The position numbers were made by a program, and so were the translations under genes. Below the pieces are notes generated by a model. It saw only the letters and a program-made list of their open reading frames with translations, ran no database searches and had not been told where the DNA came from. Shown here piece by piece: positions 1 to 64,000 of a DNA stretch of 64,000 bases. Where the stretch lies: positions 33,644-97,643 of the forward strand of contig JBBINH010000002.1 in NCBI GenBank assembly GCA_037443945.1, given 5' to 3'. The DNA comes from Caldilineales bacterium. GTDB lineage: Bacteria; Chloroflexota; Anaerolineae; J102. Within the stretch, counting starts at the first letter, position 1, and the number at the start of each line of letters is the position of its first letter.

Positions 1-693
1 GGTGCGCAGACCGGCCCGATGACCGCCCAGGATGTCGGTTTCCAGGCGGTCGCCCACCATGACCGCCTCGGCAGGGCTCACGCCCAGATGGTGGAGGGCG
101 GCTTCGAAGATGCCCGGTTCGGGTTTGCCGATCACGAGGGGTTTACATCCGGTAGCGGCCTCGAGAAAGGCCAGCAAGGCGCCGGCGCCGGGCAGGTTTC
201 CCCGCTCCGAAGGCACGGTGCGATCGGGGTTTGTGGCGATGAAAGGCCGGCCGGCCGCAATCGCCAGAGTAGCCTCGGCCAGTTCATTATAACACACGGT
301 TTGGTCCAGGCCCACCACGACCAGCTCGGCTTCCTCGGCGCGGGTTGCACGCGTGTAACCGGCCTCATCCACGGCCCGACGAATGCCATCACCGCCTACG
401 ACGAGGATGCGCCGCGGGGGCGGATAGTGGCGGCGCAGGTAGGCCGCCGTGGCCAGCGAGGACGTGAACACATGCCTTTCCTCGACGTGGATGCCCATGC
501 CCGCCAGCTTGCGGACGTATTGGGCCGGCGTGCGCATGGCATTGTTGGTCAGAAACAGAAACGGATGTCCTTCGGCCTGGAGCGCTGCCACAAACGCCGC
601 CGCGCCGGGCAAAGGTTCATCCCCGCGATACAGGACGCCGTCCATGTCGATGAGCCAGGCATGCAGGGTGTCGAAAGGCGCAATCAGAGCCAT
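1..693 (-). CDS. HAD-superfamily hydrolase, subfamily IIA (NagD-like sugar phosphatase); C-terminus lies beyond the window start
   Basis: Reverse-strand translation from the ATG at 693-691 gives MALIAPFDTLHAWLIDMDGVLYRGDEPLPG...LVIGKPEP...VGDRLETDILGG. The DxDG(T/V)LY motif I, the GKP motif and the terminal GDRLxTDI match HAD-IIA. It is absent from the ORF track because it runs off the window edge. The + ORF at 19..720 is its antisense shadow. Confidence 0.7.
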   Translation of the reverse strand, partial: MALIAPFDTLHAWLIDMDGVLYRGDEPLPGAAAFVAALQAEGHPFLFLTNNAMRTPAQYVRKLAGMGIHVEERHVFTSSLATAAYLRRHYPPPRRILVVGGDGIRRAVDEAGYTRATRAEEAELVVVGLDQTVCYNELAEATLAIAAGRPFIATNPDRTVPSERGNLPGAGALLAFLEAATGCKPLVIGKPEPGIFEAALHHLGVSPAEAVMVGDRLETDILGGHRAGLRT

Positions 694-723
694 AGCGTTG
701 CACCTGGGGGACGATGTTGAGGA

Positions 724-972
724 TCAGGTTTGGTTGTCGTCTTTCGGCGCTTCCTCGCCGGCCAGGTCGCGTTCCACATCGACGGCCGCGGTCGCCACGG
801 CCCACACGACCACGCCCCAACTGCCGCCGCCGATGAGCAAAGCCAACCCAATGCTGAGCGGATTGAGCGGCACCTGGCCGCGCCCGATGCCGATAAGGAC
901 CAGGATTATGCCCAATAGAGCGGCGATCAAGCCGGCTTTGGCCGGTCCACTTAGACGCTTCATAGGTGACAT
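724..972 (-). CDS. small two-TM membrane protein (hypothetical)
   Basis: ORF 724..1032 (-), with an internal start at MSPMKRLSGPAKAGLIAALLGIILVLIGIG... It has two hydrophobic helices and lies between recJ and the HAD gene in the same orientation. Confidence 0.4.
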   Translation of the reverse strand: MSPMKRLSGPAKAGLIAALLGIILVLIGIGRGQVPLNPLSIGLALLIGGGSWGVVVWAVATAAVDVERDLAGEEAPKDDNQT

Positions 973-1012
973 CGAGAGGAGATAGCAGCGCTTCCGAGGC
1001 TTGGCAGGACGA

Positions 1013-2758
1013 TTAGGCAGGAGTGACGGCACCGAGCGGAATACCGCGACCGGCCGGCCGGATATCGCACAGGCGCAGTTGCAGCCGGCGTTGATCCTGC
1101 CAGATGTTGTCTTCCAGATAACCGGCTACGTCCACCCGCATCCCCAGCCCTTCGGCCAGATGCCCTTGTCGGAAAGCGATGGCATCGATGGTCAGATAAC
1201 CATCGCTCAAGATCAGACGCAGGTGCTCGCCGTTGCTGCCCAGACGTCGGATCTGGCGCACCATTAGATTGGGCACGGCCAGGACGGGCGGCTCGTTGCC
1301 TGCGCCCGTCGGTTCCAGCTCCTGCAGCTTGCCCAGCAAGGCATAGTCCATGTCTCTGAGGGGGACGATGGCATCGACGGTCAATTTGGGTATGCGGTCA
1401 TCAGGGTGAAGCACCTGGGCGGCAAAGGCATTGAGTCGACGGCGCAGGGCCGGCAACCGGTCGTGGCGCAGGGTAAAGCCGGCCGCAGCGGCGTGACCGC
1501 CGTAGCGCAAGAGGAGGTCGGCGCACCGGTCGAGCGCCTCGGTGATATGAAACTCGGGAATGCTGCGCGCCGATCCGCGCACCTCTTCGCTCCCCAGTTC
1601 CACGACCAACACCGGCCGATAGTACAGGTCCTTGAGTTTGCCTGCGGCCAGACCGAGAATGCCCGACGGCAGTCCGGGGCGCCCCACCAGGATGACATCG
1701 TCAGGCGGTGCTTCGCCTAGCTCGGTGGTCGCCCACTGTACGGCTGCATCGGTCAGGCTTTGTCGCTCACGGTTGAGGTTATCGAGTTTCACAGCCAGCG
1801 GCTGCGCCGTCTCCGGGTCCGGCGCCATCAACAGGTCATAGGCCAACATGGCCGTGCTCAGGCGACCGGCAGCGTTGAGGCGCGGGGCTAGCTTGAAGCC
1901 GATCTCATAGGCCGTGATCTGTCCCGGCTGCAGTCCGGCCGTCCGGGCCAGGGCCAGTACGCCCGGTCGGGGGGTCTGGCGCAGGCGTTCCAGTCCCTGT
2001 TGCACCAGCAAGCGGTTTTCCCCGCGCAGGGGCATCAGATCGGCGACCGTACCCAGGGCAACCAGGTCGAGCAGGTCCTCTTCGGTCAGCCTCGGTGGGC
2101 GTGGCGCTATAGGCGCGGCTTGTTCGGCGCGGAGCAGCGCCTGGGCCAGCTTGAAGGCAACGCCGACCCCGGCCAGACCGTCAAAGGGATAGCGGCAATC
2201 GGGCTGGCGGGGATTGATGACGGCCAGGGCGTCCGGCACGTGGGATCCGGGCGTGTGATGGTCGGAGATGATGATATCGAGACCCAAGTTCTGGCCAAAC
2301 GCCACTTCGTTCTGCGAGCGGATACCGCAATCCACCGTCAAGACCACGCGGGCCCCGGCCTGTGCCAGTGCCGCCAGCGCTTCGTTGTTCAGACCGTAGC
2401 CCTCGTCAACACGGTGCGGGATATACGGTCGCACGACGGCGCCCAACGCCTGCAGGGTTTGCATCACGAGCACGGTGGCGGTCACGCCGTCGGCATCGAA
2501 GTCGCCGTAGACGACGATGGGCTCGCGACGGACGATGGCCGTGCGCAATCGCTCCACCGCCTCCCCCATCCCCTTCATCAGGAAGGGGTCATCCGGGCGG
2601 ACTCGGCGACCGAAGAACTCCTCCACCGCTTCGGGTTCGGCGAGGCCGCGGTTGAACAGCACCTGCAGAATGACGGGATGGAGATGGGGCAGCCGCGCCC
2701 GGAGGAAAGGCGGAGGTGGCGTCGGCAGGATCCAGCGCGCAGGGACGGACAAAAGCAC
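1013..2758 (-). CDS. recJ: single-stranded-DNA-specific exonuclease RecJ
   Basis: DHH/DHHA1 family motifs (VVYGDFDADGVTA, ISDHHTPG, GGHAAAAG). The typical RecJ N-terminus 'RWILPxPPP' is present. The start is a likely GTG at 2758 or TTG at 2752 with GGAG upstream. The longer track ORF up to 2926 overlaps the neighbouring gene, so I reject that N-terminal extension. Confidence 0.9.
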   Translation of the reverse strand: MLLSVPARWILPTPPPPFLRARLPHLHPVILQVLFNRGLAEPEAVEEFFGRRVRPDDPFLMKGMGEAVERLRTAIVRREPIVVYGDFDADGVTATVLVMQTLQALGAVVRPYIPHRVDEGYGLNNEALAALAQAGARVVLTVDCGIRSQNEVAFGQNLGLDIIISDHHTPGSHVPDALAVINPRQPDCRYPFDGLAGVGVAFKLAQALLRAEQAAPIAPRPPRLTEEDLLDLVALGTVADLMPLRGENRLLVQQGLERLRQTPRPGVLALARTAGLQPGQITAYEIGFKLAPRLNAAGRLSTAMLAYDLLMAPDPETAQPLAVKLDNLNRERQSLTDAAVQWATTELGEAPPDDVILVGRPGLPSGILGLAAGKLKDLYYRPVLVVELGSEEVRGSARSIPEFHITEALDRCADLLLRYGGHAAAAGFTLRHDRLPALRRRLNAFAAQVLHPDDRIPKLTVDAIVPLRDMDYALLGKLQELEPTGAGNEPPVLAVPNLMVRQIRRLGSNGEHLRLILSDGYLTIDAIAFRQGHLAEGLGMRVDVAGYLEDNIWQDQRRLQLRLCDIRPAGRGIPLGAVTPA

Positions 2759-2873
2759 ACTCCGAAAAGGGATAGGGCGCTCATTATAGCCCCAGGTTGT
2801 TGACCAAGTCCAACTCATCGCGTCCACGGGCGGGAAGCGGCAACCACGAAGGCATATCCGACGACGGAAGGGC

Positions 2874-3887
2874 TTAGCGCATTCTACCCCGACCCCTTTC
2901 GTGTTCGGCGGCAGGAGGCGAGGCAACGGCCCTGAGCCGATAGTGGTCCACGGGGTGGTGGTCGTCGCCGAGGCGATAGAAGGCCAGGTCGAGGGTCGTT
3001 GTCGTCGCCGTCACGCGCAGGGCACCCCAACCGGCGTTGTAACGGAAGACGCTACCGGCCACAGGTCGGCGCAGCGCATAGCGGGCACCCCCGCCCAGAC
3101 CGTTGACGATGTACACGATGCCCTCGCGCAGGATGCGCTCGTAGATGTGGTCATGACCGGCAATCACCACATCGGCGCCCCAGTCCGCAAAGGGCCATTG
3201 CCAGGTCGGGGTAGAGCCATGCGGTCCGGAGGAGTACGGCGGATGATGCAGGATGACGATCTGCCAGGGCGCCGTCGAAGCCGCCAACCGCGCCCGCAAC
3301 CAGCGGGCCTGCCGCGAATGCGCCCGAATGCCGTCCGGTTCCTGGGGATTGCTGTTCAGGACGAACACATGCACCGGACCCCAAACGACATCGTAGTAAC
3401 GCTCGTTGCCGGAGGTCGAGCGGAACCTTTCTCCCGGTAAGGCGAAATAGCTCAGATAGCGGTCCAACCCGGCATCGCTGTAGTCGTGATTGCCCAAAGC
3501 CGGGAAGAAGCGGTTGCCGCTTCGGCTCATGGCCTCCGCTCGGCATCGGGGACCGGAGGGGACGCCGTGTAAAAAGGCACAGTAGAAGCGACCGGTCGAG
3601 CCATCGTAAGGGTTGGTCGGGTCGCCGGCGCCTCGGTAGTAGTTATCGCCGGTGGTCAGGATAAAGGCGGGTTGCCACGAGTTGACCAGGGCGGCCACCC
3701 GGGCTGCGGCCGCAGAGGCGGTGCCGTAGTCACCGATCACGGCAAAGGTGAGACTCGCATCCGGCGGGATGGGGGCGCCAGAAGAACGGGCTCGGTCCGT
3801 CGCGGGCGTTGCCCCCAGAAGCAAACCGACCAGGAGCAGGAATAACCCACGGCTCCACAACGGGGGTATGGTGTTTCGGGATACCAT
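2874..3887 (-). CDS. secreted calcineurin-like metallophosphoesterase
   Basis: N-terminal signal peptide (LFLLLVGLLLGA). GDYG...GDNYY...GNHD...GHDH metallophosphatase motifs are present. Confidence 0.8.
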   Translation of the reverse strand: MVSRNTIPPLWSRGLFLLLVGLLLGATPATDRARSSGAPIPPDASLTFAVIGDYGTASAAAARVAALVNSWQPAFILTTGDNYYRGAGDPTNPYDGSTGRFYCAFLHGVPSGPRCRAEAMSRSGNRFFPALGNHDYSDAGLDRYLSYFALPGERFRSTSGNERYYDVVWGPVHVFVLNSNPQEPDGIRAHSRQARWLRARLAASTAPWQIVILHHPPYSSGPHGSTPTWQWPFADWGADVVIAGHDHIYERILREGIVYIVNGLGGGARYALRRPVAGSVFRYNAGWGALRVTATTTTLDLAFYRLGDDHHPVDHYRLRAVASPPAAEHERGRGRMR

Positions 3888-4234
3888 CGCACACCTCTCC
3901 AAAAAGGTTGATCGGGATCATAGCCGAGCAAGCGCCGATGGCGCGAACATCGACCGATGGTTTGAACGGCCCACCTTATCCCTCCCCCTATCCTTTTGGG
4001 CACGAGTTCCAGGCCTATCTCCGCACCCGGTTGAAAAAGCGATGAGGGCGGTATCGGCCCGACCGTGTGCCTTTTGTCAGCAAACGGTTATCTATCCCGG
4101 CTTTACAGCCGGGGGCATGTCGTCCTAAAATGAAATGTCTTTCACAAACCATACCATTGCACGGTTGCAAACGTCGTCTAGTTTAGGAAGATAGTGATGC
4201 TTTCCCTTCTTGAACCTGTGGAGGAGCAATCCCT

Positions 4235-5695
4235 ATGCAAACGTATAAACGGTTCTCTCTTTTTTCCTTCCGGTTGGCCATCGTCCTGGCCTTGCTGACC
4301 ATAGGCCTCACGACCGCCATGGCCCTGGCCGACGAGGCTACCCCACCCCAGGATAGCTCCCTTTTGCCCGAAAGGAATACCATCGAATTCGACGGACAGG
4401 TCATGGCCAGGCCTGTGGGCGGAGCCGTCGGCCTTTGGCAAATCGACGGCCGCAGCGTTATGGCGACGTCTGCCACCCGTTTTGTGCCCAATGCCGAGGC
4501 CATCCGGGTTGGTGATTGGGTTCGCGTGGTGGCCCGGAATCGCGGAGGCCAGCTTGTAGCCCAGCTTATCGCCAAAACCCGGCCCGTGCCGTTACCGACG
4601 GTGGCGGGACGTATCGAGGCCATGTCACCCACGCAGTGGACCATCGGCAGGACCGTCGTCCTGATCGACGCCAACACGCAGATTACCGGGGATCCTCCCG
4701 ATGTAGGCGATTGGGCCGTGGCTCAGGTGCGGCGGACAACGGCAGGTTGGCTGGCCGTGCGCATTCACGTGCGCGATGCCGGTCCTATCGTACCACCCCC
4801 ACCGCAACGCCTGATTCGGGGTCGTATCGAAGCCATCGGCGAGACCAGTTGGACCATCGGCAGGGTGGTGGTGTTTGTGGATGCCGGGACCCGGATCGAA
4901 GGTGATCATCCCGATGTGGGGGATTTTGCGATGGCCTGGGTTGTGTCCTCGCCGTCAGGGGAGCTGCTGGCCAGGCGTATTGTGGTCCGCGATGCATGGC
5001 CCGATAAGATCGTGCTGCGCGGGCAGGTGCTGGCCATAGACGAGGGAATATGGACGGTGCTGGTCGAGGATCAGGAGAAGACCGTCCTGACCGATGAGCA
5101 TACCCGTATTCTCGGTGACCCGACCGTGGGCGATTGGGTCGGCATCAAGGGCGTGCTCACGGGCGATGGTTCCGTCCTGGCCCATGTCATCGTGAAGTTG
5201 GCGGGCGTTTTCCCGAAGGTGAATTTCGCCGGGTTTGTGACGGCCATCCTGCCGAGTTCGCATGCGGCTGAGGCTTCTATTGTCGTCTGGGAAGTGACGG
5301 CTCCGGCCATGGGTGCCAAACCGGCCCAAACCTGGACCGTCCTTATCACCGAGGAGACGCGGAGCAACGTTGACCCGAAAGGGGTGACCGTGGGCACCTG
5401 GGTCAAGGGCAACGGCGACCGCCTGGACGACGGTCTGATTCAGGCCCGGAGTGTGCACGTGACGGCGCCTCCGCGGTTGCCTTTCCGGGGCGAAGTGACC
5501 ACGCAACCCGACCCCGGTGCACCGGATTTCCCCCAAGGGCTGTGGGTCATCGGCGGCACGAGCGTGTATGTGACGGCCCAAACCCGCATCGAGGGCCCTG
5601 TGCCCGAGCTGGGCCAACAGGCCGGCGGTTTCGGTCTTCTGCGATCCTCCGATGGCGCTCTCGATGCCTTGTTGTTGACGGTCCTGTCCCGCTGA
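4235..5695 (+). CDS. secreted protein built from tandem DUF5666-like repeats
   Basis: Signal peptide (AIVLALLTIGLTTAMALA). There are at least 5 internal repeats of a ~60-aa unit, e.g. 'GRIEAxxxTxWTIGRxVVxxDAxTxIxGDxPxVGDWAxAxV'. GGAGG lies 11 nt upstream of the ATG. An intrinsic terminator follows. Confidence 0.8.
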   Translation: MQTYKRFSLFSFRLAIVLALLTIGLTTAMALADEATPPQDSSLLPERNTIEFDGQVMARPVGGAVGLWQIDGRSVMATSATRFVPNAEAIRVGDWVRVVARNRGGQLVAQLIAKTRPVPLPTVAGRIEAMSPTQWTIGRTVVLIDANTQITGDPPDVGDWAVAQVRRTTAGWLAVRIHVRDAGPIVPPPPQRLIRGRIEAIGETSWTIGRVVVFVDAGTRIEGDHPDVGDFAMAWVVSSPSGELLARRIVVRDAWPDKIVLRGQVLAIDEGIWTVLVEDQEKTVLTDEHTRILGDPTVGDWVGIKGVLTGDGSVLAHVIVKLAGVFPKVNFAGFVTAILPSSHAAEASIVVWEVTAPAMGAKPAQTWTVLITEETRSNVDPKGVTVGTWVKGNGDRLDDGLIQARSVHVTAPPRLPFRGEVTTQPDPGAPDFPQGLWVIGGTSVYVTAQTRIEGPVPELGQQAGGFGLLRSSDGALDALLLTVLSR

Positions 5696-5726
5696 ACCGG
5701 TTGATCGATCGGCGACTAACGCTCAT

Positions 5727-5757
5727 CCCCGGCCCTCAAGGGGGCCGGGGATTTTTA
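5727..5757 (+). terminator. rho-independent terminator after the DUF5666 gene
   Basis: The hairpin CCCCGGCCC-tcaag-GGGCCGGGG is directly followed by ATTTTTAT. Confidence 0.75.
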
Positions 5758-5864
5758 TAGCCGTCGTTGACGCTCAGGTCCGGTCACCGTCTTGGGCGGT
5801 GATAACAAGATGGGGGTGGTTTGCCGCCATCCCCATCTCGGCGATGCCACTTGCCGGTGTCTTC

Positions 5865-7811
<1,947 letters not shown>

Positions 7812-8140
7812 GTAAGGTTCTCCGAAGTTGGGAGGATTCCCAACAGATTAGGCTGGTCCTATTATAACACGAGGCGTTGGTCTTGGCTATTCGGCGTGGC
7901 AGACATCAAGAACGGATCGACAAAATCAACCCCAGTATGTCCGTTTTAATGATCTCTGACTGCAACAAGGCTTCCACTCGCCGTCCGACCGGGTCCTGTC
8001 GTTGCAGGCATCATCGGGTATTCCTATCACCCGAAGGACGGTTGCTGTTTGATCGATTTTGCATTTTCGGAACATTGATTGATACTTAAACGGCCTGTTT
8101 TACCCTGTTTTCTCCGCCCCTATTGTGAGGTAGGTCTACC

Positions 8141-9094
8141 ATGAACCGCAAAACTTGGCTTCTCGTCTTTATGTTGTCGGTTTTGGCGCTGGCTGCTTGT
8201 ACCCCACCACCCACATCGACTGCGACGGCGCCATCACCGGATTTATGGGAGGTCTATGAGGATTTCTTCGTCAAGGCGAAATACATTGACCTGACCCATG
8301 CCTTCGAACCGGCGCAACCGGTTTGGCCGGGCTTCGGCAATGCCGTCTTCAAGCCGGCCGTGGCCGGACAGGCCATCGAAGGCTATGTCAAGGTAGGACA
8401 GGAGTTTACCTATGCCGAGCATGGCTTTGTGGCCACGGCCTACGAGCTGCCCACCGACCAATACGGGACCCAGCTCGACCCACCGGCGCATTGGGATGAA
8501 TATGGCGCTACCATCAGCGATATCCCGGCCACCTATGCCATCCGGCCGTTGGTCGTCATCAATATCAGCGATAAGGTGGCCAAAGATGAGGGCTATCATC
8601 TGCAGGTGCAGGATATCCTCGACTGGGAGGCCAAATACGGTCGCATCCCGGCCGGATCGGTGGTGATGGTCCGGTCGGACTGGTACAAACGTTGGGGCGA
8701 TCTGGCCCGCTTTAACCAGAAGCCCTTCCCCGGCGTAAGCCTCGACGCGCTTAAGTTCCTTCATCTCGAGCGCAACATCCTCTTCCACGGCCATGAGCCT
8801 CTCGACACAGACACCACACCCACGCTGGAAGGCGAGTACTGGCTGATGCACAATCATTTTGCCCAGGCCGAGGGGGTGGCCAACCTGGACCAGGTGCCGG
8901 AGGCCGGTGCGCTGATTATCATCGGTTTTGCTAAACCCAAGGGCGGAACGGGTGGTTATGCCCGCTACATCGCCGTAGCGCCGCCTGATTGGCCCTACGG
9001 CGTTTCCATCGAGGAAATGCCGGGCGCACCACTGCCCAAACAGACCGCACCGCTCCGCCGCGACGAACACGGTGTGTTGCGACCAACACCCTGA
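8141..9094 (+). CDS. lipoprotein, cyclase family (kynurenine formamidase-like, PF04199-like)
   Basis: The lipobox LALAAC follows the signal peptide. 'DLTHAF' and 'HGHEPLDTD' resemble the cyclase-family His/Asp metal motif. Confidence 0.75.
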   Translation: MNRKTWLLVFMLSVLALAACTPPPTSTATAPSPDLWEVYEDFFVKAKYIDLTHAFEPAQPVWPGFGNAVFKPAVAGQAIEGYVKVGQEFTYAEHGFVATAYELPTDQYGTQLDPPAHWDEYGATISDIPATYAIRPLVVINISDKVAKDEGYHLQVQDILDWEAKYGRIPAGSVVMVRSDWYKRWGDLARFNQKPFPGVSLDALKFLHLERNILFHGHEPLDTDTTPTLEGEYWLMHNHFAQAEGVANLDQVPEAGALIIIGFAKPKGGTGGYARYIAVAPPDWPYGVSIEEMPGAPLPKQTAPLRRDEHGVLRPTP

Positions 9095-9119
9095 GCGGGC
9101 GAGACGGAAACCGGGCGCA

Positions 9120-10100
9120 TTACAGAGTGCTCTGCCCCTCGGCGTGCTTTCCGCTTTCGCCGTGCTCGTCCAACACGGCGCCGATGAAATCGGGTCGTCC
9201 CCGGCAGAAGGCTTCGATACGCATAGGCGGGCGGTTGGCAGGCTGGACCATCTGCAACACCAACAGACCGGCGGCCGTACCCACGGCCGCGCCCCGACCC
9301 CAGGCCAAGACGTGTCCCGGTGGTGCCTGGCCTGGGGCCGGGGTCGCCGCCAGGATTTTGAGAAGTTGTCCCTTCCAGGTCGTATAGGTGCCCGGCCAGG
9401 GCTCATAGGCCCGTACCATGCGGGCGATGTGCGCGGCCGGTAGGGTCCAGTCAATCCGTCCCTGCTCCTTGGTCAAGGGGCGACAGAGAGTAACCCCTTC
9501 TTCCGGTTGGGGCCGGGGCTGAAGCCGGCCGGACAGATAAGCGGGTAAGGTGCGGATGAGGAGATCGGCCCCCAGGCGGGCCAGGCGTGCGCCCAGGGTG
9601 GCAGCCGTATCCTCGTCATGGATAGGCTCGGATTCCTGGGCGAGGATGGGGCCGGTGTCCATGCCGGCATCCATGAGCATGATGGTGACGCCGGTGACCG
9701 TATCGCCGGCCAAGATGGCGGCGGCAATGGGGGCCGCTCCCCGCCAGCGGGGAAGGAGTGAGGCATGCACGTTGAGGCAACCGAAGCGGGGCAAGGCTAG
9801 CACTTCGGGGCGGAGGATCTGGCCGTAGGCAGCGACGACGATCAGGTCCGGAGCCAGGGCGGCGAGTTCGGCAAAAGCCGCCGGTTCCCGCAGGCGCTCG
9901 GGTTGCAACACCGGCAACCCTGCCGCCAGAGCCACCCGCTTGACCGGTGAAGGCCGCCGTTCACGACCACGGCCGGCCGCGCGATCCGGCTGGGTGACGA
10001 CACCGACCACCCGATAGGCCGGATCGGCTAACAAGGCCTGCAGAGAGGGCACGGCGAAGTCCGGCGTGCCCATGAACACGGTGCGAACGGCGTCTTTCAA
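9120..10100 (-). CDS. fmt: methionyl-tRNA formyltransferase
   Basis: The N-terminus VFMGTPDFAVPSL, plus HASLLPRWRGAAPI and the SLLP motif, are characteristic of Fmt. Confidence 0.9.
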   Translation of the reverse strand: MKDAVRTVFMGTPDFAVPSLQALLADPAYRVVGVVTQPDRAAGRGRERRPSPVKRVALAAGLPVLQPERLREPAAFAELAALAPDLIVVAAYGQILRPEVLALPRFGCLNVHASLLPRWRGAAPIAAAILAGDTVTGVTIMLMDAGMDTGPILAQESEPIHDEDTAATLGARLARLGADLLIRTLPAYLSGRLQPRPQPEEGVTLCRPLTKEQGRIDWTLPAAHIARMVRAYEPWPGTYTTWKGQLLKILAATPAPGQAPPGHVLAWGRGAAVGTAAGLLVLQMVQPANRPPMRIEAFCRGRPDFIGAVLDEHGESGKHAEGQSTL

Positions 10101-11231
10101 GATGTGACCTCGGCCGCTTGGCTCTGCCCGAGCTGCAACTTCAGCCAGGCGTCGATGAAGGGGTCAAGCTCGCCGTCGAGCACGGCCGTGGTGTTGCCCG
10201 TTTCGTAGCCTGTGCGCTCGTCTTTGACCATCTGGTAAGGATGAAGGACATAGTTGCGGATGCGGCTGCCGAAACCCGGCTTGACATAGGCACCGCGCAG
10301 CGCTGCTTCCTGGGCCTCGCGTTTTTCCAACTCCATCTGATACAACCGGGCCCGCAGGATCCGCATGGCCGTCTCGCGGTTTTGCATCTGACTGCGCTCG
10401 TTCTGGCAGCTAACCACAATGCCCGTGGGCAGATGTGTGAGTCGCACGGCGGTGGCGTTCTTCTGCACATTTTGGCCTCCGGCTCCGCCGGCCAGGAACA
10501 CATCCATTTTGATGTCCTCCGGCCGGATTTCGATGTGGATGTCGTCCTCGAAGCGCGGCAGGACCTCGACCTGGGCGAAGGACGTGTGGCGGCGGGCGTT
10601 GGCGTCGAAGGGGCTGATCCGGACCAGGCGATGGTTGCCCTTTTCGCCCTTGAGTAAACCATAGGCCCAGTCGCCTTCGATCTCCACCGTAGCCGTTTTG
10701 ATCCCGGCTTCTTCGCCGGGGGTGACATCGGTAATGGTGGCCTTGAAGCCGCGCCGTTCGGCCCAGCGCAGGTACATCCGCAAGAGCATCTCGGCCCAAT
10801 CCTGGGCTTCGGTGCCGCCCTCGCCGGCGTGGATGGTGAGAATCGCCCCGGAACGGTCATAGGGACCGGATAAGGCCAGTTGTAGCTCGCGTTGGGTGAC
10901 GGTCTCTGCCAGCTTGGCGGCGTCGGCGGCGATGGCCTGGATGGTGGCCTCATCCTCCTCCATTTCGGCCAGATCCAACAACTCCAGCGCCTGCCTGACC
11001 TCTCGCTCCAGCTGTTCCCAGCTTTCCACGTCCTCGCGCAGGGAGGTCAGCCGTCGCATCACCGTTTGGGCCTGTTTGGGATCGGCCCACAGCTCGGGAT
11101 CGGCCGCTTGTTTTTCCAGGGCCTCCAGTTGGGCGAGTTTTTGAGGCCAGTCAAAGACGCCCCCGAATAGTCCGGAGGCGTTCCTCCAGAGATTCGAGTA
11201 ACGTTCGTGTTTCGCTTCGTATTTCGTTCAT
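10097..11231 (-). CDS. prfB: peptide chain release factor 2, with a programmed +1 ribosomal frameshift after codon 26
   Basis: The downstream frame carries RF2 motifs (SPF, GGQ in GAGGQNVQK). The upstream frame is ATG(11231) MNEIRSETRTLLESLEERLRTIRGRL-TGA. CTT TGA C lies at 11156..11150, preceded by GGGGG. The +1 frame continues in-frame into track ORF 10097..11062. Confidence 0.9.
11150..11166 (-). promoter_or_regulatory. RF2 autoregulatory +1 frameshift site (internal SD-like GGGGG + CUU UGA C)
   Basis: The minus-strand sequence is CGG GGG CGT CTT TGA C. The stop codon has a C 3' context and a Shine-Dalgarno-like element sits 3 nt upstream of CUU. Confidence 0.8.
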
Positions 11232-11298
11232 AATGCGCTCGTTGTTGAGGGCAGGTTGCAGGATTAGTCGGGTTAGAAGGTTTCAACCTGTCAACGTT

Positions 11299-12246
11299 CT
11301 AACGTGTCAATGACTGGACAAAGACCCAAGGATCGAATTCGGCCAGATCGTCGATTTTTTCACCGGTACCGACGAAGCGCACAGGTACGCCTAGCTGATC
11401 GGCAATAGCAAGGACAACACCGCCTTTGGCCGTGCTGTCGAGTTTGGTGAGAATGACACCGGTGACACCCACGGTTTCGCCGAATTTCTGCGCCTGGGTG
11501 ATGGCATTCTGACCGGTTGTGGCATCGAGCACCAACAGGACCTCATGAGGGGCTTTATGGACCTGGCGCTGGGCCACATTGCGGATTTTTTCCATTTCTC
11601 TCATGAGATTGAAGTTGGTGTGCAATCGTCCGGCCGTGTCAATAATCACGATGTCGTGATTTCGTTCCTGGGCGGCACGGATGGCGTCGTAGACCACGGC
11701 CCCCGGATCGGCGCCCGGCCCATGGGCCACAACTCCCACGCCCGCACGCTGGGCCCAGACTTTGAGCTGGTCGATGGCCGCCGCGCGGAACGTATCGGCG
11801 GCCGCGACCAGGATGCGATGGCCGCGAGCGCGATAGTATTTGGCCAGTTTACCGATGCTCGTCGTTTTGCCGGAGCCGTTGACGCCGACCACGAGCACCA
11901 CCGTGAGCAAGCGATCGGGATTCTCGATATCCAGGGGCCGGTTATGGGCCTGCAGGATGCGCACCATCTCTTCTTCCAGCACCCGATAGGCCTCTTCGGT
12001 GCGTTTGATCCCTTCGCTGCGTACCCGCGCGCGGGTGGCCTCGACCAGTTTGAGGGTGGTCTCAACGCCGACATCGCCCATGACCAGGATTTCTTCCAAC
12101 TCTTCCCACAGGCGATCGTCGATTTCGTTGGCCTGAAACAGTCTACCCAGCCGACCCAGGACGCCGTGGCGGGTTTTTTCCAGGCTTTGATCGATTTTCG
12201 TTTGCTCTTCAAGGGTGACGTGGGCGCGGCGGAAACGGGAAAACAT
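11299..12246 (-). CDS. ftsY: signal recognition particle receptor FtsY
   Basis: SRP-GTPase motifs are present ([18 protein letters not shown]). The start is set at [15 protein letters not shown], because the upstream track extension has no homology. Confidence 0.9.
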
Positions 12247-12595
12247 GACCAAAGGCTGCGAACGGGCAAGGAAATCGAGGCGAACGACCCGACAGGGGGC
12301 GATCAAGAAATGGCCGCCGGAAGAAAACTTCGCGGCGTCCACAAAACATTATAGCCTCAGGCCGGAATGAGGAGCAAGCCCGAAAAGGGCGAGATCGGCT
12401 CTGGCCGTTCTGCGCGTCGGTTTTTGCCCACGGTAACCAGGGCACTTGTCGACGGCCCGGCAAATGGCCGGTATCCCCCGTTCGCTCTTGCAGTATAATT
12501 AGGAAGTGTCGGGACAAGGGCGCTGTGAGGCGACCTTGTCGTTGTTTTCTTGTTTTCCCCGGCTTCGCCACCGTGGTAATTGCAAAGCCTTCTTT

Positions 12596-14872
12596 ATGCC
12601 GCATTACGTTTCCCCCACGATCGACCAGCTTCTTGCTCGTCTCGACTATCTCACACCCTCCGGTCGTGAGATGGTTCGTCGCGCCTACGAAGTGGCCGAG
12701 GCTCAACATCGCGGACAGACGCGCAGCTCGGGCGAGCCTTACATCACCCATCCTTTGGCCGTAGCCGATATCCTGTGCGACCTGCGCGCCGATGCCGAAA
12801 CCCTGGCCGCAGGCCTGTTGCACGATGTCGTCGAGGATACGGGCTATCCCCCCGAAAAAATCGAGGAAGAGTTCGGCCGCAAGGTGCGTGAGCTGGTCAT
12901 GGGGGTCACCAAGCTTTCCAAGCAGACCCGTCATGAGCTAGAATCGACCGATAACCATAACGGCGACTCGTCCGCCCCGAAGCGCCGAGAGAAGCCCTCC
13001 TGGCAGGAGGAATGGGCCGAGAACATGCGCCAGCTCTTCTTGAGTTCGGGCGAGCATCCGCTCATCCTGGTGATCAAGCTGGCCGACCGGCTCCACAACA
13101 TGCGTACCCTCGATGCCATTCGCAATGAAGACAAGCGGCGACGTATCGCCCGCGAGACGTTGGAGATCTTTGCGCCCGTGGCCAATCGTCTGGGGATCTG
13201 GCAGATCAAGTGGGAGCTTGAGGACCTTTCGTTCCGCTACCTGCAGCCGGTTATCTATCAGCAGTTACGGGACAAGATCAACCAGCGTCGCGCCCAGCGC
13301 GAACGCTTCATCCGGCAGGTCGAAGACCAGATCCGCGCCGACCTGGCCGCGGCCGGCATCCATGCCGAAGTCACAGGGCGGCCCAAACACATCTACAGCA
13401 TCTGGCGCAAGATGCAAAAAAAGGGTATTCCCTTTGAAGAAGTGTACGACGTGCACGGCTTCCGCATCATCGTGGATACCGTGCCCGAATGCTATATCGT
13501 CCTGGGCATCATCCACAAGCGTTGGCCGCCCATTCCCGGCGAATTCGACGATTATATCGCCCGTCCCAAAGATAACGGCTATCAATCTCTGCACACGGCC
13601 GTCTCGGGTCCGGGTGGACAGGCCATGGAGGTTCAGATCCGCACATGGGAAATGCACGAGTTGGCCGAGCAGGGTGTAGCGGCCCATTGGCGCTATAAAG
13701 AGGACGGTCGCAAGTTCGACGAAGCCTTTGCCAACAAGATCGCCTGGTTGCGCGCTCTGCAGAGCTATCAGGAAGAGGCGCGCGATGCCTCCGAGATGCT
13801 GGAGAACATGCGCACCGACCTCTTTGGCGATCGCGTGTATGTCTTCACCCCCAAAGGCGACCTGAAAAGCCTGCCGGCCGGCTCGACGCCCATCGACTTC
13901 GCCTATGCCATCCATACCGAAGTGGGCCATCGCTGCCGTGGCGCCCGTGTCAACGGCAAGATGGTGCGGTTGGATTACCAGCTCAAGAACCGCGACCGGG
14001 TGGAGATCATCACGGCCAAAAAGGGTGGCCCCAGTCGGGATTGGCTCAACGAGCATCTGGGCTACGTGCGCACCTCACGCGCCCGCTCGAAGATCAAGCA
14101 ATGGTTCCGCAAGCTCGATCGCGAACAAAACATCCAGGCCGGTCGCCAGATCCTCGACCGTTTGATCAAGCAGCTCTATTTGCGCACCATCAGCTATGAA
14201 GACGCCGCCCGCGCGTTCGGCTACGAAAACCTCGACGACTTCCTCGCCGCCATCGGCTACGGCGATATCACCAGCGATCGGCTTTCTGCCAAGCTCATTG
14301 CTTTACAACCGCGCGATCGAGGCGAAGAAAAACTCGAAGACCTGGGCTTGCCCGAAACGGCGACACCGGGCACGGGCGAATTGGTCACCGTGCACGGCGT
14401 CAACGGTCTGTTGACAAGGCTGGCCCAGTGTTGCAATCCCTTGCCCGGCGAAGAGGTCGTCGGCTATGTCACGCGCGGACGTGGGGTTACCGTCCATCGC
14501 GCCGACTGTCCCAACATCGTCAATCGCGCCGAACCGGAACGGCTGATTCAGGCCAGTTGGGGAGCGGAAACACCGACCTACCCGGTGCCGATCATGGTGC
14601 GGGCCTGGAATCGCACCGGACTCCTGCGCGACATCACCGCCATCGTCGCCGCCGAGGGGATCAACATCAGCTCCACCACCACCAACACGAGCCCCAAGAG
14701 CCCCTTTGCCGTGATGATGCTGACCCTGAGTGTGAGGGATGCTCAGCAGTTGACCAGGGTCATGGATCGCATCGAACGGGTACCCAATGTCATCACGGTG
14801 GAGCGCTATCGGGTCGAGAGCACCAGGGAGACGGGAAAGGGGAAACGGCGCAAGGCCGCCGTAGCGGTATAA
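12596..14872 (+). CDS. rel: bifunctional (p)ppGpp synthetase/hydrolase (RelA/SpoT family)
   Basis: The HD hydrolase domain (HDVVEDT), RelA_SpoT synthetase region, TGS and C-terminal ACT-like regions are present. The start is set at MPHYVSPTIDQLL. Confidence 0.9.
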   Translation: MPHYVSPTIDQLLARLDYLTPSGREMVRRAYEVAEAQHRGQTRSSGEPYITHPLAVADILCDLRADAETLAAGLLHDVVEDTGYPPEKIEEEFGRKVRELVMGVTKLSKQTRHELESTDNHNGDSSAPKRREKPSWQEEWAENMRQLFLSSGEHPLILVIKLADRLHNMRTLDAIRNEDKRRRIARETLEIFAPVANRLGIWQIKWELEDLSFRYLQPVIYQQLRDKINQRRAQRERFIRQVEDQIRADLAAAGIHAEVTGRPKHIYSIWRKMQKKGIPFEEVYDVHGFRIIVDTVPECYIVLGIIHKRWPPIPGEFDDYIARPKDNGYQSLHTAVSGPGGQAMEVQIRTWEMHELAEQGVAAHWRYKEDGRKFDEAFANKIAWLRALQSYQEEARDASEMLENMRTDLFGDRVYVFTPKGDLKSLPAGSTPIDFAYAIHTEVGHRCRGARVNGKMVRLDYQLKNRDRVEIITAKKGGPSRDWLNEHLGYVRTSRARSKIKQWFRKLDREQNIQAGRQILDRLIKQLYLRTISYEDAARAFGYENLDDFLAAIGYGDITSDRLSAKLIALQPRDRGEEKLEDLGLPETATPGTGELVTVHGVNGLLTRLAQCCNPLPGEEVVGYVTRGRGVTVHRADCPNIVNRAEPERLIQASWGAETPTYPVPIMVRAWNRTGLLRDITAIVAAEGINISSTTTNTSPKSPFAVMMLTLSVRDAQQLTRVMDRIERVPNVITVERYRVESTRETGKGKRRKAAVAV

Positions 14873-14960
14873 ATGAGGACCGAGAACGAGAAAAACGTGA
14901 AAGTCGTCGGGATCATGCTATAATGCCGGTCGTTGCGCTCCTACCTGTCCCGCATCTGCC

Positions 14961-15413
14961 ATGAGCATTGCCATTGCTTTCCCTCTTGGGGCCTATGTTG
15001 CCGCGGCGTTCGGGCCGGACAAGCACCTGCTTGCCGAACAGGCCTGGTGCGAGTCGCAATGGGATCCCTTGGCGGTCGGTGACCAACGGTCTCTCGGCCT
15101 CATGGCGATCCCGTCGGCCGCATGGGCCGAGTGGGCGCCTACGCTCCAGGCCTTTGACCCGGAACGCAACCTGCGCGTGGCTGCCGCCTATCGGCAGGCG
15201 CGGCGCCGGCAACCGGTTACCCGGCTCAACCTGCACGAGGACCACCGGCGGCTCGTGGCCTCTCGTCGGGGCTTTGCCTCCCTCCCTCGCTTCGTGGCCG
15301 GCGGCAACCGTTGGGCGGATCGGCCTGCCGATATCCAGGGCCACGCGCTGAGCTTCCTGCTCGGTGCCAAAGCCTGCCCTCTCGCCGCCGAACCCGTTTC
15401 CGTCCATGGGTAG
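14961..15413 (+). CDS. lytic transglycosylase (SLT) domain protein
   Basis: 'AEQAWCESQWDPLAVGDQRSLGLMAI' matches the SLT catalytic-Glu motif (ES..P.AVS..GA.GLMQ). No signal peptide was seen, which lowers confidence. Confidence 0.45.
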   Translation: MSIAIAFPLGAYVAAAFGPDKHLLAEQAWCESQWDPLAVGDQRSLGLMAIPSAAWAEWAPTLQAFDPERNLRVAAAYRQARRRQPVTRLNLHEDHRRLVASRRGFASLPRFVAGGNRWADRPADIQGHALSFLLGAKACPLAAEPVSVHG

Positions 15414-15470
15414 CCGAGCGCGGATGGCATGAATCAGCCGTTTTCGCCACGTTCAACACCGTTTTTGTCT

Positions 15471-15938
15471 ATGTCTGCCCGAATCCCTGTCTATTTGGCC
15501 ATACTCGTCGCCTGGGTGGCCATGCTTGGCAGCCTCTATTTCAGCGAAGTCGCCGGCTTTGTCCCCTGCAAGCTATGCTGGTATCAACGCATTTTGATGT
15601 ACCCGTTGGCGCTTATCTTGCCCATCGCCGCATTACGTCGCGATGACAGTGTACCGGCCTATGTATTGCCTTTTTCGGTGACCGGTATCTTTGTCTCGAC
15701 TTATCACTATTTGCTGCAAAAAACAAACATCTTCTCGGCTGGCGGTGTTTGTACGGGTGGTGTGCCGTGTAATGTCGTCTATATCAACTGGTTCGGTTTT
15801 ATCACCATTCCTTTTTTGGCCCTCACCGCTTTTGTCATTATCTCCTCGCTGATGGTGATTTTCTACGCTCAAAACAGCCAGACCCAAACCGAGGACACAG
15901 CAACGGCGGTGGCCGATAGGGCCGTTGGCAAGCAATAA
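15471..15938 (+). CDS. disulfide bond formation protein B (DsbB/BdbC family)
   Basis: Four TM segments are present, with a CxxC (CKLCWYQR) in the first periplasmic loop and a second Cys pair (CTGGVPC). Confidence 0.7.
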
Positions 15939-15947
15939 GGAGGCGGT

Positions 15948-17120
15948 ATGAAATCCATCCCGGTCGGTGGTGCTCCTGACGGTGAAAACGAGCCCACGGT
16001 TGCCAATGCAGCCGTCATCTACCGTGCGCCTATCCGCGTCGGTGCCGTCAACGCGATCTTCTCGCCACCGACGGCGACCGTACCGGAACCACCCGACATG
16101 CCGACTTCGGCCCATCCCGCCACGGCGCCGCAACCCACGGAAATGGCCGCACGATCCGCCACCCCTCACCATGTCGCCAACCCGCCGCGAGCCGGTTTGG
16201 GAGGGCGAGGCTGTGTCCTCGCCTTCGTTCTGTTGGCTTTGGGGATTGTCCTCGGCGCCGGTCTGGCGCTCGCCGTCCTGTTTGTCCTCAACGGCACCCT
16301 CGATTTCGGCCGTCATGAACGGCTGATCTACCTGAATAGCTGGGTAACCGACCTCGACCGCCGCATCGAAACGGTGCAGGGCCGGATAGAGACCCAGGAT
16401 ACGGCCCTCAAGACCACACAAACCGAACTCGAGACCCTGCGCCGCCGTCTCGATGAGAGTAGCGCCCGGTTGGAAACGCTGAATACCGGATTATCCGACC
16501 TTACCGACCGGGCCGACGCATTAGCGCGTGAGCTCGAAGAGACGAGCGTCCGCATGGCCGACTTCGAGGCCACGGTGGAGACGGTCACCCAGGAAAACGC
16601 CGCCATCCGCAGCCAATTCGAGGACATCAACAACCGCCTTGTGGCCCTGAGCGAGAGCGCTGCCCGTTTTCGCGACTTCTTGCTCGGCCTGCAAACCCTG
16701 CTCGATGACCTCGTGGCCGTGACGCCGGCCACAGCCCCGGAGGCGGAAACCGCCATGACGGCGGCGCCGGAGGAAGCCATCACGGGTAGCCCGGCCCTCA
16801 GCCTGTTTCCGCCCCTGACGCCCATCCCACCACCGGCTGCCGGTCAGAGTCACATCTTCGGCCTCGTCTGGCGTGATGCCAATAGCAACGGCCTGCCTGA
16901 GGAGGGGGAGGCGGTTGTGGTCGGGGCTGTGGTCGTGCTCGCCCAGGCCGATGGGCGCCGTCTGGCCGCCACCGTCACCGGCGCCGATGGTCGCTATCTC
17001 TTTGCCGACCTCGTCCCCGGTGCTTACGTGGTCACCCTTCCCACCGAGACGACGCCTGCCATCTCGTTGGTGGCCGGCGCCGACGAAGCCGTAGAGGTCA
17101 ATATCGGCCTGGCCCCCTGA
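15948..17120 (+). CDS. membrane-anchored coiled-coil protein with a C-terminal SdrD B-like (Cna-B/carboxypeptidase-regulatory-like) domain
   Basis: The N-terminal region is Pro/Ala-rich, followed by one TM helix (VLAFVLLALGIVLGAGLALAVLFVL). A roughly 170-aa heptad-rich segment (ETLRRRLDESSARLETL...) and a TP linker follow. The C-terminal 'LVWRDANSNGLPEEGE...GRYLFADLVPGAY' resembles an SdrD B-type domain. Confidence 0.6.
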   Translation: MKSIPVGGAPDGENEPTVANAAVIYRAPIRVGAVNAIFSPPTATVPEPPDMPTSAHPATAPQPTEMAARSATPHHVANPPRAGLGGRGCVLAFVLLALGIVLGAGLALAVLFVLNGTLDFGRHERLIYLNSWVTDLDRRIETVQGRIETQDTALKTTQTELETLRRRLDESSARLETLNTGLSDLTDRADALARELEETSVRMADFEATVETVTQENAAIRSQFEDINNRLVALSESAARFRDFLLGLQTLLDDLVAVTPATAPEAETAMTAAPEEAITGSPALSLFPPLTPIPPPAAGQSHIFGLVWRDANSNGLPEEGEAVVVGAVVVLAQADGRRLAATVTGADGRYLFADLVPGAYVVTLPTETTPAISLVAGADEAVEVNIGLAP

Positions 17121-17135
17121 GGTAGCTCCCCCGGA

Positions 17136-17711
17136 TCAGGCAGCGCCGTCGCGCTCCGCTTCGGCACGACGGACGTAAAAATCGAGCTGTACGCTGCCGT
17201 AACGTCGCGAATCGCGCCGCCACAGATGCACGAGAGCCGGTTCGGCGTACTCCTTGGGGTGGATCTGCACGATCACCTGCCCGCCCGGCGCCAACCAGCC
17301 CGGCTGCCGGTCGAGGAGTTGCAGCGCCTTGAGCCACAGCCCCCGGTACTGGGGGGGCGCCACGAAAATGACATCGAAAGCGGTAGTGGCCGACCTGGCC
17401 AGGTACTTGAAAGCATCGCCATGCACGATCACCCCACGGTCGGCCAGGCGTGTGCGTTGCAAATTCTGGCTCAGGACCTTCAACGCGGCACGGGAGCGCT
17501 CGATAAACACCACCCGGGCTGCCCCCCGGCTAAGGGCCTCGATCCCGACGGCGCCGGTGCCGCCGAAGAGGTCGAGCACGGTTGCCCCACGGATATCCTC
17601 GCCGAGAATGGCGAACAGCGCCTCTTTAGCCCGATCGGTGATGGGGCGTGTGCTTTCGCCTGGGACCGAATCCAGATGCAGGCCTTTAGCCGTACCGGCA
17701 ATGACGCGCAT
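17136..17711 (-). CDS. rsmD: 16S rRNA (guanine966-N2)-methyltransferase RsmD
   Basis: 'VLDLFGGTGAVGIEALSRGA' is the SAM motif and 'FVAPPQ' is the DPPY-type motif. The size (~190 aa) also fits RsmD. Confidence 0.85.
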   Translation of the reverse strand: MRVIAGTAKGLHLDSVPGESTRPITDRAKEALFAILGEDIRGATVLDLFGGTGAVGIEALSRGAARVVFIERSRAALKVLSQNLQRTRLADRGVIVHGDAFKYLARSATTAFDVIFVAPPQYRGLWLKALQLLDRQPGWLAPGGQVIVQIHPKEYAEPALVHLWRRDSRRYGSVQLDFYVRRAEAERDGAA

Positions 17712-17882
17712 GAGCTCTTCCTATTCCGTGCTTCGTTATGGCCATTATAAACCATGGCTATCGGAGGCGAAAGGTGGCGGATCGGGGACGACGGGACCCG
17801 ATCGAGACCTTCGTCTCCCTGCACCCACGGGGCTGTGGCAAACGACATCGAATGTCACCTGCGTTTTTCTCTTGTTCTGACC

Positions 17883-19808
17883 ATGCTCGTTCGTTTTCTT
17901 CTCCCCGGACTCTTAGCCCTGGTTCTGACGGCGACCGGCGCCGGCGGGGGCGGTGCTGTTGAACGCTCATGGCCTCCCGATCCGACCAGCCCGGCCTACT
18001 GGCATGACGCCTTGCGCCAGGCCCATGCTCCCGGCGAGGTATTGGTGCATTGGCGGACATCCTCGTGGCAGGCCCAGGGCCAACCCGCCGCTTTGGCCAC
18101 GGCGGAGCTGCTGAGCTTCATGCCCGAGCTGGGCTTGGCCCACTATCGGATTCAGGGCGATCTGGCCACCGCTCTGGCCGCTCTCAACCGGGATCCGGCC
18201 GTGGTGTTCGCCGAACCCAACTACCGGGTGTGGCCGGCTTTTGAGCCGGATGATCCCTACTATCGCCAATACGCTGCTAACGATTCCCTCCCCACCGGTG
18301 GTTATCTCAATCGTCTGAACATGGCCGCGGCCTGGGATATCACCCGTGGGCATCCGGCCATCCTTGTCGCCGTCATTGACAGCGGCATTGATCTCGAGCA
18401 CGAAGACATTCGGGCCAACCTGTGGCAGAATCCCGGCGAAGTGCCTGCCAACGGTCGTGATGACGATGGCAACGGTTTCGTAGACGATGTGTACGGTTGG
18501 AATTTTGCCGCCGACTCGCCCGATGTGGATGACTGGTTGGGCCACGGCAGTCATGTTGCCGGCATCATCGCGGCCCGCATCAACAACGGCCTCGGCATCG
18601 CCGGCGTGGCGCCCAAAACCCAGGTCATGGCCGTGGGCGTTTTTGCCCCGCCGGGGTACGGGACCTTCGCCGATGAGATTCGCGCCATCCTCTATGCCAC
18701 CGACCAGGGTGCCGATGTCATCAACCTGAGCCTGGGCAGCACGGCCTACAGCCGTGGCGAGGAAATGGCCGTCGACTACGCCGTGCGACGGGGGGTGGTG
18801 GTCGTGGCTGCTGCCGGGAACAACGGTCGCACAGTCTACCACTGGCCGGCCGCCCATCCGGCGGCCATTGCGGTGACGGCGACCACGGCCCGCGATGCCA
18901 TCGCCGGGTTTTCCAATCGCGGGGATTTTGTCGATCTGGCGGCGCCGGGGGTGGCCATCTGGTCGTTGCGACGGGGCGGCGGCTATCTGGCCATGAGCGG
19001 GACGAGCATGGCTACGCCCCATGTGGCCGGCGTGGCGGCGTTGATCCTGGCCCACAACCCCACCCTGACACCGGCCGAAGTCCGCGCCATCCTGGAGACG
19101 ACGGCCACCGACCTGGGCGTCCTCGGCCGGGACGAGGTCTTCGGCTACGGCCGCGTCGATGCTCTGGCCGCCTTGCGGGCCACGCCGCCCTATACCGGCA
19201 CCGTGCTCCCCGATCTCCCCGACTGGCTGCGCGCCCGGACCTGGCCACCTCTGTGCCGCGAACTCGTGCGCGAGGGCGATTTCGAGACCGACCCCCCGGT
19301 AGTCTGGCAGCTCGACGGCGCCGCTACCCTGACGACCACGGTGGCCTTATCGGGGACGCGTTCTCTGTTCCTGGGCGGCGAGCCGGGCCGGCAGGCCTCG
19401 GCACGGCAGACCTTCAGCGTGCCCTCCGACCTTCGGGCAGCGACCCTCGCCTTCGGCCTGCGCTTGGAAAACGAGGACTACGACCTGGGCAGCGACCCCC
19501 AATGGCCCGGCCGCGACCGGCTGAGCGTCTGGCTGCGCACATCCACGGGCGAAGCTCTTCTGGAGCTGTTACGGGCCGGGAATGCCGATTACAACCTGGC
19601 GGCAGGCTTGCCGTGGGATCGCTATCTCCATGTGCTGAACGAAGAGGAAATCGCCCTGCTGGCCGCCCAGGGTCAGGTGCAGATCGAGTTCACGGCGATG
19701 AACGACACCGACCCGCAGCCAACCCGGTTTTATATTGACGACGTGCGCCTGTGCGGAAGCCACGCACCGGTCTATTTGCCTTTGCTCCGGCGTCCCTCCC
19801 TGCCATGA
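17883..19808 (+). CDS. secreted subtilisin-like serine protease (peptidase S8) with C-terminal extension ending YLPLLRRPSLP
   Basis: Signal peptide MLVRFLLPGLLALVLTA. The catalytic triad motifs are present: D (VIDSGID), H (GHGSHVAG) and S (GTSMATPHVAG). There is a roughly 200-aa C-terminal domain. Confidence 0.9.
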   Translation: MLVRFLLPGLLALVLTATGAGGGGAVERSWPPDPTSPAYWHDALRQAHAPGEVLVHWRTSSWQAQGQPAALATAELLSFMPELGLAHYRIQGDLATALAALNRDPAVVFAEPNYRVWPAFEPDDPYYRQYAANDSLPTGGYLNRLNMAAAWDITRGHPAILVAVIDSGIDLEHEDIRANLWQNPGEVPANGRDDDGNGFVDDVYGWNFAADSPDVDDWLGHGSHVAGIIAARINNGLGIAGVAPKTQVMAVGVFAPPGYGTFADEIRAILYATDQGADVINLSLGSTAYSRGEEMAVDYAVRRGVVVVAAAGNNGRTVYHWPAAHPAAIAVTATTARDAIAGFSNRGDFVDLAAPGVAIWSLRRGGGYLAMSGTSMATPHVAGVAALILAHNPTLTPAEVRAILETTATDLGVLGRDEVFGYGRVDALAALRATPPYTGTVLPDLPDWLRARTWPPLCRELVREGDFETDPPVVWQLDGAATLTTTVALSGTRSLFLGGEPGRQASARQTFSVPSDLRAATLAFGLRLENEDYDLGSDPQWPGRDRLSVWLRTSTGEALLELLRAGNADYNLAAGLPWDRYLHVLNEEEIALLAAQGQVQIEFTAMNDTDPQPTRFYIDDVRLCGSHAPVYLPLLRRPSLP

Positions 19809-20164
19809 ATGTCGCGACACGCTTGTGGCGTCTCCGGCCGGTGGTCGCCTTGTTGGCCTGGACCGGCCTGATCGGTTTGGTGAATGCCCGGGCGCCGACG
19901 CCGCCGGCGCTGGCGGCTGCAGCCTTGCTGCTCCTTTTGGCCATCACCACCACAACGGCCCCTCTCTGGCTCCTCCTGCAAAGGCGCTTGCATCCCAACC
20001 GGGCGATTCCCCTACAAGTTCGCAGCGCCTGGCTGCGGGGGCTGGAGACAGGCCTGGTCGTTGTCATCCTGCTGATGCTGCGCATAGCCGGCCTTCTCGA
20101 CGGCATCAGCGTCGCCATCGTGCTGGTGACGATGATCCTGATCGATAAGGTTTTTAGCGTCTAG
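19805..20164 (+). CDS. small polytopic membrane protein, translationally coupled to the S8 protease
   Basis: Its ATG overlaps the protease TGA (ATGA). It has 3-4 hydrophobic helices. The track ORF 19751.. carries an N-terminal extension that overlaps the protease. Confidence 0.5.
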   Translation: MNVATRLWRLRPVVALLAWTGLIGLVNARAPTPPALAAAALLLLLAITTTTAPLWLLLQRRLHPNRAIPLQVRSAWLRGLETGLVVVILLMLRIAGLLDGISVAIVLVTMILIDKVFSV

Positions 20165-21699
20165 GCCTTCTCGCGCACAAACGTGGGCAAAACGAACGGT
20201 GGCGGGGCGGTTGTGCGACCCAGGTGGACATCGAGGGCATGGGCCAGGGCAACGCGATCGTCCCAGGGATATTCGGTGGTGCCGAAACACATGGATTGTT
20301 CATGGCCCTTGCCACAGACGATGACCAGATCGCCCGGTTGCGCCTGCGCAATGGCCAGTTGGATCGCCCGATAGCGGTCGGGTTCGGCCAGAACCCGGCC
20401 ACCGACCTCACGACAAGCCGTCATGGTGGCGGCCATGATGGTTTCCAGCGGTTCGGTGCGGGGATCTTCGGCCGTGACGATGGTCAGATCGGCCAACCGA
20501 CCGGCCACCTGGCCCATCAGGGTACGCTTGGCCACATCGCGACGTCCGGCCGAACCGAAGACGAGGATGACGCGGCCCTGGGTCAGGGTGCGGGCCGTGC
20601 GCAAGGCGGCTTCCAGGGCAAAGGGCGTGTGGGCAAAATCCACAATGGCCGTGAAGGGTTGTCCGCGGTCGATCCGCTCCATGCGCCCCGGAATGGCCCG
20701 CATGGCGGCGATACCGGCGACGATGGCCTCATCGGGCAGGTCCAGGAACGAGGCCACGCCGGCGGCGGCCAGGCAATTGTAGACGTTGAACAGCCCGACC
20801 AGGGGCGTGCTGATCTCCAGTTCGGGCCGTCCGGGACGGCGCAATCGGAAATGCATCCCGTCGGGTAAGGCACGGATGGCCACGGCCCGCAGATCGCCGG
20901 CCTCCAGGCCATAGGTCAGTCGTTGCGGCGCCGGATAGTTCCGAAGCCGGGCAAAGGAACGGTCATCAGCATTGAGGACGACCCCGCGGGGAAGACCGGG
21001 TTTGACCGGGGTGGCCGCGACCAGTTCCAGCAGTCGGCCTTTAGCAGCCAGATAGCCCTCGTAATCGCCGTGCTCGTCCAAATGCTCGTGGGTGATATTG
21101 GTGACAACGGCAATGTCGTAATCCACGCCGGCCACACGCCACTGGCTGAGACCGTGCGAGGTTGTCTCCAGGATGCCCCAATCGCTCCCGGCCGCGACCA
21201 TCAGTCGCAGATAACGCTGCAGGTCGGCCGCGTCGGGGGTGGTCGTGTGCAAGCCGGTGTCGAACGTGCGGTCGCCGATGCGGGCATTGACCGTGGTCAG
21301 CAGGCCCGCCCTCAGGCCGGCAGCCGTGAGGATGCTGTGGATGAGGTTGGAGGTTGTGGTCTTGCCATCGGTGCCGGTGACGCCGATCACGCCCAACCGT
21401 CGGGACGGGAAGCCTTCCCAGGCGGCACAAAGCAGGCCCAAGGCGCGGCGCCCTTCGGCAACGCGCAGGTAGGGCACACCGAGGTTCAGGTCTCGTTCGC
21501 CGACAACGGCCACGGCGCCGGCGGCGAGGGCCTGCGGGATAAAATCATGCCCGTCGTGCGTCACCCCGCGATAGGCGACGAAGAGAGCGCCCGGTTGCAC
21601 CTGCCGCGAATTGGCCGTGATTTGGGTGATAGGCAGGTCGGGTCGATCGCAGGGAAGGCCAAGTACAGCCGCCAAAGAACCGAGGGTATGGCTTATCAT
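20161..21699 (-). CDS. murE: UDP-N-acetylmuramoyl-L-alanyl-D-glutamate--2,6-diaminopimelate ligase
   Basis: Mur ligase motifs are present (GVTGTDGKTTT, DYDIAVVTNITHEHLDEHG). A DNPR-like motif (EDPR) is C-terminal. The start is set at MISHTLGSLAA. Confidence 0.9.
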   Translation of the reverse strand: MISHTLGSLAAVLGLPCDRPDLPITQITANSRQVQPGALFVAYRGVTHDGHDFIPQALAAGAVAVVGERDLNLGVPYLRVAEGRRALGLLCAAWEGFPSRRLGVIGVTGTDGKTTTSNLIHSILTAAGLRAGLLTTVNARIGDRTFDTGLHTTTPDAADLQRYLRLMVAAGSDWGILETTSHGLSQWRVAGVDYDIAVVTNITHEHLDEHGDYEGYLAAKGRLLELVAATPVKPGLPRGVVLNADDRSFARLRNYPAPQRLTYGLEAGDLRAVAIRALPDGMHFRLRRPGRPELEISTPLVGLFNVYNCLAAAGVASFLDLPDEAIVAGIAAMRAIPGRMERIDRGQPFTAIVDFAHTPFALEAALRTARTLTQGRVILVFGSAGRRDVAKRTLMGQVAGRLADLTIVTAEDPRTEPLETIMAATMTACREVGGRVLAEPDRYRAIQLAIAQAQPGDLVIVCGKGHEQSMCFGTTEYPWDDRVALAHALDVHLGRTTAPPPFVLPTFVREKA

Positions 21700-21736
21700 G
21701 GTCTTTTTCCCCGGAAAGCCGCAAAACTGCGCGTTC

Positions 21737-21943
21737 TCAAAAACCGAAGCGGAACCAATCGGTATTGAACAGGATACCGCACAACAGGGTGAGAAAAACA
21801 CACAGCAGCAGAAATCCACAACCACAGCCGCTGATGGAGCAGCCCCGGCCAAAGCCGAAGTTGTCCTGCAACCAGTCGAACAACCAGGCCAGGGCGATGA
21901 TCTCCAGCAACCCGGTCAGACAGCCTTGATCGCGTCGGTCCAT
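21737..21943 (-). CDS. possible small Cys-rich hydrophobic peptide (68 aa), hypothetical
   Basis: An ORF in the 287-nt gap upstream of murE, in the same orientation. It contains 'GCSISGCGCGFLLLCVFLTLLCGILF'. I found no SD or homology, so this is weakly supported. Confidence 0.25.
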   Translation of the reverse strand: MDRRDQGCLTGLLEIIALAWLFDWLQDNFGFGRGCSISGCGCGFLLLCVFLTLLCGILFNTDWFRFGF

Positions 21944-21985
21944 AGGAGTACGTAGGGGATGTTGAAAGGAGAAGGGCAGGCGATA

Positions 21986-24499
21986 TCAAACGTTCTCGAT
22001 CAGGCTTTGCAGCCATTGCTTTTGTTTGCTCATCAGTTCGGCTGCTTCGGCCGGGGTCTGCGCCTCGACCACCACGTGCAAGAGCGCGCGATCGGGATCG
22101 GGACGGATGAGGGCCCAGTGATTGGCGTCGAAGAAGAGCTTGACACCGTCAACGGTCGAGGCCGTCAGCCATTCGGCCCGTTCGTTGGCCTGGCGCATGA
22201 CCCGGCCTTTGGCCTCCCACAGACAGGGGATGGTTTCGTGCAGCCAGACAAAGCGCGGCAGGGCATCCACCACTTCGCTCAGCGTGACCTGATGATGGGC
22301 CAGGTATTGCAACAGACGACCCAAGGCGAACAGACCGTCGGGCACGGGGTGCAGGACAGGGAAGATGAAATGACCGCTGCCGTCTATGGCCAGAGCGGCT
22401 TTGTGCTCGTTGGCCGTGGTCATCAAGGCCTGCGTATCCACTTTGGTGCGCACCAGACTGCCGCCATAACGGGCGGCCAGGTGATCCAAGATGGCGGGCA
22501 TGTCGATCGTAGCGGCAATGACGGCGTGGGGTTGCTCGCGCCAGACCAAATCGGCCATGGCGGCAGCCGCAAGCAGGGGATTCAGGACGCGACCTTGTTC
22601 GTCCACAAAGAAGACCTGGCTGCCGCTCACATCCAGGCGGGCCCCCAAGTTCAGACCCATAGCCTGCACGATTTTGCCCAGCCGTTCCATGCCGAGCTGC
22701 CATGCGTGCGGCGAGAGGGCCAACAGGTTGGGATCCGGCCGTTCGTTGAGGCCGACCACCTCCACGCCCAGTCGGCCCAGCAGTGGCTCCAGCACATCCA
22801 CGGTCGTGGCATGGGCATAATCGACGGCAATGGTCAGGTTGGCCTGACGGATCCGATCGGGGGTCAGGGCCTGCAGAAACGCTTCGCTGTAACGCTGCTC
22901 CACATCGGCCACATAGTCAATGGCTCCGATGTCGTCCGACTGGACGCGACGGAAGTCCTCGCGGAAAAACAGCCATTCGATTTCGCGCTCTGTTGTGCGG
23001 TCCAGATTGAGACCATCGGCTCCGATGAAGCGGATGTCCACCACCCGGCGGTCAAAGGGGGAGATGCGAACATGAACCCCGGCCACGGCCTCGGAAAAGC
23101 GGGTGAGAAAACGGGCTACCGGCATCGGTTGCGTGCGCAGGTCCCACACCTGCACCCCGGCAGCCGGCAATCCGGAGATGATGGCCCGTTTGAGCATGCG
23201 TGAGCTGGGATGGGGATCGCGATTGATGGTGACGATGCTGCCTTTGGGCAAAATGCTACCGAAGGCAACGCCTAGCTTGGCGGCAAATTCGGGGGTCAAA
23301 TCCACGTTGACCACCCCGGAAACGCCGAAACGACTGAACAACACGCGCCGACCGCGCGTGCCCCAAACGATGCTCTCGCGCACAAGCGCGCCGGGGTCGA
23401 CCTCTTTCCCCGGCCACAGCTTCACATTCGTGAACAGAATCGCATCCTCGCCGATGACACAGCGGTCGCCGATGACCACCCCCTCCTGGACGACAGAACG
23501 CGCCTTGAAGACGCATTGCCGACTGACCAGAGCGCCGTGGATTTGGGCGCCTTCGCCTACATAACAACCGCGCCACATCACCGTCTGCGAGAGCTGGGCA
23601 TGGCGGTCGATGACGGTATCATCGCGGATAACGGCCGGACCCTGGATCACGGCACCACTCTTGATCTGGACGTTGTTGCCCAGATAGACCGGTCCGACGA
23701 CCTGAGCATCGGGGGCAATCACGACGTTGTCCCCGACCCAGATATCGTCGGCGAGGGCTTTACCCAGGGGTTCATGCTCCATCCGATGCCGCAAGACGTC
23801 GGCATTGGCTTGCAGATAGGCAGCCGGAGTACCGATATCGCACCAGTATCCCTCCACCGGTAGGCCGTAAAGGGGACGTTGCGCGGCCAGCAACTGCGGG
23901 AAGAGGTCGCGGCTAAAGTCATACGGTTCGTTTTTTGGTACCTTGGCCAGCACACGGCTTTCGAGGACGTATATGCCGGTATTGACCAGATCGCTCACCA
24001 CATCGGCCCAGCCCGGCTTTTCGATAAACTGGGCGATACGGCCATCGGGTTCGGTGATGACCATACCGTATTCCAACGGGTTGGAACTGCGATGGAGCGC
24101 TACGGTAACCTCGGCGCCTCGTTGGCGATGGAACTCGATGAGGGGTTGCAAAACGATGTCGGTGGCCGCATCGCCGCTAACGACGACTACCGTCTCATCG
24201 GCGGCGAGATGACCGGAGGCATAGGCCAGGGCTACCCCCCCGGCAGTGCCTAAGGGCGTGTCTTCGATTTGATACTCGATGGTCACGCCTAGACTGCCGC
24301 TGTTGAGAAGGTAGTTTTGAAACCATTCCGCCTGGTGCTGAAGGGTAATGATGATTTCGTAAATGCCGTTTCGTTTCAACCAATCGATAATGTGGGCAAT
24401 GATCGGTTTGTTGACCAAAGGCAAAAGCGGTTTAGGACGATTGATCGTCAGGGGACGCAGGCGTGAGCCCTGGCCACCGGCCATCACAATAGCTTTCAT
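21986..24499 (-). CDS. bifunctional sugar-1-phosphate nucleotidylyltransferase / phosphohexomutase-like fusion protein
   Basis: The N-terminus 'MKAIVMAGGQGSRLRPLT' is an NTP-transferase. A left-handed beta-helix hexapeptide region follows. The C-terminal ~450 aa align to phosphomannomutase/phosphoglucomutase domains, but with 'HVRISPFD' where TASHNP is expected. The start is set at MKAIV (24499). Confidence 0.8.
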   Translation of the reverse strand: MKAIVMAGGQGSRLRPLTINRPKPLLPLVNKPIIAHIIDWLKRNGIYEIIITLQHQAEWFQNYLLNSGSLGVTIEYQIEDTPLGTAGGVALAYASGHLAADETVVVVSGDAATDIVLQPLIEFHRQRGAEVTVALHRSSNPLEYGMVITEPDGRIAQFIEKPGWADVVSDLVNTGIYVLESRVLAKVPKNEPYDFSRDLFPQLLAAQRPLYGLPVEGYWCDIGTPAAYLQANADVLRHRMEHEPLGKALADDIWVGDNVVIAPDAQVVGPVYLGNNVQIKSGAVIQGPAVIRDDTVIDRHAQLSQTVMWRGCYVGEGAQIHGALVSRQCVFKARSVVQEGVVIGDRCVIGEDAILFTNVKLWPGKEVDPGALVRESIVWGTRGRRVLFSRFGVSGVVNVDLTPEFAAKLGVAFGSILPKGSIVTINRDPHPSSRMLKRAIISGLPAAGVQVWDLRTQPMPVARFLTRFSEAVAGVHVRISPFDRRVVDIRFIGADGLNLDRTTEREIEWLFFREDFRRVQSDDIGAIDYVADVEQRYSEAFLQALTPDRIRQANLTIAVDYAHATTVDVLEPLLGRLGVEVVGLNERPDPNLLALSPHAWQLGMERLGKIVQAMGLNLGARLDVSGSQVFFVDEQGRVLNPLLAAAAMADLVWREQPHAVIAATIDMPAILDHLAARYGGSLVRTKVDTQALMTTANEHKAALAIDGSGHFIFPVLHPVPDGLFALGRLLQYLAHHQVTLSEVVDALPRFVWLHETIPCLWEAKGRVMRQANERAEWLTASTVDGVKLFFDANHWALIRPDPDRALLHVVVEAQTPAEAAELMSKQKQWLQSLIENV

Positions 24500-24950
24500 A
24501 AGGATCGATTTCCAGGGGAGGAGCAGATCAACAAGAGAGGGGCAAGGGATTTCTCGTCGGGTTATGGGAGTGGGCGACACTGCAAGCATAACACAAAACC
24601 GACCCGATCCCCGGAACGCACAGGGCGCGGTCGCGCCGAGGCGCTTTTTCTGTCGCAATCGGTCCGGTGTCGAAGTCCGAGGGAGCGCCTCGCAGGCCGA
24701 ACCGTGCGGATGCTTCTGTCGAGAAGACGGTTAGAAGCGACGACGCCTTTCATCCGGTGGGTTAAGGCTTGGCTCTCTTCTGTTCTCTGTGATACAAGTG
24801 CCCTGCTTCCTGCCGTGCGCAGGGAAAACGGCCTTCCCTCAGGAATCCCACGACCGCTTTGAACAGCCTGACCCCAACCGGACTCCGGGTCTACCGTCTC
24901 ACCCGCAAGGCCGGAGGTCGGGGCGTTCTTTCGTATGACGAGGATCATGT

Positions 24951-26402
24951 ATGAGCATTCAATTCGGTACGGACGGTTGGCGCGCCGTCATCAGCGATGA
25001 ATTCACCTTTGCCAATGTGCGACGGGTGGCTCAGGCCATTGCCGACTGGGTTCAGATCGAAGCCGAACGGCGTTCCTGGGATGGACGCCCGCTCGTGGTG
25101 GTAGGCTTCGACACTCGGTTTTTGTCCGACCGCTATGCGGCTGCCGTGGCCGAAGTCCTGGCCGGCAACGCCATCGGCGTCCTGCTATGCCGGCATTTTG
25201 CTCCCACCCCGGCCGTCTCCTACGCTATCGTGGCCCACCAGGCCATCGGCGGCGTCATGATTACGGCCAGCCATAACGCGCCACGCTACAACGGCATCAA
25301 GCTCAAGGCCGCTTACGGCGGTTCGGCCGGTTCGGCCGATGCCCGTCGGGTGGAGGCTCTGTTGGCGGCCCAGGAGCGTGAGGGCCGCAAACCGCGGGTG
25401 TTGGCTTTGACGACGGCCGAACAGCAGGGTTTAGTCGAGCGTTTTGATCCCTACCCCGCCTACGCCGATCACGTGCGTCGCCTGGTCGATCTGCAAGCCA
25501 TAGCACGCGCCCGGCTGCGTCTGGTTGTGGATGCCATGTACGGCGCCGGGATGGGCTACACCGACCGTCTGTTGGCCGAGGTCGGCATCGAACCCTTACG
25601 GTTACACCACGAGCTCAATCCCGGTTTCGGCGGTTTGCATCCTGAACCTATCGCCCGCCATCTGCACGCGCTATGCAGTTGCATGGGAAACGGCAAGTTT
25701 GATTTGGGTCTGGCGACCGACGGGGATGCCGACCGTATCGGCGCTGTGGGACCCAACGGCCGTTTTGTGGATCCCCATCGCATTATGGCCCTCGTTCTCG
25801 ATGACATGCTCCGGCGCGGGCAGCGAGGAGACGTGGTCAAGACGGTCAGCACGACGCAAATGCTCAATCTCTTGGCCGAACCCTACGGTTTGACCGTGCA
25901 CGAAACCCCGGTTGGTTTCAATCATATCTCCGAGCTGATGCTGAAGGGCGATGTCCTTATCGGCGGTGAGGAATCCGGGGGCATTTCCGTGCGGCATCAC
26001 ATTCCCGAAGGGGATGGTGTGCTGATGGGGCTGCTGCTGGCCGAGATCGTGGCCCGTAACGGCGGTGACATCCAGGCCCTGATCGGGGCGATCATGGCAC
26101 GGGTAGGCCGTTTTGTCTACGCCCGCCACGATTATCGCGTGCAGCCCTTTGCCAAGACCGAACTGATTCAGCGCTTGATCGCCACCGCACCGACTCGATT
26201 AGCCGATCACGAGGTGGTCGGTTTGAACGCGCGGGATGGGGTCAAATACGTGCTCGATGATCAGAGCTGGCTGCTCATCCGACCTTCGGGCACCGAGCCC
26301 GTGCTGCGGGTGTATGCCGAAGCACGCGATGAGGAGGAGCTGCAGCAGCTGCTGAGCGAAGGCACCCGCCTAACCGGCTATTCGGACGCCGACCTGACCT
26401 GA
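24951..26402 (+). CDS. phosphoglucomutase/phosphomannomutase (alpha-D-phosphohexomutase)
   Basis: The canonical active-site loop TASHNAPRYNG, the metal-binding DGDADR and the GEESGG sugar-binding loop are present. Confidence 0.9.
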   Translation: MSIQFGTDGWRAVISDEFTFANVRRVAQAIADWVQIEAERRSWDGRPLVVVGFDTRFLSDRYAAAVAEVLAGNAIGVLLCRHFAPTPAVSYAIVAHQAIGGVMITASHNAPRYNGIKLKAAYGGSAGSADARRVEALLAAQEREGRKPRVLALTTAEQQGLVERFDPYPAYADHVRRLVDLQAIARARLRLVVDAMYGAGMGYTDRLLAEVGIEPLRLHHELNPGFGGLHPEPIARHLHALCSCMGNGKFDLGLATDGDADRIGAVGPNGRFVDPHRIMALVLDDMLRRGQRGDVVKTVSTTQMLNLLAEPYGLTVHETPVGFNHISELMLKGDVLIGGEESGGISVRHHIPEGDGVLMGLLLAEIVARNGGDIQALIGAIMARVGRFVYARHDYRVQPFAKTELIQRLIATAPTRLADHEVVGLNARDGVKYVLDDQSWLLIRPSGTEPVLRVYAEARDEEELQQLLSEGTRLTGYSDADLT

Positions 26403-26662
26403 ACCGCGCACAGAGCGATCCGGCCAAAAACGGAAAAAACGGATGGCATGGTGGGCAGTGCCGGACAATCCGCTTGTCCCTATCCTGTTTTGCTGCTGCG
26501 GAGCCGATAATGGGAGGGGATGGTTTGTTGGCATCACGGACATTGCATGCCTATGGGTATGGACTTGTCCTGAGTCTCTTTGCCATCTATCCCGACCAAT
26601 CCGCACGGTTGTCCGGATTGCGCGACCGAAGTCAAACTCGATAAATTACGCCTGTTGAGATG

Positions 26663-26691
26663 TTGACAAGTTTTACAAAATGATTGATAAT
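26663..26691 (+). promoter_or_regulatory. sigma70-type promoter (TTGACA-17-GATAAT) for the small low-GC gene
   Basis: TTGACA at 26663-26668, a 17-nt spacer and GATAAT at 26686-26691. It sits in an AT-rich patch about 45 nt upstream of GGAGGA. Confidence 0.6.
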
Positions 26692-26738
26692 AACGAGTGG
26701 TCCCCTCAATACTACTTTGTCGTTCCCGGAGGAAGTTC

Positions 26739-27014
26739 ATGCCCACCTTTGAAAAACTCTCACGCGAAGACATCAGCGATATCCTGGAAGCAAAGCGTCG
26801 CGGGCGGACAAAGTCGCCAAGACAGCGTATCCTCGAACGATACAAGGAACAACTGATGAACCTTGAAGTTGGTGAGGGTATGGAAGTAAGCCTTGAACCC
26901 TCGGATAATCGTCAGACGGTGAAAAACCGGCTTCGTCGTGCGGCTTCCGATCTCGGTTATCAGATCGAGTTCATCCGCTCGCGCAAGGTTATCCGCATTC
27001 ACCGCGTTTCTTGA
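26739..27014 (+). CDS. small basic protein (91 aa), hypothetical
   Basis: A strong SD (GGAGGA) lies 5 nt before the ATG. There is a canonical promoter upstream and a perfect 17-bp hairpin terminator downstream. GC is about 50% against about 65% in the flanks. Sequence: MPTFEKLSREDISDILEAKRRGRTKSPRQRILERYKEQLMNLEVGEGMEVSLEPSDNRQTVKNRLRRAASDLGYQIEFIRSRKVIRIHRVS. Confidence 0.6.
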   Translation: MPTFEKLSREDISDILEAKRRGRTKSPRQRILERYKEQLMNLEVGEGMEVSLEPSDNRQTVKNRLRRAASDLGYQIEFIRSRKVIRIHRVS

Positions 27015-27032
27015 AAACTTGATGGTCGTAGG

Positions 27033-27075
27033 AACACGATCAGCTCCTCAACCGAGGAGCTGATCGTGTTTATGC
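27033..27075. terminator. intrinsic terminator (perfect 17-bp stem, loop AACC) between the small gene (+) and malQ (-)
   Basis: AACACGATCAGCTCCTC-aacc-GAGGAGCTGATCGTGTT is followed by TAT on the + strand. The U-tract is weak on both strands. Confidence 0.6.
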
Positions 27076-27123
27076 CGCTAAAACCATCGTGTAATTCGTT
27101 CAAGCCACCGTTCTACCCGCTAT

Positions 27124-28659
27124 TCAGCGCTGAACGACTCGCGCATGAGGTGAAAGGGGGCGCTCGGCCGGAGGAACGTAATCGCGACCGTACAATTGGG
27201 TCAGCTCGGCCAGACCGCGCTGGATGCCTTCGGTCAATTGTGAGGGGCGAAAACGCCAGGTCCAGTTGCCGCTGGCTGCGGCCGGGGTGTTCATACGGGC
27301 CTCGCTGCCCAGATTCATACAATCCTGGAGGGGGATGATGGCGACCAGCGCCGGCGACATCATGGCCAACCGGATCAGGTCCCAGCTAATGTCATGGCCA
27401 TCGACGCGCAGGTAGCGGCGCACGTAGTCCCGCTCGCGTTCTGGCGCCTTTTCGTACCAGCCCCGGGTGGTGTCGTTGTCATGGGTGCCGGTATAGACCA
27501 CGCAGTTTTTGTCGTAGTTATGGGGCAAAAACGGGTCGCGACCATCACTGCTCCAGGCGAATTGGAGGATTTTCATGCCGGGGAAGCCGTAATGGTCGCG
27601 CAGGGCATAGACCCCCGGATCGGGTTCCCCCAGGTCTTCGGCGATCAGAGGCAGAGCGCCCAAGGCCGCCAGCATCGCATCGAAGAAATGCTGCCGTGGC
27701 CCGTCCACCCACCGTCCGGAGACGGCGGTTTTGGCATCGCCGGGGACTTCCCAGTAGTTATAAAAGCCGCGAAAATGGTCGATGCGGATATAGTCATATA
27801 GACGCAAATTGGCGCGAAATCGCCGGATCCACCAGCTATAGCCATCGTCTGCCATTTTGTGCCAATCGTAGATGGGGTTGCCCCACAATTGACCTGTGGG
27901 TGAGAAGTAGTCGGGTGGCACACCGGCTACAACGGTAGGATGGCCTTCGGCGTCGAAATGGAAGAGGTGACGCTGGCTCCAGGCATCGGCGCTGTCCATG
28001 GCCACGTAGATGGGAATATCGCCGATCAGGGCCACGCGGCGGGCATTGGCATAGGTTTTGAGGGCCAGCCACTGTTCGAAAAACAACCACTGCCGGAACG
28101 CGTGGGCCTCGATCACAAGCCGATGCTCTTGTCGTGCCCGCTCGAGAGCATCGGCATGACGGTCGCGCAGTTCCGGCTCCCATTCGGGCCAGGGCCGTCC
28201 CCCGTGGGCCTCTTTGAGGGCCATGAAGAGGGCAAAATCGTCCAGCCACCAGCTTTCGGCGGCCACGAAGGCCGTGTAGGCGGCCGGTGGCGGTTGTTGT
28301 CGGAAGCGCATGAAGGCCAGGTTGAGGATGTCGTTTTTCCAGGCGATCACGCGCCCGTAGTCCACCCGATCGGCCGGGAAAACAGGCACGGCCAGATCGT
28401 CGAGGGTGAGATAACCGCGCCGAACCAGGTCGAAGAGGTCGAGCAACAGCGGGTTGCCGGCAAAGGCCGAGAAGCACTGATAGGGAGAATCCCCATAGCC
28501 GGTCGGTCCCAGCGGGAGAACCTGCCATAGCTGTTGTTTGGCGCCGACCAGCCAGTCGACAAAGTGATAGGCCGCTTTACCCAGGTCACCGATACCGAAA
28601 GGACCCGGCAGCGATGTGGGGTGAAGGAGAATACCGCTAACGCGCTCGGTGAACATCAA
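27124..28659 (-). CDS. malQ: 4-alpha-glucanotransferase (amylomaltase)
   Basis: N-terminal 'GILLHPTSLPGPFGIGDLG' and the GH77 catalytic region are present. Length is about 510 aa. Confidence 0.9.
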   Translation of the reverse strand: MMFTERVSGILLHPTSLPGPFGIGDLGKAAYHFVDWLVGAKQQLWQVLPLGPTGYGDSPYQCFSAFAGNPLLLDLFDLVRRGYLTLDDLAVPVFPADRVDYGRVIAWKNDILNLAFMRFRQQPPPAAYTAFVAAESWWLDDFALFMALKEAHGGRPWPEWEPELRDRHADALERARQEHRLVIEAHAFRQWLFFEQWLALKTYANARRVALIGDIPIYVAMDSADAWSQRHLFHFDAEGHPTVVAGVPPDYFSPTGQLWGNPIYDWHKMADDGYSWWIRRFRANLRLYDYIRIDHFRGFYNYWEVPGDAKTAVSGRWVDGPRQHFFDAMLAALGALPLIAEDLGEPDPGVYALRDHYGFPGMKILQFAWSSDGRDPFLPHNYDKNCVVYTGTHDNDTTRGWYEKAPERERDYVRRYLRVDGHDISWDLIRLAMMSPALVAIIPLQDCMNLGSEARMNTPAAASGNWTWRFRPSQLTEGIQRGLAELTQLYGRDYVPPAERPLSPHARVVQR

Positions 28660-28681
28660 AGCTCCCTCGGGGAAAACTTGC

Positions 28682-29722
28682 TTAGAGTTTATGAAGAGTC
28701 CGTAACTCGGTGATAAGGCCGGCTACTCCACGCGAAGGCATCGGGGCCGGTCCAAAGGGGTCGGAAATAGGAGCGGCGGGGTCTTCCAGGAGGCGCAGCG
28801 TGTTGAGGATGGCGTGGGGGAGGACTTCCAGGTCATACCCTCCTTCGAGGACGATGACCAGTCGCCCTTGACATAGTTCAGCGGCCAAAGCACATACCTG
28901 GCGTGTCAGAAGGGCATAGCCGGCCAGGCTCAGTTGTTCCATGGCCAGGGGATCGCGCCAGTGCGCATCATAGCCGGCCGATACCAGGATGAGATCAGGC
29001 CGAAAGCGACGGGCAAAGGGCACGAGCAGGCTCGTAAACACCTGTTCGTAGCCCTCATCCCCGACCCCTGGCGGTAAGGGCACGTTCAACGTCGTCCCCT
29101 GTCCGGGACCACGGCCGATGTGATGGGCCGCGCCGGTGCCCGGATAGAAGGGGTATTGATGGGTTGAGAAAAAGGCGACGGTGGGATCGTCGTCAAAAAT
29201 GGCTTCGGTGCCGTTGCCGTGGTGGACGTCCCAATCCACGATCAGCACGCGCTCGATCCCGAATTCCCGCTGCGCTACGCGGGCAGCTACGGCGACATTG
29301 GCGAACAGACAAAAGCCCATGGCCCGTGCGGGCAGGGCGTGGTGTCCTGGCGGCCGCATGAGCGACATCCCGTTGCGCACCTCGCCGGTCAGAACGGTGG
29401 CTACCAGGTTGACGGCAGCGCCCACGGCGGCCAGGGCAGCTTCGTAGGAACCGGCGACGACGTAGGTGTCGGGATCGAGATGACCGCCGCCACTGCGCGC
29501 CAGGCGCGCGACGTGGTCGATGTAAGACCGCGGATGGACGTGTTGTAAGCGTTCCAGACTGACCGGTGTGACCGGAATGGCCCGTAACCGTGTCAGGATG
29601 CCGTCTTGCTGAAGAAGCCGCATCGTGCCGGCCAGACGACGGCGGTTTTCCGGGTGTCCGGCCAGGGTGTGCTGTTGCTCGATAGGGTCATACGCGTAAG
29701 CTGTCGTCACGGATGGGATCAT
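28682..29722 (-). CDS. histone deacetylase-family protein (acetoin utilization AcuC/HDAC-like)
   Basis: 'DWDVHHGNGTE' and 'GGGGY' HDAC motifs are present. The start is set at MIPSVTTAYAYD. Confidence 0.85.
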   Translation of the reverse strand: MIPSVTTAYAYDPIEQQHTLAGHPENRRRLAGTMRLLQQDGILTRLRAIPVTPVSLERLQHVHPRSYIDHVARLARSGGGHLDPDTYVVAGSYEAALAAVGAAVNLVATVLTGEVRNGMSLMRPPGHHALPARAMGFCLFANVAVAARVAQREFGIERVLIVDWDVHHGNGTEAIFDDDPTVAFFSTHQYPFYPGTGAAHHIGRGPGQGTTLNVPLPPGVGDEGYEQVFTSLLVPFARRFRPDLILVSAGYDAHWRDPLAMEQLSLAGYALLTRQVCALAAELCQGRLVIVLEGGYDLEVLPHAILNTLRLLEDPAAPISDPFGPAPMPSRGVAGLITELRTLHKL

Positions 29723-30211
29723 ACAATCGGCGGATGCCGGTTGCCAAAACGAAGGCATCCACAGACAAGGACGGCGGGTTGTACGCCGGTCCGGCAGGGG
29801 CCATGGACAAACCGTTCACCCGTAGGCCGTGTTGGTCGGACAGGGTATTCCGTGTGTTCCCGATGTTACAACCCTCGTGCCCAACTTTTACAGCCGCGCC
29901 GTGGTCGTGGTATCATAATAAAGCTACTATACCCAAGACCTTCAGGGCAGGGTGAGCGTTGATGCCGGTTCTTCCGGTGTTGGCGCAATTCCCGACCGGC
30001 GGTAAGGCAGGCTTGCCTGCCGAGCCCGCGAGCGGCCTCGGCCCATCCTCCTCCCAGGAAAGGGCATAGCGCCGGCGCCATACTCACAAGGCGCCATCGT
30101 GCCGAGGTGTCAGCAGATCCGGTGCAAAGCCGGAGCCGACGGTACAGTCCGGATGGGAGAAGGTCGTGTTCCGCAGGCATCTTGCGCGAGATGCCCGTCT
30201 GCGTTTGCACG

Positions 30212-30246
30212 CGGCGATCAGGCACGACCTGGTCGCCGTTTTTTTT
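30212..30246 (+). terminator. intrinsic terminator/attenuator immediately upstream of the ABC transporter operon
   Basis: GGCGATCAGG-cacgac-CCTGGTCGCC is a 10-bp stem with one G.U pair, followed by GTTTTTTTT. It ends 16 nt before the permease ATG. No + strand gene lies upstream. Confidence 0.6.
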
Positions 30247-30262
30247 GACAACCGGTGAAACG

Positions 30263-31135
30263 ATGCGTCAACAAACCCGACTTTTGAACCCGCTTCCTGC
30301 CGTTGATATTGTGGAAGGGCCACCTCCGGCCCCGGCCATAGACAAGCTGTCTCGGTGGCTGGTTAATGAGCGTCGCCTGCGGATCGGTCGCGCCCTTGTC
30401 GCCGTGGGGACCGTGCTGCTCTTCCTTGTGGTCTGGGAGGGCCTGGTGACCTGGCAGGCCTATCCGAGTTTTATCCTGCCGCGGCCGTTGGAGGTGTGGC
30501 TAAAGTTCCGGTTGATGGTGATGGATGGTAGCCTGGGGCGCCATCTAAGCATCACGTTGGTCGAAATCCTTCTGGGACTGGCGCTGGGATTGGGCACGGC
30601 GGCGGTGTTGGGTTATGTCCTGGCCAAATCGGTGGCGTTGGAGCGATTGCTGGCGCCTTATATCGTGGCGTTGCAGTCGTTTCCGATTATTGCCATTGCC
30701 CCTTTGTTGGTCATCTGGATTCGCGATGGCTTACTGCGCACCGTCCTGATCTGTGCGCTCACGCTCTTTTTCCCGGCATTGGTCAATACCATTGTGGGGC
30801 TGCGCAGCGTGGAACCGGAGCTGTTGGCGTTGATGCGTTCCTTGCGGGCCACCCGCTGGCAGCTTTTCACCCGGTTGGAGGTGCCTGCGGCCTTGCCGGT
30901 GCTCTTCGGGGGGATGAAGGTCGGGACCACCCTGGCCGTGATCGGGGCCGTGATCGGCGAATTCGTGGGCTCCGATCGGGGATTGGGCTTTCTCATCAAT
31001 CTGGCCCGGGGTTTGCTCGATACGCCCATGCTGTTTGTGGCGCTTTTTACGCTTGTGGCTATCGCTTTGGCTTTGTATGGCTTTGTCAGTCTGCTGGAAT
31101 ATCGGCTACTGGCTTGGCGCCGGTTGAGTGGCTAG
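30263..31135 (+). CDS. ABC transporter permease (NitT/TauT family)
   Basis: Six TM segments and an EAA-like loop are present. The start is set at MRQQTRLLNP, with GGTGA upstream. Confidence 0.85.
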   Translation: MRQQTRLLNPLPAVDIVEGPPPAPAIDKLSRWLVNERRLRIGRALVAVGTVLLFLVVWEGLVTWQAYPSFILPRPLEVWLKFRLMVMDGSLGRHLSITLVEILLGLALGLGTAAVLGYVLAKSVALERLLAPYIVALQSFPIIAIAPLLVIWIRDGLLRTVLICALTLFFPALVNTIVGLRSVEPELLALMRSLRATRWQLFTRLEVPAALPVLFGGMKVGTTLAVIGAVIGEFVGSDRGLGFLINLARGLLDTPMLFVALFTLVAIALALYGFVSLLEYRLLAWRRLSG

Positions 31136-31174
31136 TTCCCGGATTATCACGCTCAAATCTCCAGGAGGTTATTC

Positions 31175-32182
31175 ATGCATCGGTTGTTCTTTGTCGTGCT
31201 CAGCCTTTCCCTGCTCGTTGCCGGTTGTGCGGCGCCGGCCTTACCGGCGGCGCCGGCGGCTACACCCACGCCTACGGCCGTCAAACTGGGGTTGGGTTAC
31301 ATTCCCAGCGTTCAGTTTGCGCCCTTTTATGTGGCTATCGAGAAGGGTTATTTCGCCCGCGAGGGCATCAACGTCGAGTTGGAGCACGGGTTTGAAACGG
31401 ATTTTCTCAAGCTGCTCGGCACGCATGAGCGTCAGTTCATCATCGCCAGCGGCGAACAGACGATTATCGGCCGCAGCCAGGGCTTGCCTGTAACGTATGT
31501 GGCGGCCTGGTATCGGCGGTTTCCGGTCGTGCTTTTTGCACCGGCGGATAAGGGCATCGCCGCGCCTGCGGACCTGGCCGGCAAACGGGTTGGGATTCCC
31601 GGTTTGTTCGGTGCCAGCTATGTGGCCTGGAAAGCCCTGGTCCTGGCGGCCGGCGTACCGGAGGACCGGGTGACGTTGGAGAGCATCGGCTTCACGCAGG
31701 CAGCCGCCGTCAGCGAGGGCTTGGTCGATGCCGCTCTGGATTACACGGTAAACGGACCGGTGCAGTTGCGGCTGGCCGGTCGCAAGGTAGTCGAGATCGC
31801 CGTCGATGATTACATGGCGATTCCCTCGAACGGCCTGGTGACCAACGAAGCCACCATCGCCGCTCAACCAGAGCTGGTCGAGGGCATGGTGCGGGCCATC
31901 CTCTCCGGGATTCGCTACACCCTTGATCATCCGGACGAGGCCTTTGCTATCAGCCTCAAGTTCGTCCCCGAAGCGGCTCAACAAGAGGCGGTCAATCGCG
32001 CCATTTTCGATGCCTCGTTGGCCCTGTGGCAACCGGGCGAGGGCGAGCGGCTGGGGTTCACCGACCCGGCTATCTGGCCACCGACGGCAGAATTCATGCT
32101 GCAGGCCGGATTGATCGATCGCCCCGTGGCGACCGACGGCATCTGGACGAATCGCTTTGTCGAGGCGGCTAACGTGCCATGA
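31175..32182 (+). CDS. ABC transporter substrate-binding lipoprotein (NMT1/THI5-like)
   Basis: Lipobox LLVAGC. An NMT1/THI5-like periplasmic binding fold is present. Confidence 0.85.
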   Translation: MHRLFFVVLSLSLLVAGCAAPALPAAPAATPTPTAVKLGLGYIPSVQFAPFYVAIEKGYFAREGINVELEHGFETDFLKLLGTHERQFIIASGEQTIIGRSQGLPVTYVAAWYRRFPVVLFAPADKGIAAPADLAGKRVGIPGLFGASYVAWKALVLAAGVPEDRVTLESIGFTQAAAVSEGLVDAALDYTVNGPVQLRLAGRKVVEIAVDDYMAIPSNGLVTNEATIAAQPELVEGMVRAILSGIRYTLDHPDEAFAISLKFVPEAAQQEAVNRAIFDASLALWQPGEGERLGFTDPAIWPPTAEFMLQAGLIDRPVATDGIWTNRFVEAANVP

Positions 32183-32952
32183 GTCCGCTTTTGGAATTAC
32201 GCCATGTCAGCAAGGCATACGGCGACCCGGCCGATCCGCTCCATGCCCTGCACGATATCTCGTTTCGGGTCGAACGAGGCGAGTTCGTGTGCATGGTCGG
32301 GCCTAGCGGCGGCGGCAAGTCCACGTTGCTCCGCCTGATCGCGGGTTTGCTCCGACCCACGGCTGGTGAGATTTGGCTGGATGGCCGGCCGGTGCGCGAG
32401 CCCAGCCCACGGGTGGGCATCGTTTTTCAAAGCGTCAACCTGATGCCCTGGCGCACCGTGGTGGACAATGTGGCGTTGCCTTTGGAGCTGGCGGGAGTGC
32501 CGCGGCCCCAGCGTCAGAAGGTGGCCCTGGAGCTCCTCGATCTGATGGGATTGGCCGGATTTGCCAGGCGCTATCCCCGCCAGCTTTCCGGCGGCATGCA
32601 GCAGCGGGCGGCCATTGCCCGTACCCTGGCCCAGGACCCGGACTTGCTGCTCCTGGATGAGCCTTTCGGCGCGCTGGATGCCATCACACGCGAGTATCTG
32701 AATCGGGAGCTTTTGCGGATTCATCACCTGCGGAAGCAGACGATTTTCATGGTCACCCATGCGATAGGCGAGGCGGTGTTCCTGGCCGATCGGGTGCTGG
32801 TGTTATCGGCACGGCCGGGCACCCTCCGCTGCGAAATCCCCATCCCCTTGCCCCACCCGCGCGGGGAGGAGACCTTGAGCGATCCGACCTATGTGGCGCT
32901 GACGCAGCAGGTGCGGGCGGCTATCAGGGACAGTCAAGTGTTGGACTTCTGA
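32179..32952 (+). CDS. ABC transporter ATP-binding protein
   Basis: Walker A (GPSGGGKST), the signature LSGGMQQR and Walker B (LLLDEPF) are present. It has an ATGA overlap with the SBP gene. Confidence 0.9.
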
Positions 32953-32953
32953 A

Positions 32954-33008
32954 GCGAGGTGGCCGAGCCGCATGTTCGGCCACCTCGCGCAACCGTATCT
33001 GTTTTTGC
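32954..33008 (+). terminator. possible terminator after the ABC operon
   Basis: A 13-bp stem GCGAGGTGGCCGA/TCGGCCACCTCGC is present. The T-tract (TGTTTTTG) is displaced about 13 nt downstream, which is non-canonical. Confidence 0.4.
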
Positions 33009-33246
33009 TCTGGGGATGCCTGTGGTATCATCGCCAAGTTCCGGTGGCTGTCGGCGACGTTAACATTTTGTCATGCGCCTGACCTGAGCCATTCATGCCG
33101 TTTTCACCTCATTCCCCTAGAATGGCACTGCAGTGACGGCCATGGCGTAGCGAGATGGTTGTCTGCCCATGCCCCCGTCTTGCCGGGACGGTCAGCCCCC
33201 GCCGTCGCGGCAATCTTATCTCAAGCTTATGGAGGTACTTTGCATC

Positions 33247-35721
33247 ATGATGAGTAAGAAGGGGTTCCTTCTTCTCAGCACGGCGTTTATTGTCGTGACT
33301 TTGATGGCTTTTGCCGTGGCGGCTGACGAGCCGGTGCTTCCGCCGGTGGAGCCGACCACGGTCGCACCGGCCCAACCCGAAGCAAGTGATTATGCCCCTC
33401 CGCCGGCAGGACAGCCGGGCTTTTATATCGAGAACGGTCGTTTCAACATCTTGCAGCCGGCCCAGGCCTATTATGCGACCGGGTCGTTCGGTTTTTGGGC
33501 CTGGTCTTCCCTCAATCCAGCGCGAGGGAGTTACAACTGGGAGATCCTCGATACCTGGGTGGCCGACAGCATCGCTGCCGGCTATGAAACCGTCGGCATT
33601 GCCCTCAAAACCTATACCGGTCGTTTTGTGGGATGCCAGTTTCAGGGCATCGATATGACCCCGGCCTGGGTGCTGGCCGGTCAGGACGGTATCCGTGGCA
33701 ACGCCGACGATCCTGTCCTGTTGTCAAGTGTGCCGGATCGTCGTGATTGCGATAGGGATGGCAATCCCGATAACGGTCCCTGGTACCTGATCCAGTACAA
33801 CCACCCTTACTACAAAAGCAACTACATTGCCTTCATCAACGCGTTGGCCGACCATTTGTTCAGCGCGCCTTATCGCGACCGGGTGGCCTGGGTGGCCATC
33901 GGCACGGGCAAGGATGGTGAGAACAAACCGGCCGATGATGACGACGATCCCACCTTGCTGGCCAACGGTCTTAGCACCGAGGCCTGGATCTTGCATGTCC
34001 AGGAGATTATCGAGACGTATCGCGCAGCGTTTTACGATGGGTCGGGATTCCCGCGCATTCAACTCGTCTTGCAGAATGCGCCCTTTTATCGCAGCCCCAT
34101 CGAGCGGCGCGACCTGGCCAATTACGCGGCCACGCGGCGGATTGGGCTTTCCATCAACAACATTACGTCCGATTTCAACTCGGTTGAATCATGCGCCAGT
34201 CCCAATTCGAACACGCGTTGCACGGGCATCTACGATCAGGCGCGGCAATACAACAGCATTGCTCCGATCATGCTGGAAAGCTACGCGTACATGATGCCCA
34301 CACCCAACGAGTTTTACTGGTCCATGGCGCGCGCGCTGGATGTCAGGGCCGACTACATCCGCCTTTCCAGTTTCTGGAATACCCAGACCAATCCCGACAA
34401 TTTGACCACGGCCGAATGGGCCAGCCGTTACATCGGGACGGGCTTCGCCGAAGGCCAGCGCCGACCGCCCAGCGTGTGGTCGCGCATGCGAGAGCATAAA
34501 GACCCCTGCTACCTGGGTTACGCCTTCATCAATCCCTGTAACTTCTGGCCGACCAACGGCAACTACGAGTTTTATCTCACCCAGCTCCACCTGCCCCAGT
34601 TCGGCGGTGTGACCATCCCCGTCACCGATGACGATCGCATCCGCATCACCGGCTGGGATCACAGCGAATCGAACGTGGTTGACAAGCGCTGGCACTACAA
34701 CACGAGTCCCTTTGACCAGAAATTGCGCGATGCCGGTCTTTTCGCCCTGACCCCCAGCGGTGTCCAGAATCAGGTCGATCCGGGGTGGGTGGCACGGCGT
34801 AGCGATCAGGCCACGAATAACACCAAGTTCATTTTCGACGCCGCCGATCGCTACTTTGCCCGCTCGCAGCCGCCGGCCGAAAGCACCTTCAAGGTCGTCA
34901 TCACCGTGACCTATCTGGATGTGGGCAACGACCAGTGGTTGCTGGTCTACGATTCGACGACAGGGCCCAGGGCGGCCACGGTGTACGCCATCAACGATTG
35001 GAATGTGCGCCGTGGATTGGCCGTGGACGACTTTTTACCGGTAGATGGCCGTGTCCTGCCTCCGGTCAATTACGTCCAGAAGACCGGAACGAATCGCTGG
35101 AAGGTGGCGACCTTCGTCATCGAGGACGGCAACTTTAACAACCTGGTGCTCAACGAGGCCCGTGCCGACTTTTACATCGAATCCCGCAGTCCCAGCGGCC
35201 AGAAGGACGGCGATGAGTACATCCACCACGTGGATGTGCGCAAGGTGGACGAATTTATCGAAGTAACACCGACGCCGACGCCGACCACGGCGCCGACGGC
35301 CACGCCCACGCCGACGGCCACACCGATGCCGACGGCCACGCCCACGCCTACCGCCACCCCGACGCCCACACCCTCCACCGGCAGCATCGTCGGCAAGGTC
35401 TATTACGATCGCAACCAGAACCGTCAGCCCGATCCCGGCGAGGGTTTGGCCGGCGGTGTGTTGGTCCTGAGCGGTCCTACCCATGCGCAGACCACCTCGG
35501 CGGTAGACGGCTCGTATGGCTTCCATGCCTTGCCGCCCGGTAGCTACGTGCTACGTTCGACGCCGCCGGCAGGCTACAACCGGGCCGATCCCGACACGGT
35601 GGCGCTTTTCGTCCAGGCCAATACCATCTTGACCTGGGACTTTGCCCACGAACCTCTACCGGATACGACGCCTTCGCCTCCCGCAGGCGAGCCCCTCTAT
35701 CTGCCGCTGTTACGGCGTTAG
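33247..35721 (+). CDS. secreted GH42-like TIM-barrel (glycoside-hydrolase-like) protein with Thr/Pro linker and C-terminal SdrD B-like domain; ends in YLPLLRR
   Basis: Signal peptide MMSKKGFLLLSTAFIVVTLMAFAVA. 'WAWSSLNPARGSYNWEILDTWV' resembles the GH42/GH35 N-terminal barrel signature (W..EP..G.Y.W..LD). It is paralogous to the N-terminal ~600 aa of the giant protein. A TPTPTP linker and 'VYYDRNQNRQPDPGE...GSYGF' SdrD-B domain follow. Confidence 0.75.
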   Translation: MMSKKGFLLLSTAFIVVTLMAFAVAADEPVLPPVEPTTVAPAQPEASDYAPPPAGQPGFYIENGRFNILQPAQAYYATGSFGFWAWSSLNPARGSYNWEILDTWVADSIAAGYETVGIALKTYTGRFVGCQFQGIDMTPAWVLAGQDGIRGNADDPVLLSSVPDRRDCDRDGNPDNGPWYLIQYNHPYYKSNYIAFINALADHLFSAPYRDRVAWVAIGTGKDGENKPADDDDDPTLLANGLSTEAWILHVQEIIETYRAAFYDGSGFPRIQLVLQNAPFYRSPIERRDLANYAATRRIGLSINNITSDFNSVESCASPNSNTRCTGIYDQARQYNSIAPIMLESYAYMMPTPNEFYWSMARALDVRADYIRLSSFWNTQTNPDNLTTAEWASRYIGTGFAEGQRRPPSVWSRMREHKDPCYLGYAFINPCNFWPTNGNYEFYLTQLHLPQFGGVTIPVTDDDRIRITGWDHSESNVVDKRWHYNTSPFDQKLRDAGLFALTPSGVQNQVDPGWVARRSDQATNNTKFIFDAADRYFARSQPPAESTFKVVITVTYLDVGNDQWLLVYDSTTGPRAATVYAINDWNVRRGLAVDDFLPVDGRVLPPVNYVQKTGTNRWKVATFVIEDGNFNNLVLNEARADFYIESRSPSGQKDGDEYIHHVDVRKVDEFIEVTPTPTPTTAPTATPTPTATPMPTATPTPTATPTPTPSTGSIVGKVYYDRNQNRQPDPGEGLAGGVLVLSGPTHAQTTSAVDGSYGFHALPPGSYVLRSTPPAGYNRADPDTVALFVQANTILTWDFAHEPLPDTTPSPPAGEPLYLPLLRR
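35266..35375 (+). repeat. Thr/Pro-linker coding low-complexity repeat (ACNCCN)n
   Basis: Reiterated ACG CCG ACS CCS units encode [37 protein letters not shown]. Confidence 0.8.
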
Positions 35722-35774
35722 CCCGGCGGCAAGGCATTGACCACCCGCCTTCATTCTCGTCCGTTCCTGCCCTT

Positions 35775-37085
35775 ATGGTTGGGCAGGAACGGAACGATTC
35801 CGGTTTCCCTGTGCCCGGTTTGTGGCGCTTCGTGTTGCTCCTCGTTAGTTTGGCCATCTGCGGTGGCAGCGTGCTCTTCCTCCCGGTCGCTGCCCATCCG
35901 GCTCGTTCACCGGTTGGCATGGCCGTCTCCACCGAGGCGACACCCATCCCCCGTGTTTATTGTGGGGGTGTCTATCGTGGCGATACGAGCACCGGCACGG
36001 CTCAGATCGATCGCTATGCCTGTCGACCCGATTGGCCCGAAACCGGACCGGAACATTTCTATCGCCTGTCCATCCCGACGACACAATCGCTGACCCTGGT
36101 CCTGAGTCATCCCCCCGGTCTGGATCTGGATGTGTTCTTGCTGGAGCATGAACAGCTCGATCGTTGCCACGCTGCCGATGCCACGCTGGCATTGGCCGCC
36201 TTAGCACCGGGTCCACATCGCATTGTCGTGGATGGTTTTGCCGACAGTCAGGGACCTTATACGCTTGCCGTGCTCTGTGAAGGGCCACCCTTGGCCACAC
36301 CAACCCCGACCGATACGCCGCTGCCGACGGCTACCCCGACGCCGACTCTCGTCCTGACGGCTACGCCGACCCCCACCCGCACGCCCACGCGGCCGCGCCT
36401 CAGCTACGATGCCTTTTTCCCGGCCCAGCGCCGCCGCTATCCCCCGCCTACGCCGCTGCCGACTACCCTTATCCTCCAGCCCGGTCGGCAAGGCTACGAC
36501 GGACTCGCCGATAGCTACCTCAGCGCTTGGGCTATTACCGAGAATTATGCTAATGTAGACCGGCTTGCACTTCGGCAGTCCGACATCATGGCTCCGGTCT
36601 TACGCTTCCGGCTTGATGGTCTGCCTGCCGATGCCCGCATTGTCGAGGCACGTTTGAGCCTGTGGGCCTTAGCCCGCAGTAACGACAACCCGGCCACGGC
36701 CGGCCTCTATCCCCTTCATCGTCCCTGGCAGGTGGATGAAGTCACCTGGCAGCAGGCGGCCAACGGTGTCCCGTGGGCCCAACCCGGCGCCAACGGCGTA
36801 CCCGTCGACCGGGGAGGCGTGCCTCTGGCCGTGCAGACGGTGACGGAGACGGGCCGCTGGTATGAGTGGGACCTGACCCCGCTTGTCCAGGCCTGGGTTG
36901 CCGACCCTACAACCAATCATGGCATGATCCTCAAAGCTCTGGCCATACCCCGCGTGCTCTACACTTTTGCGGCAGCCGAATATCACAACCCGGCTGCCCG
37001 ACCTCGGTTGCTCATCCGTTACTGGACTCCCACCCCATCCCACCAGGCCTCAACCGTGCCGTTTACGCCATCGCCGTCCCCCTGA
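35775..37085 (+). CDS. secreted protein with PPC (pre-peptidase C-terminal)-like domain, TP linker and DNRLRE-like C-terminal domain
   Basis: Hydrophobic N-terminus. 'FYRLSIP...LDLDVFLLEHEQ...GPYTLAV' resembles the PPC domain. The C-terminal 'WYEWDLTPLVQAWVADPTTNHGMIL' matches the DNRLRE-type module also present in the giant protein. Confidence 0.65.
   Translation: MVGQERNDSGFPVPGLWRFVLLLVSLAICGGSVLFLPVAAHPARSPVGMAVSTEATPIPRVYCGGVYRGDTSTGTAQIDRYACRPDWPETGPEHFYRLSIPTTQSLTLVLSHPPGLDLDVFLLEHEQLDRCHAADATLALAALAPGPHRIVVDGFADSQGPYTLAVLCEGPPLATPTPTDTPLPTATPTPTLVLTATPTPTRTPTRPRLSYDAFFPAQRRRYPPPTPLPTTLILQPGRQGYDGLADSYLSAWAITENYANVDRLALRQSDIMAPVLRFRLDGLPADARIVEARLSLWALARSNDNPATAGLYPLHRPWQVDEVTWQQAANGVPWAQPGANGVPVDRGGVPLAVQTVTETGRWYEWDLTPLVQAWVADPTTNHGMILKALAIPRVLYTFAAAEYHNPAARPRLLIRYWTPTPSHQASTVPFTPSPSP
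36295..36395 (+). repeat. Thr/Pro-linker coding low-complexity repeat
   Basis: Encodes [34 protein letters not shown]. Confidence 0.8.
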
Positions 37086-37101
37086 CCAGGAACGAAGCAC
37101 C

Positions 37102-37854
37102 ATGATCATCAGCAAACCTCAGATCCTCGGTTCCAAATTGCGGTCTACTGTGGAGGTTTCTCCTTCCTCAACGACAACCCAGGTTGTTCCCTTTGTCCCA
37201 CCGGCGCCGACGTTGACCGGCTACCGTCTGGCCAAGCGAACCCTGGACGTTGTTGTGGCCTTGTTGGCGCTTATCCTGCTTTCGCCCCTGTTTATCTTGA
37301 TCTGTTTGGCCATCAAACTCGAAGACGGCGGCCCTGCCATTATCAAACAGCGTCGCGTGGGCTTGGGAGGCCGGCCCTTTGCGTTTTACAAGTTCCGCTC
37401 GATGACGTTGGGGGTCGATCATACCCTAGCCCATCGAGCCTTTGCGCAACAGGTTATCCGCGGGGAGATTACCCAGGGGCCTCGTAGCAACGGCGGCGTG
37501 CTCAAACCGACCGGCGATGGTCGTGTGATCACCCGCGTGGGCCGCATTTTGCGCAAGACGAGTCTGGACGAGCTGCCGCAATTGTTCAACGTTCTGATGG
37601 GTACCATGAGTTTGGTGGGGCCGCGGCCCTCGATGGATTACGAGGCCGAAGCTTACTTCGATTGGTATCTGCCCCGGCTGTCGGTTTTGCCCGGGATTAC
37701 GGGGCTGGCTCAGATCAACGGCCGCAGCAGCATCCCCTTCCCCGAAATTGTGCGTTGGGATCTGCGGTATATCGAACAACGCTCGTTCTGGCTCGATCTG
37801 AAAATCTTGCTTAAGACCTTGCCGGTGGTTGTGGGGATGCGGAACACGGGGTGA
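37102..37854 (+). CDS. monotopic polyprenyl-phosphate phosphoglycosyltransferase (bacterial sugar transferase, PglC/WbaP C-terminal-domain type)
   Basis: A single N-terminal membrane helix ([22 protein letters not shown]) is present. 'KFRSM', '[22 protein letters not shown]' and '[12 protein letters not shown]' are hallmark PF02397 motifs. Confidence 0.85.
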
Positions 37855-37876
37855 AGGGCTTTCTGCGGGTACGGCG

Positions 37877-38629
37877 ATGGCGCTGAACCCGGACGATCTG
37901 GCCTATTTTGCCCGCGGGGCGCGGGCGAACCCGCGTTTCTGGGCCCGATTCGGGGGCATGCCCGATCTGAAGGGAAAACGGGTCCTCGATATCGGCTGCG
38001 GACACGGGAGTTTGTGCGTGGATATGGCCGCGGCCGGCGCCGAGCAGGTCGTGGGGTTGGATCTGAACTGTCGTCTGATTGCCTTTGCCGAGGCCTACGT
38101 CGAACGATTTCGGCCGGAACTGCGGTCGCGGCTGCGATTTGCCTGTCAGGATCTGCGCGACTATCCGCCGATGCTGTTCGACCTTATCGTCTCCAAAGAT
38201 ACGTTTGAGCATGTCCTCGATCTGGAGGGCTTGCTGGCCGAAATCCACCGACGGTTGGTGCCCGGAGGGCGGTTGTATGCCGGCTTCGGACCGCTCTACT
38301 ACAGTCCCTTTGGCGATCACGATGCCGTGCGCCTGGGCGTGCGGTTGCCTTGGGCGCACGTGCTCATGGGCGACCGCCGGGTCATTGCCCATGTCAATCG
38401 GCGACGGCGGGTCCCGATCCAGACGATCCGGGAATTGGGCCTCAATCAGCTTCGCCTGCGCGACTACCGCCGCCTTTTTGCGGCCTGCGGCTTACAGACC
38501 GTAGCCTGGTGGACAAACCGCACCGACCATCCTGTCGGCAAAATGTTGGCCGTGCTCGCCCACGTACCCGGTCTGGCCGATTATATGACCTTCAACGTCT
38601 ACTGCATCCTCCAAAAACGCGGCGCCTGA
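37877..38629 (+). CDS. class I SAM-dependent methyltransferase
   Basis: 'VLDIGCGHGSLCVDMAAAGA' is motif I. An acidic residue after beta2 (GLDLN) and motif II (LIVSKDTFEHV) are present. Confidence 0.75.
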   Translation: MALNPDDLAYFARGARANPRFWARFGGMPDLKGKRVLDIGCGHGSLCVDMAAAGAEQVVGLDLNCRLIAFAEAYVERFRPELRSRLRFACQDLRDYPPMLFDLIVSKDTFEHVLDLEGLLAEIHRRLVPGGRLYAGFGPLYYSPFGDHDAVRLGVRLPWAHVLMGDRRVIAHVNRRRRVPIQTIRELGLNQLRLRDYRRLFAACGLQTVAWWTNRTDHPVGKMLAVLAHVPGLADYMTFNVYCILQKRGA

Positions 38630-38737
38630 GCTTGGTCGTGTCGGCACCGCCGTCGGGAAGCGAGTCCCGGTTGTTTTGCGGCAGGGCTTTGGCTTCGTCC
38701 ATGACCGTGGTCTATAATCCGGTAACCGGCGCCAACG

Positions 38738-41700
38738 TTGCGTCTGTTCCTGGGTATCCGTCCGATGTCCCCCTCTCGTTCGTCGCGACGCCTGGTTTTC
38801 CTTTTCCTTGCCATCGGGTTGATCGTGGTGGTGATCGGTGGGGTTGGCCTGCTTTGGTGGCGGTGGTGGCGCCCGCCATCCCCTGTCCCCTCACCCACCG
38901 CTATCGTAACGACCACACCGACGCCGGCTATGCCATCCACACCGACGCCGACCCTAACGCCCACGCCGACGCCGGTAGCGACCGAAGTTGCTGCTCAGGT
39001 GGTGTTTGGCTCGCTGCAGCCGGGGGTGTACGAGGCCTATGATCATCTCAGTCGCGAGCCCGAACTGCGCGGGGGCACCCTGGAATTTCGTTGGAACCAG
39101 GTCGAACCTCTCCAGAACGGCTATAACTGGTCGGTCCTGGACCGGGCCTTGGCGCAACTTCCGACCGGACGCCGCGCCATCCTGCGCCTGATGGTGCGTT
39201 GCAACGAGGGCAACAACGAGGTCTGCACGCCGGATTGGGCGCTGCGCGACGAGTTCCGTCCCATCGTTGCCGCCGTGCCCCCGGCTTGTGGTCTAAGCGC
39301 AAGCACGCGAAAGCACTTGAACTATCTGGACGAGGGTGTCCAGCGCGAGCTTTTGGAGCTGATCCGCCTGTTGGGCCAACGGTACAATGCCGATCCGCGG
39401 GTGACGGCCGTGGAAGTCGGCGTGGGTTATAACGGTGAATCGTCGCCGTGGCCGTTGACCACGCTCTGCGACAAGGAGGCCCAACGCAGCGCTTACGAGG
39501 CCGCCTACGGCCCTACAGGACCGCGACAATGGGCGGATTGGCATCTCCGCCAGCTAGAGGCCTATACGGCCGCTTTCCCGGATCAGACGTTGCTCACCAT
39601 CATCACCGGGGATTACGCCGAGGCCGAGCGCTGGCGGGTGGTGCAGTGGGCCGTGGAGCACGGGGTGGGGCTGATGGTGACCTCGCTGGTGGCCGACTAT
39701 CATAGCAATCGCGGCAAAAGCGGCGATTTTTGTTTTTGGGGTGCCATCACGCGGCCGAGAGCAGCTCCCAGCGCCACCCTGGCCAATGCCTACCTCACCC
39801 AATGGGCGGCCTTGGACCACGTGTGGGAACAGGTCCCTATCGGTTTTGAGTTCAATAACGCCTCAAGCTTGATCGGCCTCGGTATCGAGGCCCACACCTG
39901 GTGGTCGGCCCTTAATGCTCTGGACAAACATGCCGATATCATCGAACCGTTTCGGGCCAACACCCGCCAAACTGCGGTTTGGCGTTTTGTCAATGCCTAC
40001 ATCGGCCAGACGGCCGGCACCACACCGGCGGTCTGGATTGTTTTCCGCAGCAGCAATCCCGCTCTGCCTGACGCCCAATGCGGCGATCTGTTCGATTACT
40101 CGTTTTTCCTCATCCATGAATTGGAGAGGCTGGGGTACGATACCCTCCTGCAGCAACAAAGCGTGCGTCGGGCCGATGCCTTGACACGACGTTTCCAGAT
40201 CGGCCCGGCTACCGATTGGCGCGGGGCTTATGCTCGTGAAACGGCCGACGGATGGCCGGTTTTCAACCTCGATGTCGATGATACGTTCAGCAGGCGCCTC
40301 GGCGGTGCGGTTGAGGTCGTCGTCACCTATTTCGATCATGCCAACGGCGGGCGTTGGGCGCTCGATTACGATAGCCTCACCGGTCCGCGTCGGGCCGGTG
40401 AAGTCGTGCTGACGGGGACCAACACCTGGCGAGAGCAGGTTTTCCGGTTGAACGATGTCCGCTTCGGCAACGGTTTGCCCAAAATGCAGGCCGATAGCCG
40501 TCGGACGGGTTTTGATCTGCGTCTGGACCGGGTGGACGGAACGAACGATAGCTTCCATCGGGTCCTGGTGCGGCCTGTGGGGACGATTCCCCTGATGAGC
40601 CCCACACCACGACCAGGCCGGACACCAACGCCTTCTGCCCCCACACCGACGCCGCAGTCGCCTTTCTACTTTCGCTTCCGACAGGGGATCGACGAGTACC
40701 GAGGCGTGCGCGATACGTTTATCGAGGCCTTTCAGCCCGACGTTGCGCGTGCCAACGAGCCGCTGTTGGGCGTGCGACCTCTCGACCGAGCTGCTGCCTT
40801 GCTGTATTTCGACCTCGGTCGTCTTCCTCCGGATGCCCTTGTCCATCGGGCCTATCTCTATCTGACGCGGCTGGCGCCGGCCGATCAAACCGTCACCCTG
40901 ACCCTCTATCGGTTGTTGCGGTCCTGGAGCGAGATGGCGACCTTCCGCCAGGCCGATACCGACAGCCCCTGGGAGCAGCCGGGTGCTCTCGGCCTGAGCG
41001 ATGCCGCTTCCAACCCCGTGGCCGGGCCGCTACCGGTTGCCCCCGGCGCCGTGGCCCGCTTCGATGTGACCGCCCTGGTCCAGAGTTGGATCGCCGATCC
41101 GATGCTCAATCAGGGCCTGATCGTGCGGGGTGACAGCAACGTTGCGCGACGATACGAGTTTGCCAGCAGCGAAAACCCTACACCGGTTTGGCGGCCGTAT
41201 CTGGAAATCCTTCTAGAAACGCCGACGCCCACGCCAACCCGCACGCCCACCCCGACGCCCACCCCGACTGCCACGCCTACGGCCACAGCCACGCGTACGC
41301 CGACCTCGACCCGCACGCCCACATCCACCCCGACCCCCACCCCCAGTCCCACCGCTACGCCGACGCCGACCCCCACACCGGCCGTACGCCTGCGCGAGGA
41401 GACGGTCTTGCGTCGCGGGCCTGGCTTCAATTTCGATGGACTCGCCACGGCAGCTGCCGACACCGTCCTTCCGCTGCTGGGACGCAGCGCCGACGGCGAT
41501 TGGCTGGCCGTCTGTTGCGTAGGAACCGATCCGGCCTGGGTACCCGGCATGAATGCCGAGGTGTTGCACATCACAACGGAGGCTTTGCCCATCATTAGCT
41601 CGCCACCGACGCCCACACCGACGCCTACGCATACACCGACCCCCACACCCTCGCCGACACCGTCACCGACGGCCACCGCAACGGCGACGCCCACGCCCAC

Positions 41701-43714
41701 GCCGACAGCCACCCCTACGCCCACGCCCACACCCACCGCCACGATAACCCCCACGCCGACGGCTGTGGTACCGGCCTGTCTGCCGTTTCGCCTGTTCGTG
41801 CTCGATATCGGCACCCAACCCAAAGGCGTGGCCGTGGGTAGCCTGGCCGATGGTACCGTCGTGACCGGCATCGGTCTGTACGAAAGCGCTGCTTTGGCTC
41901 TGGTCGTCGGCGATGAGGTCCGCATGATACCCACCGACGGTCGGGGCGCCAACGGTGTGGCGTTTGCCAACGGGCGGTTTTACATGGTCCATCGCGATAG
42001 CCGCAGCGTCAGCATCATCGACCCGGTGGCAGGCCGACAGGTGGGCCGTCTTCCGACGGGTCGGGAACCGTGGGGCGCGGCCGCCACTGCCGACAGGCTC
42101 TATGTGGCCGATTTTGCCGACGACACGGTGAGCGTCTTTGACCTGAATGACGAACAGCTCGTGGTCAGGGTGCCGGTCGCTCCGCTACCGGCCTTTGTGG
42201 CGGCAGCAGCCGATCGGGCGTTCGTGGCCCATCTCGGCGGTCAGATCAGTGTCATCGGTCCGGAGGGCGAGGTGCTTGCCGTTTTCGGACCCCTTATCGG
42301 CGGCGATGCGTTCGGTCTGGCCTACGACGCCGTCCACGATCGGCTGTGGGCGGGAAGCCGTCAGGCGCGCAGCCTGTTGGCCCTCGACGCCAGAACGGGC
42401 GTTGTTCAGGCCCGCTATCTTCTCCCGGCCGCACCGTATGCCGTGGCCTATAATCCGGCGACCGATCAGGTGTTGGCCGTGGATGCCGTTCACAATCGGC
42501 TGATGATCGTCCAGGCAGCCGACGGCGAGCTGCTAGGCCTCTTGCCGCTCAGCACCCAGGGTAGCGATCACGGCGGCCAGGGGCTGGCCGTATCCGCCAA
42601 CCGGATTTTCGTCCCCGCTTTTGCAGCAGGAGCGCTGGACGGTTTCGACGGTGGACCGTGTGTCACACCGACGCCAACGCCGACATCCACTCCTACCCCC
42701 ACGCGCACGCCGACCCCCACACGCACCCCGCGCGTGCGCACGCCGACCCCCACACGCACATCGACTCCGACACCGACCATCACGCCTACGGTTACACCGA
42801 CGGCCACACCCACGCCGACATCGACGCCAACCGTCACAGCGACGCCGACGGCCACGTTTACGCCGAGCCCCACACCCACGCCGACGCCGGCCACGCTTAT
42901 CGCCAAGATTCAAATCGTCTGGCCTCACGGCGGTGCTGCCGTGACCGAGGCCGAGCGGGCGAACATCACCGTCCATCTCTACGAAGACGAGGCTCTGAAC
43001 CCGGTGGTGTGTGACTTCGCCGCCACGGTGCGGTTATGGGCGGCGCGCAACAATGAACCGGCACGTCCCGTTGCCGTCGGTCAGCCTCGTCTGACCGAGC
43101 AGGACGGTCGGCGCTTTACCGTCTGGGATTTCAACGACATCGATGTCGCTGCAGCCCGCGATCCCCGCACTAAACTTCACTTCTTCGTGACCGTGGATGG
43201 CTTCGAGACGCGACACAACGTCTGGACCCATGGCGCCGATGCTCGTACCCTGGCACCTGTCCAGGATATCCCCACCGCCGTGTTGACGACGCTGCCCTCT
43301 GCCCTTGACGCACGCATCGAGATCGTCTGGCCTCACGGTGGCCGAGCGGTAAGCGAAGCTCGACTGGCCAATATCACCGTCTATCTCTTCCGCCGGGATA
43401 CCCTGGAAGCCCTGGGGCCTTCGGTGCGGCCGTTGCCGACGGTCCGTCTGCACAGGGCGCACAACAACGAGCCGGACGGCGGCCGCGCGGCGGCGCCGAT
43501 CGGTATCCCCCGGACCATCACGGCCCAGGGTCGGACCTGGCTGGTCTGGGATTTCAACGATGTGGATGTGGCTGCGGCCAACGATCCGCAGAATCGTATC
43601 TATTTCTGGGTGGATACGGATGAAGTGCCGACGGCGACGAACATCTGGACCCATGGCGTGCTCGGCCTCACGCGGGCGCCGATACAGGATGTGCCGGCCC
43701 GCAGTTGTCGGTGA
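38738..43714 (+). CDS. giant secreted multidomain protein (1658 aa): GH42-like TIM barrel + beta-sandwich + DNRLRE-like domain + TP linkers + YVTN-type beta-propeller + two tandem C-terminal ~135-aa repeats
   Basis: Signal anchor ([23 protein letters not shown]). '[24 protein letters not shown]' is the barrel signature. It is a paralogue of the 33247..35721 N-terminal region (shared ...YDS(L/T)TGPR... block). '[22 protein letters not shown]' is the DNRLRE-like module. About 7 YVTN-like ~40-aa repeats are present (e.g. [28 protein letters not shown]). The C-terminal duplicated unit is 'I(E/Q)IVWPHGG...ANITV(H/Y)L...WDFND(I/V)DVAAA.DP...(F/Y)F(F/W)V..D...T..N(V/I)WTHG'. The real start may be ATG 38765 (MSPSRSS...). 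Confidence 0.8.
38911..38985 (+). repeat. Thr/Pro-linker coding low-complexity repeat
   Basis: Encodes [25 protein letters not shown]. Confidence 0.7.
41218..41384 (+). repeat. Thr/Pro-linker coding low-complexity repeat (ACGCCSACSCCC)n
   Basis: Encodes [54 protein letters not shown]. Confidence 0.85.
41601..41762 (+). repeat. Thr/Pro-linker coding low-complexity repeat
   Basis: Encodes [53 protein letters not shown]. Confidence 0.85.
42663..42897 (+). repeat. Thr/Pro-linker coding low-complexity repeat (longest, ~235 nt)
   Basis: Encodes [77 protein letters not shown]. Confidence 0.85.
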
Positions 43715-43720
43715 ACGGCG

Positions 43721-44908
43721 ATGAGAAGCCAATCCTCCCCAAGCGGGACTGCCGTTTCATCCCTGCCGGCCCGGGCCTCGTGGTGGCGAGCCGAAGGGCT
43801 TTATCTCGCCGGGGTGTCGGTGGCGGCGGCCCTGTTCGTTTTTCTGTACGGTCGCATCGATTACACGGTCGAACCGTATGCCTCGGCCGATCTGTATCAC
43901 TACCGGCAGATAGCCCAGATGGCACCGAGTCTGCCTGTCGGGGTGCAACGCCCCTTTGCTTTTCGTCTCCTGGGGCCCTATTTGGCCGGCCTCTTGCCGT
44001 GGCCCGATGTCACGGCCTTCTATTGGCTCACCGTAGCGACGGCGTTGGTGTTGGCCGTGGCGACCTATGGGTTCTTACGCAGCCATGCCATTCGCCCGGG
44101 AATAGCCGCCCTGACCACGTTCTTTTTTCTGAGCAATCGCTATCTGTTCGGTTTCAACATCTGGGACTATTTTCAGATCAACGATTTGCTGATCCTGCTT
44201 TGTCTCGTGGGGCTGTTTTGGGCCCTGGAACGGCAACGCTACGGCGTGTTTGCCGTTGTGCTGGCCATAGCCGTGTTGGTTCGGGAGACGGCGTTGTTGC
44301 CGATCCCCGTCGCCTTGGTCTATCTGTGGGAACAGGGCCGTCTGCGGACCGATGTCGTTCGTCTACTGGTGGCCTGTTTGCCGGGATTGGCCTTGTTCGG
44401 GCTGGTGCGCACCATCATCGAGCCGGTCGGCGGTCTGGGTCTGGTGGCGGCGGGATTGCGCTACGCGCCCAAGCTGGCCCAACTGGAACCCCTTTTTCGC
44501 TTGGTGATCAATCCTTTCATCCCCTTCGTTTCGTTGCCGTTGCTTTTCTGGCGCAGTAGCCTGGCCTTTTTCCGCCGACGGCGATATCTGCTCGTGTATC
44601 TGGTCCTTGTTTTCATCAGCACCCTTTTCGGCAGCAACAACGAACGACTGATGGCCCCGGCCTTCCTCGTGTTCTATCTGCTTATGGCCGTGCTCATCCA
44701 GCACCACCTGGCCGAGCGTCTGTGGCCGACGGCGCTATTGCCGGTAGGTGCCGCGTTGACCAGCCTCAGCCACGAGTGGGCGCGCTTTCCCCTACCCGAT
44801 CGCCGCCTCACCATCGGGCTGTCTCTTGGCGCCTTGCTTGTCATCACTCTGGTCGTCTTGCCGACGGCCGTGCATCAGGGTTTCGGAGGGCGAGATGGAG
44901 ACGATTGA
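43721..44908 (+). CDS. polytopic integral membrane protein (about 10-11 TM), possible GT-C-like/DUF2029-type membrane glycosyltransferase
   Basis: Highly hydrophobic, with an aromatic-rich periplasmic-loop pattern. It starts 7 nt after the giant gene and overlaps the downstream gene by 14 nt. I found no soluble catalytic-domain motifs. Confidence 0.6.
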   Translation: MRSQSSPSGTAVSSLPARASWWRAEGLYLAGVSVAAALFVFLYGRIDYTVEPYASADLYHYRQIAQMAPSLPVGVQRPFAFRLLGPYLAGLLPWPDVTAFYWLTVATALVLAVATYGFLRSHAIRPGIAALTTFFFLSNRYLFGFNIWDYFQINDLLILLCLVGLFWALERQRYGVFAVVLAIAVLVRETALLPIPVALVYLWEQGRLRTDVVRLLVACLPGLALFGLVRTIIEPVGGLGLVAAGLRYAPKLAQLEPLFRLVINPFIPFVSLPLLFWRSSLAFFRRRRYLLVYLVLVFISTLFGSNNERLMAPAFLVFYLLMAVLIQHHLAERLWPTALLPVGAALTSLSHEWARFPLPDRRLTIGLSLGALLVITLVVLPTAVHQGFGGRDGDD

Positions 44909-46190
44909 CTTGCTCGTTACCCATATCGGTCAGTTGGTCACCCCACCGGCCGCTCCGGCGGCCCTGCGGGGAGCGGCCATGGCCCGGCTCGACACCGTGG
45001 TCGACGCTGCCCTCGCCGTTCATCGCGGCCGGGTTGTCGCCGTTGGCCCTCGTCTCGCCCTGGAGACGGCTTATCAACCGGCGCAGGTACTCGATGCGGG
45101 CGGAGCCTGTGTTACGCCCGGTTTGGTGGATCCGCATACCCATGCCGTTTGGGCAGGCGAACGTCGGGGAGAATTCGAACAGCGCCTTGCCGGTGCTTCC
45201 TATATGGACATTCTGGCCGCCGGAGGCGGTATCCTCGCTACCGTCGCGGCTACCCGTCGTGCCGATCGCGAGCAGATTGTGGCCGAAACCCTTCCGCGTC
45301 TGCAGACTATGCTTGCCCATGGCACCACCACGGCCGAGATCAAGACCGGTTATGGTCTGACTCTGGAGGACGAGCGCAAGCTCCTCGACGCCATCGCCGT
45401 GCTCGATGCCCGTCAGCCCATGGACCTGGTGCCCACCTTTCTCGGTGCCCATGCCGTACCGCCGGAGTTCCGACACAACCCCGAGGCCTATGTGGATCGG
45501 ATTGTCGAGGAGATGTTGCCCGAGCTCGCCTATCTGGTCTACACCGTCACCGGCGAAGACGGATCGTCCTACCGCCAGCGGGCCGTCCATTTTTGCGATG
45601 TCTTTTGTGAGCGTGGGGTCTTCGATCTGGCGCAAACCCGGCGCATCCTGACCGCAGCCAGGGGCCACGGCCTCGATCTCAAGCTCCATGTGGATGAGTT
45701 TGAACCCATGGGTGGGGTCAGTCTGGCCGTGGAATTGGGGGCGATTTCGGTCGACCACCTCGTGCGTACCGGCGAGGAGGAACTGGCACGACTGGCCGCC
45801 TCCAATACCATCGGTGTGGTCTTGCCCGGCACGCCTTTCGGCCTGGGCCATACCCATTTTGCCCCGGCGCGACGGCTGATCGACTTGGGCGGCGCCGTGG
45901 CCCTGGCCACCGATCTGAATCCCGGTACCACATGGTGCGAGTCAATGCCGATGATGATGGCACTGGCGACCCGCTATATGCGCTTGACTCCGGCCGAGGC
46001 ACTCACGGCAGCCACCCTCAATGCCGCCCACGCCATCGGTCTGGGTCGTTTTATCGGCGCCTTGGCCCCCGGCTATCAGGCCGATTTTGTTCTTTGGGAT
46101 ACCGACGATTATCGTGATTTGACCTATCGCTATGGAGTCAATCTGGTCAAAAGCGTCTATAAACGCGGAAAAGAGGTAATAAAGCGTTAA
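44895..46190 (+). CDS. hutI: imidazolonepropionase-family amidohydrolase (HutI-like)
   Basis: 'PGLVDPHTHAVWAGERRGEFEQRLAGASYMDILAAGGGILATV' closely follows the HutI metal-binding/N-terminal signature. Downstream His/Asp ligands are present (HVDEF, DLNPG). The start is set at METIDLLVTH. Confidence 0.8.
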   Translation: METIDLLVTHIGQLVTPPAAPAALRGAAMARLDTVVDAALAVHRGRVVAVGPRLALETAYQPAQVLDAGGACVTPGLVDPHTHAVWAGERRGEFEQRLAGASYMDILAAGGGILATVAATRRADREQIVAETLPRLQTMLAHGTTTAEIKTGYGLTLEDERKLLDAIAVLDARQPMDLVPTFLGAHAVPPEFRHNPEAYVDRIVEEMLPELAYLVYTVTGEDGSSYRQRAVHFCDVFCERGVFDLAQTRRILTAARGHGLDLKLHVDEFEPMGGVSLAVELGAISVDHLVRTGEEELARLAASNTIGVVLPGTPFGLGHTHFAPARRLIDLGGAVALATDLNPGTTWCESMPMMMALATRYMRLTPAEALTAATLNAAHAIGLGRFIGALAPGYQADFVLWDTDDYRDLTYRYGVNLVKSVYKRGKEVIKR

Positions 46191-46213
46191 GAGTAAAAAC
46201 CCTTATTCGCGCA

Positions 46214-47191
46214 TTAAGAGCGGCTATAGAGATATAATGAACCTTCTTTGCGTTCGCAAACCACTCCGTCGCGCTTGAGAATATCGAGATGACCGATGAC
46301 TTCGCTAATGGCCAGAAAGATGTCGGGATTGCTCAAATTGACAAACAGCGCCTGGGCGATCTCCCATACGGTGCGTGGAGTTGTCGCCACGAAGTCGGCG
46401 ATAGCGGCCAACCGTTGGTCACGGCGTTGCCGTCGTTCGGCCAACAGGCCGGCGATATCGGTGATGACGGCGCCGTGACCGGGTAGGATTTGGCGGATGG
46501 GCAGGGTTTCCAGGCGCTCCAGGGAGTGCCAGTACTCGATCAAAGGCAGACGACGGCAGCCGGTTTCCGGCCGTGGAGGTTCGAGCAGGGCATTCGAGCT
46601 GATATGGGCCAGTAAGTGGTCGGAGCCGAGGAGGAGGCCGTCCTCGGCCCGGTAGAGGGCAATCAGATCGCCGCTATGGCCGGGAAAGGAGAAGACCTGC
46701 CAATCGCTGCCGCCTGCGCGCACGGTCTGCCCTTCGTTGATGCCGCGGTCGACAACGACCTCCTCGGCCCATTGCGGAATAATGCCGTAAAAGGCCTCGA
46801 CCCAACCCCGTTTTGCATCCGGCAGACCGGTCTCTTCCAGGAGGGTGGCCGACCAGGCCAGGGCCGTTTCGACATAGCCCCGAAGGTCGGCCAGCTTGGC
46901 GCAGGCCCTCGGATGGGCCAGGACCGTTCCCCCACCGGCGGCCTGACAGCTACGGGCCAGGCCGAAATGGTCGAGGTGGCTATGGGAGATGATAATTTGC
47001 TCGAGATCGGCAAGCTGCACACCGATTTCGGCCAGTTCGGCCACCAGCCGCTCGCGGCCGGGCGGCCAGTTCAGGCCCGTATCCATAAGGGTGAGCGGTT
47101 CGCCCCACAGCAGATAGGCATGAACATCCCCTACTGGGAAGGGTGTAGGCAAGGTAATTTGCAAAATGCCGGGCGCAATGACGTGAGGCAT
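46214..47191 (-). CDS. MBL-fold metallo-hydrolase
   Basis: The HSHLDHFG motif (HxHxDH) lies in a beta-lactamase-fold context. Confidence 0.8.
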   Translation of the reverse strand: MPHVIAPGILQITLPTPFPVGDVHAYLLWGEPLTLMDTGLNWPPGRERLVAELAEIGVQLADLEQIIISHSHLDHFGLARSCQAAGGGTVLAHPRACAKLADLRGYVETALAWSATLLEETGLPDAKRGWVEAFYGIIPQWAEEVVVDRGINEGQTVRAGGSDWQVFSFPGHSGDLIALYRAEDGLLLGSDHLLAHISSNALLEPPRPETGCRRLPLIEYWHSLERLETLPIRQILPGHGAVITDIAGLLAERRQRRDQRLAAIADFVATTPRTVWEIAQALFVNLSNPDIFLAISEVIGHLDILKRDGVVCERKEGSLYLYSRS

Positions 47192-47204
47192 AGCTCGGGC
47201 AAGA

Positions 47205-48050
47205 TTACCGGTTACCTCTCATCATCTCAAACCAGGCCAAGACATCGTTGAGTACAGGCTCGCGCAATTCGGGCAATTCGTTGTGCAATTCATGCCAGCC
47301 GGGATAGGTGCGCAATGTGACGTTGGGCCCGGCCTGGGCCACGGCGTCGAGGACGGCTTGACGATCGATGGTCGTATCATCGGCAGGAAGGATGACCAGA
47401 ATGGGCAGGCGTACGGTTGCCAGCAGGCGCTGCGCTGCGGTTGCCTTTTGCAGATTAGTGGTCGCAAACCGCACCGTGAATTTTTCGATCCGCAGGGTGT
47501 CCTGGTCATAGGCGCGCTTGGCTTCGGGGTCGTGGCTGAGGCGAAAGTCATCCGAGGCCTTGCTGCGCAGGTACAGCCTCGGTACGATACGCGCCAGAAG
47601 GTAGGCCAGACGGATATTGGCAGCGCTGAGGTCAGGACCGGGACCGTAGCCCGGCGCCGAGAGGACGGCCGCCGTTATGCCGTTTTCGTGGCGGCTGAGA
47701 TAGTGGGTGGCGTACATGGCCCCCAGACTGTGCGCATAAAGGAAAAGAGGCAGGTCGGGGTATGCCTTGCGCGTCGTGTTCACCACCCGGTCAAGGTCAT
47801 CGAGCACATCGTCGAAGGCACGGAAATCTCCGCGTCGACCTTCAGACCGTCCACAGCCGCGCTGATCGGGGCCAAAGACGATGTAACCGTGTTCGCGCAA
47901 CGCTCGGACCAGATGAGGATAACGCCCGGCATGCTCGCCCAGACCATGGACGATGAGCACAACCCCGCGTGGGGCCATCTCCGGGGTCCAGATCCGCACG
48001 AAAAGAGCCAGCCCATCAACCGTGCTTATCGTTGTCTCGCGATAGCCCAT
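47205..48050 (-). CDS. alpha/beta hydrolase (lysophospholipase/monoacylglycerol-lipase-like)
   Basis: 'IVHGLGEHAGRY' and the nucleophile elbow 'AHSLGAM' are present. Confidence 0.8.
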   Translation of the reverse strand: MGYRETTISTVDGLALFVRIWTPEMAPRGVVLIVHGLGEHAGRYPHLVRALREHGYIVFGPDQRGCGRSEGRRGDFRAFDDVLDDLDRVVNTTRKAYPDLPLFLYAHSLGAMYATHYLSRHENGITAAVLSAPGYGPGPDLSAANIRLAYLLARIVPRLYLRSKASDDFRLSHDPEAKRAYDQDTLRIEKFTVRFATTNLQKATAAQRLLATVRLPILVILPADDTTIDRQAVLDAVAQAGPNVTLRTYPGWHELHNELPELREPVLNDVLAWFEMMRGNR

Positions 48051-48068
48051 ATCGCCTCCGATGCACGC

Positions 48069-50903
48069 TTAGCCTCGGTTATCGTTGCCCGGCGGTCGCC
48101 ATGGTTGCAGGTCGGCCCAGTTGGGACCGTATTCGGGTTCGGCTTTCAAAGGTGCCCGTAACTCGTAGGCCGATTCCATGGTCGTCACGACCAGCGGCAC
48201 GACGGCATCGAGTTCCTCGGCCGGCACCTCCAGGACGATTTCGTCATGGACCTGGAGGATCATCCGCGAGCGATAGCCACCCTCGCGCAGACGACGATGC
48301 ACGCGGATGAGCGCAATTTTGAGAATATCGGCCGCCGTCCCCTGGATAGGATGGTTGACCGCCGCCCGTTCCGCCGCCGCACGCGCCTGTTGCGAGGATG
48401 TGGCGGTGGTCTGCAAGACCGGAAAATAGCGCCGCCGTCCCAAGAGGGTTTCGACGTATCCCCGTTCTCTGGCCTGGGCAATGGTGCGGTCGAGATAGCG
48501 GCGTACGCTGGGATAGGTCTCGAAGTAGGTTTTCATGAAGTGTCGGGCCTCCTCCAGGCTCAGTCCGGTACGGCTGGCGAGACCGTAGGGGCTGACCCCA
48601 TAGGAGGTGGCGAAATTCATCATCTTGGCCACGCTGCGTTGTTCCGATGTGACCTGGGCGATGGGAATGCCGTACACCTGGGCAGCCGTGGCCGCATGGA
48701 TGTCGAGACCGGCGGCAAAGTTTGTCAGCATGGTCTCATCCTCGGCGATGTGGGCGAGGATGCGTAATTCGACCTGGGAGTAGTCTACTGCCAGCAGATA
48801 ATGGCCCGGCGGCGCCACAAAAGCCTTGCGGATCTGTCGTCCTAGCTCGGTACGGACCGGGATGTTTTGCAGATTGGGGTTATTCGACGAAATACGCCCC
48901 GTTTCGGCACCGGTCTGGTCGTAGCGGGTATGGAGACGTCCGGTGAGGGGATGAACCAATTGGGGCAGGGCCAGGACGTAGGTGTTCAGCAGCTTGACCA
49001 ACTGGCGGTAGTCGAGCAGGCGGTCCACGACCGGATGGTGCCCACGCAGGGATTCCAACACCTCAGCCGCGGTGGAATAGTGGCCGCTGGCATTTTTGCG
49101 CAGACCGGTTGTGGGTAAACCCAGTTTGCCGAAGAGGACATCGGAAAGCTGCTGAGGGGAGTTGAGGTTGAAGCTATAGCCGACATCGGCGAAGATGGCT
49201 TCCGCCAGAGCCTCCAGCCGCGCTTCCAGATTCGTGGCCATGATCTGCAAAACATCGCCATCCAGAAGCACACCCGCCATTTCCATGTCGGCCAGCACAG
49301 GAATAAGGGGGACTTCCAGCTCCCAGAAGAGGCGATCAAGCCCCTTCGCTGCCAGTTCGGGCAGGATTTGATCGGCCAGGCGCCAGGTCATGTCCACATC
49401 GGCCGCAGCGTAGGGTCCGACCAGTTCGATGGGAACCTGGTCCATGGTGATTTGCTTGCGGCCGCTGCCGATAAGGGCGGCGATAGGGGTCATTTCGACT
49501 CCCAGACGGCGGAAGGCCAGGTCTTTCAAACCCAGACTATGGCTGGCCGGGTCGAGCAGAAACTGACCGATCATCGTATCAATGAGAGGCCCGGAGACAG
49601 GCAGGCCATGACGCCGACAGACAATGAGATCATACTTGGCATTGTGGGCCAGCTTGGGTCGATCGTCCGCCAGATGGGGTCCGATCCGGTCGCGCACCAG
49701 CGCCAGGGGCAATTGTTGGCCCTGGCGATGTCCCACGGGAATATAGACATTACATTCCGGCCCTTCACCCCACCCAAGCGCCAGTCCCACCAGTTCGGCC
49801 CGATGTTCATCGGTCGAGGTCGTTTCCACATCCAGCGCCAGCCGGGGAGCGGCCGCCAGCTTGGCGCTTAAGTCGGCCAGAGCCTCGGGCGTCGTGATGA
49901 TGGGATAAGTCGGTATCGCCGTCACCGATAGGCTCGCCGGGGGCGATGGGGCTATATCGCCCTCGGCGAAGAGGGCCAATTGACCGGCAGGCTCGGTAGC
50001 CGGTGCTGCCGGCGCCGGTATCGGCTCCGGTTCGGAGGGGGTGACGGTAGCGGGCAACCGTGGCAGCAACGAACGGAATTCGAGTTCCTGAAACAGCCGG
50101 ACGACCTGCTGGCGGTTGTAAGCCCTCAACGTGCAATGGGCCAGGTCAAGCTGCAGACCGGGCACATCGACGATGGTGGCGAGGGCACGCGAGAGATAGG
50201 CTTGATCGCGATAGGCGGCCAGAGCCTCACGCACGCGCGCCGGGGTTATTTCGTCGAGGTGGGCGTAGATGGTGTCGAGATCGCCCCAGGTGCGGAGCAG
50301 TTGCACGGCGCTCTTGTCGCCGATGCCGGGCACGCCGGGGATGTTGTCGGATTTATCGCCCACCAGGGCTTTGTAATCCACCAATTGGGCGGGGGCAAGA
50401 CCGTACCGTTCCTGTACCGTGTCCGGTGTGTAGAGAATGGTGTCGGAGAAGCGACGACCGGAGGTGAGGACGGTGATATGGTCGTTGACGACCTGCAGCA
50501 AATCCCGGTCTCCGGTGACGATCAAGGTAGGGATACCATGAGCAGCGGCCTGGCGGGCCAGGGTGGCCAGCACATCGTCGGCTTCATAACCTTCGGCGCT
50601 GAATACCGGGATGTTGAAAGCCGCTACCAGCTCCTGGATGCGGTTGATCTGCTGTTCCAGCTCATCGGGCATGCGCTCGCGCGTGGCCTTGTAGTCAGGG
50701 AAGCGCTCCTGTCGAAAGCTGCGACCGACATCGAAGGCAACGGCCATGTGCGTCGGCTGCTGATCGCGCAGCACGTTCAAGAGCATGGAAGCGAAGCCGT
50801 AGACGGCATTGGTCAGCTCCCCCCGACTGGTAGCCAGCTCCGGCGGCAAGGCCAGAAAGGCACGATACGCCAAGGAATGGCCGTCAATCAGAATCAGTTT
50901 CAT
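48069..50903 (-). CDS. polA: DNA polymerase I
   Basis: The N-terminal 5'-3' exonuclease (MKLILIDGHSLAYRAF), a central 3'-5' exo-like domain and C-terminal pol motifs A/B/C (DYSQVELR, RSVAKMMNFATSYG, QVHDEI) are present. Confidence 0.95.
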   Translation of the reverse strand: MKLILIDGHSLAYRAFLALPPELATSRGELTNAVYGFASMLLNVLRDQQPTHMAVAFDVGRSFRQERFPDYKATRERMPDELEQQINRIQELVAAFNIPVFSAEGYEADDVLATLARQAAAHGIPTLIVTGDRDLLQVVNDHITVLTSGRRFSDTILYTPDTVQERYGLAPAQLVDYKALVGDKSDNIPGVPGIGDKSAVQLLRTWGDLDTIYAHLDEITPARVREALAAYRDQAYLSRALATIVDVPGLQLDLAHCTLRAYNRQQVVRLFQELEFRSLLPRLPATVTPSEPEPIPAPAAPATEPAGQLALFAEGDIAPSPPASLSVTAIPTYPIITTPEALADLSAKLAAAPRLALDVETTSTDEHRAELVGLALGWGEGPECNVYIPVGHRQGQQLPLALVRDRIGPHLADDRPKLAHNAKYDLIVCRRHGLPVSGPLIDTMIGQFLLDPASHSLGLKDLAFRRLGVEMTPIAALIGSGRKQITMDQVPIELVGPYAAADVDMTWRLADQILPELAAKGLDRLFWELEVPLIPVLADMEMAGVLLDGDVLQIMATNLEARLEALAEAIFADVGYSFNLNSPQQLSDVLFGKLGLPTTGLRKNASGHYSTAAEVLESLRGHHPVVDRLLDYRQLVKLLNTYVLALPQLVHPLTGRLHTRYDQTGAETGRISSNNPNLQNIPVRTELGRQIRKAFVAPPGHYLLAVDYSQVELRILAHIAEDETMLTNFAAGLDIHAATAAQVYGIPIAQVTSEQRSVAKMMNFATSYGVSPYGLASRTGLSLEEARHFMKTYFETYPSVRRYLDRTIAQARERGYVETLLGRRRYFPVLQTTATSSQQARAAAERAAVNHPIQGTAADILKIALIRVHRRLREGGYRSRMILQVHDEIVLEVPAEELDAVVPLVVTTMESAYELRAPLKAEPEYGPNWADLQPWRPPGNDNRG

Positions 50904-50958
50904 CGGACTCCCTTATGGGACACACAGCCCGGCAGGTGGGGAGCAAGTACGGTCGCCG

Positions 50959-51189
50959 TCACGAGCGCTGAACCGTGATTTTACCGGCAGCAATCAGGGT
51001 CTGGACCTGAGGATGGTTCAGGATTTCTTGACGAAAACGCTGACGACGCCCTTTGTCCAGACGAAATTCACCCGAAGACAGACAGAGGATGATGTTCTCA
51101 TCGCCGCTATTCTCTAACCACACCATGTCATGGACGTTCCAGGTATGTTCACGAGTCACTCGAGAACGATGCCACAGGGGAATGCGCAT
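50959..51189 (-). CDS. small hypothetical protein (76 aa) between the DEAD-box helicase and polA
   Basis: The ORF fills the 300-nt co-directional gap. I recognised no family. The sequence is MRIPLWHRSRVTREHTWNVHDMVWLENSGDENIILCLSSGEFRLDKGRRQRFRQEILNHPQVQTLIAAGKITVQRS. Confidence 0.35.
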   Translation of the reverse strand: MRIPLWHRSRVTREHTWNVHDMVWLENSGDENIILCLSSGEFRLDKGRRQRFRQEILNHPQVQTLIAAGKITVQRS

Positions 51190-51202
51190 AGCTCAGACCC
51201 AC

Positions 51203-52834
51203 TCAGGCACGACGAAAGGTGACGACGCGGCCGCGCAAGCGCGTGCTGGGCACGCGATTGAGGACCCGGTCGATGTATTCCTCCTGGATTTCAACGTACG
51301 TGAACCGATCGCGGATGTCAATGTTGCCGACGGCGCGACCGGGGATGTTGGCCTCATTGGCGATGGCGCCGACAATGTCCTTGGGCCGTACGCCGATGTC
51401 ATACCCGGCATCCATAATCAGACGTACATAACCGGGTTCGACTTCGCGTTCTTCCTCGCGGGGGCGCTCGCGAACGACCTCACGCGGACGCACGGCGGGG
51501 GGAGCAGGCGTCGGTGCGGGCGGTGGGCGCCGCTCGGCGCGGCGGGTGAAAATCGCTTCGACCTGGCTAAGCTGCATCAGACTCACGGCAGCCGCTGCCA
51601 ATTCGGACCAATCGTACCCCTCCTCGGCCAGCTCGTTGAGGAGCAGCATATAAATCTCCAGGTTACTGCGGGCGATGATATCGCGCAAAGCTTGCTTGAG
51701 GCTTTCCGAGCGCTGGACAACCCGATCGGCACGTGTAGGCGGTAGTACGGCCTTGACCCGCACTCCCAGAAAGCTCTCGATCTGGGCCAAGAGCGGGCGT
51801 TCGCGTGGAGTGACCAGGGTGAAAACGGAGCCGTTTTCGAGGACAACCCTGGTGCGCGCAGCATAGCTTTCGGCATCGGTCGGCACATCGTAGCTGATGA
51901 CAAAGCCGGTTTCCAGATTGAGTCCGACGGCAGCGGCATCGGTGAGGACGATGAAATGGAGATGACCGTCATGCCAGTTGCGCAGCAGGCGCTCGCGCGT
52001 TTCGGCGTCGGTTCTGCTATGCAGATGTCCGGCATGATAACCCTGGCTGCGCAGCAATTGCGCTATGCGCTCGGCATCAGGCCTCAGGTTGACATAAACC
52101 AGACCACGATCGACCAGTTCTCCATCCAGCAGTCGCAAAAGCGCCAGGGGTTTTTCGGCCGGGGCAACGCTCTGGTAGCGGTGCTTCACCAACGGCATGG
52201 TCACAAAGGTAAACTCCGGCTTCAGCACCAGAGGTTCGAAGAGGTGTTGGTCGGCAAAATTCTCGATGTCTTCATCGAGCTGGGTGGTCAAGACAATTGT
52301 CTGCCGGCTGCCGGGCACCTCCTCTAAAACGGCTTCCAGGGCTTCCATTTGGGTCTCGACTACCAAATGGTCGAAGTCATCGATCACGACAACCTGGATC
52401 TGCTCGAGACCGAAGGAGGCTCTGTCCACATGCTGTTTGATCCGCTCGGGTGTACCGACGACAATGCTCACCGTCCGATCGAGGCGTTCAGCTTCGCGCG
52501 CAATCGGTTGTTCCTCAAACACGGGGACGATGTGGATGTTTTGGTTGTCGTTTAGGGCCTGTAAGAAGCCAGATACACGCATGGCATCGTTCCCTGTGGG
52601 AACGAAAACGAGAACCTGGATGCCTTCGGTCTCGGTATTCAGAGTCTGCAGGATAGGGAGTGCGTAGGCAGCCGTTTTGCCACTACCAGGTGCGGCCTCG
52701 ATGATGGCATCGCGACCTGCCAGCAAGTGGGGAATAACATCCCGCTGAATTTTGCTGGGTCTTTCGTACCCAAGTGCTTCTAATCCCGCCACACTATCGG
52801 GATTGAGTCCAAGTTCGGCGAAAGTCTGACTCAT
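51203..52834 (-). CDS. DEAD-box ATP-dependent RNA helicase with C-terminal RNA-binding extension
   Basis: Q motif, Walker A (APGSGKTAAY), DEAD-like box (VIDDFD), SAT-like (TTQ) and motif VI (HRTDAETR-like 'HSRTD') are present. The C-terminal region resembles a DbpA-type RNA-binding domain. Confidence 0.9.
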   Translation of the reverse strand: MSQTFAELGLNPDSVAGLEALGYERPSKIQRDVIPHLLAGRDAIIEAAPGSGKTAAYALPILQTLNTETEGIQVLVFVPTGNDAMRVSGFLQALNDNQNIHIVPVFEEQPIAREAERLDRTVSIVVGTPERIKQHVDRASFGLEQIQVVVIDDFDHLVVETQMEALEAVLEEVPGSRQTIVLTTQLDEDIENFADQHLFEPLVLKPEFTFVTMPLVKHRYQSVAPAEKPLALLRLLDGELVDRGLVYVNLRPDAERIAQLLRSQGYHAGHLHSRTDAETRERLLRNWHDGHLHFIVLTDAAAVGLNLETGFVISYDVPTDAESYAARTRVVLENGSVFTLVTPRERPLLAQIESFLGVRVKAVLPPTRADRVVQRSESLKQALRDIIARSNLEIYMLLLNELAEEGYDWSELAAAAVSLMQLSQVEAIFTRRAERRPPPAPTPAPPAVRPREVVRERPREEEREVEPGYVRLIMDAGYDIGVRPKDIVGAIANEANIPGRAVGNIDIRDRFTYVEIQEEYIDRVLNRVPSTRLRGRVVTFRRA

Positions 52835-53022
52835 GTGAAATATCCTACCTCAACAGAAAAATATAAGCATTGGCACCGGTCACTTGCCTGATTTTAGCTC
52901 CCGGGGGTGTTGTTGAACCCACACCACTGTAAAGTTTAGCATACTTGAAGCGAAGTAAAAAATCCTGGAGAAGCTGATATAGCCGCTCCAGGCCTTTTGG
53001 GGCTATCTTCTAAATGCCCTCC

Positions 53023-53802
53023 TTATTGAACCTCCGGCTCGATGCCCAATGCGCGTAATTGGGCGGCCAGACGCTCGGCGCGTCTTCGTTCCTCCTCGGC
53101 CTGGCGTTGGGCCTCCTCGGCGCGGCGGCGTTCGGCCTGGGCGAGTTCGGCGGCGGTGGGGATGAGGCGGCCTTCGGGGTCGCACCAGCGCAGCCAGCGG
53201 GAGCGGACGCCTTCGAAGGAGCCTTCCCAGAGGCGGAGGCCGAGGCCTACCTGGGGGAGCATGGTGTCCTCCCGTTGGCGGTAGCCTGCGGTGGTCCATT
53301 CGAGGACGACGAGTTCCTGTTCCTGGAGGAGGCGCTGGGGGTCGTGGACGACGTAGTAGGGGATGTGCATTTGCTCGTAGCGCTGCTGTTTGTCGCTGCG
53401 TTCGCCGCCGCGGCGGTTGGAGACGATTTCGATGACGACGTCGGGGACCTTGCCGAACTCCCAGACGAAGTAGCTGCGGTGCTCCTTGGGCCAGAGGTCG
53501 TCCCAGAGGTGGACGTCGAGGCTGAGGAAGACATCGGGGACGAGGGGTGGTTGGTTGATGGCGTTGAAGAGGCCGACGTTGGCGAAGACGGCGAAGGGGC
53601 GACCGGGTTGCCAGGAGCTGTAGAGGGGTTCGGTGAGGAGGCGCTGTTGTTTTTCCGAGAAGATGTTGTCCACCGGCGTGTCATCCTCGGTGATGAGGTG
53701 GGTGATATCGGGTCGCGGGGGAGGTTCCCAGAGGGGTTCGGGGAGGGGCGAGACGGTAGCCTCTTCGGGTTGGGGTGGTCGTTCCAGAACCGTTACATCC
53801 AT
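53023..53802 (-). CDS. Uma2-family endonuclease (DUF820/PF05685)
   Basis: 'PDVVIEIVSNRRGGERSDKQQRYEQMHIPYYVVHDPQ' is the PD-(D/E)xK core typical of Uma2. A Glu/Arg/Ala-rich C-terminal tail is present. The start is set at MDVTVLERP. Confidence 0.8.
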   Translation of the reverse strand: MDVTVLERPPQPEEATVSPLPEPLWEPPPRPDITHLITEDDTPVDNIFSEKQQRLLTEPLYSSWQPGRPFAVFANVGLFNAINQPPLVPDVFLSLDVHLWDDLWPKEHRSYFVWEFGKVPDVVIEIVSNRRGGERSDKQQRYEQMHIPYYVVHDPQRLLQEQELVVLEWTTAGYRQREDTMLPQVGLGLRLWEGSFEGVRSRWLRWCDPEGRLIPTAAELAQAERRRAEEAQRQAEEERRRAERLAAQLRALGIEPEVQ

Positions 53803-53994
53803 CCGTTGTTCTCCTAATAAACCGACGAATACCTGAAAATTCGGTATCATGGGTCATTATAGCCCCCTGCATGGTGGGCTGCAAACCCAACGACAAAAGC
53901 CAGGATCCAGGGGTTTGCCTGCCCATCTGCCGGGGCTTTGTTGTCACCGCTTAGCGATTTGCTCGCCAGCTCGGACTGCGGTGATAATGAGCCT

Positions 53995-54681
53995 ATGCCG
54001 TTCGTGTTACCGCTCCTCGATATTGACCTCATCCTTTTTGATTTGGATAATACCCTCTACCATCGCCACGATGGGTTGTGGGCCGAAATCGACAAACGCA
54101 TTTTGACCTACGTATGTCAGACGCTGGCTCTAGAACCCGACGAAGCCAGAGTCCTTCAGAAGCGCTATTGGCGTCAGTACGGCACCACCCTTATGGGGTT
54201 GATGTGCGAACACGGTATCCCGCCTCAACCCTATTTGGACTACGTGCACGATTTCGATGTCAGCCGTTACCTACAGCCCAACCCCGAACTGGCAGCTATC
54301 CTGGCAACTTTGCCCCAGCGTAAGGCTGTCTTTACGAATGCCACTTCAAAACATGCCCGCAACGTGCTTTCGGCATTGGGCTTGCTTTCTTTTTTCGAAA
54401 TGTTGATCGGTGTAGAAGAGGTTGGCTATATCCCCAAACCGCAGAGGGCAGCTTACGAACGGTGTTTAGCTTTGCTGAATGTCTCCGCCGATCGGTGCTT
54501 GTTCATCGAGGACAGCGCGGTAAACCTCCCTCCGGCCCGGGCCCTGGGTATGAAAACCGTGCTTATCGGTAGCGCAACAGAAGGCGAAGCGGATTTCTAC
54601 CTGGACCGGATCGAAGCGATCGGCCAACTTTTCGGCCGCGGCGTTGGGGTAAACGCCCCGGGCGATGGGCACTCCGGTTGA
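53995..54681 (+). CDS. HAD-family hydrolase (pyrimidine 5'-nucleotidase/HAD-IA-like)
   Basis: Motif I 'LILFDLDNTLY', motif II (FTNAT) and motif IV (FIEDSAVN) are present. Confidence 0.75.
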   Translation: MPFVLPLLDIDLILFDLDNTLYHRHDGLWAEIDKRILTYVCQTLALEPDEARVLQKRYWRQYGTTLMGLMCEHGIPPQPYLDYVHDFDVSRYLQPNPELAAILATLPQRKAVFTNATSKHARNVLSALGLLSFFEMLIGVEEVGYIPKPQRAAYERCLALLNVSADRCLFIEDSAVNLPPARALGMKTVLIGSATEGEADFYLDRIEAIGQLFGRGVGVNAPGDGHSG

Positions 54682-54707
54682 TCCGTTCGCTTTGAGCCGT
54701 TTGCATT

Positions 54708-56249
54708 TTGCGATTCCCGGCCATGCGCCTGTCTATCTTGTTGACCAACACCGGCTTCAATGTCGCCGGGATGATCCTGACGTCGCTCCTGGCACTGGTG
54801 CTTACGCCCTGGCTAATCCGAGGGCTGGGTGCGGAGCTGTTTGGGGTATGGGCCTTATTCGGTGTAGTCATTGCCATGGCGCAAATGCTGGATCTCGGTC
54901 TGGGCCGGGCCTTGATACGCACCATCGCTCATCATAGGGCCTTAGGGCAATGGTCGGCTATAGCCGAAGCGCTCAACAGTGTGCTCTGGCCCTTGCTGAT
55001 ATCGGCCGTCTTCCTTAGCGCCATCGTCGTGGTTTTGGCTCCTTGGTGGGTACACTTGTTGGGTGTCCCCCCCTCATACGTTGTCGCCGTAGTGCCGGCC
55101 TTTCGCCTGCTTGGCTTGAGCTTTGCACCGTTGGTCTTGACGCTCGTCTTGGCCGCCGTCGTGGACGGCTGTCAACGCATGGTGTACACGAATCTTGCGC
55201 TCATCGCCAACCGCAGCACATTTGCCGTTATAGGTGTGTTGGCCTTGACGTTGGATTGGGGCTTGACAGGAGTGGCGTTCGCAACGTTGGTCGGTGTGGT
55301 GGTACAAATGGCGTTGCTCCTAGCAGCAGTGCGGCGGGTGGCACCGGCGTTGCGTTTTTCGCCTCGCTTGCTTCGGGTGCGGCTGTTATACCGGGAGTGG
55401 CGCTTTGGACGTTTTGTGTTTCTGACGAGTTTGATCGCGCTGGGTTTTACGGCCGGAAACAAGCTCATCCTGGCGCGATGGGTAGGATTAACGGCTTTGG
55501 GTTACTACGAGTTGGCCGTGACCATCGCTACCCAGTTGTTCACCCTGGCTTTGGCCATGGCCCAGGCACTCTATCCGGCGTATGTCTCTGCTCTGGCCGA
55601 AGGCGGCATGGCCATGGTACGACAGCTCTACGGTCATGCCCTGCGTCTGGCCATGCTTGTGTTGGCGCCGCTTACTGCCGTTATCGTGGCCTTGGCGCGG
55701 CCGTTTGTGTTGGCCTGGTTGGGGCAGCCGGTAACGGCAGTCATCACCGGCCTGCACTGGCTGAGCATCGGTTGGGCATTCGTCGGTTTGGCAGCGGTGG
55801 CTTCGGTCGGTTTGCAGGCCCTGGACCGGCCGTTTTGGGCTACTGTGTTTTCCCTCTATAACTTGCTTATCAATCTGCTGTTGGCCATCATGTGGGTGCC
55901 GGTGTGGGGCTATCATGGCCTTATCGCGGCTAACATGGTGGCTATCACCAGCAGTGCTGCCCTGACCCAGCTTGTCTTCGGGCATGCGGTCGGTGTATCC
56001 CCTGCCTTCTGGCTAAGGGCCTTGTCCCCTGCGATGCTGGTATGGTTATCGACTCTGGTCGGATTATGGACCTGGTTTGGCAGTCGTTGGCAACATCCTC
56101 ATGTCCCCGGTCTGTTTCTATTGGGAGGCGCGTTCCTCCTCATTTACACAGGAGGCTTATGGCTTTTGCGCTTGTTACGACCTGAGGAAGCGGCCTGGTT
56201 GCAACGTCGCATCCGGCGACATTCCGGCTATCAGGGGGTGGCGCTATGA
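54708..56249 (+). CDS. polysaccharide biosynthesis protein / oligosaccharide flippase (Wzx/MOP superfamily)
   Basis: About 14 predicted TM helices. The N-terminal 'GFNVAGMILTSLLALVLTPWLIRGLGAELFGVW' is typical of the PST/Wzx family. Confidence 0.8.
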   Translation: MRFPAMRLSILLTNTGFNVAGMILTSLLALVLTPWLIRGLGAELFGVWALFGVVIAMAQMLDLGLGRALIRTIAHHRALGQWSAIAEALNSVLWPLLISAVFLSAIVVVLAPWWVHLLGVPPSYVVAVVPAFRLLGLSFAPLVLTLVLAAVVDGCQRMVYTNLALIANRSTFAVIGVLALTLDWGLTGVAFATLVGVVVQMALLLAAVRRVAPALRFSPRLLRVRLLYREWRFGRFVFLTSLIALGFTAGNKLILARWVGLTALGYYELAVTIATQLFTLALAMAQALYPAYVSALAEGGMAMVRQLYGHALRLAMLVLAPLTAVIVALARPFVLAWLGQPVTAVITGLHWLSIGWAFVGLAAVASVGLQALDRPFWATVFSLYNLLINLLLAIMWVPVWGYHGLIAANMVAITSSAALTQLVFGHAVGVSPAFWLRALSPAMLVWLSTLVGLWTWFGSRWQHPHVPGLFLLGGAFLLIYTGGLWLLRLLRPEEAAWLQRRIRRHSGYQGVAL

Positions 56250-57292
56250 CGCTCTGCGATGTCAGCCTGGTCATTGTTACCTGGAATGTAAGCACGGCGC
56301 TCACCCGATGTCTGGCGGCGTTGCCGGCAGCCTGGGATAGCGGTGACGAACTTCCGTTCCGGCACTGGGAACTGATTATCGTGGATAATGCCTCGACCGA
56401 TGGCACGGCCGCTGCCGTGTCGCAACAGGCGATGGCCTTGCTGGCGACGAGAACCGGTCGGCCCCCTCGCCAGGTGCGCTTGCTGGTCAATGCTCACAAT
56501 CGTCTGTACACGGCGGCGGCTAACCAGGGCCTGGATGCGGCTCAGGGGCGTTATCGCCTCGTGCTCAATCCGGATACCATCCCTACCCCCGGCAGCCTGG
56601 CGCGGTTGGTAGCGCTGGCCGAGGCCCATCCCCGCATCGGATTGGTCGGTCCGCGCATCCTAACGACCGAAGGCTGCGATGATCTGCGGACAGGACGTCA
56701 TTATCCCACCCCGTGGTCGGAATTCAGCGACTGGTTGGGATTGACGCGACGCTTTCCCGGTTCACGACTATGGGCTGCTAACCTGCGTCCTGATGTCCCC
56801 CGCACCCGCACAGGCCCGGTTCCGGTTCTTTCGGGGGCGTGCTTGCTTTTCTCGGCTTCGCTCCCTGCGCATTTGCAGCGTTTTGACCCTGATTATCCCA
56901 TGTACGGCGAGGATCTCGACCTTTGTCGGCGTGTCCAGGCGGCCGGTTATGAGACCTGGCTGGCAGCCGAAGCCGTTATCCAACATATCGGCGGCCTGAG
57001 CAGTCGGCAGGCACGGGTCGACGCGGCCTTGCTGGCTGCGGATGGGGTCAATCGCTACTTTCGACGCTGGCATGGCCTCCAGGCAGCACAACGCCATCGT
57101 CTGGGGATGGCCGTTGTAGCCGCTGTTAAGTGGTCGGTCTTCAGCCTGTTGAGTTGGTTCGGCCTGGAGAAACAACCCGACCTGCAGCGTCGTCTTCATG
57201 CCGGATTATGGCGTTGGGCCTGGAGTGGCCGTCTGGACAGAACGGGGACAACGGCTGCCGAAGTTCACACCGTGGTTTTGTCATGCTCATGA
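56246..57292 (+). CDS. glycosyltransferase family 2
   Basis: 'VSLVIVTWN', 'IIVDNASTDGT' and the DxD region are present. It has an ATGA overlap with the flippase gene. Confidence 0.85.
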   Translation: MTLCDVSLVIVTWNVSTALTRCLAALPAAWDSGDELPFRHWELIIVDNASTDGTAAAVSQQAMALLATRTGRPPRQVRLLVNAHNRLYTAAANQGLDAAQGRYRLVLNPDTIPTPGSLARLVALAEAHPRIGLVGPRILTTEGCDDLRTGRHYPTPWSEFSDWLGLTRRFPGSRLWAANLRPDVPRTRTGPVPVLSGACLLFSASLPAHLQRFDPDYPMYGEDLDLCRRVQAAGYETWLAAEAVIQHIGGLSSRQARVDAALLAADGVNRYFRRWHGLQAAQRHRLGMAVVAAVKWSVFSLLSWFGLEKQPDLQRRLHAGLWRWAWSGRLDRTGTTAAEVHTVVLSCS

Positions 57293-58488
57293 CTGTGCCG
57301 ACCTTGCGCGTGCTCCATTGCCGTCAGGGTGACCGTGTCTGGGGACCGGAACGCCAGATCCTGCAGTTGGCCAAACATCTGCCCGAACTGGGGATTGAGG
57401 TGGAAATCGTGCTGTTACGTCGTTGGGGCCTGGACACCGAACCCCATCCGTTGGTCAGGCAAGCGCGTGCCTTTGGTTGTGTTGCACATGAGATTTCGGC
57501 GCGTCCCCAGGATACGCTGCAAGTCCTTCGTTTTCTACGCCATCGTCTGACTTACTGCGACCTGTTGCATACGCATGAGTTCAAAAGCGATTTGCTGGGT
57601 TGGCCGGTAGCCCGTCATTTAGGACGACCTTGGATTGCTACCGACCATCACTTGGCCGTGGACAAAAGCCATTTGTTGCGGTTATTCGCCGCTCTCGATC
57701 GGCGTGCCTTACGACGGGCCGATGCGGTTATTGTGCCTTCTTATAGTCAGGCGCTGCGCCTGCAAGAGGTGGTACCACCGGAGCGGGTGCATATTATCTA
57801 CCATGGTATCGATGCTACCGCCTTTGCTCAAAGTGCCGGTAATGCGCGGCCGTTGGTGCGCAAACGCTATGGGGTCGCCGATAACGAACCGGTTATTGCG
57901 GTTTTCGGACGGCTCGAGCCGGTCAAAGGCCATGCCGACCTGTTAGAAGCGGCACGGCTCATGCTGCAGATGCGCTCCGATCTTCATTTCTGGATTGTGG
58001 GTGAGGGTAGCCTGGATAAGGCCCTGCAGCGTCGAGCCCACGCGCTGGGCATTGCCGGAGCGGTACGATTTCTGGGTTATCAGCAGGATGTAGCCCCGCT
58101 CATGGCCGCCAGCGATCTGATTGTGTTACCATCCCGGCATGAATCCTTCGGTATCGTCCTCATCGAGGCCATGTCATTGGGAAAGCCAATTCTCGCCAGT
58201 GCTGTCGGCGGTGTTTCCGAGGTCATCCCGGACGGCATTGGGGGCATTTTGGTACCACCCGGTCAGCCGGCCGAGTTGAGCCGCCGTGCTCTTCGGTTGC
58301 TGGCCGATCCGGCCTGGGCCGCTGCTTTGGGTAGGGCGGGACAGCACCGTGTGCAAACCCTCTTTACTATCAAGCCTATGGTCGAGCGTGTGGCCGCTTT
58401 GTATCGTCAGACGGTGGCGCAAAACCGGGCCATGAGCACGGTCATAGCGCGCAGGTCATCCCATTTCTCTCCTTTATCCCGTTCTTAG
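57283..58488 (+). CDS. glycosyltransferase family 4
   Basis: A GT-B fold is present, with 'PSRHESFGIVLIEAMSLGKPILAS' (the EX7E region). The start overlaps the GT2 stop (ATG at 57283 or 57289). Confidence 0.85.
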   Translation: MLMTVPTLRVLHCRQGDRVWGPERQILQLAKHLPELGIEVEIVLLRRWGLDTEPHPLVRQARAFGCVAHEISARPQDTLQVLRFLRHRLTYCDLLHTHEFKSDLLGWPVARHLGRPWIATDHHLAVDKSHLLRLFAALDRRALRRADAVIVPSYSQALRLQEVVPPERVHIIYHGIDATAFAQSAGNARPLVRKRYGVADNEPVIAVFGRLEPVKGHADLLEAARLMLQMRSDLHFWIVGEGSLDKALQRRAHALGIAGAVRFLGYQQDVAPLMAASDLIVLPSRHESFGIVLIEAMSLGKPILASAVGGVSEVIPDGIGGILVPPGQPAELSRRALRLLADPAWAAALGRAGQHRVQTLFTIKPMVERVAALYRQTVAQNRAMSTVIARRSSHFSPLSRS

Positions 58489-58489
58489 G

Positions 58490-59536
58490 ATGGTGTCGGC
58501 CGCCATGCCCCCGGATACGTTCTCTCCACACCTGCGGGTGAGTGTAATCATCCCCGCCTACAATGCTGCGCGTGACTTGCCACGCTGTCTGGCCGCCCTG
58601 GAACAGCAAACCATCCCCCGTGATGAATACGAAATCATCGTGGTCGATGACGGGAGCACCGACAATACCGCTGCCGTGGCCGAGGCAGCCGGGGTACGCG
58701 TGGTGCGCCTGAACCATAGCGGGCCGGCGGCCGCCCGCAATGCCGGTGTGAGCGTGGCGCGTGCGCCCATTGTCGTCTTTACCGACGCCGACTGTGAGCC
58801 CTTAGGCGATTTTCTCGAACATTTATTGGAGGGCTTCGCCGCTCCCATTGTCAGTGGGGTACGCGGGGTTTACCGCACGCAACAGCGTGAACTGATAGCC
58901 CGTTTTGTCCAGCTCGAATACGAAGAGCGCTATCACCGGATTGCCCATATCGAGGCCACCCAAGGCACGATCAACGCCATGGATACTTCCTATTGCGCCT
59001 ATCGTCGCCAGGTCTTCTTGGAGGCGGGTGGATTCGATACGCGTTTTCGCGGAGCCGCGGGCGAGGATCATGAGTTTTCCTACCGTTTGGCAGCGGCCGG
59101 CCATGTCTTCCGCTTGAACCGGCAAGCGGCGGTTTATCATCGCCATGTGACCACCTGGCGCGGATACGCCCGGCGCAAGTTCCGTATCGGGTATTGGAAA
59201 GCGTTTTTGACCCGGCAACATCCCGGCTATGCCGTGGCCGATGCCCACACCACGCAAAGTCTCAAACTGCAGATCGGCCTTGTGGCCCTAATGGGAGCCA
59301 CCCTGCTCGTGGGGCCTTTCTGGCCGCCGGTCGGCTGGATAGCCCTGGCGCTGGCGACGCTCTTTGTATTCAGTACCATCCCTTTTCTGGTTCTCGTCGC
59401 CCGTCGCGACCCTGTCGTGTTGGTCGTCGTCTGGCCGTTATTGCTGGTGCGCGCCCTGGCCTCAGGAGCCGGTTTTGCCTGGGGACTTTGGCAGACCCGC
59501 CGCCTTCCGGCCGTAGCCCAGGTTCCCCTGACCTGA
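58490..59536 (+). CDS. glycosyltransferase family 2 with C-terminal membrane helices
   Basis: 'VSVIIPAYNAARDL', 'IIVVDDGSTDNT' and 'DADC' are present. Two C-terminal TM helices are present. Confidence 0.85.
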   Translation: MVSAAMPPDTFSPHLRVSVIIPAYNAARDLPRCLAALEQQTIPRDEYEIIVVDDGSTDNTAAVAEAAGVRVVRLNHSGPAAARNAGVSVARAPIVVFTDADCEPLGDFLEHLLEGFAAPIVSGVRGVYRTQQRELIARFVQLEYEERYHRIAHIEATQGTINAMDTSYCAYRRQVFLEAGGFDTRFRGAAGEDHEFSYRLAAAGHVFRLNRQAAVYHRHVTTWRGYARRKFRIGYWKAFLTRQHPGYAVADAHTTQSLKLQIGLVALMGATLLVGPFWPPVGWIALALATLFVFSTIPFLVLVARRDPVVLVVVWPLLLVRALASGAGFAWGLWQTRRLPAVAQVPLT

Positions 59537-59912
59537 TTTGGCCGTCTTATGTGGCTGTATTAGGATTAGAGCTGGCAATCATCGGCGACCGGGGCAGCCT
59601 TTACCGAGTACGTCCCCTTTCTATGCGGATGGGCTGCTTTCGGCCAACGCGAACGCCTCCGAGTCTGTTGAAGATGTAGCGACCGTATAAGACGGGCCTT
59701 TGTCGGCCTGCCTTCGGGTGAGTTTTTGAGATCGCCTCGATCTGTCTTGGGTATCGTGGTTATGCCCTCGCAAGCGGCAGAGACCTCGTTGTAGCGATTC
59801 GCTCCGGGTTTCTGCCTCTCATAACGTCCCTTGCTGTGAGTGTTGAGAGGCTCACAGGGGCGGAGCTTGGGCAAAAAAGGTAACATTATCCGTTACATTT
59901 TTGGCAACAATT

Positions 59913-60803
59913 ATGCAAAAAACTCTAATTCGTCCTGTCTCGTCGCCTGGCATTGATAATACAACCGTTGCGATCGGAAAAATCGTCATTGAACCGCCAC
60001 GTGGTCTACCGCACATCAATTGGCGAGAATTGCTGGCCTATCGGGACTTGTTCTATTTCATGGTGCGTCGGGATATTCAGGTCCTCTATCGGCAAACGGT
60101 GTTGGGATTGGCCTGGGCGTTTTTGCGACCCTTTATCAGTATGATTCTCTTTACATTCATTTTCGGTCGTGTGGCCAGGTTAAACAGCGATGGCGTTCCC
60201 TATCCCCTTTTCAGCTACACAGCCCTTGTGCCTTGGACTTACTTTGCTACGGTCGTCCAGACGGCGACAACCAGCTTGATCACCAACAGCAACATGCTGA
60301 CCAAGGTCTACTTTCCTCGCCTGGTCTTCCCGTTGACACCGGTATTCTCGAAATTGCCCGATTTTCTGCTTGCCCTCGGCTTGTTGCCTGTTTTCATGGT
60401 TGTTTATCGGGTATGGCCGACCCCTTATGTACTCGTCCTACCCGCTCTGGTCGTCATCATGGCAGCATCGGCGGCCGGATTGGGAATGTGGCTGGCTGCG
60501 CTGGCCGTGCAGTATCGCGATGTCAATCATGCTTCCCAATTTCTTATCCAGATCCTGATGTTTGCGGCACCGGTCGTGTGGCCGGTCTCACTCATGACGG
60601 CCCACTTCGGCGAAACGGCGCGGTTGCTTTACGGCCTCTATCCCATGGTGGCCGTGATCGAGGGCTTTCGCGCGGCTCTCCTGGGTACGGTGCCCATGCC
60701 CTGGGATTTGATCGGAATCGGCGCCGTCTCGGCAAGTTTACTCCTCGTTTCCGGCGCCTACTATTTTCGTCACATGGAACGGCGCTTCGCCGATGTGGCC
60801 TGA
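59913..60803 (+). CDS. wzm: ABC-2 type polysaccharide/O-antigen export permease (Wzm/TagG/KpsM family)
   Basis: Six TM helices, and the N-terminal 'ELLAYRDLFYFMVRRDIQVLYRQTVLGLAWAFLRP' ABC-2 signature, are present. The track ORF begins at an alternative TTG (59901). I place the start at ATG 59913. Confidence 0.85.
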   Translation: MQKTLIRPVSSPGIDNTTVAIGKIVIEPPRGLPHINWRELLAYRDLFYFMVRRDIQVLYRQTVLGLAWAFLRPFISMILFTFIFGRVARLNSDGVPYPLFSYTALVPWTYFATVVQTATTSLITNSNMLTKVYFPRLVFPLTPVFSKLPDFLLALGLLPVFMVVYRVWPTPYVLVLPALVVIMAASAAGLGMWLAALAVQYRDVNHASQFLIQILMFAAPVVWPVSLMTAHFGETARLLYGLYPMVAVIEGFRAALLGTVPMPWDLIGIGAVSASLLLVSGAYYFRHMERRFADVA

Positions 60804-60821
60804 AACCGATCCGAACAGCTC

Positions 60822-62108
60822 ATGAGCCGTATAGCCATCGAAGTCGAAAACCTGAGCAAGCGTTATCGCATCGGGTTGACCCAAGAAGAGGAACAGGACA
60901 CCCTGGGTGGTGCTCTGCTTTCCTGGCTCAAGGCGCCGATCACGAACTTTCGGCGCCTACAACGGCTGAGTCGATTCGATGACGGCGAGGAAGCCGATGT
61001 CATTTGGGCGCTGCGGGATGTCAGTTTTCAGGTCGCCGAAGGCGAGGCCGTGGGGATTATCGGTCGTAACGGCGCCGGCAAGAGTACCTTGCTCAAAATT
61101 CTGACCCGTATTACCCCACCTACGACCGGTCGCGCCGTCCTAGACGGCCGGGTCGCGAGCCTGCTCGAAGTCGGCACCGGTTTTCATCCCGAACTGACCG
61201 GACGCGAGAATGTCTATCTGAACGGCACCGTTCTCGGCATGACCGCGCGTGAGATCGAGCGCAAATTCGACGAAATCGTCGAATTCTCCGGCGTGGCCAA
61301 ATTTATCGATACGCCGGTCAAACGTTATTCGAGCGGGATGCGGGTGCGTCTGGCCTTTGCTGTGGCTGCCCATCTCGACCCCGAGATCCTGCTTATCGAC
61401 GAGGTGTTGGCCGTGGGCGATGCCCGGTTTCAGCGCAAATGCCTGGGCAAGATGAACGAGATCGCCAATGAGGGCCGCACGGTCCTCTTCGTCAGCCATA
61501 ATCTACCTTCCATCGAGGCCTTGTGTGCACGGGCCTTCGTTTTGGACGAAGGACGACTTGTTTTCAGCGGTGATGCTCGCGAAGCGGTCAGCTTTTATCT
61601 CAACCGCCAAGTCTTCGGTCTGACCAGCGGTGTGGATTTGCGCCATCACCCTCATCGTCTTGCGGGCGATCGTGAGCCTATTTTCACCTCCTTGCGGCTT
61701 TTGAATGCCGATGGTTTGGAGACAAGCTCCTTCGCCATCGGCGAACCTATCACCTTTGAGCTACGGTTGGATTTGGGCGAAGCGGAGCTGGATACACCCC
61801 TGATTACCATTGCCATCGAAAAGCGCGGGATTCCCATTTGCGCTCTGACAACTCGCTTCATGGTGGCACAGCGTTTTACGCTGACCGGTCAGGCTATGGC
61901 CCGTTGTACCTGGCGTCCGGGCTGGTTGACACCGGGCGAATACACCGTCAGCCGTGTAACCCTCAAAGCCGGAGCTTCGGCCGAACGCCTCGACCATATC
62001 GAAGAGGTCCTGGCTTTTGAAATTGTAGAACGGGATGTCTACGGCACCGGCAAAATTGCCCGCAAGGATACCCTGCTCGTTCCCAACGGCACATGGCAAT
62101 TCTTCTGA
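60822..62108 (+). CDS. wzt: polysaccharide export ABC transporter ATP-binding protein with C-terminal carbohydrate-binding domain (Wzt-like)
   Basis: Walker A (GRNGAGKST), the signature YSSGMRVRLAFA and Walker B (LLIDEVLAVGD) are present. There is an extra ~170-aa C-terminal beta-domain, as in Wzt. Confidence 0.9.
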   Translation: MSRIAIEVENLSKRYRIGLTQEEEQDTLGGALLSWLKAPITNFRRLQRLSRFDDGEEADVIWALRDVSFQVAEGEAVGIIGRNGAGKSTLLKILTRITPPTTGRAVLDGRVASLLEVGTGFHPELTGRENVYLNGTVLGMTAREIERKFDEIVEFSGVAKFIDTPVKRYSSGMRVRLAFAVAAHLDPEILLIDEVLAVGDARFQRKCLGKMNEIANEGRTVLFVSHNLPSIEALCARAFVLDEGRLVFSGDAREAVSFYLNRQVFGLTSGVDLRHHPHRLAGDREPIFTSLRLLNADGLETSSFAIGEPITFELRLDLGEAELDTPLITIAIEKRGIPICALTTRFMVAQRFTLTGQAMARCTWRPGWLTPGEYTVSRVTLKAGASAERLDHIEEVLAFEIVERDVYGTGKIARKDTLLVPNGTWQFF

Positions 62109-64000
62109 GCCGCTTCTCGGTGCTCGTCGCCCTTCTCTTCGTGGTGATCGGTCTGACGTCCGCCATGAAAACGACCCGGGCTGCCTCGTCGGCGCCTCTC
62201 CTGAGCGGCCCTTTTCTCATTCTGGATACGGGCCTGATCGACACCGCCCGCTCGCGCAACCTGCGTTGGGCTGCTCACGCGCCGGATGTGGTCGAACGCG
62301 TGCTCGGTCCCGACCGACCCTGGGAGGCTATGGGCTATCACTACTGGAGCCAGGTGATGGAGACAGAGGAGGGCTATCGGCTCTACTATCGGCGCCTGCC
62401 GGTAGACGAGACCGACACGGCCGGCCAATATTGCCTGGCCGTATCGACGGATGGCATCCATTGGGAGAAGCCGGCGCTGGGCCTTAGCTTTTACCAGGGG
62501 CTGGATACGAACTGCACCGAACATGGTTTTCAGTTCGTTTTCGTCGATCCGAATGCCGATCCGGCGCAACGTTACAAAAAATTCGGCTTCCTGGACGATG
62601 AATCCTTCGGCCTGGTCAGCGTCAGCCCGGATGGCCTGCGCTTCTACCCCTATCCTCGGCGCCTACTGCCCTTTTTTGCCGATTCGCAGAATGTTGTCCT
62701 TTGGGATGACGAGCGCGCACGGTATCGGTTCTATCTGCGCGGCCGCAATGAGGATGGTCGCACGGTCGTCTATGCCGAGACAAGCACTCTCGAACAGCCG
62801 CTTCCCTATGAGTCTGTTGTTCGCCAACCGCACACCGGTTCTCGCAGCTATCCCCATATCCGGCAGGAATTACCCGCTGTCCTGGCAGCCGACGAGGCCG
62901 ATTGGGCGGGTTGGCAGGATCCTCGTCCGGGGATGGTTGACATCTACCATAGTGCAGCGTTCAAATACCCCTGGGCGCAGGGGGTCTATCTGGCTTTTCC
63001 CAACATTTACTATCACTACTCGTCACGGACCACCCCACAGGCGCTCAACACCAACGACGGCGAGTTCGAGGTGCAACTGGCCGTTAGCCGGGATGGTCAG
63101 ACCTGGACTCGCTATCGGACGCCCTATGTCGCCCGTGGTGTCCTTGATGGCACCCGCATGTACATAATAAGCATGGGACAAGGGTTACTGCGGCGGGGGA
63201 ATCGCCTCTATCAGTATGTCATCGCTCTCCCTCGCACCCATGGCTTCGGAGCCGAATTCGACGGCGAATGGCGCTGGATTTTTCGGGATCAGGAGACCCG
63301 CATGCGTTGGATGACCGGCGAACGCGGCGGCATCTATCGGACCGAGATCGGTCTCCATCGCTTTGTCTCGTTACAGGCCGGAACGGACGAGAGCATTGTG
63401 ACAACGCTGCCCTTCCGCTATCTCGGTAACCGGCTCTTGCTTAATCTGCGCACGGCCGGCAACGGCTTCGTGTGTGTGGGGCTATTAGATGAAAGAGGAC
63501 GCAGTTTGCCCGGCCGTAGCCTGGCCGATTGCGATCCGCTACAGGGGGACGGTTACGAGCTGACGGCAACCTGGCATGGTGAGGCCGACATCGGCGCCTG
63601 GAGCGGGATGCCCGTGCGCTTGCAATTTCGCCTGCAACAGGCGGACCTCTTTGCCTTCGAATTCGGCGGTGATGCCTACAGTACACAACCGTTGGTCGTG
63701 CAATGGCGCGAGGCGTTCACCCAGGATTACGGCCGGCTGACCGCAGTGCGCGGTCGCGATGCCTGGCAGGTGCAGAACGGCTATCTCGTCGGTCCTTTTG
63801 ACCGTAACGGCATGGTCAATGAACGGACACGACGGCTCGATCGCCGCGTCACAGAGCGGGATGCTTTTGCCCTTCAATTCGACTTCCGTCTGGAGGCCGG
63901 CCAACGCGAGCTTGATGCGGCTGCCCTCATCGGCTTGATGGGCGATGGCGGTCTGGCCCGCAATCCCTTGCTGGCCTTTTGGCTCGACAACGGTGGACGG
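62093..64000 (+). CDS. secreted BNR-repeat beta-propeller protein (sialidase/glycoside-hydrolase-like); 3' end beyond window
   Basis: An open frame-2 ORF runs from ATG 62093 (overlapping the wzt stop) to the window end (>635 aa). Signal peptide MAILLSRFSVLVALLFVVIGLTSA. BNR-like motifs are present (STDGIHW, SRDGQTW, and SPDGLRF is BNR-related). It is not in the ORF track because it has no stop in the window. Confidence 0.6.
   Translation, partial: MAILLSRFSVLVALLFVVIGLTSAMKTTRAASSAPLLSGPFLILDTGLIDTARSRNLRWAAHAPDVVERVLGPDRPWEAMGYHYWSQVMETEEGYRLYYRRLPVDETDTAGQYCLAVSTDGIHWEKPALGLSFYQGLDTNCTEHGFQFVFVDPNADPAQRYKKFGFLDDESFGLVSVSPDGLRFYPYPRRLLPFFADSQNVVLWDDERARYRFYLRGRNEDGRTVVYAETSTLEQPLPYESVVRQPHTGSRSYPHIRQELPAVLAADEADWAGWQDPRPGMVDIYHSAAFKYPWAQGVYLAFPNIYYHYSSRTTPQALNTNDGEFEVQLAVSRDGQTWTRYRTPYVARGVLDGTRMYIISMGQGLLRRGNRLYQYVIALPRTHGFGAEFDGEWRWIFRDQETRMRWMTGERGGIYRTEIGLHRFVSLQAGTDESIVTTLPFRYLGNRLLLNLRTAGNGFVCVGLLDERGRSLPGRSLADCDPLQGDGYELTATWHGEADIGAWSGMPVRLQFRLQQADLFAFEFGGDAYSTQPLVVQWREAFTQDYGRLTAVRGRDAWQVQNGYLVGPFDRNGMVNERTRRLDRRVTERDAFALQFDFRLEAGQRELDAAALIGLMGDGGLARNPLLAFWLDNGGR

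Follow-up and report, generated by a model that had tools for sequence, protein, structure and literature searches.

Two large proteins encoded close together in a 64,000-nucleotide stretch of Caldilineales DNA (hereafter the window) raise the question of whether their N-terminal regions are copies of one module and, if so, what such a module would do outside the cell. Protein A (33247..35721) is the translation of an 824-aa open reading frame; protein B (38738..43714) comprises 1658 aa when read from a TTG codon, with an ATG at 38765 as an alternative start. A, B, the genes between them and the gene directly after B lie on the forward (+) strand.

Two diverged copies of one module

The first-pass annotation had proposed from two pairs of short motifs that A and B both contain a TIM barrel and, after it, a beta-sandwich, and we recovered all four motif strings in the two proteins. 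A direct BLASTP comparison of A with B was significant for the beta-sandwich block only (E 6e-7, 29% over 135 columns) and placed the N-terminal block at E 0.028, so that the pairwise evidence by itself is thin. When 30 A-type sequences were compared with 3 B-type sequences in hhalign, the profiles matched with a probability of 99.9% (E 2.6e-31, 465 columns, 26% identity) in a collinear alignment of module residues 27-627 of A with 27-543 of B. Judged from these profiles, the similarity of A and B is far beyond chance and spans the entire module, and the two are anciently diverged paralogues with about 25% identity. The AlphaFold models and fold searches agree with the profile comparison on the homology of the N-terminal regions, and they bear out the barrel and sandwich architecture. 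The window contains only these two copies, and the similarity between them reaches further than originally drawn, into a DNRLRE domain.

Protein A, which has a GGAGG Shine-Dalgarno sequence 10 nt 5' of its ATG, consists of a signal peptide, the barrel, the beta-sandwich, a Pro/Thr linker, an Ig-like SdrD_B domain and a short C-terminal tag. The signal peptide (MMSKKGFLLLSTAFIVVTLMAFAVA; 33247..33318) is of the Sec type on inspection, and a similar N-terminal pattern was seen by eye in the majority of the full-length homologues. The (beta/alpha)8 barrel covers module residues about 20-350 (33457..34449), and the beta-sandwich, delimited from the secondary structure of the model, covers residues about 355-620 (34462..35259) and includes a VTYLD..W.L.YD block. 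Pfam recognized the SdrD_B domain and a weak GH42 match in protein A, and nothing else. The tag, PLYLPLLRR (35692..35718), recurs in A-type homologues and forms the extreme C-terminus of nearly all that are full-length. A subtilase of the same window (17754..19808) also terminates in a PLYLPLLRR-type motif.

Protein B begins with a transmembrane anchor, recognized by inspection, and continues through the barrel, the sandwich, a DNRLRE domain, a small domain, a beta-propeller and two C-terminal repeats, with Pro/Thr linkers between them. Its (beta/alpha)8 barrel (module residues about 10-345; 39017..40024) was placed by AlphaFold, profile comparison and Pfam, and its beta-sandwich (40025..40582), with a VTYFD..W.L.YD block, by BLASTP, profile comparison and the model. 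The AlphaFold model of B (pLDDT 77, pTM 0.83) has the same order of strands and helices as that of A. A DNRLRE/CBM96-like domain is fused within B at 40679..41209 (NCBIfam DNRLRE, 6.4e-17). The propeller-like region (41735..42640) gave only weak NHL, PQQ_2 and YncE matches and is 50-52% conserved in B orthologues. Self-comparison revealed the two tandem repeats of ~130 aa each at the C-terminus (42893..43711), which are 52% identical to one another (E 3e-39) and have no Pfam match. A full-length orthologue of B with 49% identity is present in L001, and further orthologues in L003 and L010. A word-indexed homologue search with module B returned just 3 proteins and missed true orthologues that were later recovered by synteny; the apparent rarity of B-type proteins was rejected as a search artefact.

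An invariant glutamate pair in a divergent barrel

The first-pass annotation had seen no obvious catalytic acid/base pair and had suggested that the modules may be carbohydrate-binding rather than hydrolytic. We found two glutamates that are kept in A and B and are invariant in 59 diverse homologues, and this pair leaves the binding-only interpretation unsupported. The first, E174 of A (codon 33919..33921, in GTGKDGE), is a candidate general acid and aligns with E150 of B (39437..39439, in GVGYNGE); in the AlphaFold model of A it lies within a GxGxxGE loop after strand 162-167, which is strand 4 of the barrel. The second, E293 of A (34276..34278, in PIMLESY), is a candidate nucleophile or general base and aligns with E287 of B (39848..39850, in VPIGFEF); the models place it inside the seventh barrel strand, 290-295 in A and 284-288 in B. 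The codons of E174, E293 and E150 were checked against the DNA. A (beta/alpha)8 barrel whose strands 4 and 7 bear conserved carboxylates agrees with the pattern of clan GH-A, apart from a shift of the strand-4 residue by 4 positions. The pair was probably overlooked because the strand-4 glutamate stands 4 residues past the canonical 'NE' site, which is occupied by an invariant glycine.

E174 and E293 are likewise invariant in an alignment of 43 diverse sequences, and so are G28, W35, P88, G170, W196 and G249. Both glutamates were retained in all 15 further locus-encoded members that we aligned, most of them linked to a transferase gene. The conserved residues map to the C-terminal strand ends in the model of A, where the modelled barrel has a pocket bearing both glutamates. 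The sole homologue without one of them, P0080, is also without the other. P0080 is encoded in a flagellar operon.

A comparison with known enzyme families returned partial likenesses. Pfam GH42 (PF02449) scored A at 19.0 bits and B at 21.6 bits against a cutoff of 21, in each case over HMM positions of about 27-141 of 376, and ten distant members scored 13-28 bits, with every match partial; GH42 thus matches neither A nor B in full length, and nothing in Pfam covers the whole module. The W-x-x-x-E-P..G.Y.W..D block is the portion that resembles GH42 and GH35. In a profile-to-PDB alignment, the glutamate of the GH42 'SNEYG' motif falls on the invariant glycine of our family, whose own glutamate is 4 residues downstream, and the Asn-Glu dipeptide of GH42 at the end of strand 4 is absent. 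E293 of A and E287 of B lie in the seventh strand of the models and, by this position, would correspond to the GH42 nucleophile. The GH42 structures (PDB 6y2k, 8ibs, 1kwg) share about 11-13% identity with the module, and A, B and the 43 family members examined showed neither the trimerisation domain (42M) nor the 42C domain of GH42. The GH42 enzymes characterised so far are, as far as is known, cytoplasmic, in contrast to A and B, which carry export signals.

The relation to GH35, whose structures are beta-galactosidases or exo-glucosaminidases (PDB 4d1i/5jaw, 8faa, 5gsm), was seen with Foldseek (E 3e-10, 10% identity, TM 0.37-0.44) and as a partial profile match (E 2.6e-6). Pfam GH35 gave no match at E <= 1 or at E <= 10, and the acid position of GH35 differs from that of the family as the GH42 position does. 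Pfam GH14 gave no match at E <= 10. We also rejected GH14 kinship by sequence, as hhalign against the verified soybean beta-amylase returned a probability of 3.5% over 61 N-terminal columns. The GH14 structures (PDB 3voc, 1b90, 1wdp) are 11% identical to the module and are without the beta-sandwich and the accessory domains, and the family itself presents no evidence of a starch substrate. The GxGxxGE loop of our family is patterned like the soybean beta-amylase loop that holds the proven catalytic Glu186 (the beta-amylase sequences include chains with the E186Q and E380Q mutations), and we treat the GH14 likeness as a structural and motif-level lead only. The barrel appears distantly related to the GH42/GH35 beta-galactosidases and the GH14 beta-amylases.

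Direct sequence searches of the PDB with A and B found nothing relevant, and the link to GH42/GH35 structures was reached only with a barrel-restricted family profile. No Pfam or NCBIfam model spans the module, the marginal partial GH42 match being the exception, and we found no description of it in the literature on DNRLRE, CBM96 and new GH families in Anaerolineae. The family is nevertheless large: an exhaustive search recovered at least 782 cluster representatives (50% identity clusters) at E <= 1e-30. Those with an organism name belong to the Chloroflexota, class Anaerolineae, including Caldilineales; all members with a source name are from Chloroflexota and are called 'hypothetical' or are named after an accessory domain. 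Among the 78 homologues from the search with protein A, all source-named ones are 'hypothetical'. Annotation pipelines thus overlook the family wholly, and none of the names examined refers to the module. Several paralogues occur per genome, and the fused accessory domains include CBM9, malectin, dockerin, cohesin and CBM96, the last of which is an alginate-binding module (PMC9971899). Together, the fold, the invariant pair and the position beside the gene that starts surface glycan synthesis suggest that A and B are probably sugar-chain-cutting enzymes of an undescribed family, with catalysis, substrate and stereochemical mechanism inferred.

The surface-glycan neighbourhood and its readings

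Three genes separate A from B. The first (35775..37085) encodes a DNRLRE/CBM96/disaggregatase-repeat protein of 436 aa (Pfam CBM96 7e-11, Disaggr_repeat 2.5e-11; NCBIfam DNRLRE 1.5e-23) that is 37% identical to the domain within B (tblastn, E 4e-20), so that A and this gene as a pair match what is in B a single fused stretch, its N-terminal 824 residues. The second (36967..37854) encodes a polyprenyl-phosphate glycosyl-1-phosphate transferase (Pfam Bac_transf 1.5e-61; TIGR03025 1.4e-77); the reading frame as listed overlaps the preceding gene, and the true start is therefore probably further downstream. The third (37829..38629) encodes a SAM-dependent methyltransferase (Pfam Methyltransf_11 2.6e-17) that is syntenic in L001, L003, L010, L027 and L054. 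Directly after B lies a gene for a polytopic membrane protein (43721..44908) with many hydrophobic spans in its translation and a weak NCBIfam match, below the cutoff, to the AZOBR_p60025 'cell surface glycopolymer formation' family (2.4e-7). Its homologues (52-53% identity) sit in the module-containing operon of L065-L067, highlighting the possibility that this protein is part of the same glycopolymer system. B is always followed by an amidohydrolase. We weighed a role for it as a glycan deacetylase and rejected this, since it is imidazolonepropionase HutI (464 bits; cutoff 298); it is a boundary gene. The nearest glycosyltransferases and exporters of the window lie at 54.7-62 kb, a distance of about 10 kb, and the rest of a biosynthesis cluster is not adjacent.

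The block of A, DNRLRE protein, transferase, methyltransferase and B was found again in three other genomes (L001, L003 and L010). Of the 39 assessable related loci, 19 have a transferase gene on the same strand no more than 6 kb downstream, and 26 have a DNRLRE-type match downstream; the transferase linkage is present in 7 of the 10 loci below 45% identity. The triad of module, DNRLRE protein and transferase is retained at identities that range from 69% to 27%, and in more than one order. The module gene of L003, L004, L005 and the Ca. Amarolinea locus L067 stands in or beside an operon of GT4 glycosyltransferases, Wzy/Wzx/Wzz, sugar-modifying enzymes and a polysaccharide deacetylase. Genes for a GFO oxidoreductase, a DegT aminotransferase and a hexapeptide acetyltransferase also occur near the module in related loci, and from them a glycan that contains acetamido sugars or uronic acid would be predicted. 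The module is thus encoded in or next to polysaccharide biosynthesis loci in several genomes, and its export to the polymer compartment can be read from the signal peptide of A, the transmembrane anchor of B and the signal peptides of most full-length homologues.

Hydrolases encoded in exopolysaccharide biosynthesis loci are known from other systems: PslG/GH39, PelA/GH166, BcsZ/GH8, Sph3/GH135 and Ega3/GH114. The functional likeness is that an exported glycosidase-type protein is encoded beside polymer genes, the arrangement that is found here and in L001, L003, L004, L005 and L067. We are inclined, with somewhat more belief than doubt, to regard A and B as exported glycoside hydrolases of an undescribed family that act on the cell's own surface glycopolymer. 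The transferase would initiate a lipid-linked glycan at the cytoplasmic face, which glycosyltransferases and the methyltransferase would elongate and decorate before export. Outside, the sandwich and the DNRLRE/CBM96 domain would let the secreted A and the membrane-anchored B hold the polymer; this last domain is supplied by a separate gene after A and is fused in B. With their glutamate pair the two proteins would then cut or remodel it, and a surface or sheath polysaccharide would be trimmed or released, in the manner of the biosynthesis-locus hydrolases of other exopolysaccharide systems.

We find it unlikely that A and B are instead feeding enzymes that degrade foreign polysaccharides from the environment, with an incidental link to the transferase. 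CBM9, malectin, dockerin and cohesin domains are typical of degradative enzymes, the paralogues are several per genome, half of the loci are without a nearby transferase, and GH77 and sugar-phosphate enzymes are encoded upstream in the window. Neither a sugar-uptake transporter nor a regulator lies beside A or B, however, the upstream ABC system being of the NMT1/THI5 type, and a chance linkage would not have lasted through the divergence and across the orders over which the triad is kept. The loci without a transferase, together with the paralogues, suggest that some members of the family may act otherwise, for example on foreign polysaccharide.

Protein O-glycosylation, by which the transferase, methyltransferase and membrane protein would decorate the Pro/Thr-rich linkers of A and B and of comparable surface proteins, seems to us quite improbable; A and B would then be mainly structural components of a surface layer or sheath. 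Long TPTPTP linkers are present in A, B, several homologues and neighbouring surface proteins, the C-terminal region of A resembles an S-layer glycoprotein family (NCBIfam 9.7e-13, far below the cutoff), and the 43721..44908 protein is itself similar to a 'glycopolymer formation' family. Such a role would leave unexplained why glutamates at barrel strand ends are invariant in 59 sequences and why the module is recurrently fused to polysaccharide-binding domains, and the Wzy/Wzx/Wzz genes in the operons of L003-L005 point to a polymer and not to short protein glycans. That the barrels are catalytically dead binding modules, as the first-pass annotation held, is very improbable: the clan GH-A Asn-Glu dipeptide is missing after strand 4 and P0080 shows that non-catalytic derivatives exist, but both glutamates are kept in A and B, are invariant across the family together with the surrounding glycines and aromatics, and include one in a loop that shares its pattern with the Glu186 loop of soybean beta-amylase.

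A copy on a phage-like contig and the reach of the family

Wastewater, sediments and hot springs harbour abundant filamentous Anaerolineae and Caldilineae, among them Ca. Amarolinea, which causes sludge bulking, and almost nothing is known of how these bacteria build and remodel their surface layer or sheath. A family whose genes are linked to the one initiating surface glycan synthesis provides a concrete and testable handle on this biology, and the module may represent a new family of carbohydrate-active enzymes in which the acid is unusually placed. If the substrate is a sheath or exopolysaccharide, the enzymes could serve against filamentous bulking or biofilms and could mark phage receptors in Chloroflexota.

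A more elaborate proposal, which we advance tentatively and with some doubt, is that of a new GH family with a GH42/35-like barrel and a GH14-style acid loop, dedicated with the DNRLRE/CBM96 proteins to processing a glycopolymer initiated by the polyprenyl-phosphate transferase, borrowed by phages and possibly routed by a tag. The polymer may be a surface or sheath glycopolymer of filamentous Anaerolineae, and phages of these bacteria may have borrowed the module as a depolymerase. As to routing, the C-termini highlight the possibility that members of the family are directed by a previously unnoticed tag, [LIVF]-[YF]-[LMV]-P-[LMIV]-[LIM]-[RQ].

The phage lead comes from P0079, which of all homologues of the B module is the closest (49%). 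It is encoded on a phage-like contig directly after tape-measure (phrog_3779, 6e-11) and tail (phrog_1887, 1.5e-10) genes. The position after the tail genes is the usual site of a glycan-cleaving tail enzyme. P0079 resembles phage tail depolymerases in this placement and differs from them in carrying a lipoprotein-type signal peptide, an unusual feature in a virion protein. No further copies came up when viral contigs were scanned twice, with a B-type alignment and with P0079, and the phage placement comes from one contig. The viral structure matches were to generic GH5 and DUF4832 barrels.

Proteins A and B and the module they share

Protein A (33247..35721, plus strand; 824 aa) has a GGAGG 10 nt 5' of its ATG and begins with a typical signal peptide, MMSKKGFLLLSTAFIVVTLMAFAVA, while protein B (38738..43714, plus strand; 1658 aa counted from a TTG, with an alternative ATG start at 38765) has a single hydrophobic anchor at its N-terminus, both features as read from the sequence. 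Between them lie a 436-aa DNRLRE/CBM96/disaggregatase-repeat protein (35775..37085; the DNRLRE protein), a small polyprenyl-phosphate glycosyl-1-phosphate transferase (PGT; 36967..37854; Bac_transf 1.5e-61, TIGR03025 1.4e-77) and a SAM-dependent methyltransferase (37829..38629). The true PGT start is probably downstream of 36967; the ORF as listed shares its first 119 nt (36967-37085) with the 3' part of the DNRLRE gene, its Pfam match begins only at residue 90, and its orthologues measure 249-256 aa. Directly after B is a polytopic membrane protein (43721..44908), for which Pfam gives no match and NCBIfam a weak one, to the AZOBR_p60025 'cell surface glycopolymer formation' family, and the imidazolonepropionase HutI (44826..46190) closes the block.

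The first-pass annotation had proposed that A and B carry paralogous modules, and all four peptide strings that it quoted were found in the two proteins. Direct BLASTP of A against B gave a significant match for the beta-sandwich block alone (E 6e-7), with E 0.028 for the N-terminal motif region. We collected 78 A-type homologues; the word-indexed search for module B returned three relatives, a count that understates the B-type subfamily since the search missed public full-length orthologues at 45-55% identity. Comparison of a profile of 30 A-type sequences with one of 3 B-type sequences confirmed homology, aligning 465 columns at 26% identity, collinear over the entire module (probability 99.9%, E 2.6e-31). 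These are the only two copies in the window, and their similarity extends past the interval originally assigned to the pair: the DNRLRE domain of 35775..37085 matches 40679..41209 inside B (37% identity, E 4e-20), so that the duplicated unit consists of module plus DNRLRE domain, spread over two genes in the case of A and fused in B.

Fold and invariant glutamates

AlphaFold models built from family alignments were confident for module A (pLDDT 93.2, pTM 0.93) and fair for module B (pLDDT 77, pTM 0.83), and in both, eight strands alternating with helices precede an all-beta domain. The nearest PDB entries by Foldseek were GH35 beta-galactosidases (E 3e-10, 10% identity, TM 0.37-0.44). Pfam GH42 gave partial, marginal matches (19.0 bits for A and 21.6 for B against a cutoff of 21) that covered only HMM positions about 27-141 of 376, and no NCBIfam model matched the module. 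A profile built from the barrels alone of 16 diverse members detected GH42 (E 8.6e-8) and GH35 (2.6e-6) structures, with alignments restricted to strands 1-4. GH14 did not match the family even at E <= 10, and hhalign of the family profile against soybean beta-amylase aligned 61 N-terminal columns at 3.5% probability; the soybean sequence used is identical to PDB chain 1bfn but for one residue, and E186Q and E380Q mutant chains of this enzyme are recorded in the PDB. By the sequence criteria tested, the family belongs to none of GH42, GH35 and GH14.

The initial reading that neither barrel retains a catalytic acid/base pair is contradicted by the family alignments. Eight residues were invariant in both the 59- and the 43-sequence alignment (G28, W35, P88, G170, E174, W196, G249 and E293 in module-A numbering), joined by W307, W360 and R364 in the latter. 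E174 (GTGKDGE) lies in the loop directly after the fourth strand (162-167) of the module A model and corresponds to E150 of B (GVGYNGE); E293 (PIMLESY) lies within the seventh strand (290-295) and corresponds to E287 of B (PIGFEF). Clan GH-A enzymes bear their acid/base and nucleophile on strands 4 and 7, and the remaining conserved residues likewise map to the C-terminal ends of strands, where a TIM-barrel active site would be expected. The only homologue without one of the glutamates (P0080) has lost both, to T and R, and both were kept in 15/15 further locus-encoded members, mostly PGT-linked and including that of Ca. Amarolinea aalborgensis; joint loss and joint retention support a functional pair. 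We infer that the barrels are probably catalytically competent glycosidase-type domains.

Distribution and gene neighborhood

Searched exhaustively by profile, 1.84 billion cluster representatives yielded 782 proteins at E <= 1e-30 and 3948 at 1e-10, the latter number owed partly to the accessory C-terminal region. The named members examined were all 'hypothetical protein' or called after an accessory domain, and all came from Anaerolineae, Caldilineales or Chloroflexota metagenome-assembled genomes. Scanning GTDB species, each represented by a single genome, with the A-type alignment gave 69 loci, and 68 were in Chloroflexota, often as two to three paralogues per genome; the exception, in a Jatrophihabitantaceae genome, aligned over a segment of the sandwich region alone (query residues 462-595, 28% identity, E 4e-4). 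Among 43 members, the accessory domains fused to the module were CBM96 (11), CBM9 (8), disaggregatase repeats (8), SdrD_B (7), dockerin (4), malectin (2) and cohesin (2). CBM96 is defined as an alginate-specific binding module (PMC9971899), which hints at acidic polysaccharide ligands.

The block of A, DNRLRE protein, PGT, methyltransferase, B and HutI was also found in three other genomes (L001, L003, L010), where the B orthologues are 45-55% identical (49% over full length in L001) and the block lacks the membrane protein 43721..44908. Genes 52-53% identical to that membrane protein occur alongside the module in operons of Ca. Amarolinea and two further Anaerolineae (L065-L067), whose modules are themselves only 27-28% identical. 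In L003 the genes ahead of the block encode Wzy_C, CapK_C, GT4, a hexapeptide acetyltransferase, a GFO oxidoreductase, epimerases and Alg14/Alg13-type transferases. The L004 module, 28% identical to A, is preceded by GT4s, Alg14/13, a hexapeptide acetyltransferase, a DegT aminotransferase and a GFO oxidoreductase, and is followed by three CBM96/SdrD_B proteins and a PGT; downstream of the L005 module are a methyltransferase, a Wzx-type flippase, GT4s and Wzz. The Ca. Amarolinea operon (L067) runs from GT4 through the membrane protein (52%), a polysaccharide deacetylase, FemAB/GNAT, a hexapeptide acetyltransferase, a GFO oxidoreductase and a methyltransferase to the module protein, a DNRLRE protein and a PGT, and then RecJ. 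Downstream sequence of 5 kb or more was available for 39 loci; of these, 19 had a PGT on the same strand within 6 kb downstream, usually at 650-2350 bp, and 26 had a DNRLRE match; the PGT was present in 7/10 loci below 45% identity. Because the linkage is maintained from 69% to 27% identity, it is unlikely to be accidental.

Proposed role and further observations

From the homology, fold, invariant residues, export signals and neighborhood, we lean toward the view that A and B are exported glycoside-hydrolase-type enzymes of an undescribed family acting on the cell's own PGT-initiated glycopolymer. The cell would make this polymer from a lipid-linked precursor begun by the PGT, binding to it would fall to the sandwich and DNRLRE/CBM96 domains, and A and B would trim, release or remodel a surface layer or sheath. 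A and B would then play a part like that of hydrolases (PslG, PelA, BcsZ and the like) from exopolysaccharide loci elsewhere. The CBM9 and dockerin fusions and the paralogues without a PGT would also suit degradation of foreign polysaccharide, which we consider rather unlikely given the conserved module-DNRLRE-PGT triad and the absence of sugar-uptake genes. Glycosylation of A and B, as surface proteins, on their own Pro/Thr linkers by the products of neighboring genes is improbable and would leave the invariant glutamates unexplained. That the barrels merely bind carbohydrate, as the first-pass annotation suggested, is very improbable against the residue conservation. The module is a real and well-defined feature and a candidate new glycoside hydrolase family, although nothing categorically new; its fold and general chemistry are familiar. 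The family itself is large, lacks annotation and is linked to the surface biology of filamentous Chloroflexota, about which little is known.

P0080 (L006, 5129-7771) is a B-type member whose gene belongs to a flagellar operon (FliG, FliH, FliI, FliJ, a lytic transglycosylase and a rod protein), and it appears to be a non-catalytic derivative that another machine has co-opted. The closest homologue of module B, P0079 (L002, 10001-12526; 49%), keeps both glutamates and lies on a 35-kb contig with every gene on one strand. Directly before it come genes for a tape-measure protein (phrog_3779, 6e-11) and a tail protein (phrog_1887, 1.5e-10) and a 541-aa ORF that has no annotation; further PHROG matches lie nearby. 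Receptor-degrading tail enzymes are typically encoded just after such genes. P0079 is a weak candidate for a phage enzyme of this kind, since the lead comes from one contig, its signal peptide is lipoprotein-type (LLLASC) and two viral-contig scans gave no further copies. The contig also codes for a glycosyltransferase-like protein, a methyltransferase, a Laminin_G_3 protein and a CBM9 protein.

Protein A ends in GEPLYLPLLRR (PLYLPLLRR at 35692-35718) and an unrelated secreted subtilase (17754..19808) in HAPVYLPLLRRPSLP (19764-19787). The pattern [LIVF][YF][LMV]P[LMIV][LIM][RQW] falls within the last ~10 residues of nearly all full-length A-type homologues (P0001-P0073), with no transmembrane helix after it and no match to NCBIfam sorting-signal models, and may serve as an undescribed C-terminal tag by which secreted proteins of Chloroflexota are sorted or anchored. 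Protein B ends in two tandem repeats of ~130 aa (42893-43270 and 43310-43711; motif I-x-I-V-W-P-H-G-G...ANIT...VWDFND.DVAAA...W.HG), without a Pfam match, 52% identical to each other (E 3e-39) and 63-67% conserved in orthologues.

A second polysaccharide gene set lies ~10 kb downstream (54708-62108), with a Wzx/MurJ-like flippase (54708-56249), GT4 (57130-58488), GT2 (58490-59536), a Wzm-like permease (59901-60803) and a Wzt ATPase with a Wzt_C domain (60822-62108). A large fusion at 21986-24658 joins a sugar-1-phosphate nucleotidyltransferase, hexapeptide repeats and a full phosphoglucomutase/phosphomannomutase (PGM/PMM), near a separate PGM/PMM (24951-26402) and a GH77 4-alpha-glucanotransferase (27124-28659).

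Follow-up and report, generated by a model that had tools for sequence, protein, structure and literature searches.

The Caldilineales (Chloroflexota) bacterium studied here carries, within a 64,000-nt stretch of DNA (hereafter the window), a run of polysaccharide genes at 54708-64000 in which a flippase and a Wzm/Wzt ABC exporter are followed by a predicted secreted propeller protein. This raises the question of whether the two export routes serve a single glycan and what the propeller protein does to it. ORF calls and Pfam matches uphold the gene order described in an earlier, sequence-only reading, and the region is a cell-surface polysaccharide biosynthesis and export locus of a fairly ordinary type. 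The locus is larger than that reading stated: it extends ~9 kb beyond the window end, as seen in contig L001 (99.4% identity to the window across 8,863 nt), and probably starts with an HAD gene at 53938-54681. Our working estimate, held with middling confidence, is a glycan locus of ~20 kb, arranged as two transcription units, of which the region covers the first half.

Flippase and glycosyltransferase genes

53938..54681, + strand: HAD-family hydrolase gene, probable first gene of the flippase-glycosyltransferase unit
54708..56249, + strand: MOP/PST-superfamily lipid-linked glycan flippase, Wzx-type at the family level (Pfam)
56246..57292, + strand: GT2 glycosyltransferase (Glycos_transf_2, 73.5 bits)
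57289..58488, + strand: GT4 glycosyltransferase (Glycos_transf_1, 141.9 bits; Glyco_transf_4, 84.3 bits)
58490..59536, + strand: membrane-anchored GT2 glycosyltransferase (Glycos_transf_2, 116.2 bits)

The HAD gene lies on the same strand as the flippase and stops 26 nt upstream of its start, with homologues at the equivalent position in L004 (84% identity; PF00702/PF13419) and L055 (67%). The flippase, with eleven TM-like segments, scored 64.8 bits against Polysacc_synt (PF01943; cut-off 28.2) and 53.4 bits, also above cut-off, against Polysacc_synt_3; its match to the curated NCBIfam WZX_like model (38 bits) fell below the cut-off of 300. No polytopic candidate for a Wzy partner was identified within the locus, the nearest being an unannotated ORF with eight TM-like segments (43721-44908) that belongs to a separate cluster, and searches of the locus for a nonulosonic-acid transferase, a GT-C enzyme, an LCP ligase or a chain terminator were likewise negative.

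The start of the first GT2 overlaps the flippase stop in an ATGA at 56246-56249 (GCTATGACG), and a second ATGA at 57289-57292 joins GT2 to GT4 (CTCATGACT); both overlaps, placed by the sequence-only reading at 56246 and ~57289, were read directly in the sequence, and the GT4 ATG at 57289 is also the called gene start in L001 and L002. A 1-nt spacer separates the GT4 stop from the second GT2, which carries three C-terminal TM-like segments beginning at residues 257, 277 and 297. We propose that (HAD)-MOP flippase-GT2-GT4-GT2 constitutes a translationally coupled first unit, one that would join a lipid-linked-glycan flippase with a membrane-anchored GT2 and be the source of the locus's only glycosyltransferases.

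A structured leader precedes the ABC exporter

59764..59875, + strand: conserved structured leader, candidate cis-regulatory RNA (conservation and predicted fold)
59913..60803, + strand: wzm, ABC-2 permease of the glycan exporter (ABC2_membrane, 56.8 bits)
60822..62108, + strand: wzt, ABC ATPase with a C-terminal carbohydrate-binding domain (ABC_tran, 82 bits; Wzt_C, 37.4 bits)
61662..62036, + strand: Wzt_C carbohydrate-binding domain (PF14524 type), Wzt residues 281-405 (profile and fold)

The spacer between the second GT2 stop and the wzm ATG measures 376 nt, in line with the 375 nt given earlier, and reaches ~860 nt in L004. Within it, a 26-nt leader core (59785-59810) occurs once in the window and recurs unchanged in L001, L002, L004 and L007, and its central 20 nt also occur in L054. 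The predicted fold of 59760-59912 has an energy of -58 kcal/mol, compared to -43.9±3.7 for shuffled sequences (z = -3.83); a consensus from three lineages contains 37 pairs, 2 of them compensatory, and a comparison with Rfam returned no match.

Wzm has five TM-like segments, a start ATG that is also called in L001 to L003, and galactan Wzm/RfbD as its best, below-threshold NCBIfam match. The best NCBIfam matches of Wzt, TagH and galactan Wzt, are likewise sub-threshold, and searches against the PDB recovered full-length Aquifex aeolicus Wzt (8dku, 7k2t; ~31-32% identity) at E ~1e-65 and Wzt nucleotide-binding domains (NBDs) at E 1e-61. Against a Wzt_C gathering cut-off of 30.4, the whole protein scored 37.4 bits and its C-terminal 167 aa alone scored 40 bits. 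The domain is all-beta in the AF2 model (pLDDT 82-96), which matches full-length A. aeolicus Wzt over ~420 columns at E ~1e-34, compared to ~1e-24 for NBD-only structures. Because pairwise phmmer of the C-terminal domain alone against the PDB returned no match, the assignment rests on profile and fold, and on these grounds the carbohydrate-binding domain named in the sequence-only reading stands. Wzt is thus classed by profile and model as a carbohydrate-binding-domain (CBD) type and is predicted to bind a cap; proteins of this type need a terminal cap, which may be methyl, methyl-phosphate or Kdo (PMC9445017).

The propeller protein belongs to a large unannotated family

62093..64000, + strand: predicted secreted, surface-tethered propeller protein, first 636 of 793 codons (open frame to the window end)
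62093..62164, + strand: N-terminal signal peptide or membrane anchor, residues 1-24, MAILLSRFSVLVALLFVVIGLTSA (hydrophobicity)
62195..63352, + strand: five-bladed beta-propeller core, residues ~35-420 (predicted fold)
63353..63673, + strand: beta-sandwich domain after the propeller, residues ~421-527 (all-beta model, pLDDT 94-99)
63725..64000, + strand: start of a clade-specific orphan C-terminal domain, residues ~545-745 (extends past the window)

From its ATG at 62093, the propeller gene shares 16 nt with the end of wzt (stop at 62106-62108), an overlap noted earlier and kept in three lineages. Its frame is open to base 64000 and continues uninterrupted beyond the window in L001, where the full-length product (P0001, 793 aa) is 99% identical to the window's ORF. 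The N-terminus reaches a Kyte-Doolittle 15-residue maximum of 2.80; residues 2-24 are modelled as a helix followed by a disordered stretch, and 'TSA' precedes M25. A hydrophobic N-terminal stretch, divergent in sequence, is kept in all five orthologous lineages (P0002 to P0005 included) and occurs in 73 of 120 members of the wider family. As judged from sequence, an uncleaved anchor and a cleaved signal peptide are equally possible.

The AF2 model has pLDDT >90 for residues 35-525. Family members share the beta-sandwich, in which N451, G458 and W494 are invariant, and Foldseek matches include GH32- and GH43-type propeller-plus-sandwich enzymes. The orphan C-terminal domain, which gave no match in a Pfam scan, occurs only in P0001 to P0005, the wzt-linked clade, apart from one further homologue that is a partial Caldilineales protein. 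Beyond the window it is followed by a Pro/Thr linker and an 'LYLPLLQR' tail, and 'LYLPLL' also terminates other large ORFs of the same genome.

The sequence-only reading had assigned the protein to the BNR/sialidase-type propellers. The motifs it cited, STDGIHW and SRDGQTW, are present along with a third copy, SPDGLRF, but all three (62444-62464, 62624-62644 and 63086-63106) fit only the shorter SxDGxx[WF] pattern; the canonical SxDxGxTW Asp-box is absent from the protein, even in relaxed form. BNR, BNR_2 and Sialidase Pfam models matched neither the protein, even at E<=10, nor 60 aligned family members, and BNR/sialidase NCBIfam models also gave no match to the protein. The predicted fold matches five-bladed propellers, not six-bladed sialidases. 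On these three counts (fold, Asp-box and profiles) we reject a six-bladed BNR/sialidase-family hydrolase, to which we assign a negligible probability. A Pfam assignment to GH33, GH43 or GH130, which that reading had suggested seeking, also came back empty, and Glyco_hydro_130 matched neither the protein nor its 60 aligned family members. A PDB profile search recovered the GH130 structure 3taw at E 5.7e-6 over blades 1-2 only, and sequence alignments to solved enzymes span only the blade motif.

As modelled, the protein has a GH130/GH43-like five-bladed fold. It falls in an unannotated family of very large size, counting 4,203 clusters at E<=1e-30 and 13,327 at E<=1e-10, which has no curated domain model and whose invariant Asp residues include D45, D152, D205 and D283. 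Members of the family lie in gene clusters for sugar utilisation in Planctomycetota, Verrucomicrobiota, Hydrogenedentota and related phyla. At 46 non-Caldilineales loci it forms tandem paralogue arrays neighboured by SSF symporters (17), enolase-type dehydratases (9), aldehyde dehydrogenases (7), sulfatases (6) and HpcH aldolases (6), and none of the 46 has an exporter or nonulosonic-acid (NulO) gene within 10 kb. An activity for this family would annotate thousands of genes. Of the earlier proposal of a secreted glycan-processing hydrolase acting on the exported polymer, one part stands, in that the protein is plausibly secreted and glycan-active; that its substrate is the locus's own polymer is something we infer.

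Conservation and cap candidates

Four lineages, the most distant with 58% propeller identity, retain a 13-gene core, with 102-aa and DUF4915 genes gained or lost among the lineages that keep it, and the flippase and wzm units adjoin in all four lineages with upstream DNA visible. Propeller homologues at 43-44% identity (P0006, P0007) lie in unrelated gene contexts. Because the wzt-linked propellers all come from one order and the shared synteny takes in unrelated flanks (Uma2, DXS), this conservation may reflect descent rather than selection.

Past the window lie a sulfotransferase-like gene (a weak assignment, E 0.004-0.07), an O-acetyltransferase, a NeuB-family synthase, a KdsC/Kdn-9-P-type phosphatase, an SDR, a CMP-sugar synthetase and GDSL esterases; the matches in L001 are to NeuB (272 bits), Hydrolase_3, KdsC-like HAD (113 bits), CTP_transf_3 (78 bits), Hexapep, SDR and GDSL. 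The NeuB, phosphatase and CMP-synthetase genes are adjacent in L001, and the set recurs in L004, L005 and L055. NCBIfam equivalogs all scored below cut-off (NeuB 292 vs 400, PseI 240 vs 340, PseF 141 vs 206, Kdn-9-P phosphatase 83 vs 180, KdsC 113 vs 208). In the Bacteroides thetaiotaomicron Kdn pathway, a dedicated phosphatase accompanies a route via a phosphorylated sugar (PMC6200933); the cassette here includes a dedicated phosphatase and therefore points to such a route.

These genes displace the SAM methyltransferase at 37877 that the sequence-only reading had put forward for capping. That gene (37829-38629) shares a transcription unit with a phosphoglycosyl transferase gene of its own and lies ~21 kb from the locus, beyond opposite-strand polA, DEAD-box helicase and Uma2 genes. 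Better candidates are the sulfotransferase-like gene and the NeuB/phosphatase/CMP-synthetase cassette. A nonulosonic-acid or sulfate cap read by the Wzt CBD is a directly testable idea.

A two-unit model and its alternatives

Building on the observed gene identities, junctions, folds, synteny and family distribution, we propose a two-unit envelope-glycan locus with a capped, ABC-exported polymer and surface processing by the propeller, a model that we consider about evenly balanced between true and false. The second unit would comprise wzm-wzt-propeller after the conserved structured leader and run on into the modification and NeuB cassette genes. The three glycosyltransferases would assemble a polyprenol-linked polymer in the cytoplasm, and its non-reducing end would be terminally modified, the best candidates being a Kdn-type CMP-activated nonulosonic acid or sulfate. 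The Wzt C-terminal domain would recognise this cap and Wzm/Wzt would export the chain. The flippase, we infer, would deliver a lipid-linked sugar or oligosaccharide that goes into a side chain or a second chain, following the pattern of Gram-positive rhamnose loci. Finally, the 793-aa protein would be secreted, and its Pro/Thr linker and 'LYLPLL' tail would tether it to the cell surface, where its five-bladed, glycosidase-like propeller could trim, remodel or release the exported polymer.

Whether the two units cooperate at all can be questioned. The variable spacer, carrying its own conserved leader, and the absence from the locus of any identified Wzy, GT-C or ligase that would connect the units both suit a flippase-glycosyltransferase operon and a wzm-wzt operon that are independent glycan pathways and merely adjacent. 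We think this rather unlikely: the wzm operon encodes no recognisable glycosyltransferase, so that those of the flippase operon are the only ones available for the ABC-exported polymer; the units adjoin wherever upstream DNA is visible; and combined layouts are well documented (PMC9574508).

The propeller itself might instead be a nutritional exo-glycosidase for environmental polysaccharide, placed in the wzt operon by historical accident. Its catabolic, paralogue-rich and exporter-free surroundings outside Caldilineales favour this, as do the unrelated contexts of P0006 and P0007 and a synteny that spans unrelated flanking genes. However, the propeller start codon falls within the last wzt codons in three lineages, the gene keeps its place between wzt and the sulfotransferase/NulO cassette in orthologues as little as 58% identical, even as small neighbours vary, only the wzt-linked clade has acquired the orphan domain, linker and 'LYLPLL' tail, and the L001 neighbourhood lacks transporter or catabolic genes near it; we regard the nutritional role as unlikely. 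Quite unlikely, in our estimate, is a non-hydrolase, either a de-N-acetylase resembling the Flavonifractor plautii GalNAc deacetylase or a GH130-like glycosyl-phosphate-dependent transferase, which in the latter case would use a flippase-delivered polyprenyl-phosphate sugar and so replace the missing GT-C. No residue-level correspondence was established for either, the invariant D45, D152, D205 and D283 suit a glycosidase equally well, and the secreted, catabolic character of the wider family is at odds with phosphorylases or lipid-linked donors.

A bolder extension of the two-unit model is that one clade of the family was domesticated as a surface maturation enzyme, translationally coupled to a cap-reading Wzt, that after export removes the nonulosonic-acid or sulfated cap or cuts the chain from its carrier. 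We hold this to be improbable. If true, it would be the first known case of a Wzt 'export ticket' being undone or completed by an enzyme outside the cell, and the protein would found a new glycoside hydrolase family. Any action of the propeller on the exported polymer would offer a handle on the fate of capped, ABC-exported glycans after membrane crossing, a step about which little is understood except in LPS systems, and even less in Chloroflexota, a group with a little-studied envelope. If none of the proposed readings is true, the locus is one more variable surface-polysaccharide cluster.

Comparison with known systems

The notion of an O antigen on LPS is doubtful for Chloroflexota. With the O-antigen ABC exporters of A. 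aeolicus (WzmWzt), Escherichia coli O9a and Klebsiella O12 types, the locus shares an ABC-2 permease and an ATPase with a Wzt_C jelly-roll; it differs in having no WbdD-type kinase/methyltransferase or WbbB-type terminator, in its candidate nonulosonic-acid or sulfate cap, and in the gene for a predicted secreted propeller within the operon.

The sequence-only reading found two export routes in one locus notable. They are less so than it claimed, since a flippase beside an ABC exporter is documented in Gram-positive rhamnose cell-wall polysaccharide loci (GacDE with GacK, RgpCD with WpsG), where extracytoplasmic decoration also involves a GT-A enzyme and a small helper with three TM segments (PMC9574508). 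Streptococcus pyogenes gac, Lactococcus lactis cwps and Enterococcus faecalis epa each combine backbone export by an ABC transporter with a Wzx-family flippase; the candidate counterparts here are the MOP flippase, the GT2 whose C-terminus carries TM-like segments and, in some lineages, a ~100-aa membrane protein. Unlike those loci, this one yielded no GT-C, rml genes or LCP ligase, its Wzt has a CBD, and its small membrane protein and DUF4915 gene are dispensable.

The cassette resembles the B. thetaiotaomicron CMP-Kdn pathway in its adjacent NeuB-family protein, KdsC/Kdn-9-P-type HAD phosphatase and CTP_transf_3 protein, but adds an SDR, an O-acetyltransferase and a sulfotransferase-like gene, scores below equivalog cut-offs, and is known from near-identical and orthologous contigs only. 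The propeller shares its five-bladed fold with GH130 mannoside phosphorylases/hydrolases, GH43, GH62, GH137, GH32 and GH117, yet is 10-15% identical to them and has no Pfam match to any; its core, with long insertions, spans ~390 residues rather than ~300, and it is predicted to be secreted. Some exopolysaccharide operons likewise encode a secreted glycoside hydrolase or other modifying enzyme that is presumed to act on the polymer made there, as with PslG, BcsZ and PelA; these enzymes have other folds, fall into established CAZy families, and occur in synthase- or Wzy-dependent systems rather than in a CBD-Wzt operon.

Layout and extent of the locus

An ORF listing and family scans placed the genes where the sequence-only reading had put them, and the two ATGA overlaps it described are both present in the sequence, at 56246-56249 and 57289-57292. 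The observations of that reading proved largely right, and its interpretation partly so.

Genes of the locus and its upstream flank inside the window
53023-53850, -, Uma2-family endonuclease gene, upstream of the HAD gene and flippase
53938-54681, +, HAD hydrolase gene
54708-56249, +, MOP/PST flippase (Polysacc_synt, 64.8 bits)
56246-57292, +, GT2 (family scan)
57289-58488, +, GT4 (family scan)
58490-59536, +, GT2 with three C-terminal TM-like segments (family scan)
59913-60803, +, wzm, ABC-2 permease (family scan)
60822-62108, +, wzt, ABC ATPase with Wzt_C (37.4 bits; gathering score 30.4)
62093-64000, +, propeller ORF, still open at the window end; its ATG at 62093 lies 16 nt inside wzt

The locus probably begins at the HAD gene, because this gene is on the same strand as the flippase, ends 26 nt before it and keeps its position in two other lineages. 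Uma2 and HAD genes also lie directly upstream of the flippase in L004, a Caldilineales genome at 75% identity, so synteny exceeds the glycan genes and gene-order conservation is a limited guide to function.

Because an exact-sequence lookup with the window's Wzt matched nothing, the continuation was traced through a 99%-identical propeller homologue, P0001, whose contig (L001) aligns gap-free to 8,863 nt of the window at 99.4% identity. The propeller ORF, for which an interruption past the window end had been raised as an objection, runs on uninterrupted to 793 aa in P0001.

Genes downstream of the propeller gene in L001, in order
1, 102-aa membrane protein
2, DUF4915/TIGR03032 protein
3, 280-aa sulfotransferase-like protein (weak matches only: four sulfotransferase Pfam families, heparan-sulfate O-sulfotransferases)
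4, WbbJ-like hexapeptide O-acetyltransferase
5, NeuB-family synthase (272 bits)
6, KdsC/Kdn-9-P-type HAD phosphatase
7, SDR
8, PseF-like CMP-sugar synthetase
9-10, two GDSL esterases, followed by dxs

A literature search on DUF4915/TIGR03032 found no papers. In L001 9600-12000, which takes in parts of the genes for DUF4915, the sulfotransferase-like protein and the O-acetyltransferase, GC content is 33-39% against about 60% in the surroundings, a drop that suggests a horizontally acquired modification module within the locus. This stretch lies about 0.7-3.1 kb past the window end.

A structured leader upstream of wzm

The spacer before wzm measures 376 nt and holds a conserved structured leader (59760-59912), whose 26-nt core (59785-59810) is identical in a genome with proteins only 75-90% identical; the remaining spacer is unalignable. 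The leader folds at -58 kcal/mol versus -43.9±3.7 in shuffles (z = -3.8), and its consensus is an outer helix enclosing two hairpins, with 2 compensatory pairs across 3 lineages. An Rfam scan of 53800-64000 returned zero known RNAs, the leader included, and promoter and terminator scans gave no improvement over shuffles. The leader is a candidate cis-regulatory RNA for the exporter operon, and the presence of so conserved and well-folding an element in the spacer points to a separate, regulated 5′ end for the wzm operon.

The Wzt carbohydrate-binding domain and its candidate caps

The carbohydrate-binding domain (CBD) proposed for the Wzt C-terminus held up: the region scores above the Pfam gathering score both within the whole protein and alone, and the AlphaFold model of Wzt aligns with full-length A. 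aeolicus Wzt, comprising nucleotide-binding domain (NBD) and CBD, over about 420 columns (E about 1e-34; NBD-only structures reach about 1e-24). When the C-terminal domain by itself was searched pairwise against the PDB, nothing matched, so the domain is assigned from its Pfam profile and its fold. PF14524 occurs in thousands of full-length Wzt homologues, including some from Anaerolineae and other Chloroflexota MAGs, and the protein is an ordinary CBD-type Wzt. Such transporters need a terminal cap, with methyl, (methyl)phosphate and Kdo as possible forms (PMC9445017).

The methyltransferase formerly proposed as cap enzyme was rejected, as it lies about 21 kb from wzm in a separate operon context, behind opposite-strand polA, a DEAD-box helicase and Uma2, in another cluster with no link to the locus. 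That cluster, also glycan-related, spans 36967-44908; its 8-TM ORF could be Wzy- or GT-C-like.

Genes of the separate glycan-related cluster
36967-37854, Bac_transf phosphoglycosyl transferase, its end overlapped by the next gene
37829-38629, SAM methyltransferase
38738-43714, 1,658-aa protein with a weak GH42-like match only
43721-44908, 8-TM ORF with no family match

A better candidate source is the conserved downstream NeuB/phosphatase/CMP-synthetase cassette. NeuB together with a dedicated phosphatase and a CMP-synthetase implies a route via a phosphorylated sugar, and Kdn synthesis in B. thetaiotaomicron runs through such an intermediate (PMC6200933). By analogy with a Kdo cap, we infer that the acid made by this cassette may provide the cap; the conserved sulfotransferase-like gene would be a second option. 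All cap-candidate genes score below equivalog cut-offs, and no transferase for the nonulosonic acid was identified.

The propeller protein and its family

The sequence-only reading had proposed a secreted BNR protein, possibly a hydrolase. The BNR label did not survive, since the canonical Asp-box (SxDxGxTW) is absent, three copies of a shorter SxDGxx[WF] motif being present, and neither the protein nor 60 aligned relatives gave a BNR, sialidase or other curated-family match over the core; the glycosidase-like part stands at the level of fold. The only recognised domain, in 24 of the 60 relatives, is the accessory Laminin_G_3. An AlphaFold model built on 60 homologues is very confident for residues 35-525, the SxDGxx[WF] motif is the same stretch that aligns to GH130 blades, and a conserved beta-sandwich follows the propeller core, as in GH32 and some GH43 enzymes. 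Identity to every solved structure is 10-15%, which indicates fold-level likeness and not family membership, and profile searches against the PDB gave alignments confined to the recurring blade motif. A Pfam match to BT_1020/GH143 (16.6-18.8 bits against a cut-off of 27, blade motif only) was rejected as grounds for linking the protein to ulosonic-acid hydrolases. Invariant residues of the propeller include D45, D152, D205, D283, R223, R333, H383, Y292 and Y299.

The propeller family is large and has no curated model: when 1.84 billion cluster representatives were searched with its profile, 4,203 relatives passed E<=1e-30 and 13,327 passed E<=1e-10. In named genomes, scanned with a profile from 12 sequences, it occurs in Planctomycetota, Verrucomicrobiota, Lentisphaerota, Kiritimatiellota, Hydrogenedentota, Armatimonadota, Omnitrophota, Latescibacterota, Acidobacteriota and Gemmatimonadota. 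An N-terminal hydrophobic segment is present in 73 of 120 members. One 5,844-aa relative (P0241) contains 53 separate stretches that match the family profile, scoring best in the blade 1-2 region (profile positions 81-192), and looks like a giant protein of repeated blade-like units.

Only one of 47 family loci, that of Caldilineales, shares synteny with the window; the other 46 all lack Wzm, NeuB, CMP-synthetase, flippase and GTs within 10 kb. At the other loci its members stand in tandem arrays of paralogues (81 ORFs across 44 loci), flanked by Na+/solute (SSF) symporters (17 loci), enolase-type dehydratases (9), aldehyde dehydrogenases (7), sulfatases (6) and HpcH aldolases (6). Arrays with such neighbours are the hallmark of secreted glycosidases with a catabolic role. 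Gfo/Idh/MocA oxidoreductases also adjoin arrays outside Caldilineales, and the neighbour set as a whole resembles the deoxy- or anhydro-sugar catabolic pathways of organisms that degrade sulfated polysaccharides. One Armatimonadota contig carries seven paralogues.

The wzt-linked clade

Four Caldilineales lineages share a core set of flippase, GT2, GT4, GT2, Wzm, Wzt_C-bearing Wzt, propeller, sulfotransferase-like protein, Hexapep, NeuB, HAD, SDR and CMP-synthetase: the window with L001, and contigs L054, L004 and L055, whose propellers are 88%, 75% and 58% identical to the window's (L054 starts just upstream of wzm, leaving the flippase-GT unit out of view). A fifth lineage, L005 (propeller 60%), shows the downstream half of the locus. 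The 16-nt wzt/propeller overlap is kept in three lineages; some lineages have the 102-aa and DUF4915 genes and others lack them. Because all linked examples come from one order and synteny runs into unrelated flanks, conservation alone is no proof of functional coupling.

The wzt-linked clade alone carries an orphan C-terminal domain of about 200 aa, after which come a Pro/Thr linker and a tail reading 'LYLPLL(R)'; propeller homologues at 43-44% identity that lack these additions sit in unrelated gene contexts. The domain has no Pfam match, even in a permissive scan, and a homologue search with it found one partial protein and none outside Caldilineales. A weak agglutinin match (E 0.05) was dismissed. 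The tail, '[LVI]YLPLL[RQ]R' and often behind a Pro/Thr-rich linker, closes at least three large ORFs of the source genome, all apparently secreted.

Copies of the tail
35689-35718 of the window, +, end of an 850-aa ORF (33169-35721)
about 19770-19805 of the window, +
9305-9334 of L001, propeller C-terminus

Propeller orthologues end in LYLPVLLRGRP, LYLPLLRR, IYLPMMLRP or SYLPLWLAAD, and a downstream GDSL esterase of L001 in a related WIWLPIVRH. Too short for a TM helix and thus unlike sortase or exosortase signals, the tail may be a surface-anchoring or sorting motif specific to Caldilineales.

Possible role of the propeller and comparison with known systems

We consider the chances about even that the propeller is glycosidase-like and processes the locus's own polymer, in keeping with its fold and with a start codon inside wzt. 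The family's habit elsewhere of lying in tandem arrays with symporters, dehydratases, dehydrogenases, sulfatases and aldolases speaks for a catabolic passenger, an explanation that we nonetheless regard as unlikely. Slightly less probable still is a non-hydrolytic enzyme, either a deacetylase or a glycosyl-phosphate transferase; a literature search on the F. plautii deacetylase fold yielded nothing useful.

The sequence-only reading found a flippase beside an ABC exporter notable, yet a Wzx-family flippase with a Wzm/Wzt-type exporter is the documented layout of streptococcal, lactococcal and enterococcal rhamnose cell-wall polysaccharide loci, in which the ABC transporter exports the backbone while a GT-A, a small 3-TM helper, the Wzx flippase and a GT-C add external side chains (PMC9574508). 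Since the wzm operon contains no glycosyltransferase, assembly of the exported polymer most likely falls to the three GTs encoded upstream; by analogy, a side-chain route could use the flippase together with the membrane-anchored GT2. The Caldilineales locus yielded no GT-C, Wzy or ligase. It follows, in variant form, the known scheme of ABC-transporter-dependent glycan assembly, here with a flippase as accessory. Its distinctive part is a putatively surface-tethered member of the large, unannotated, glycosidase-like propeller family, translationally coupled to a Wzt predicted to read a cap.
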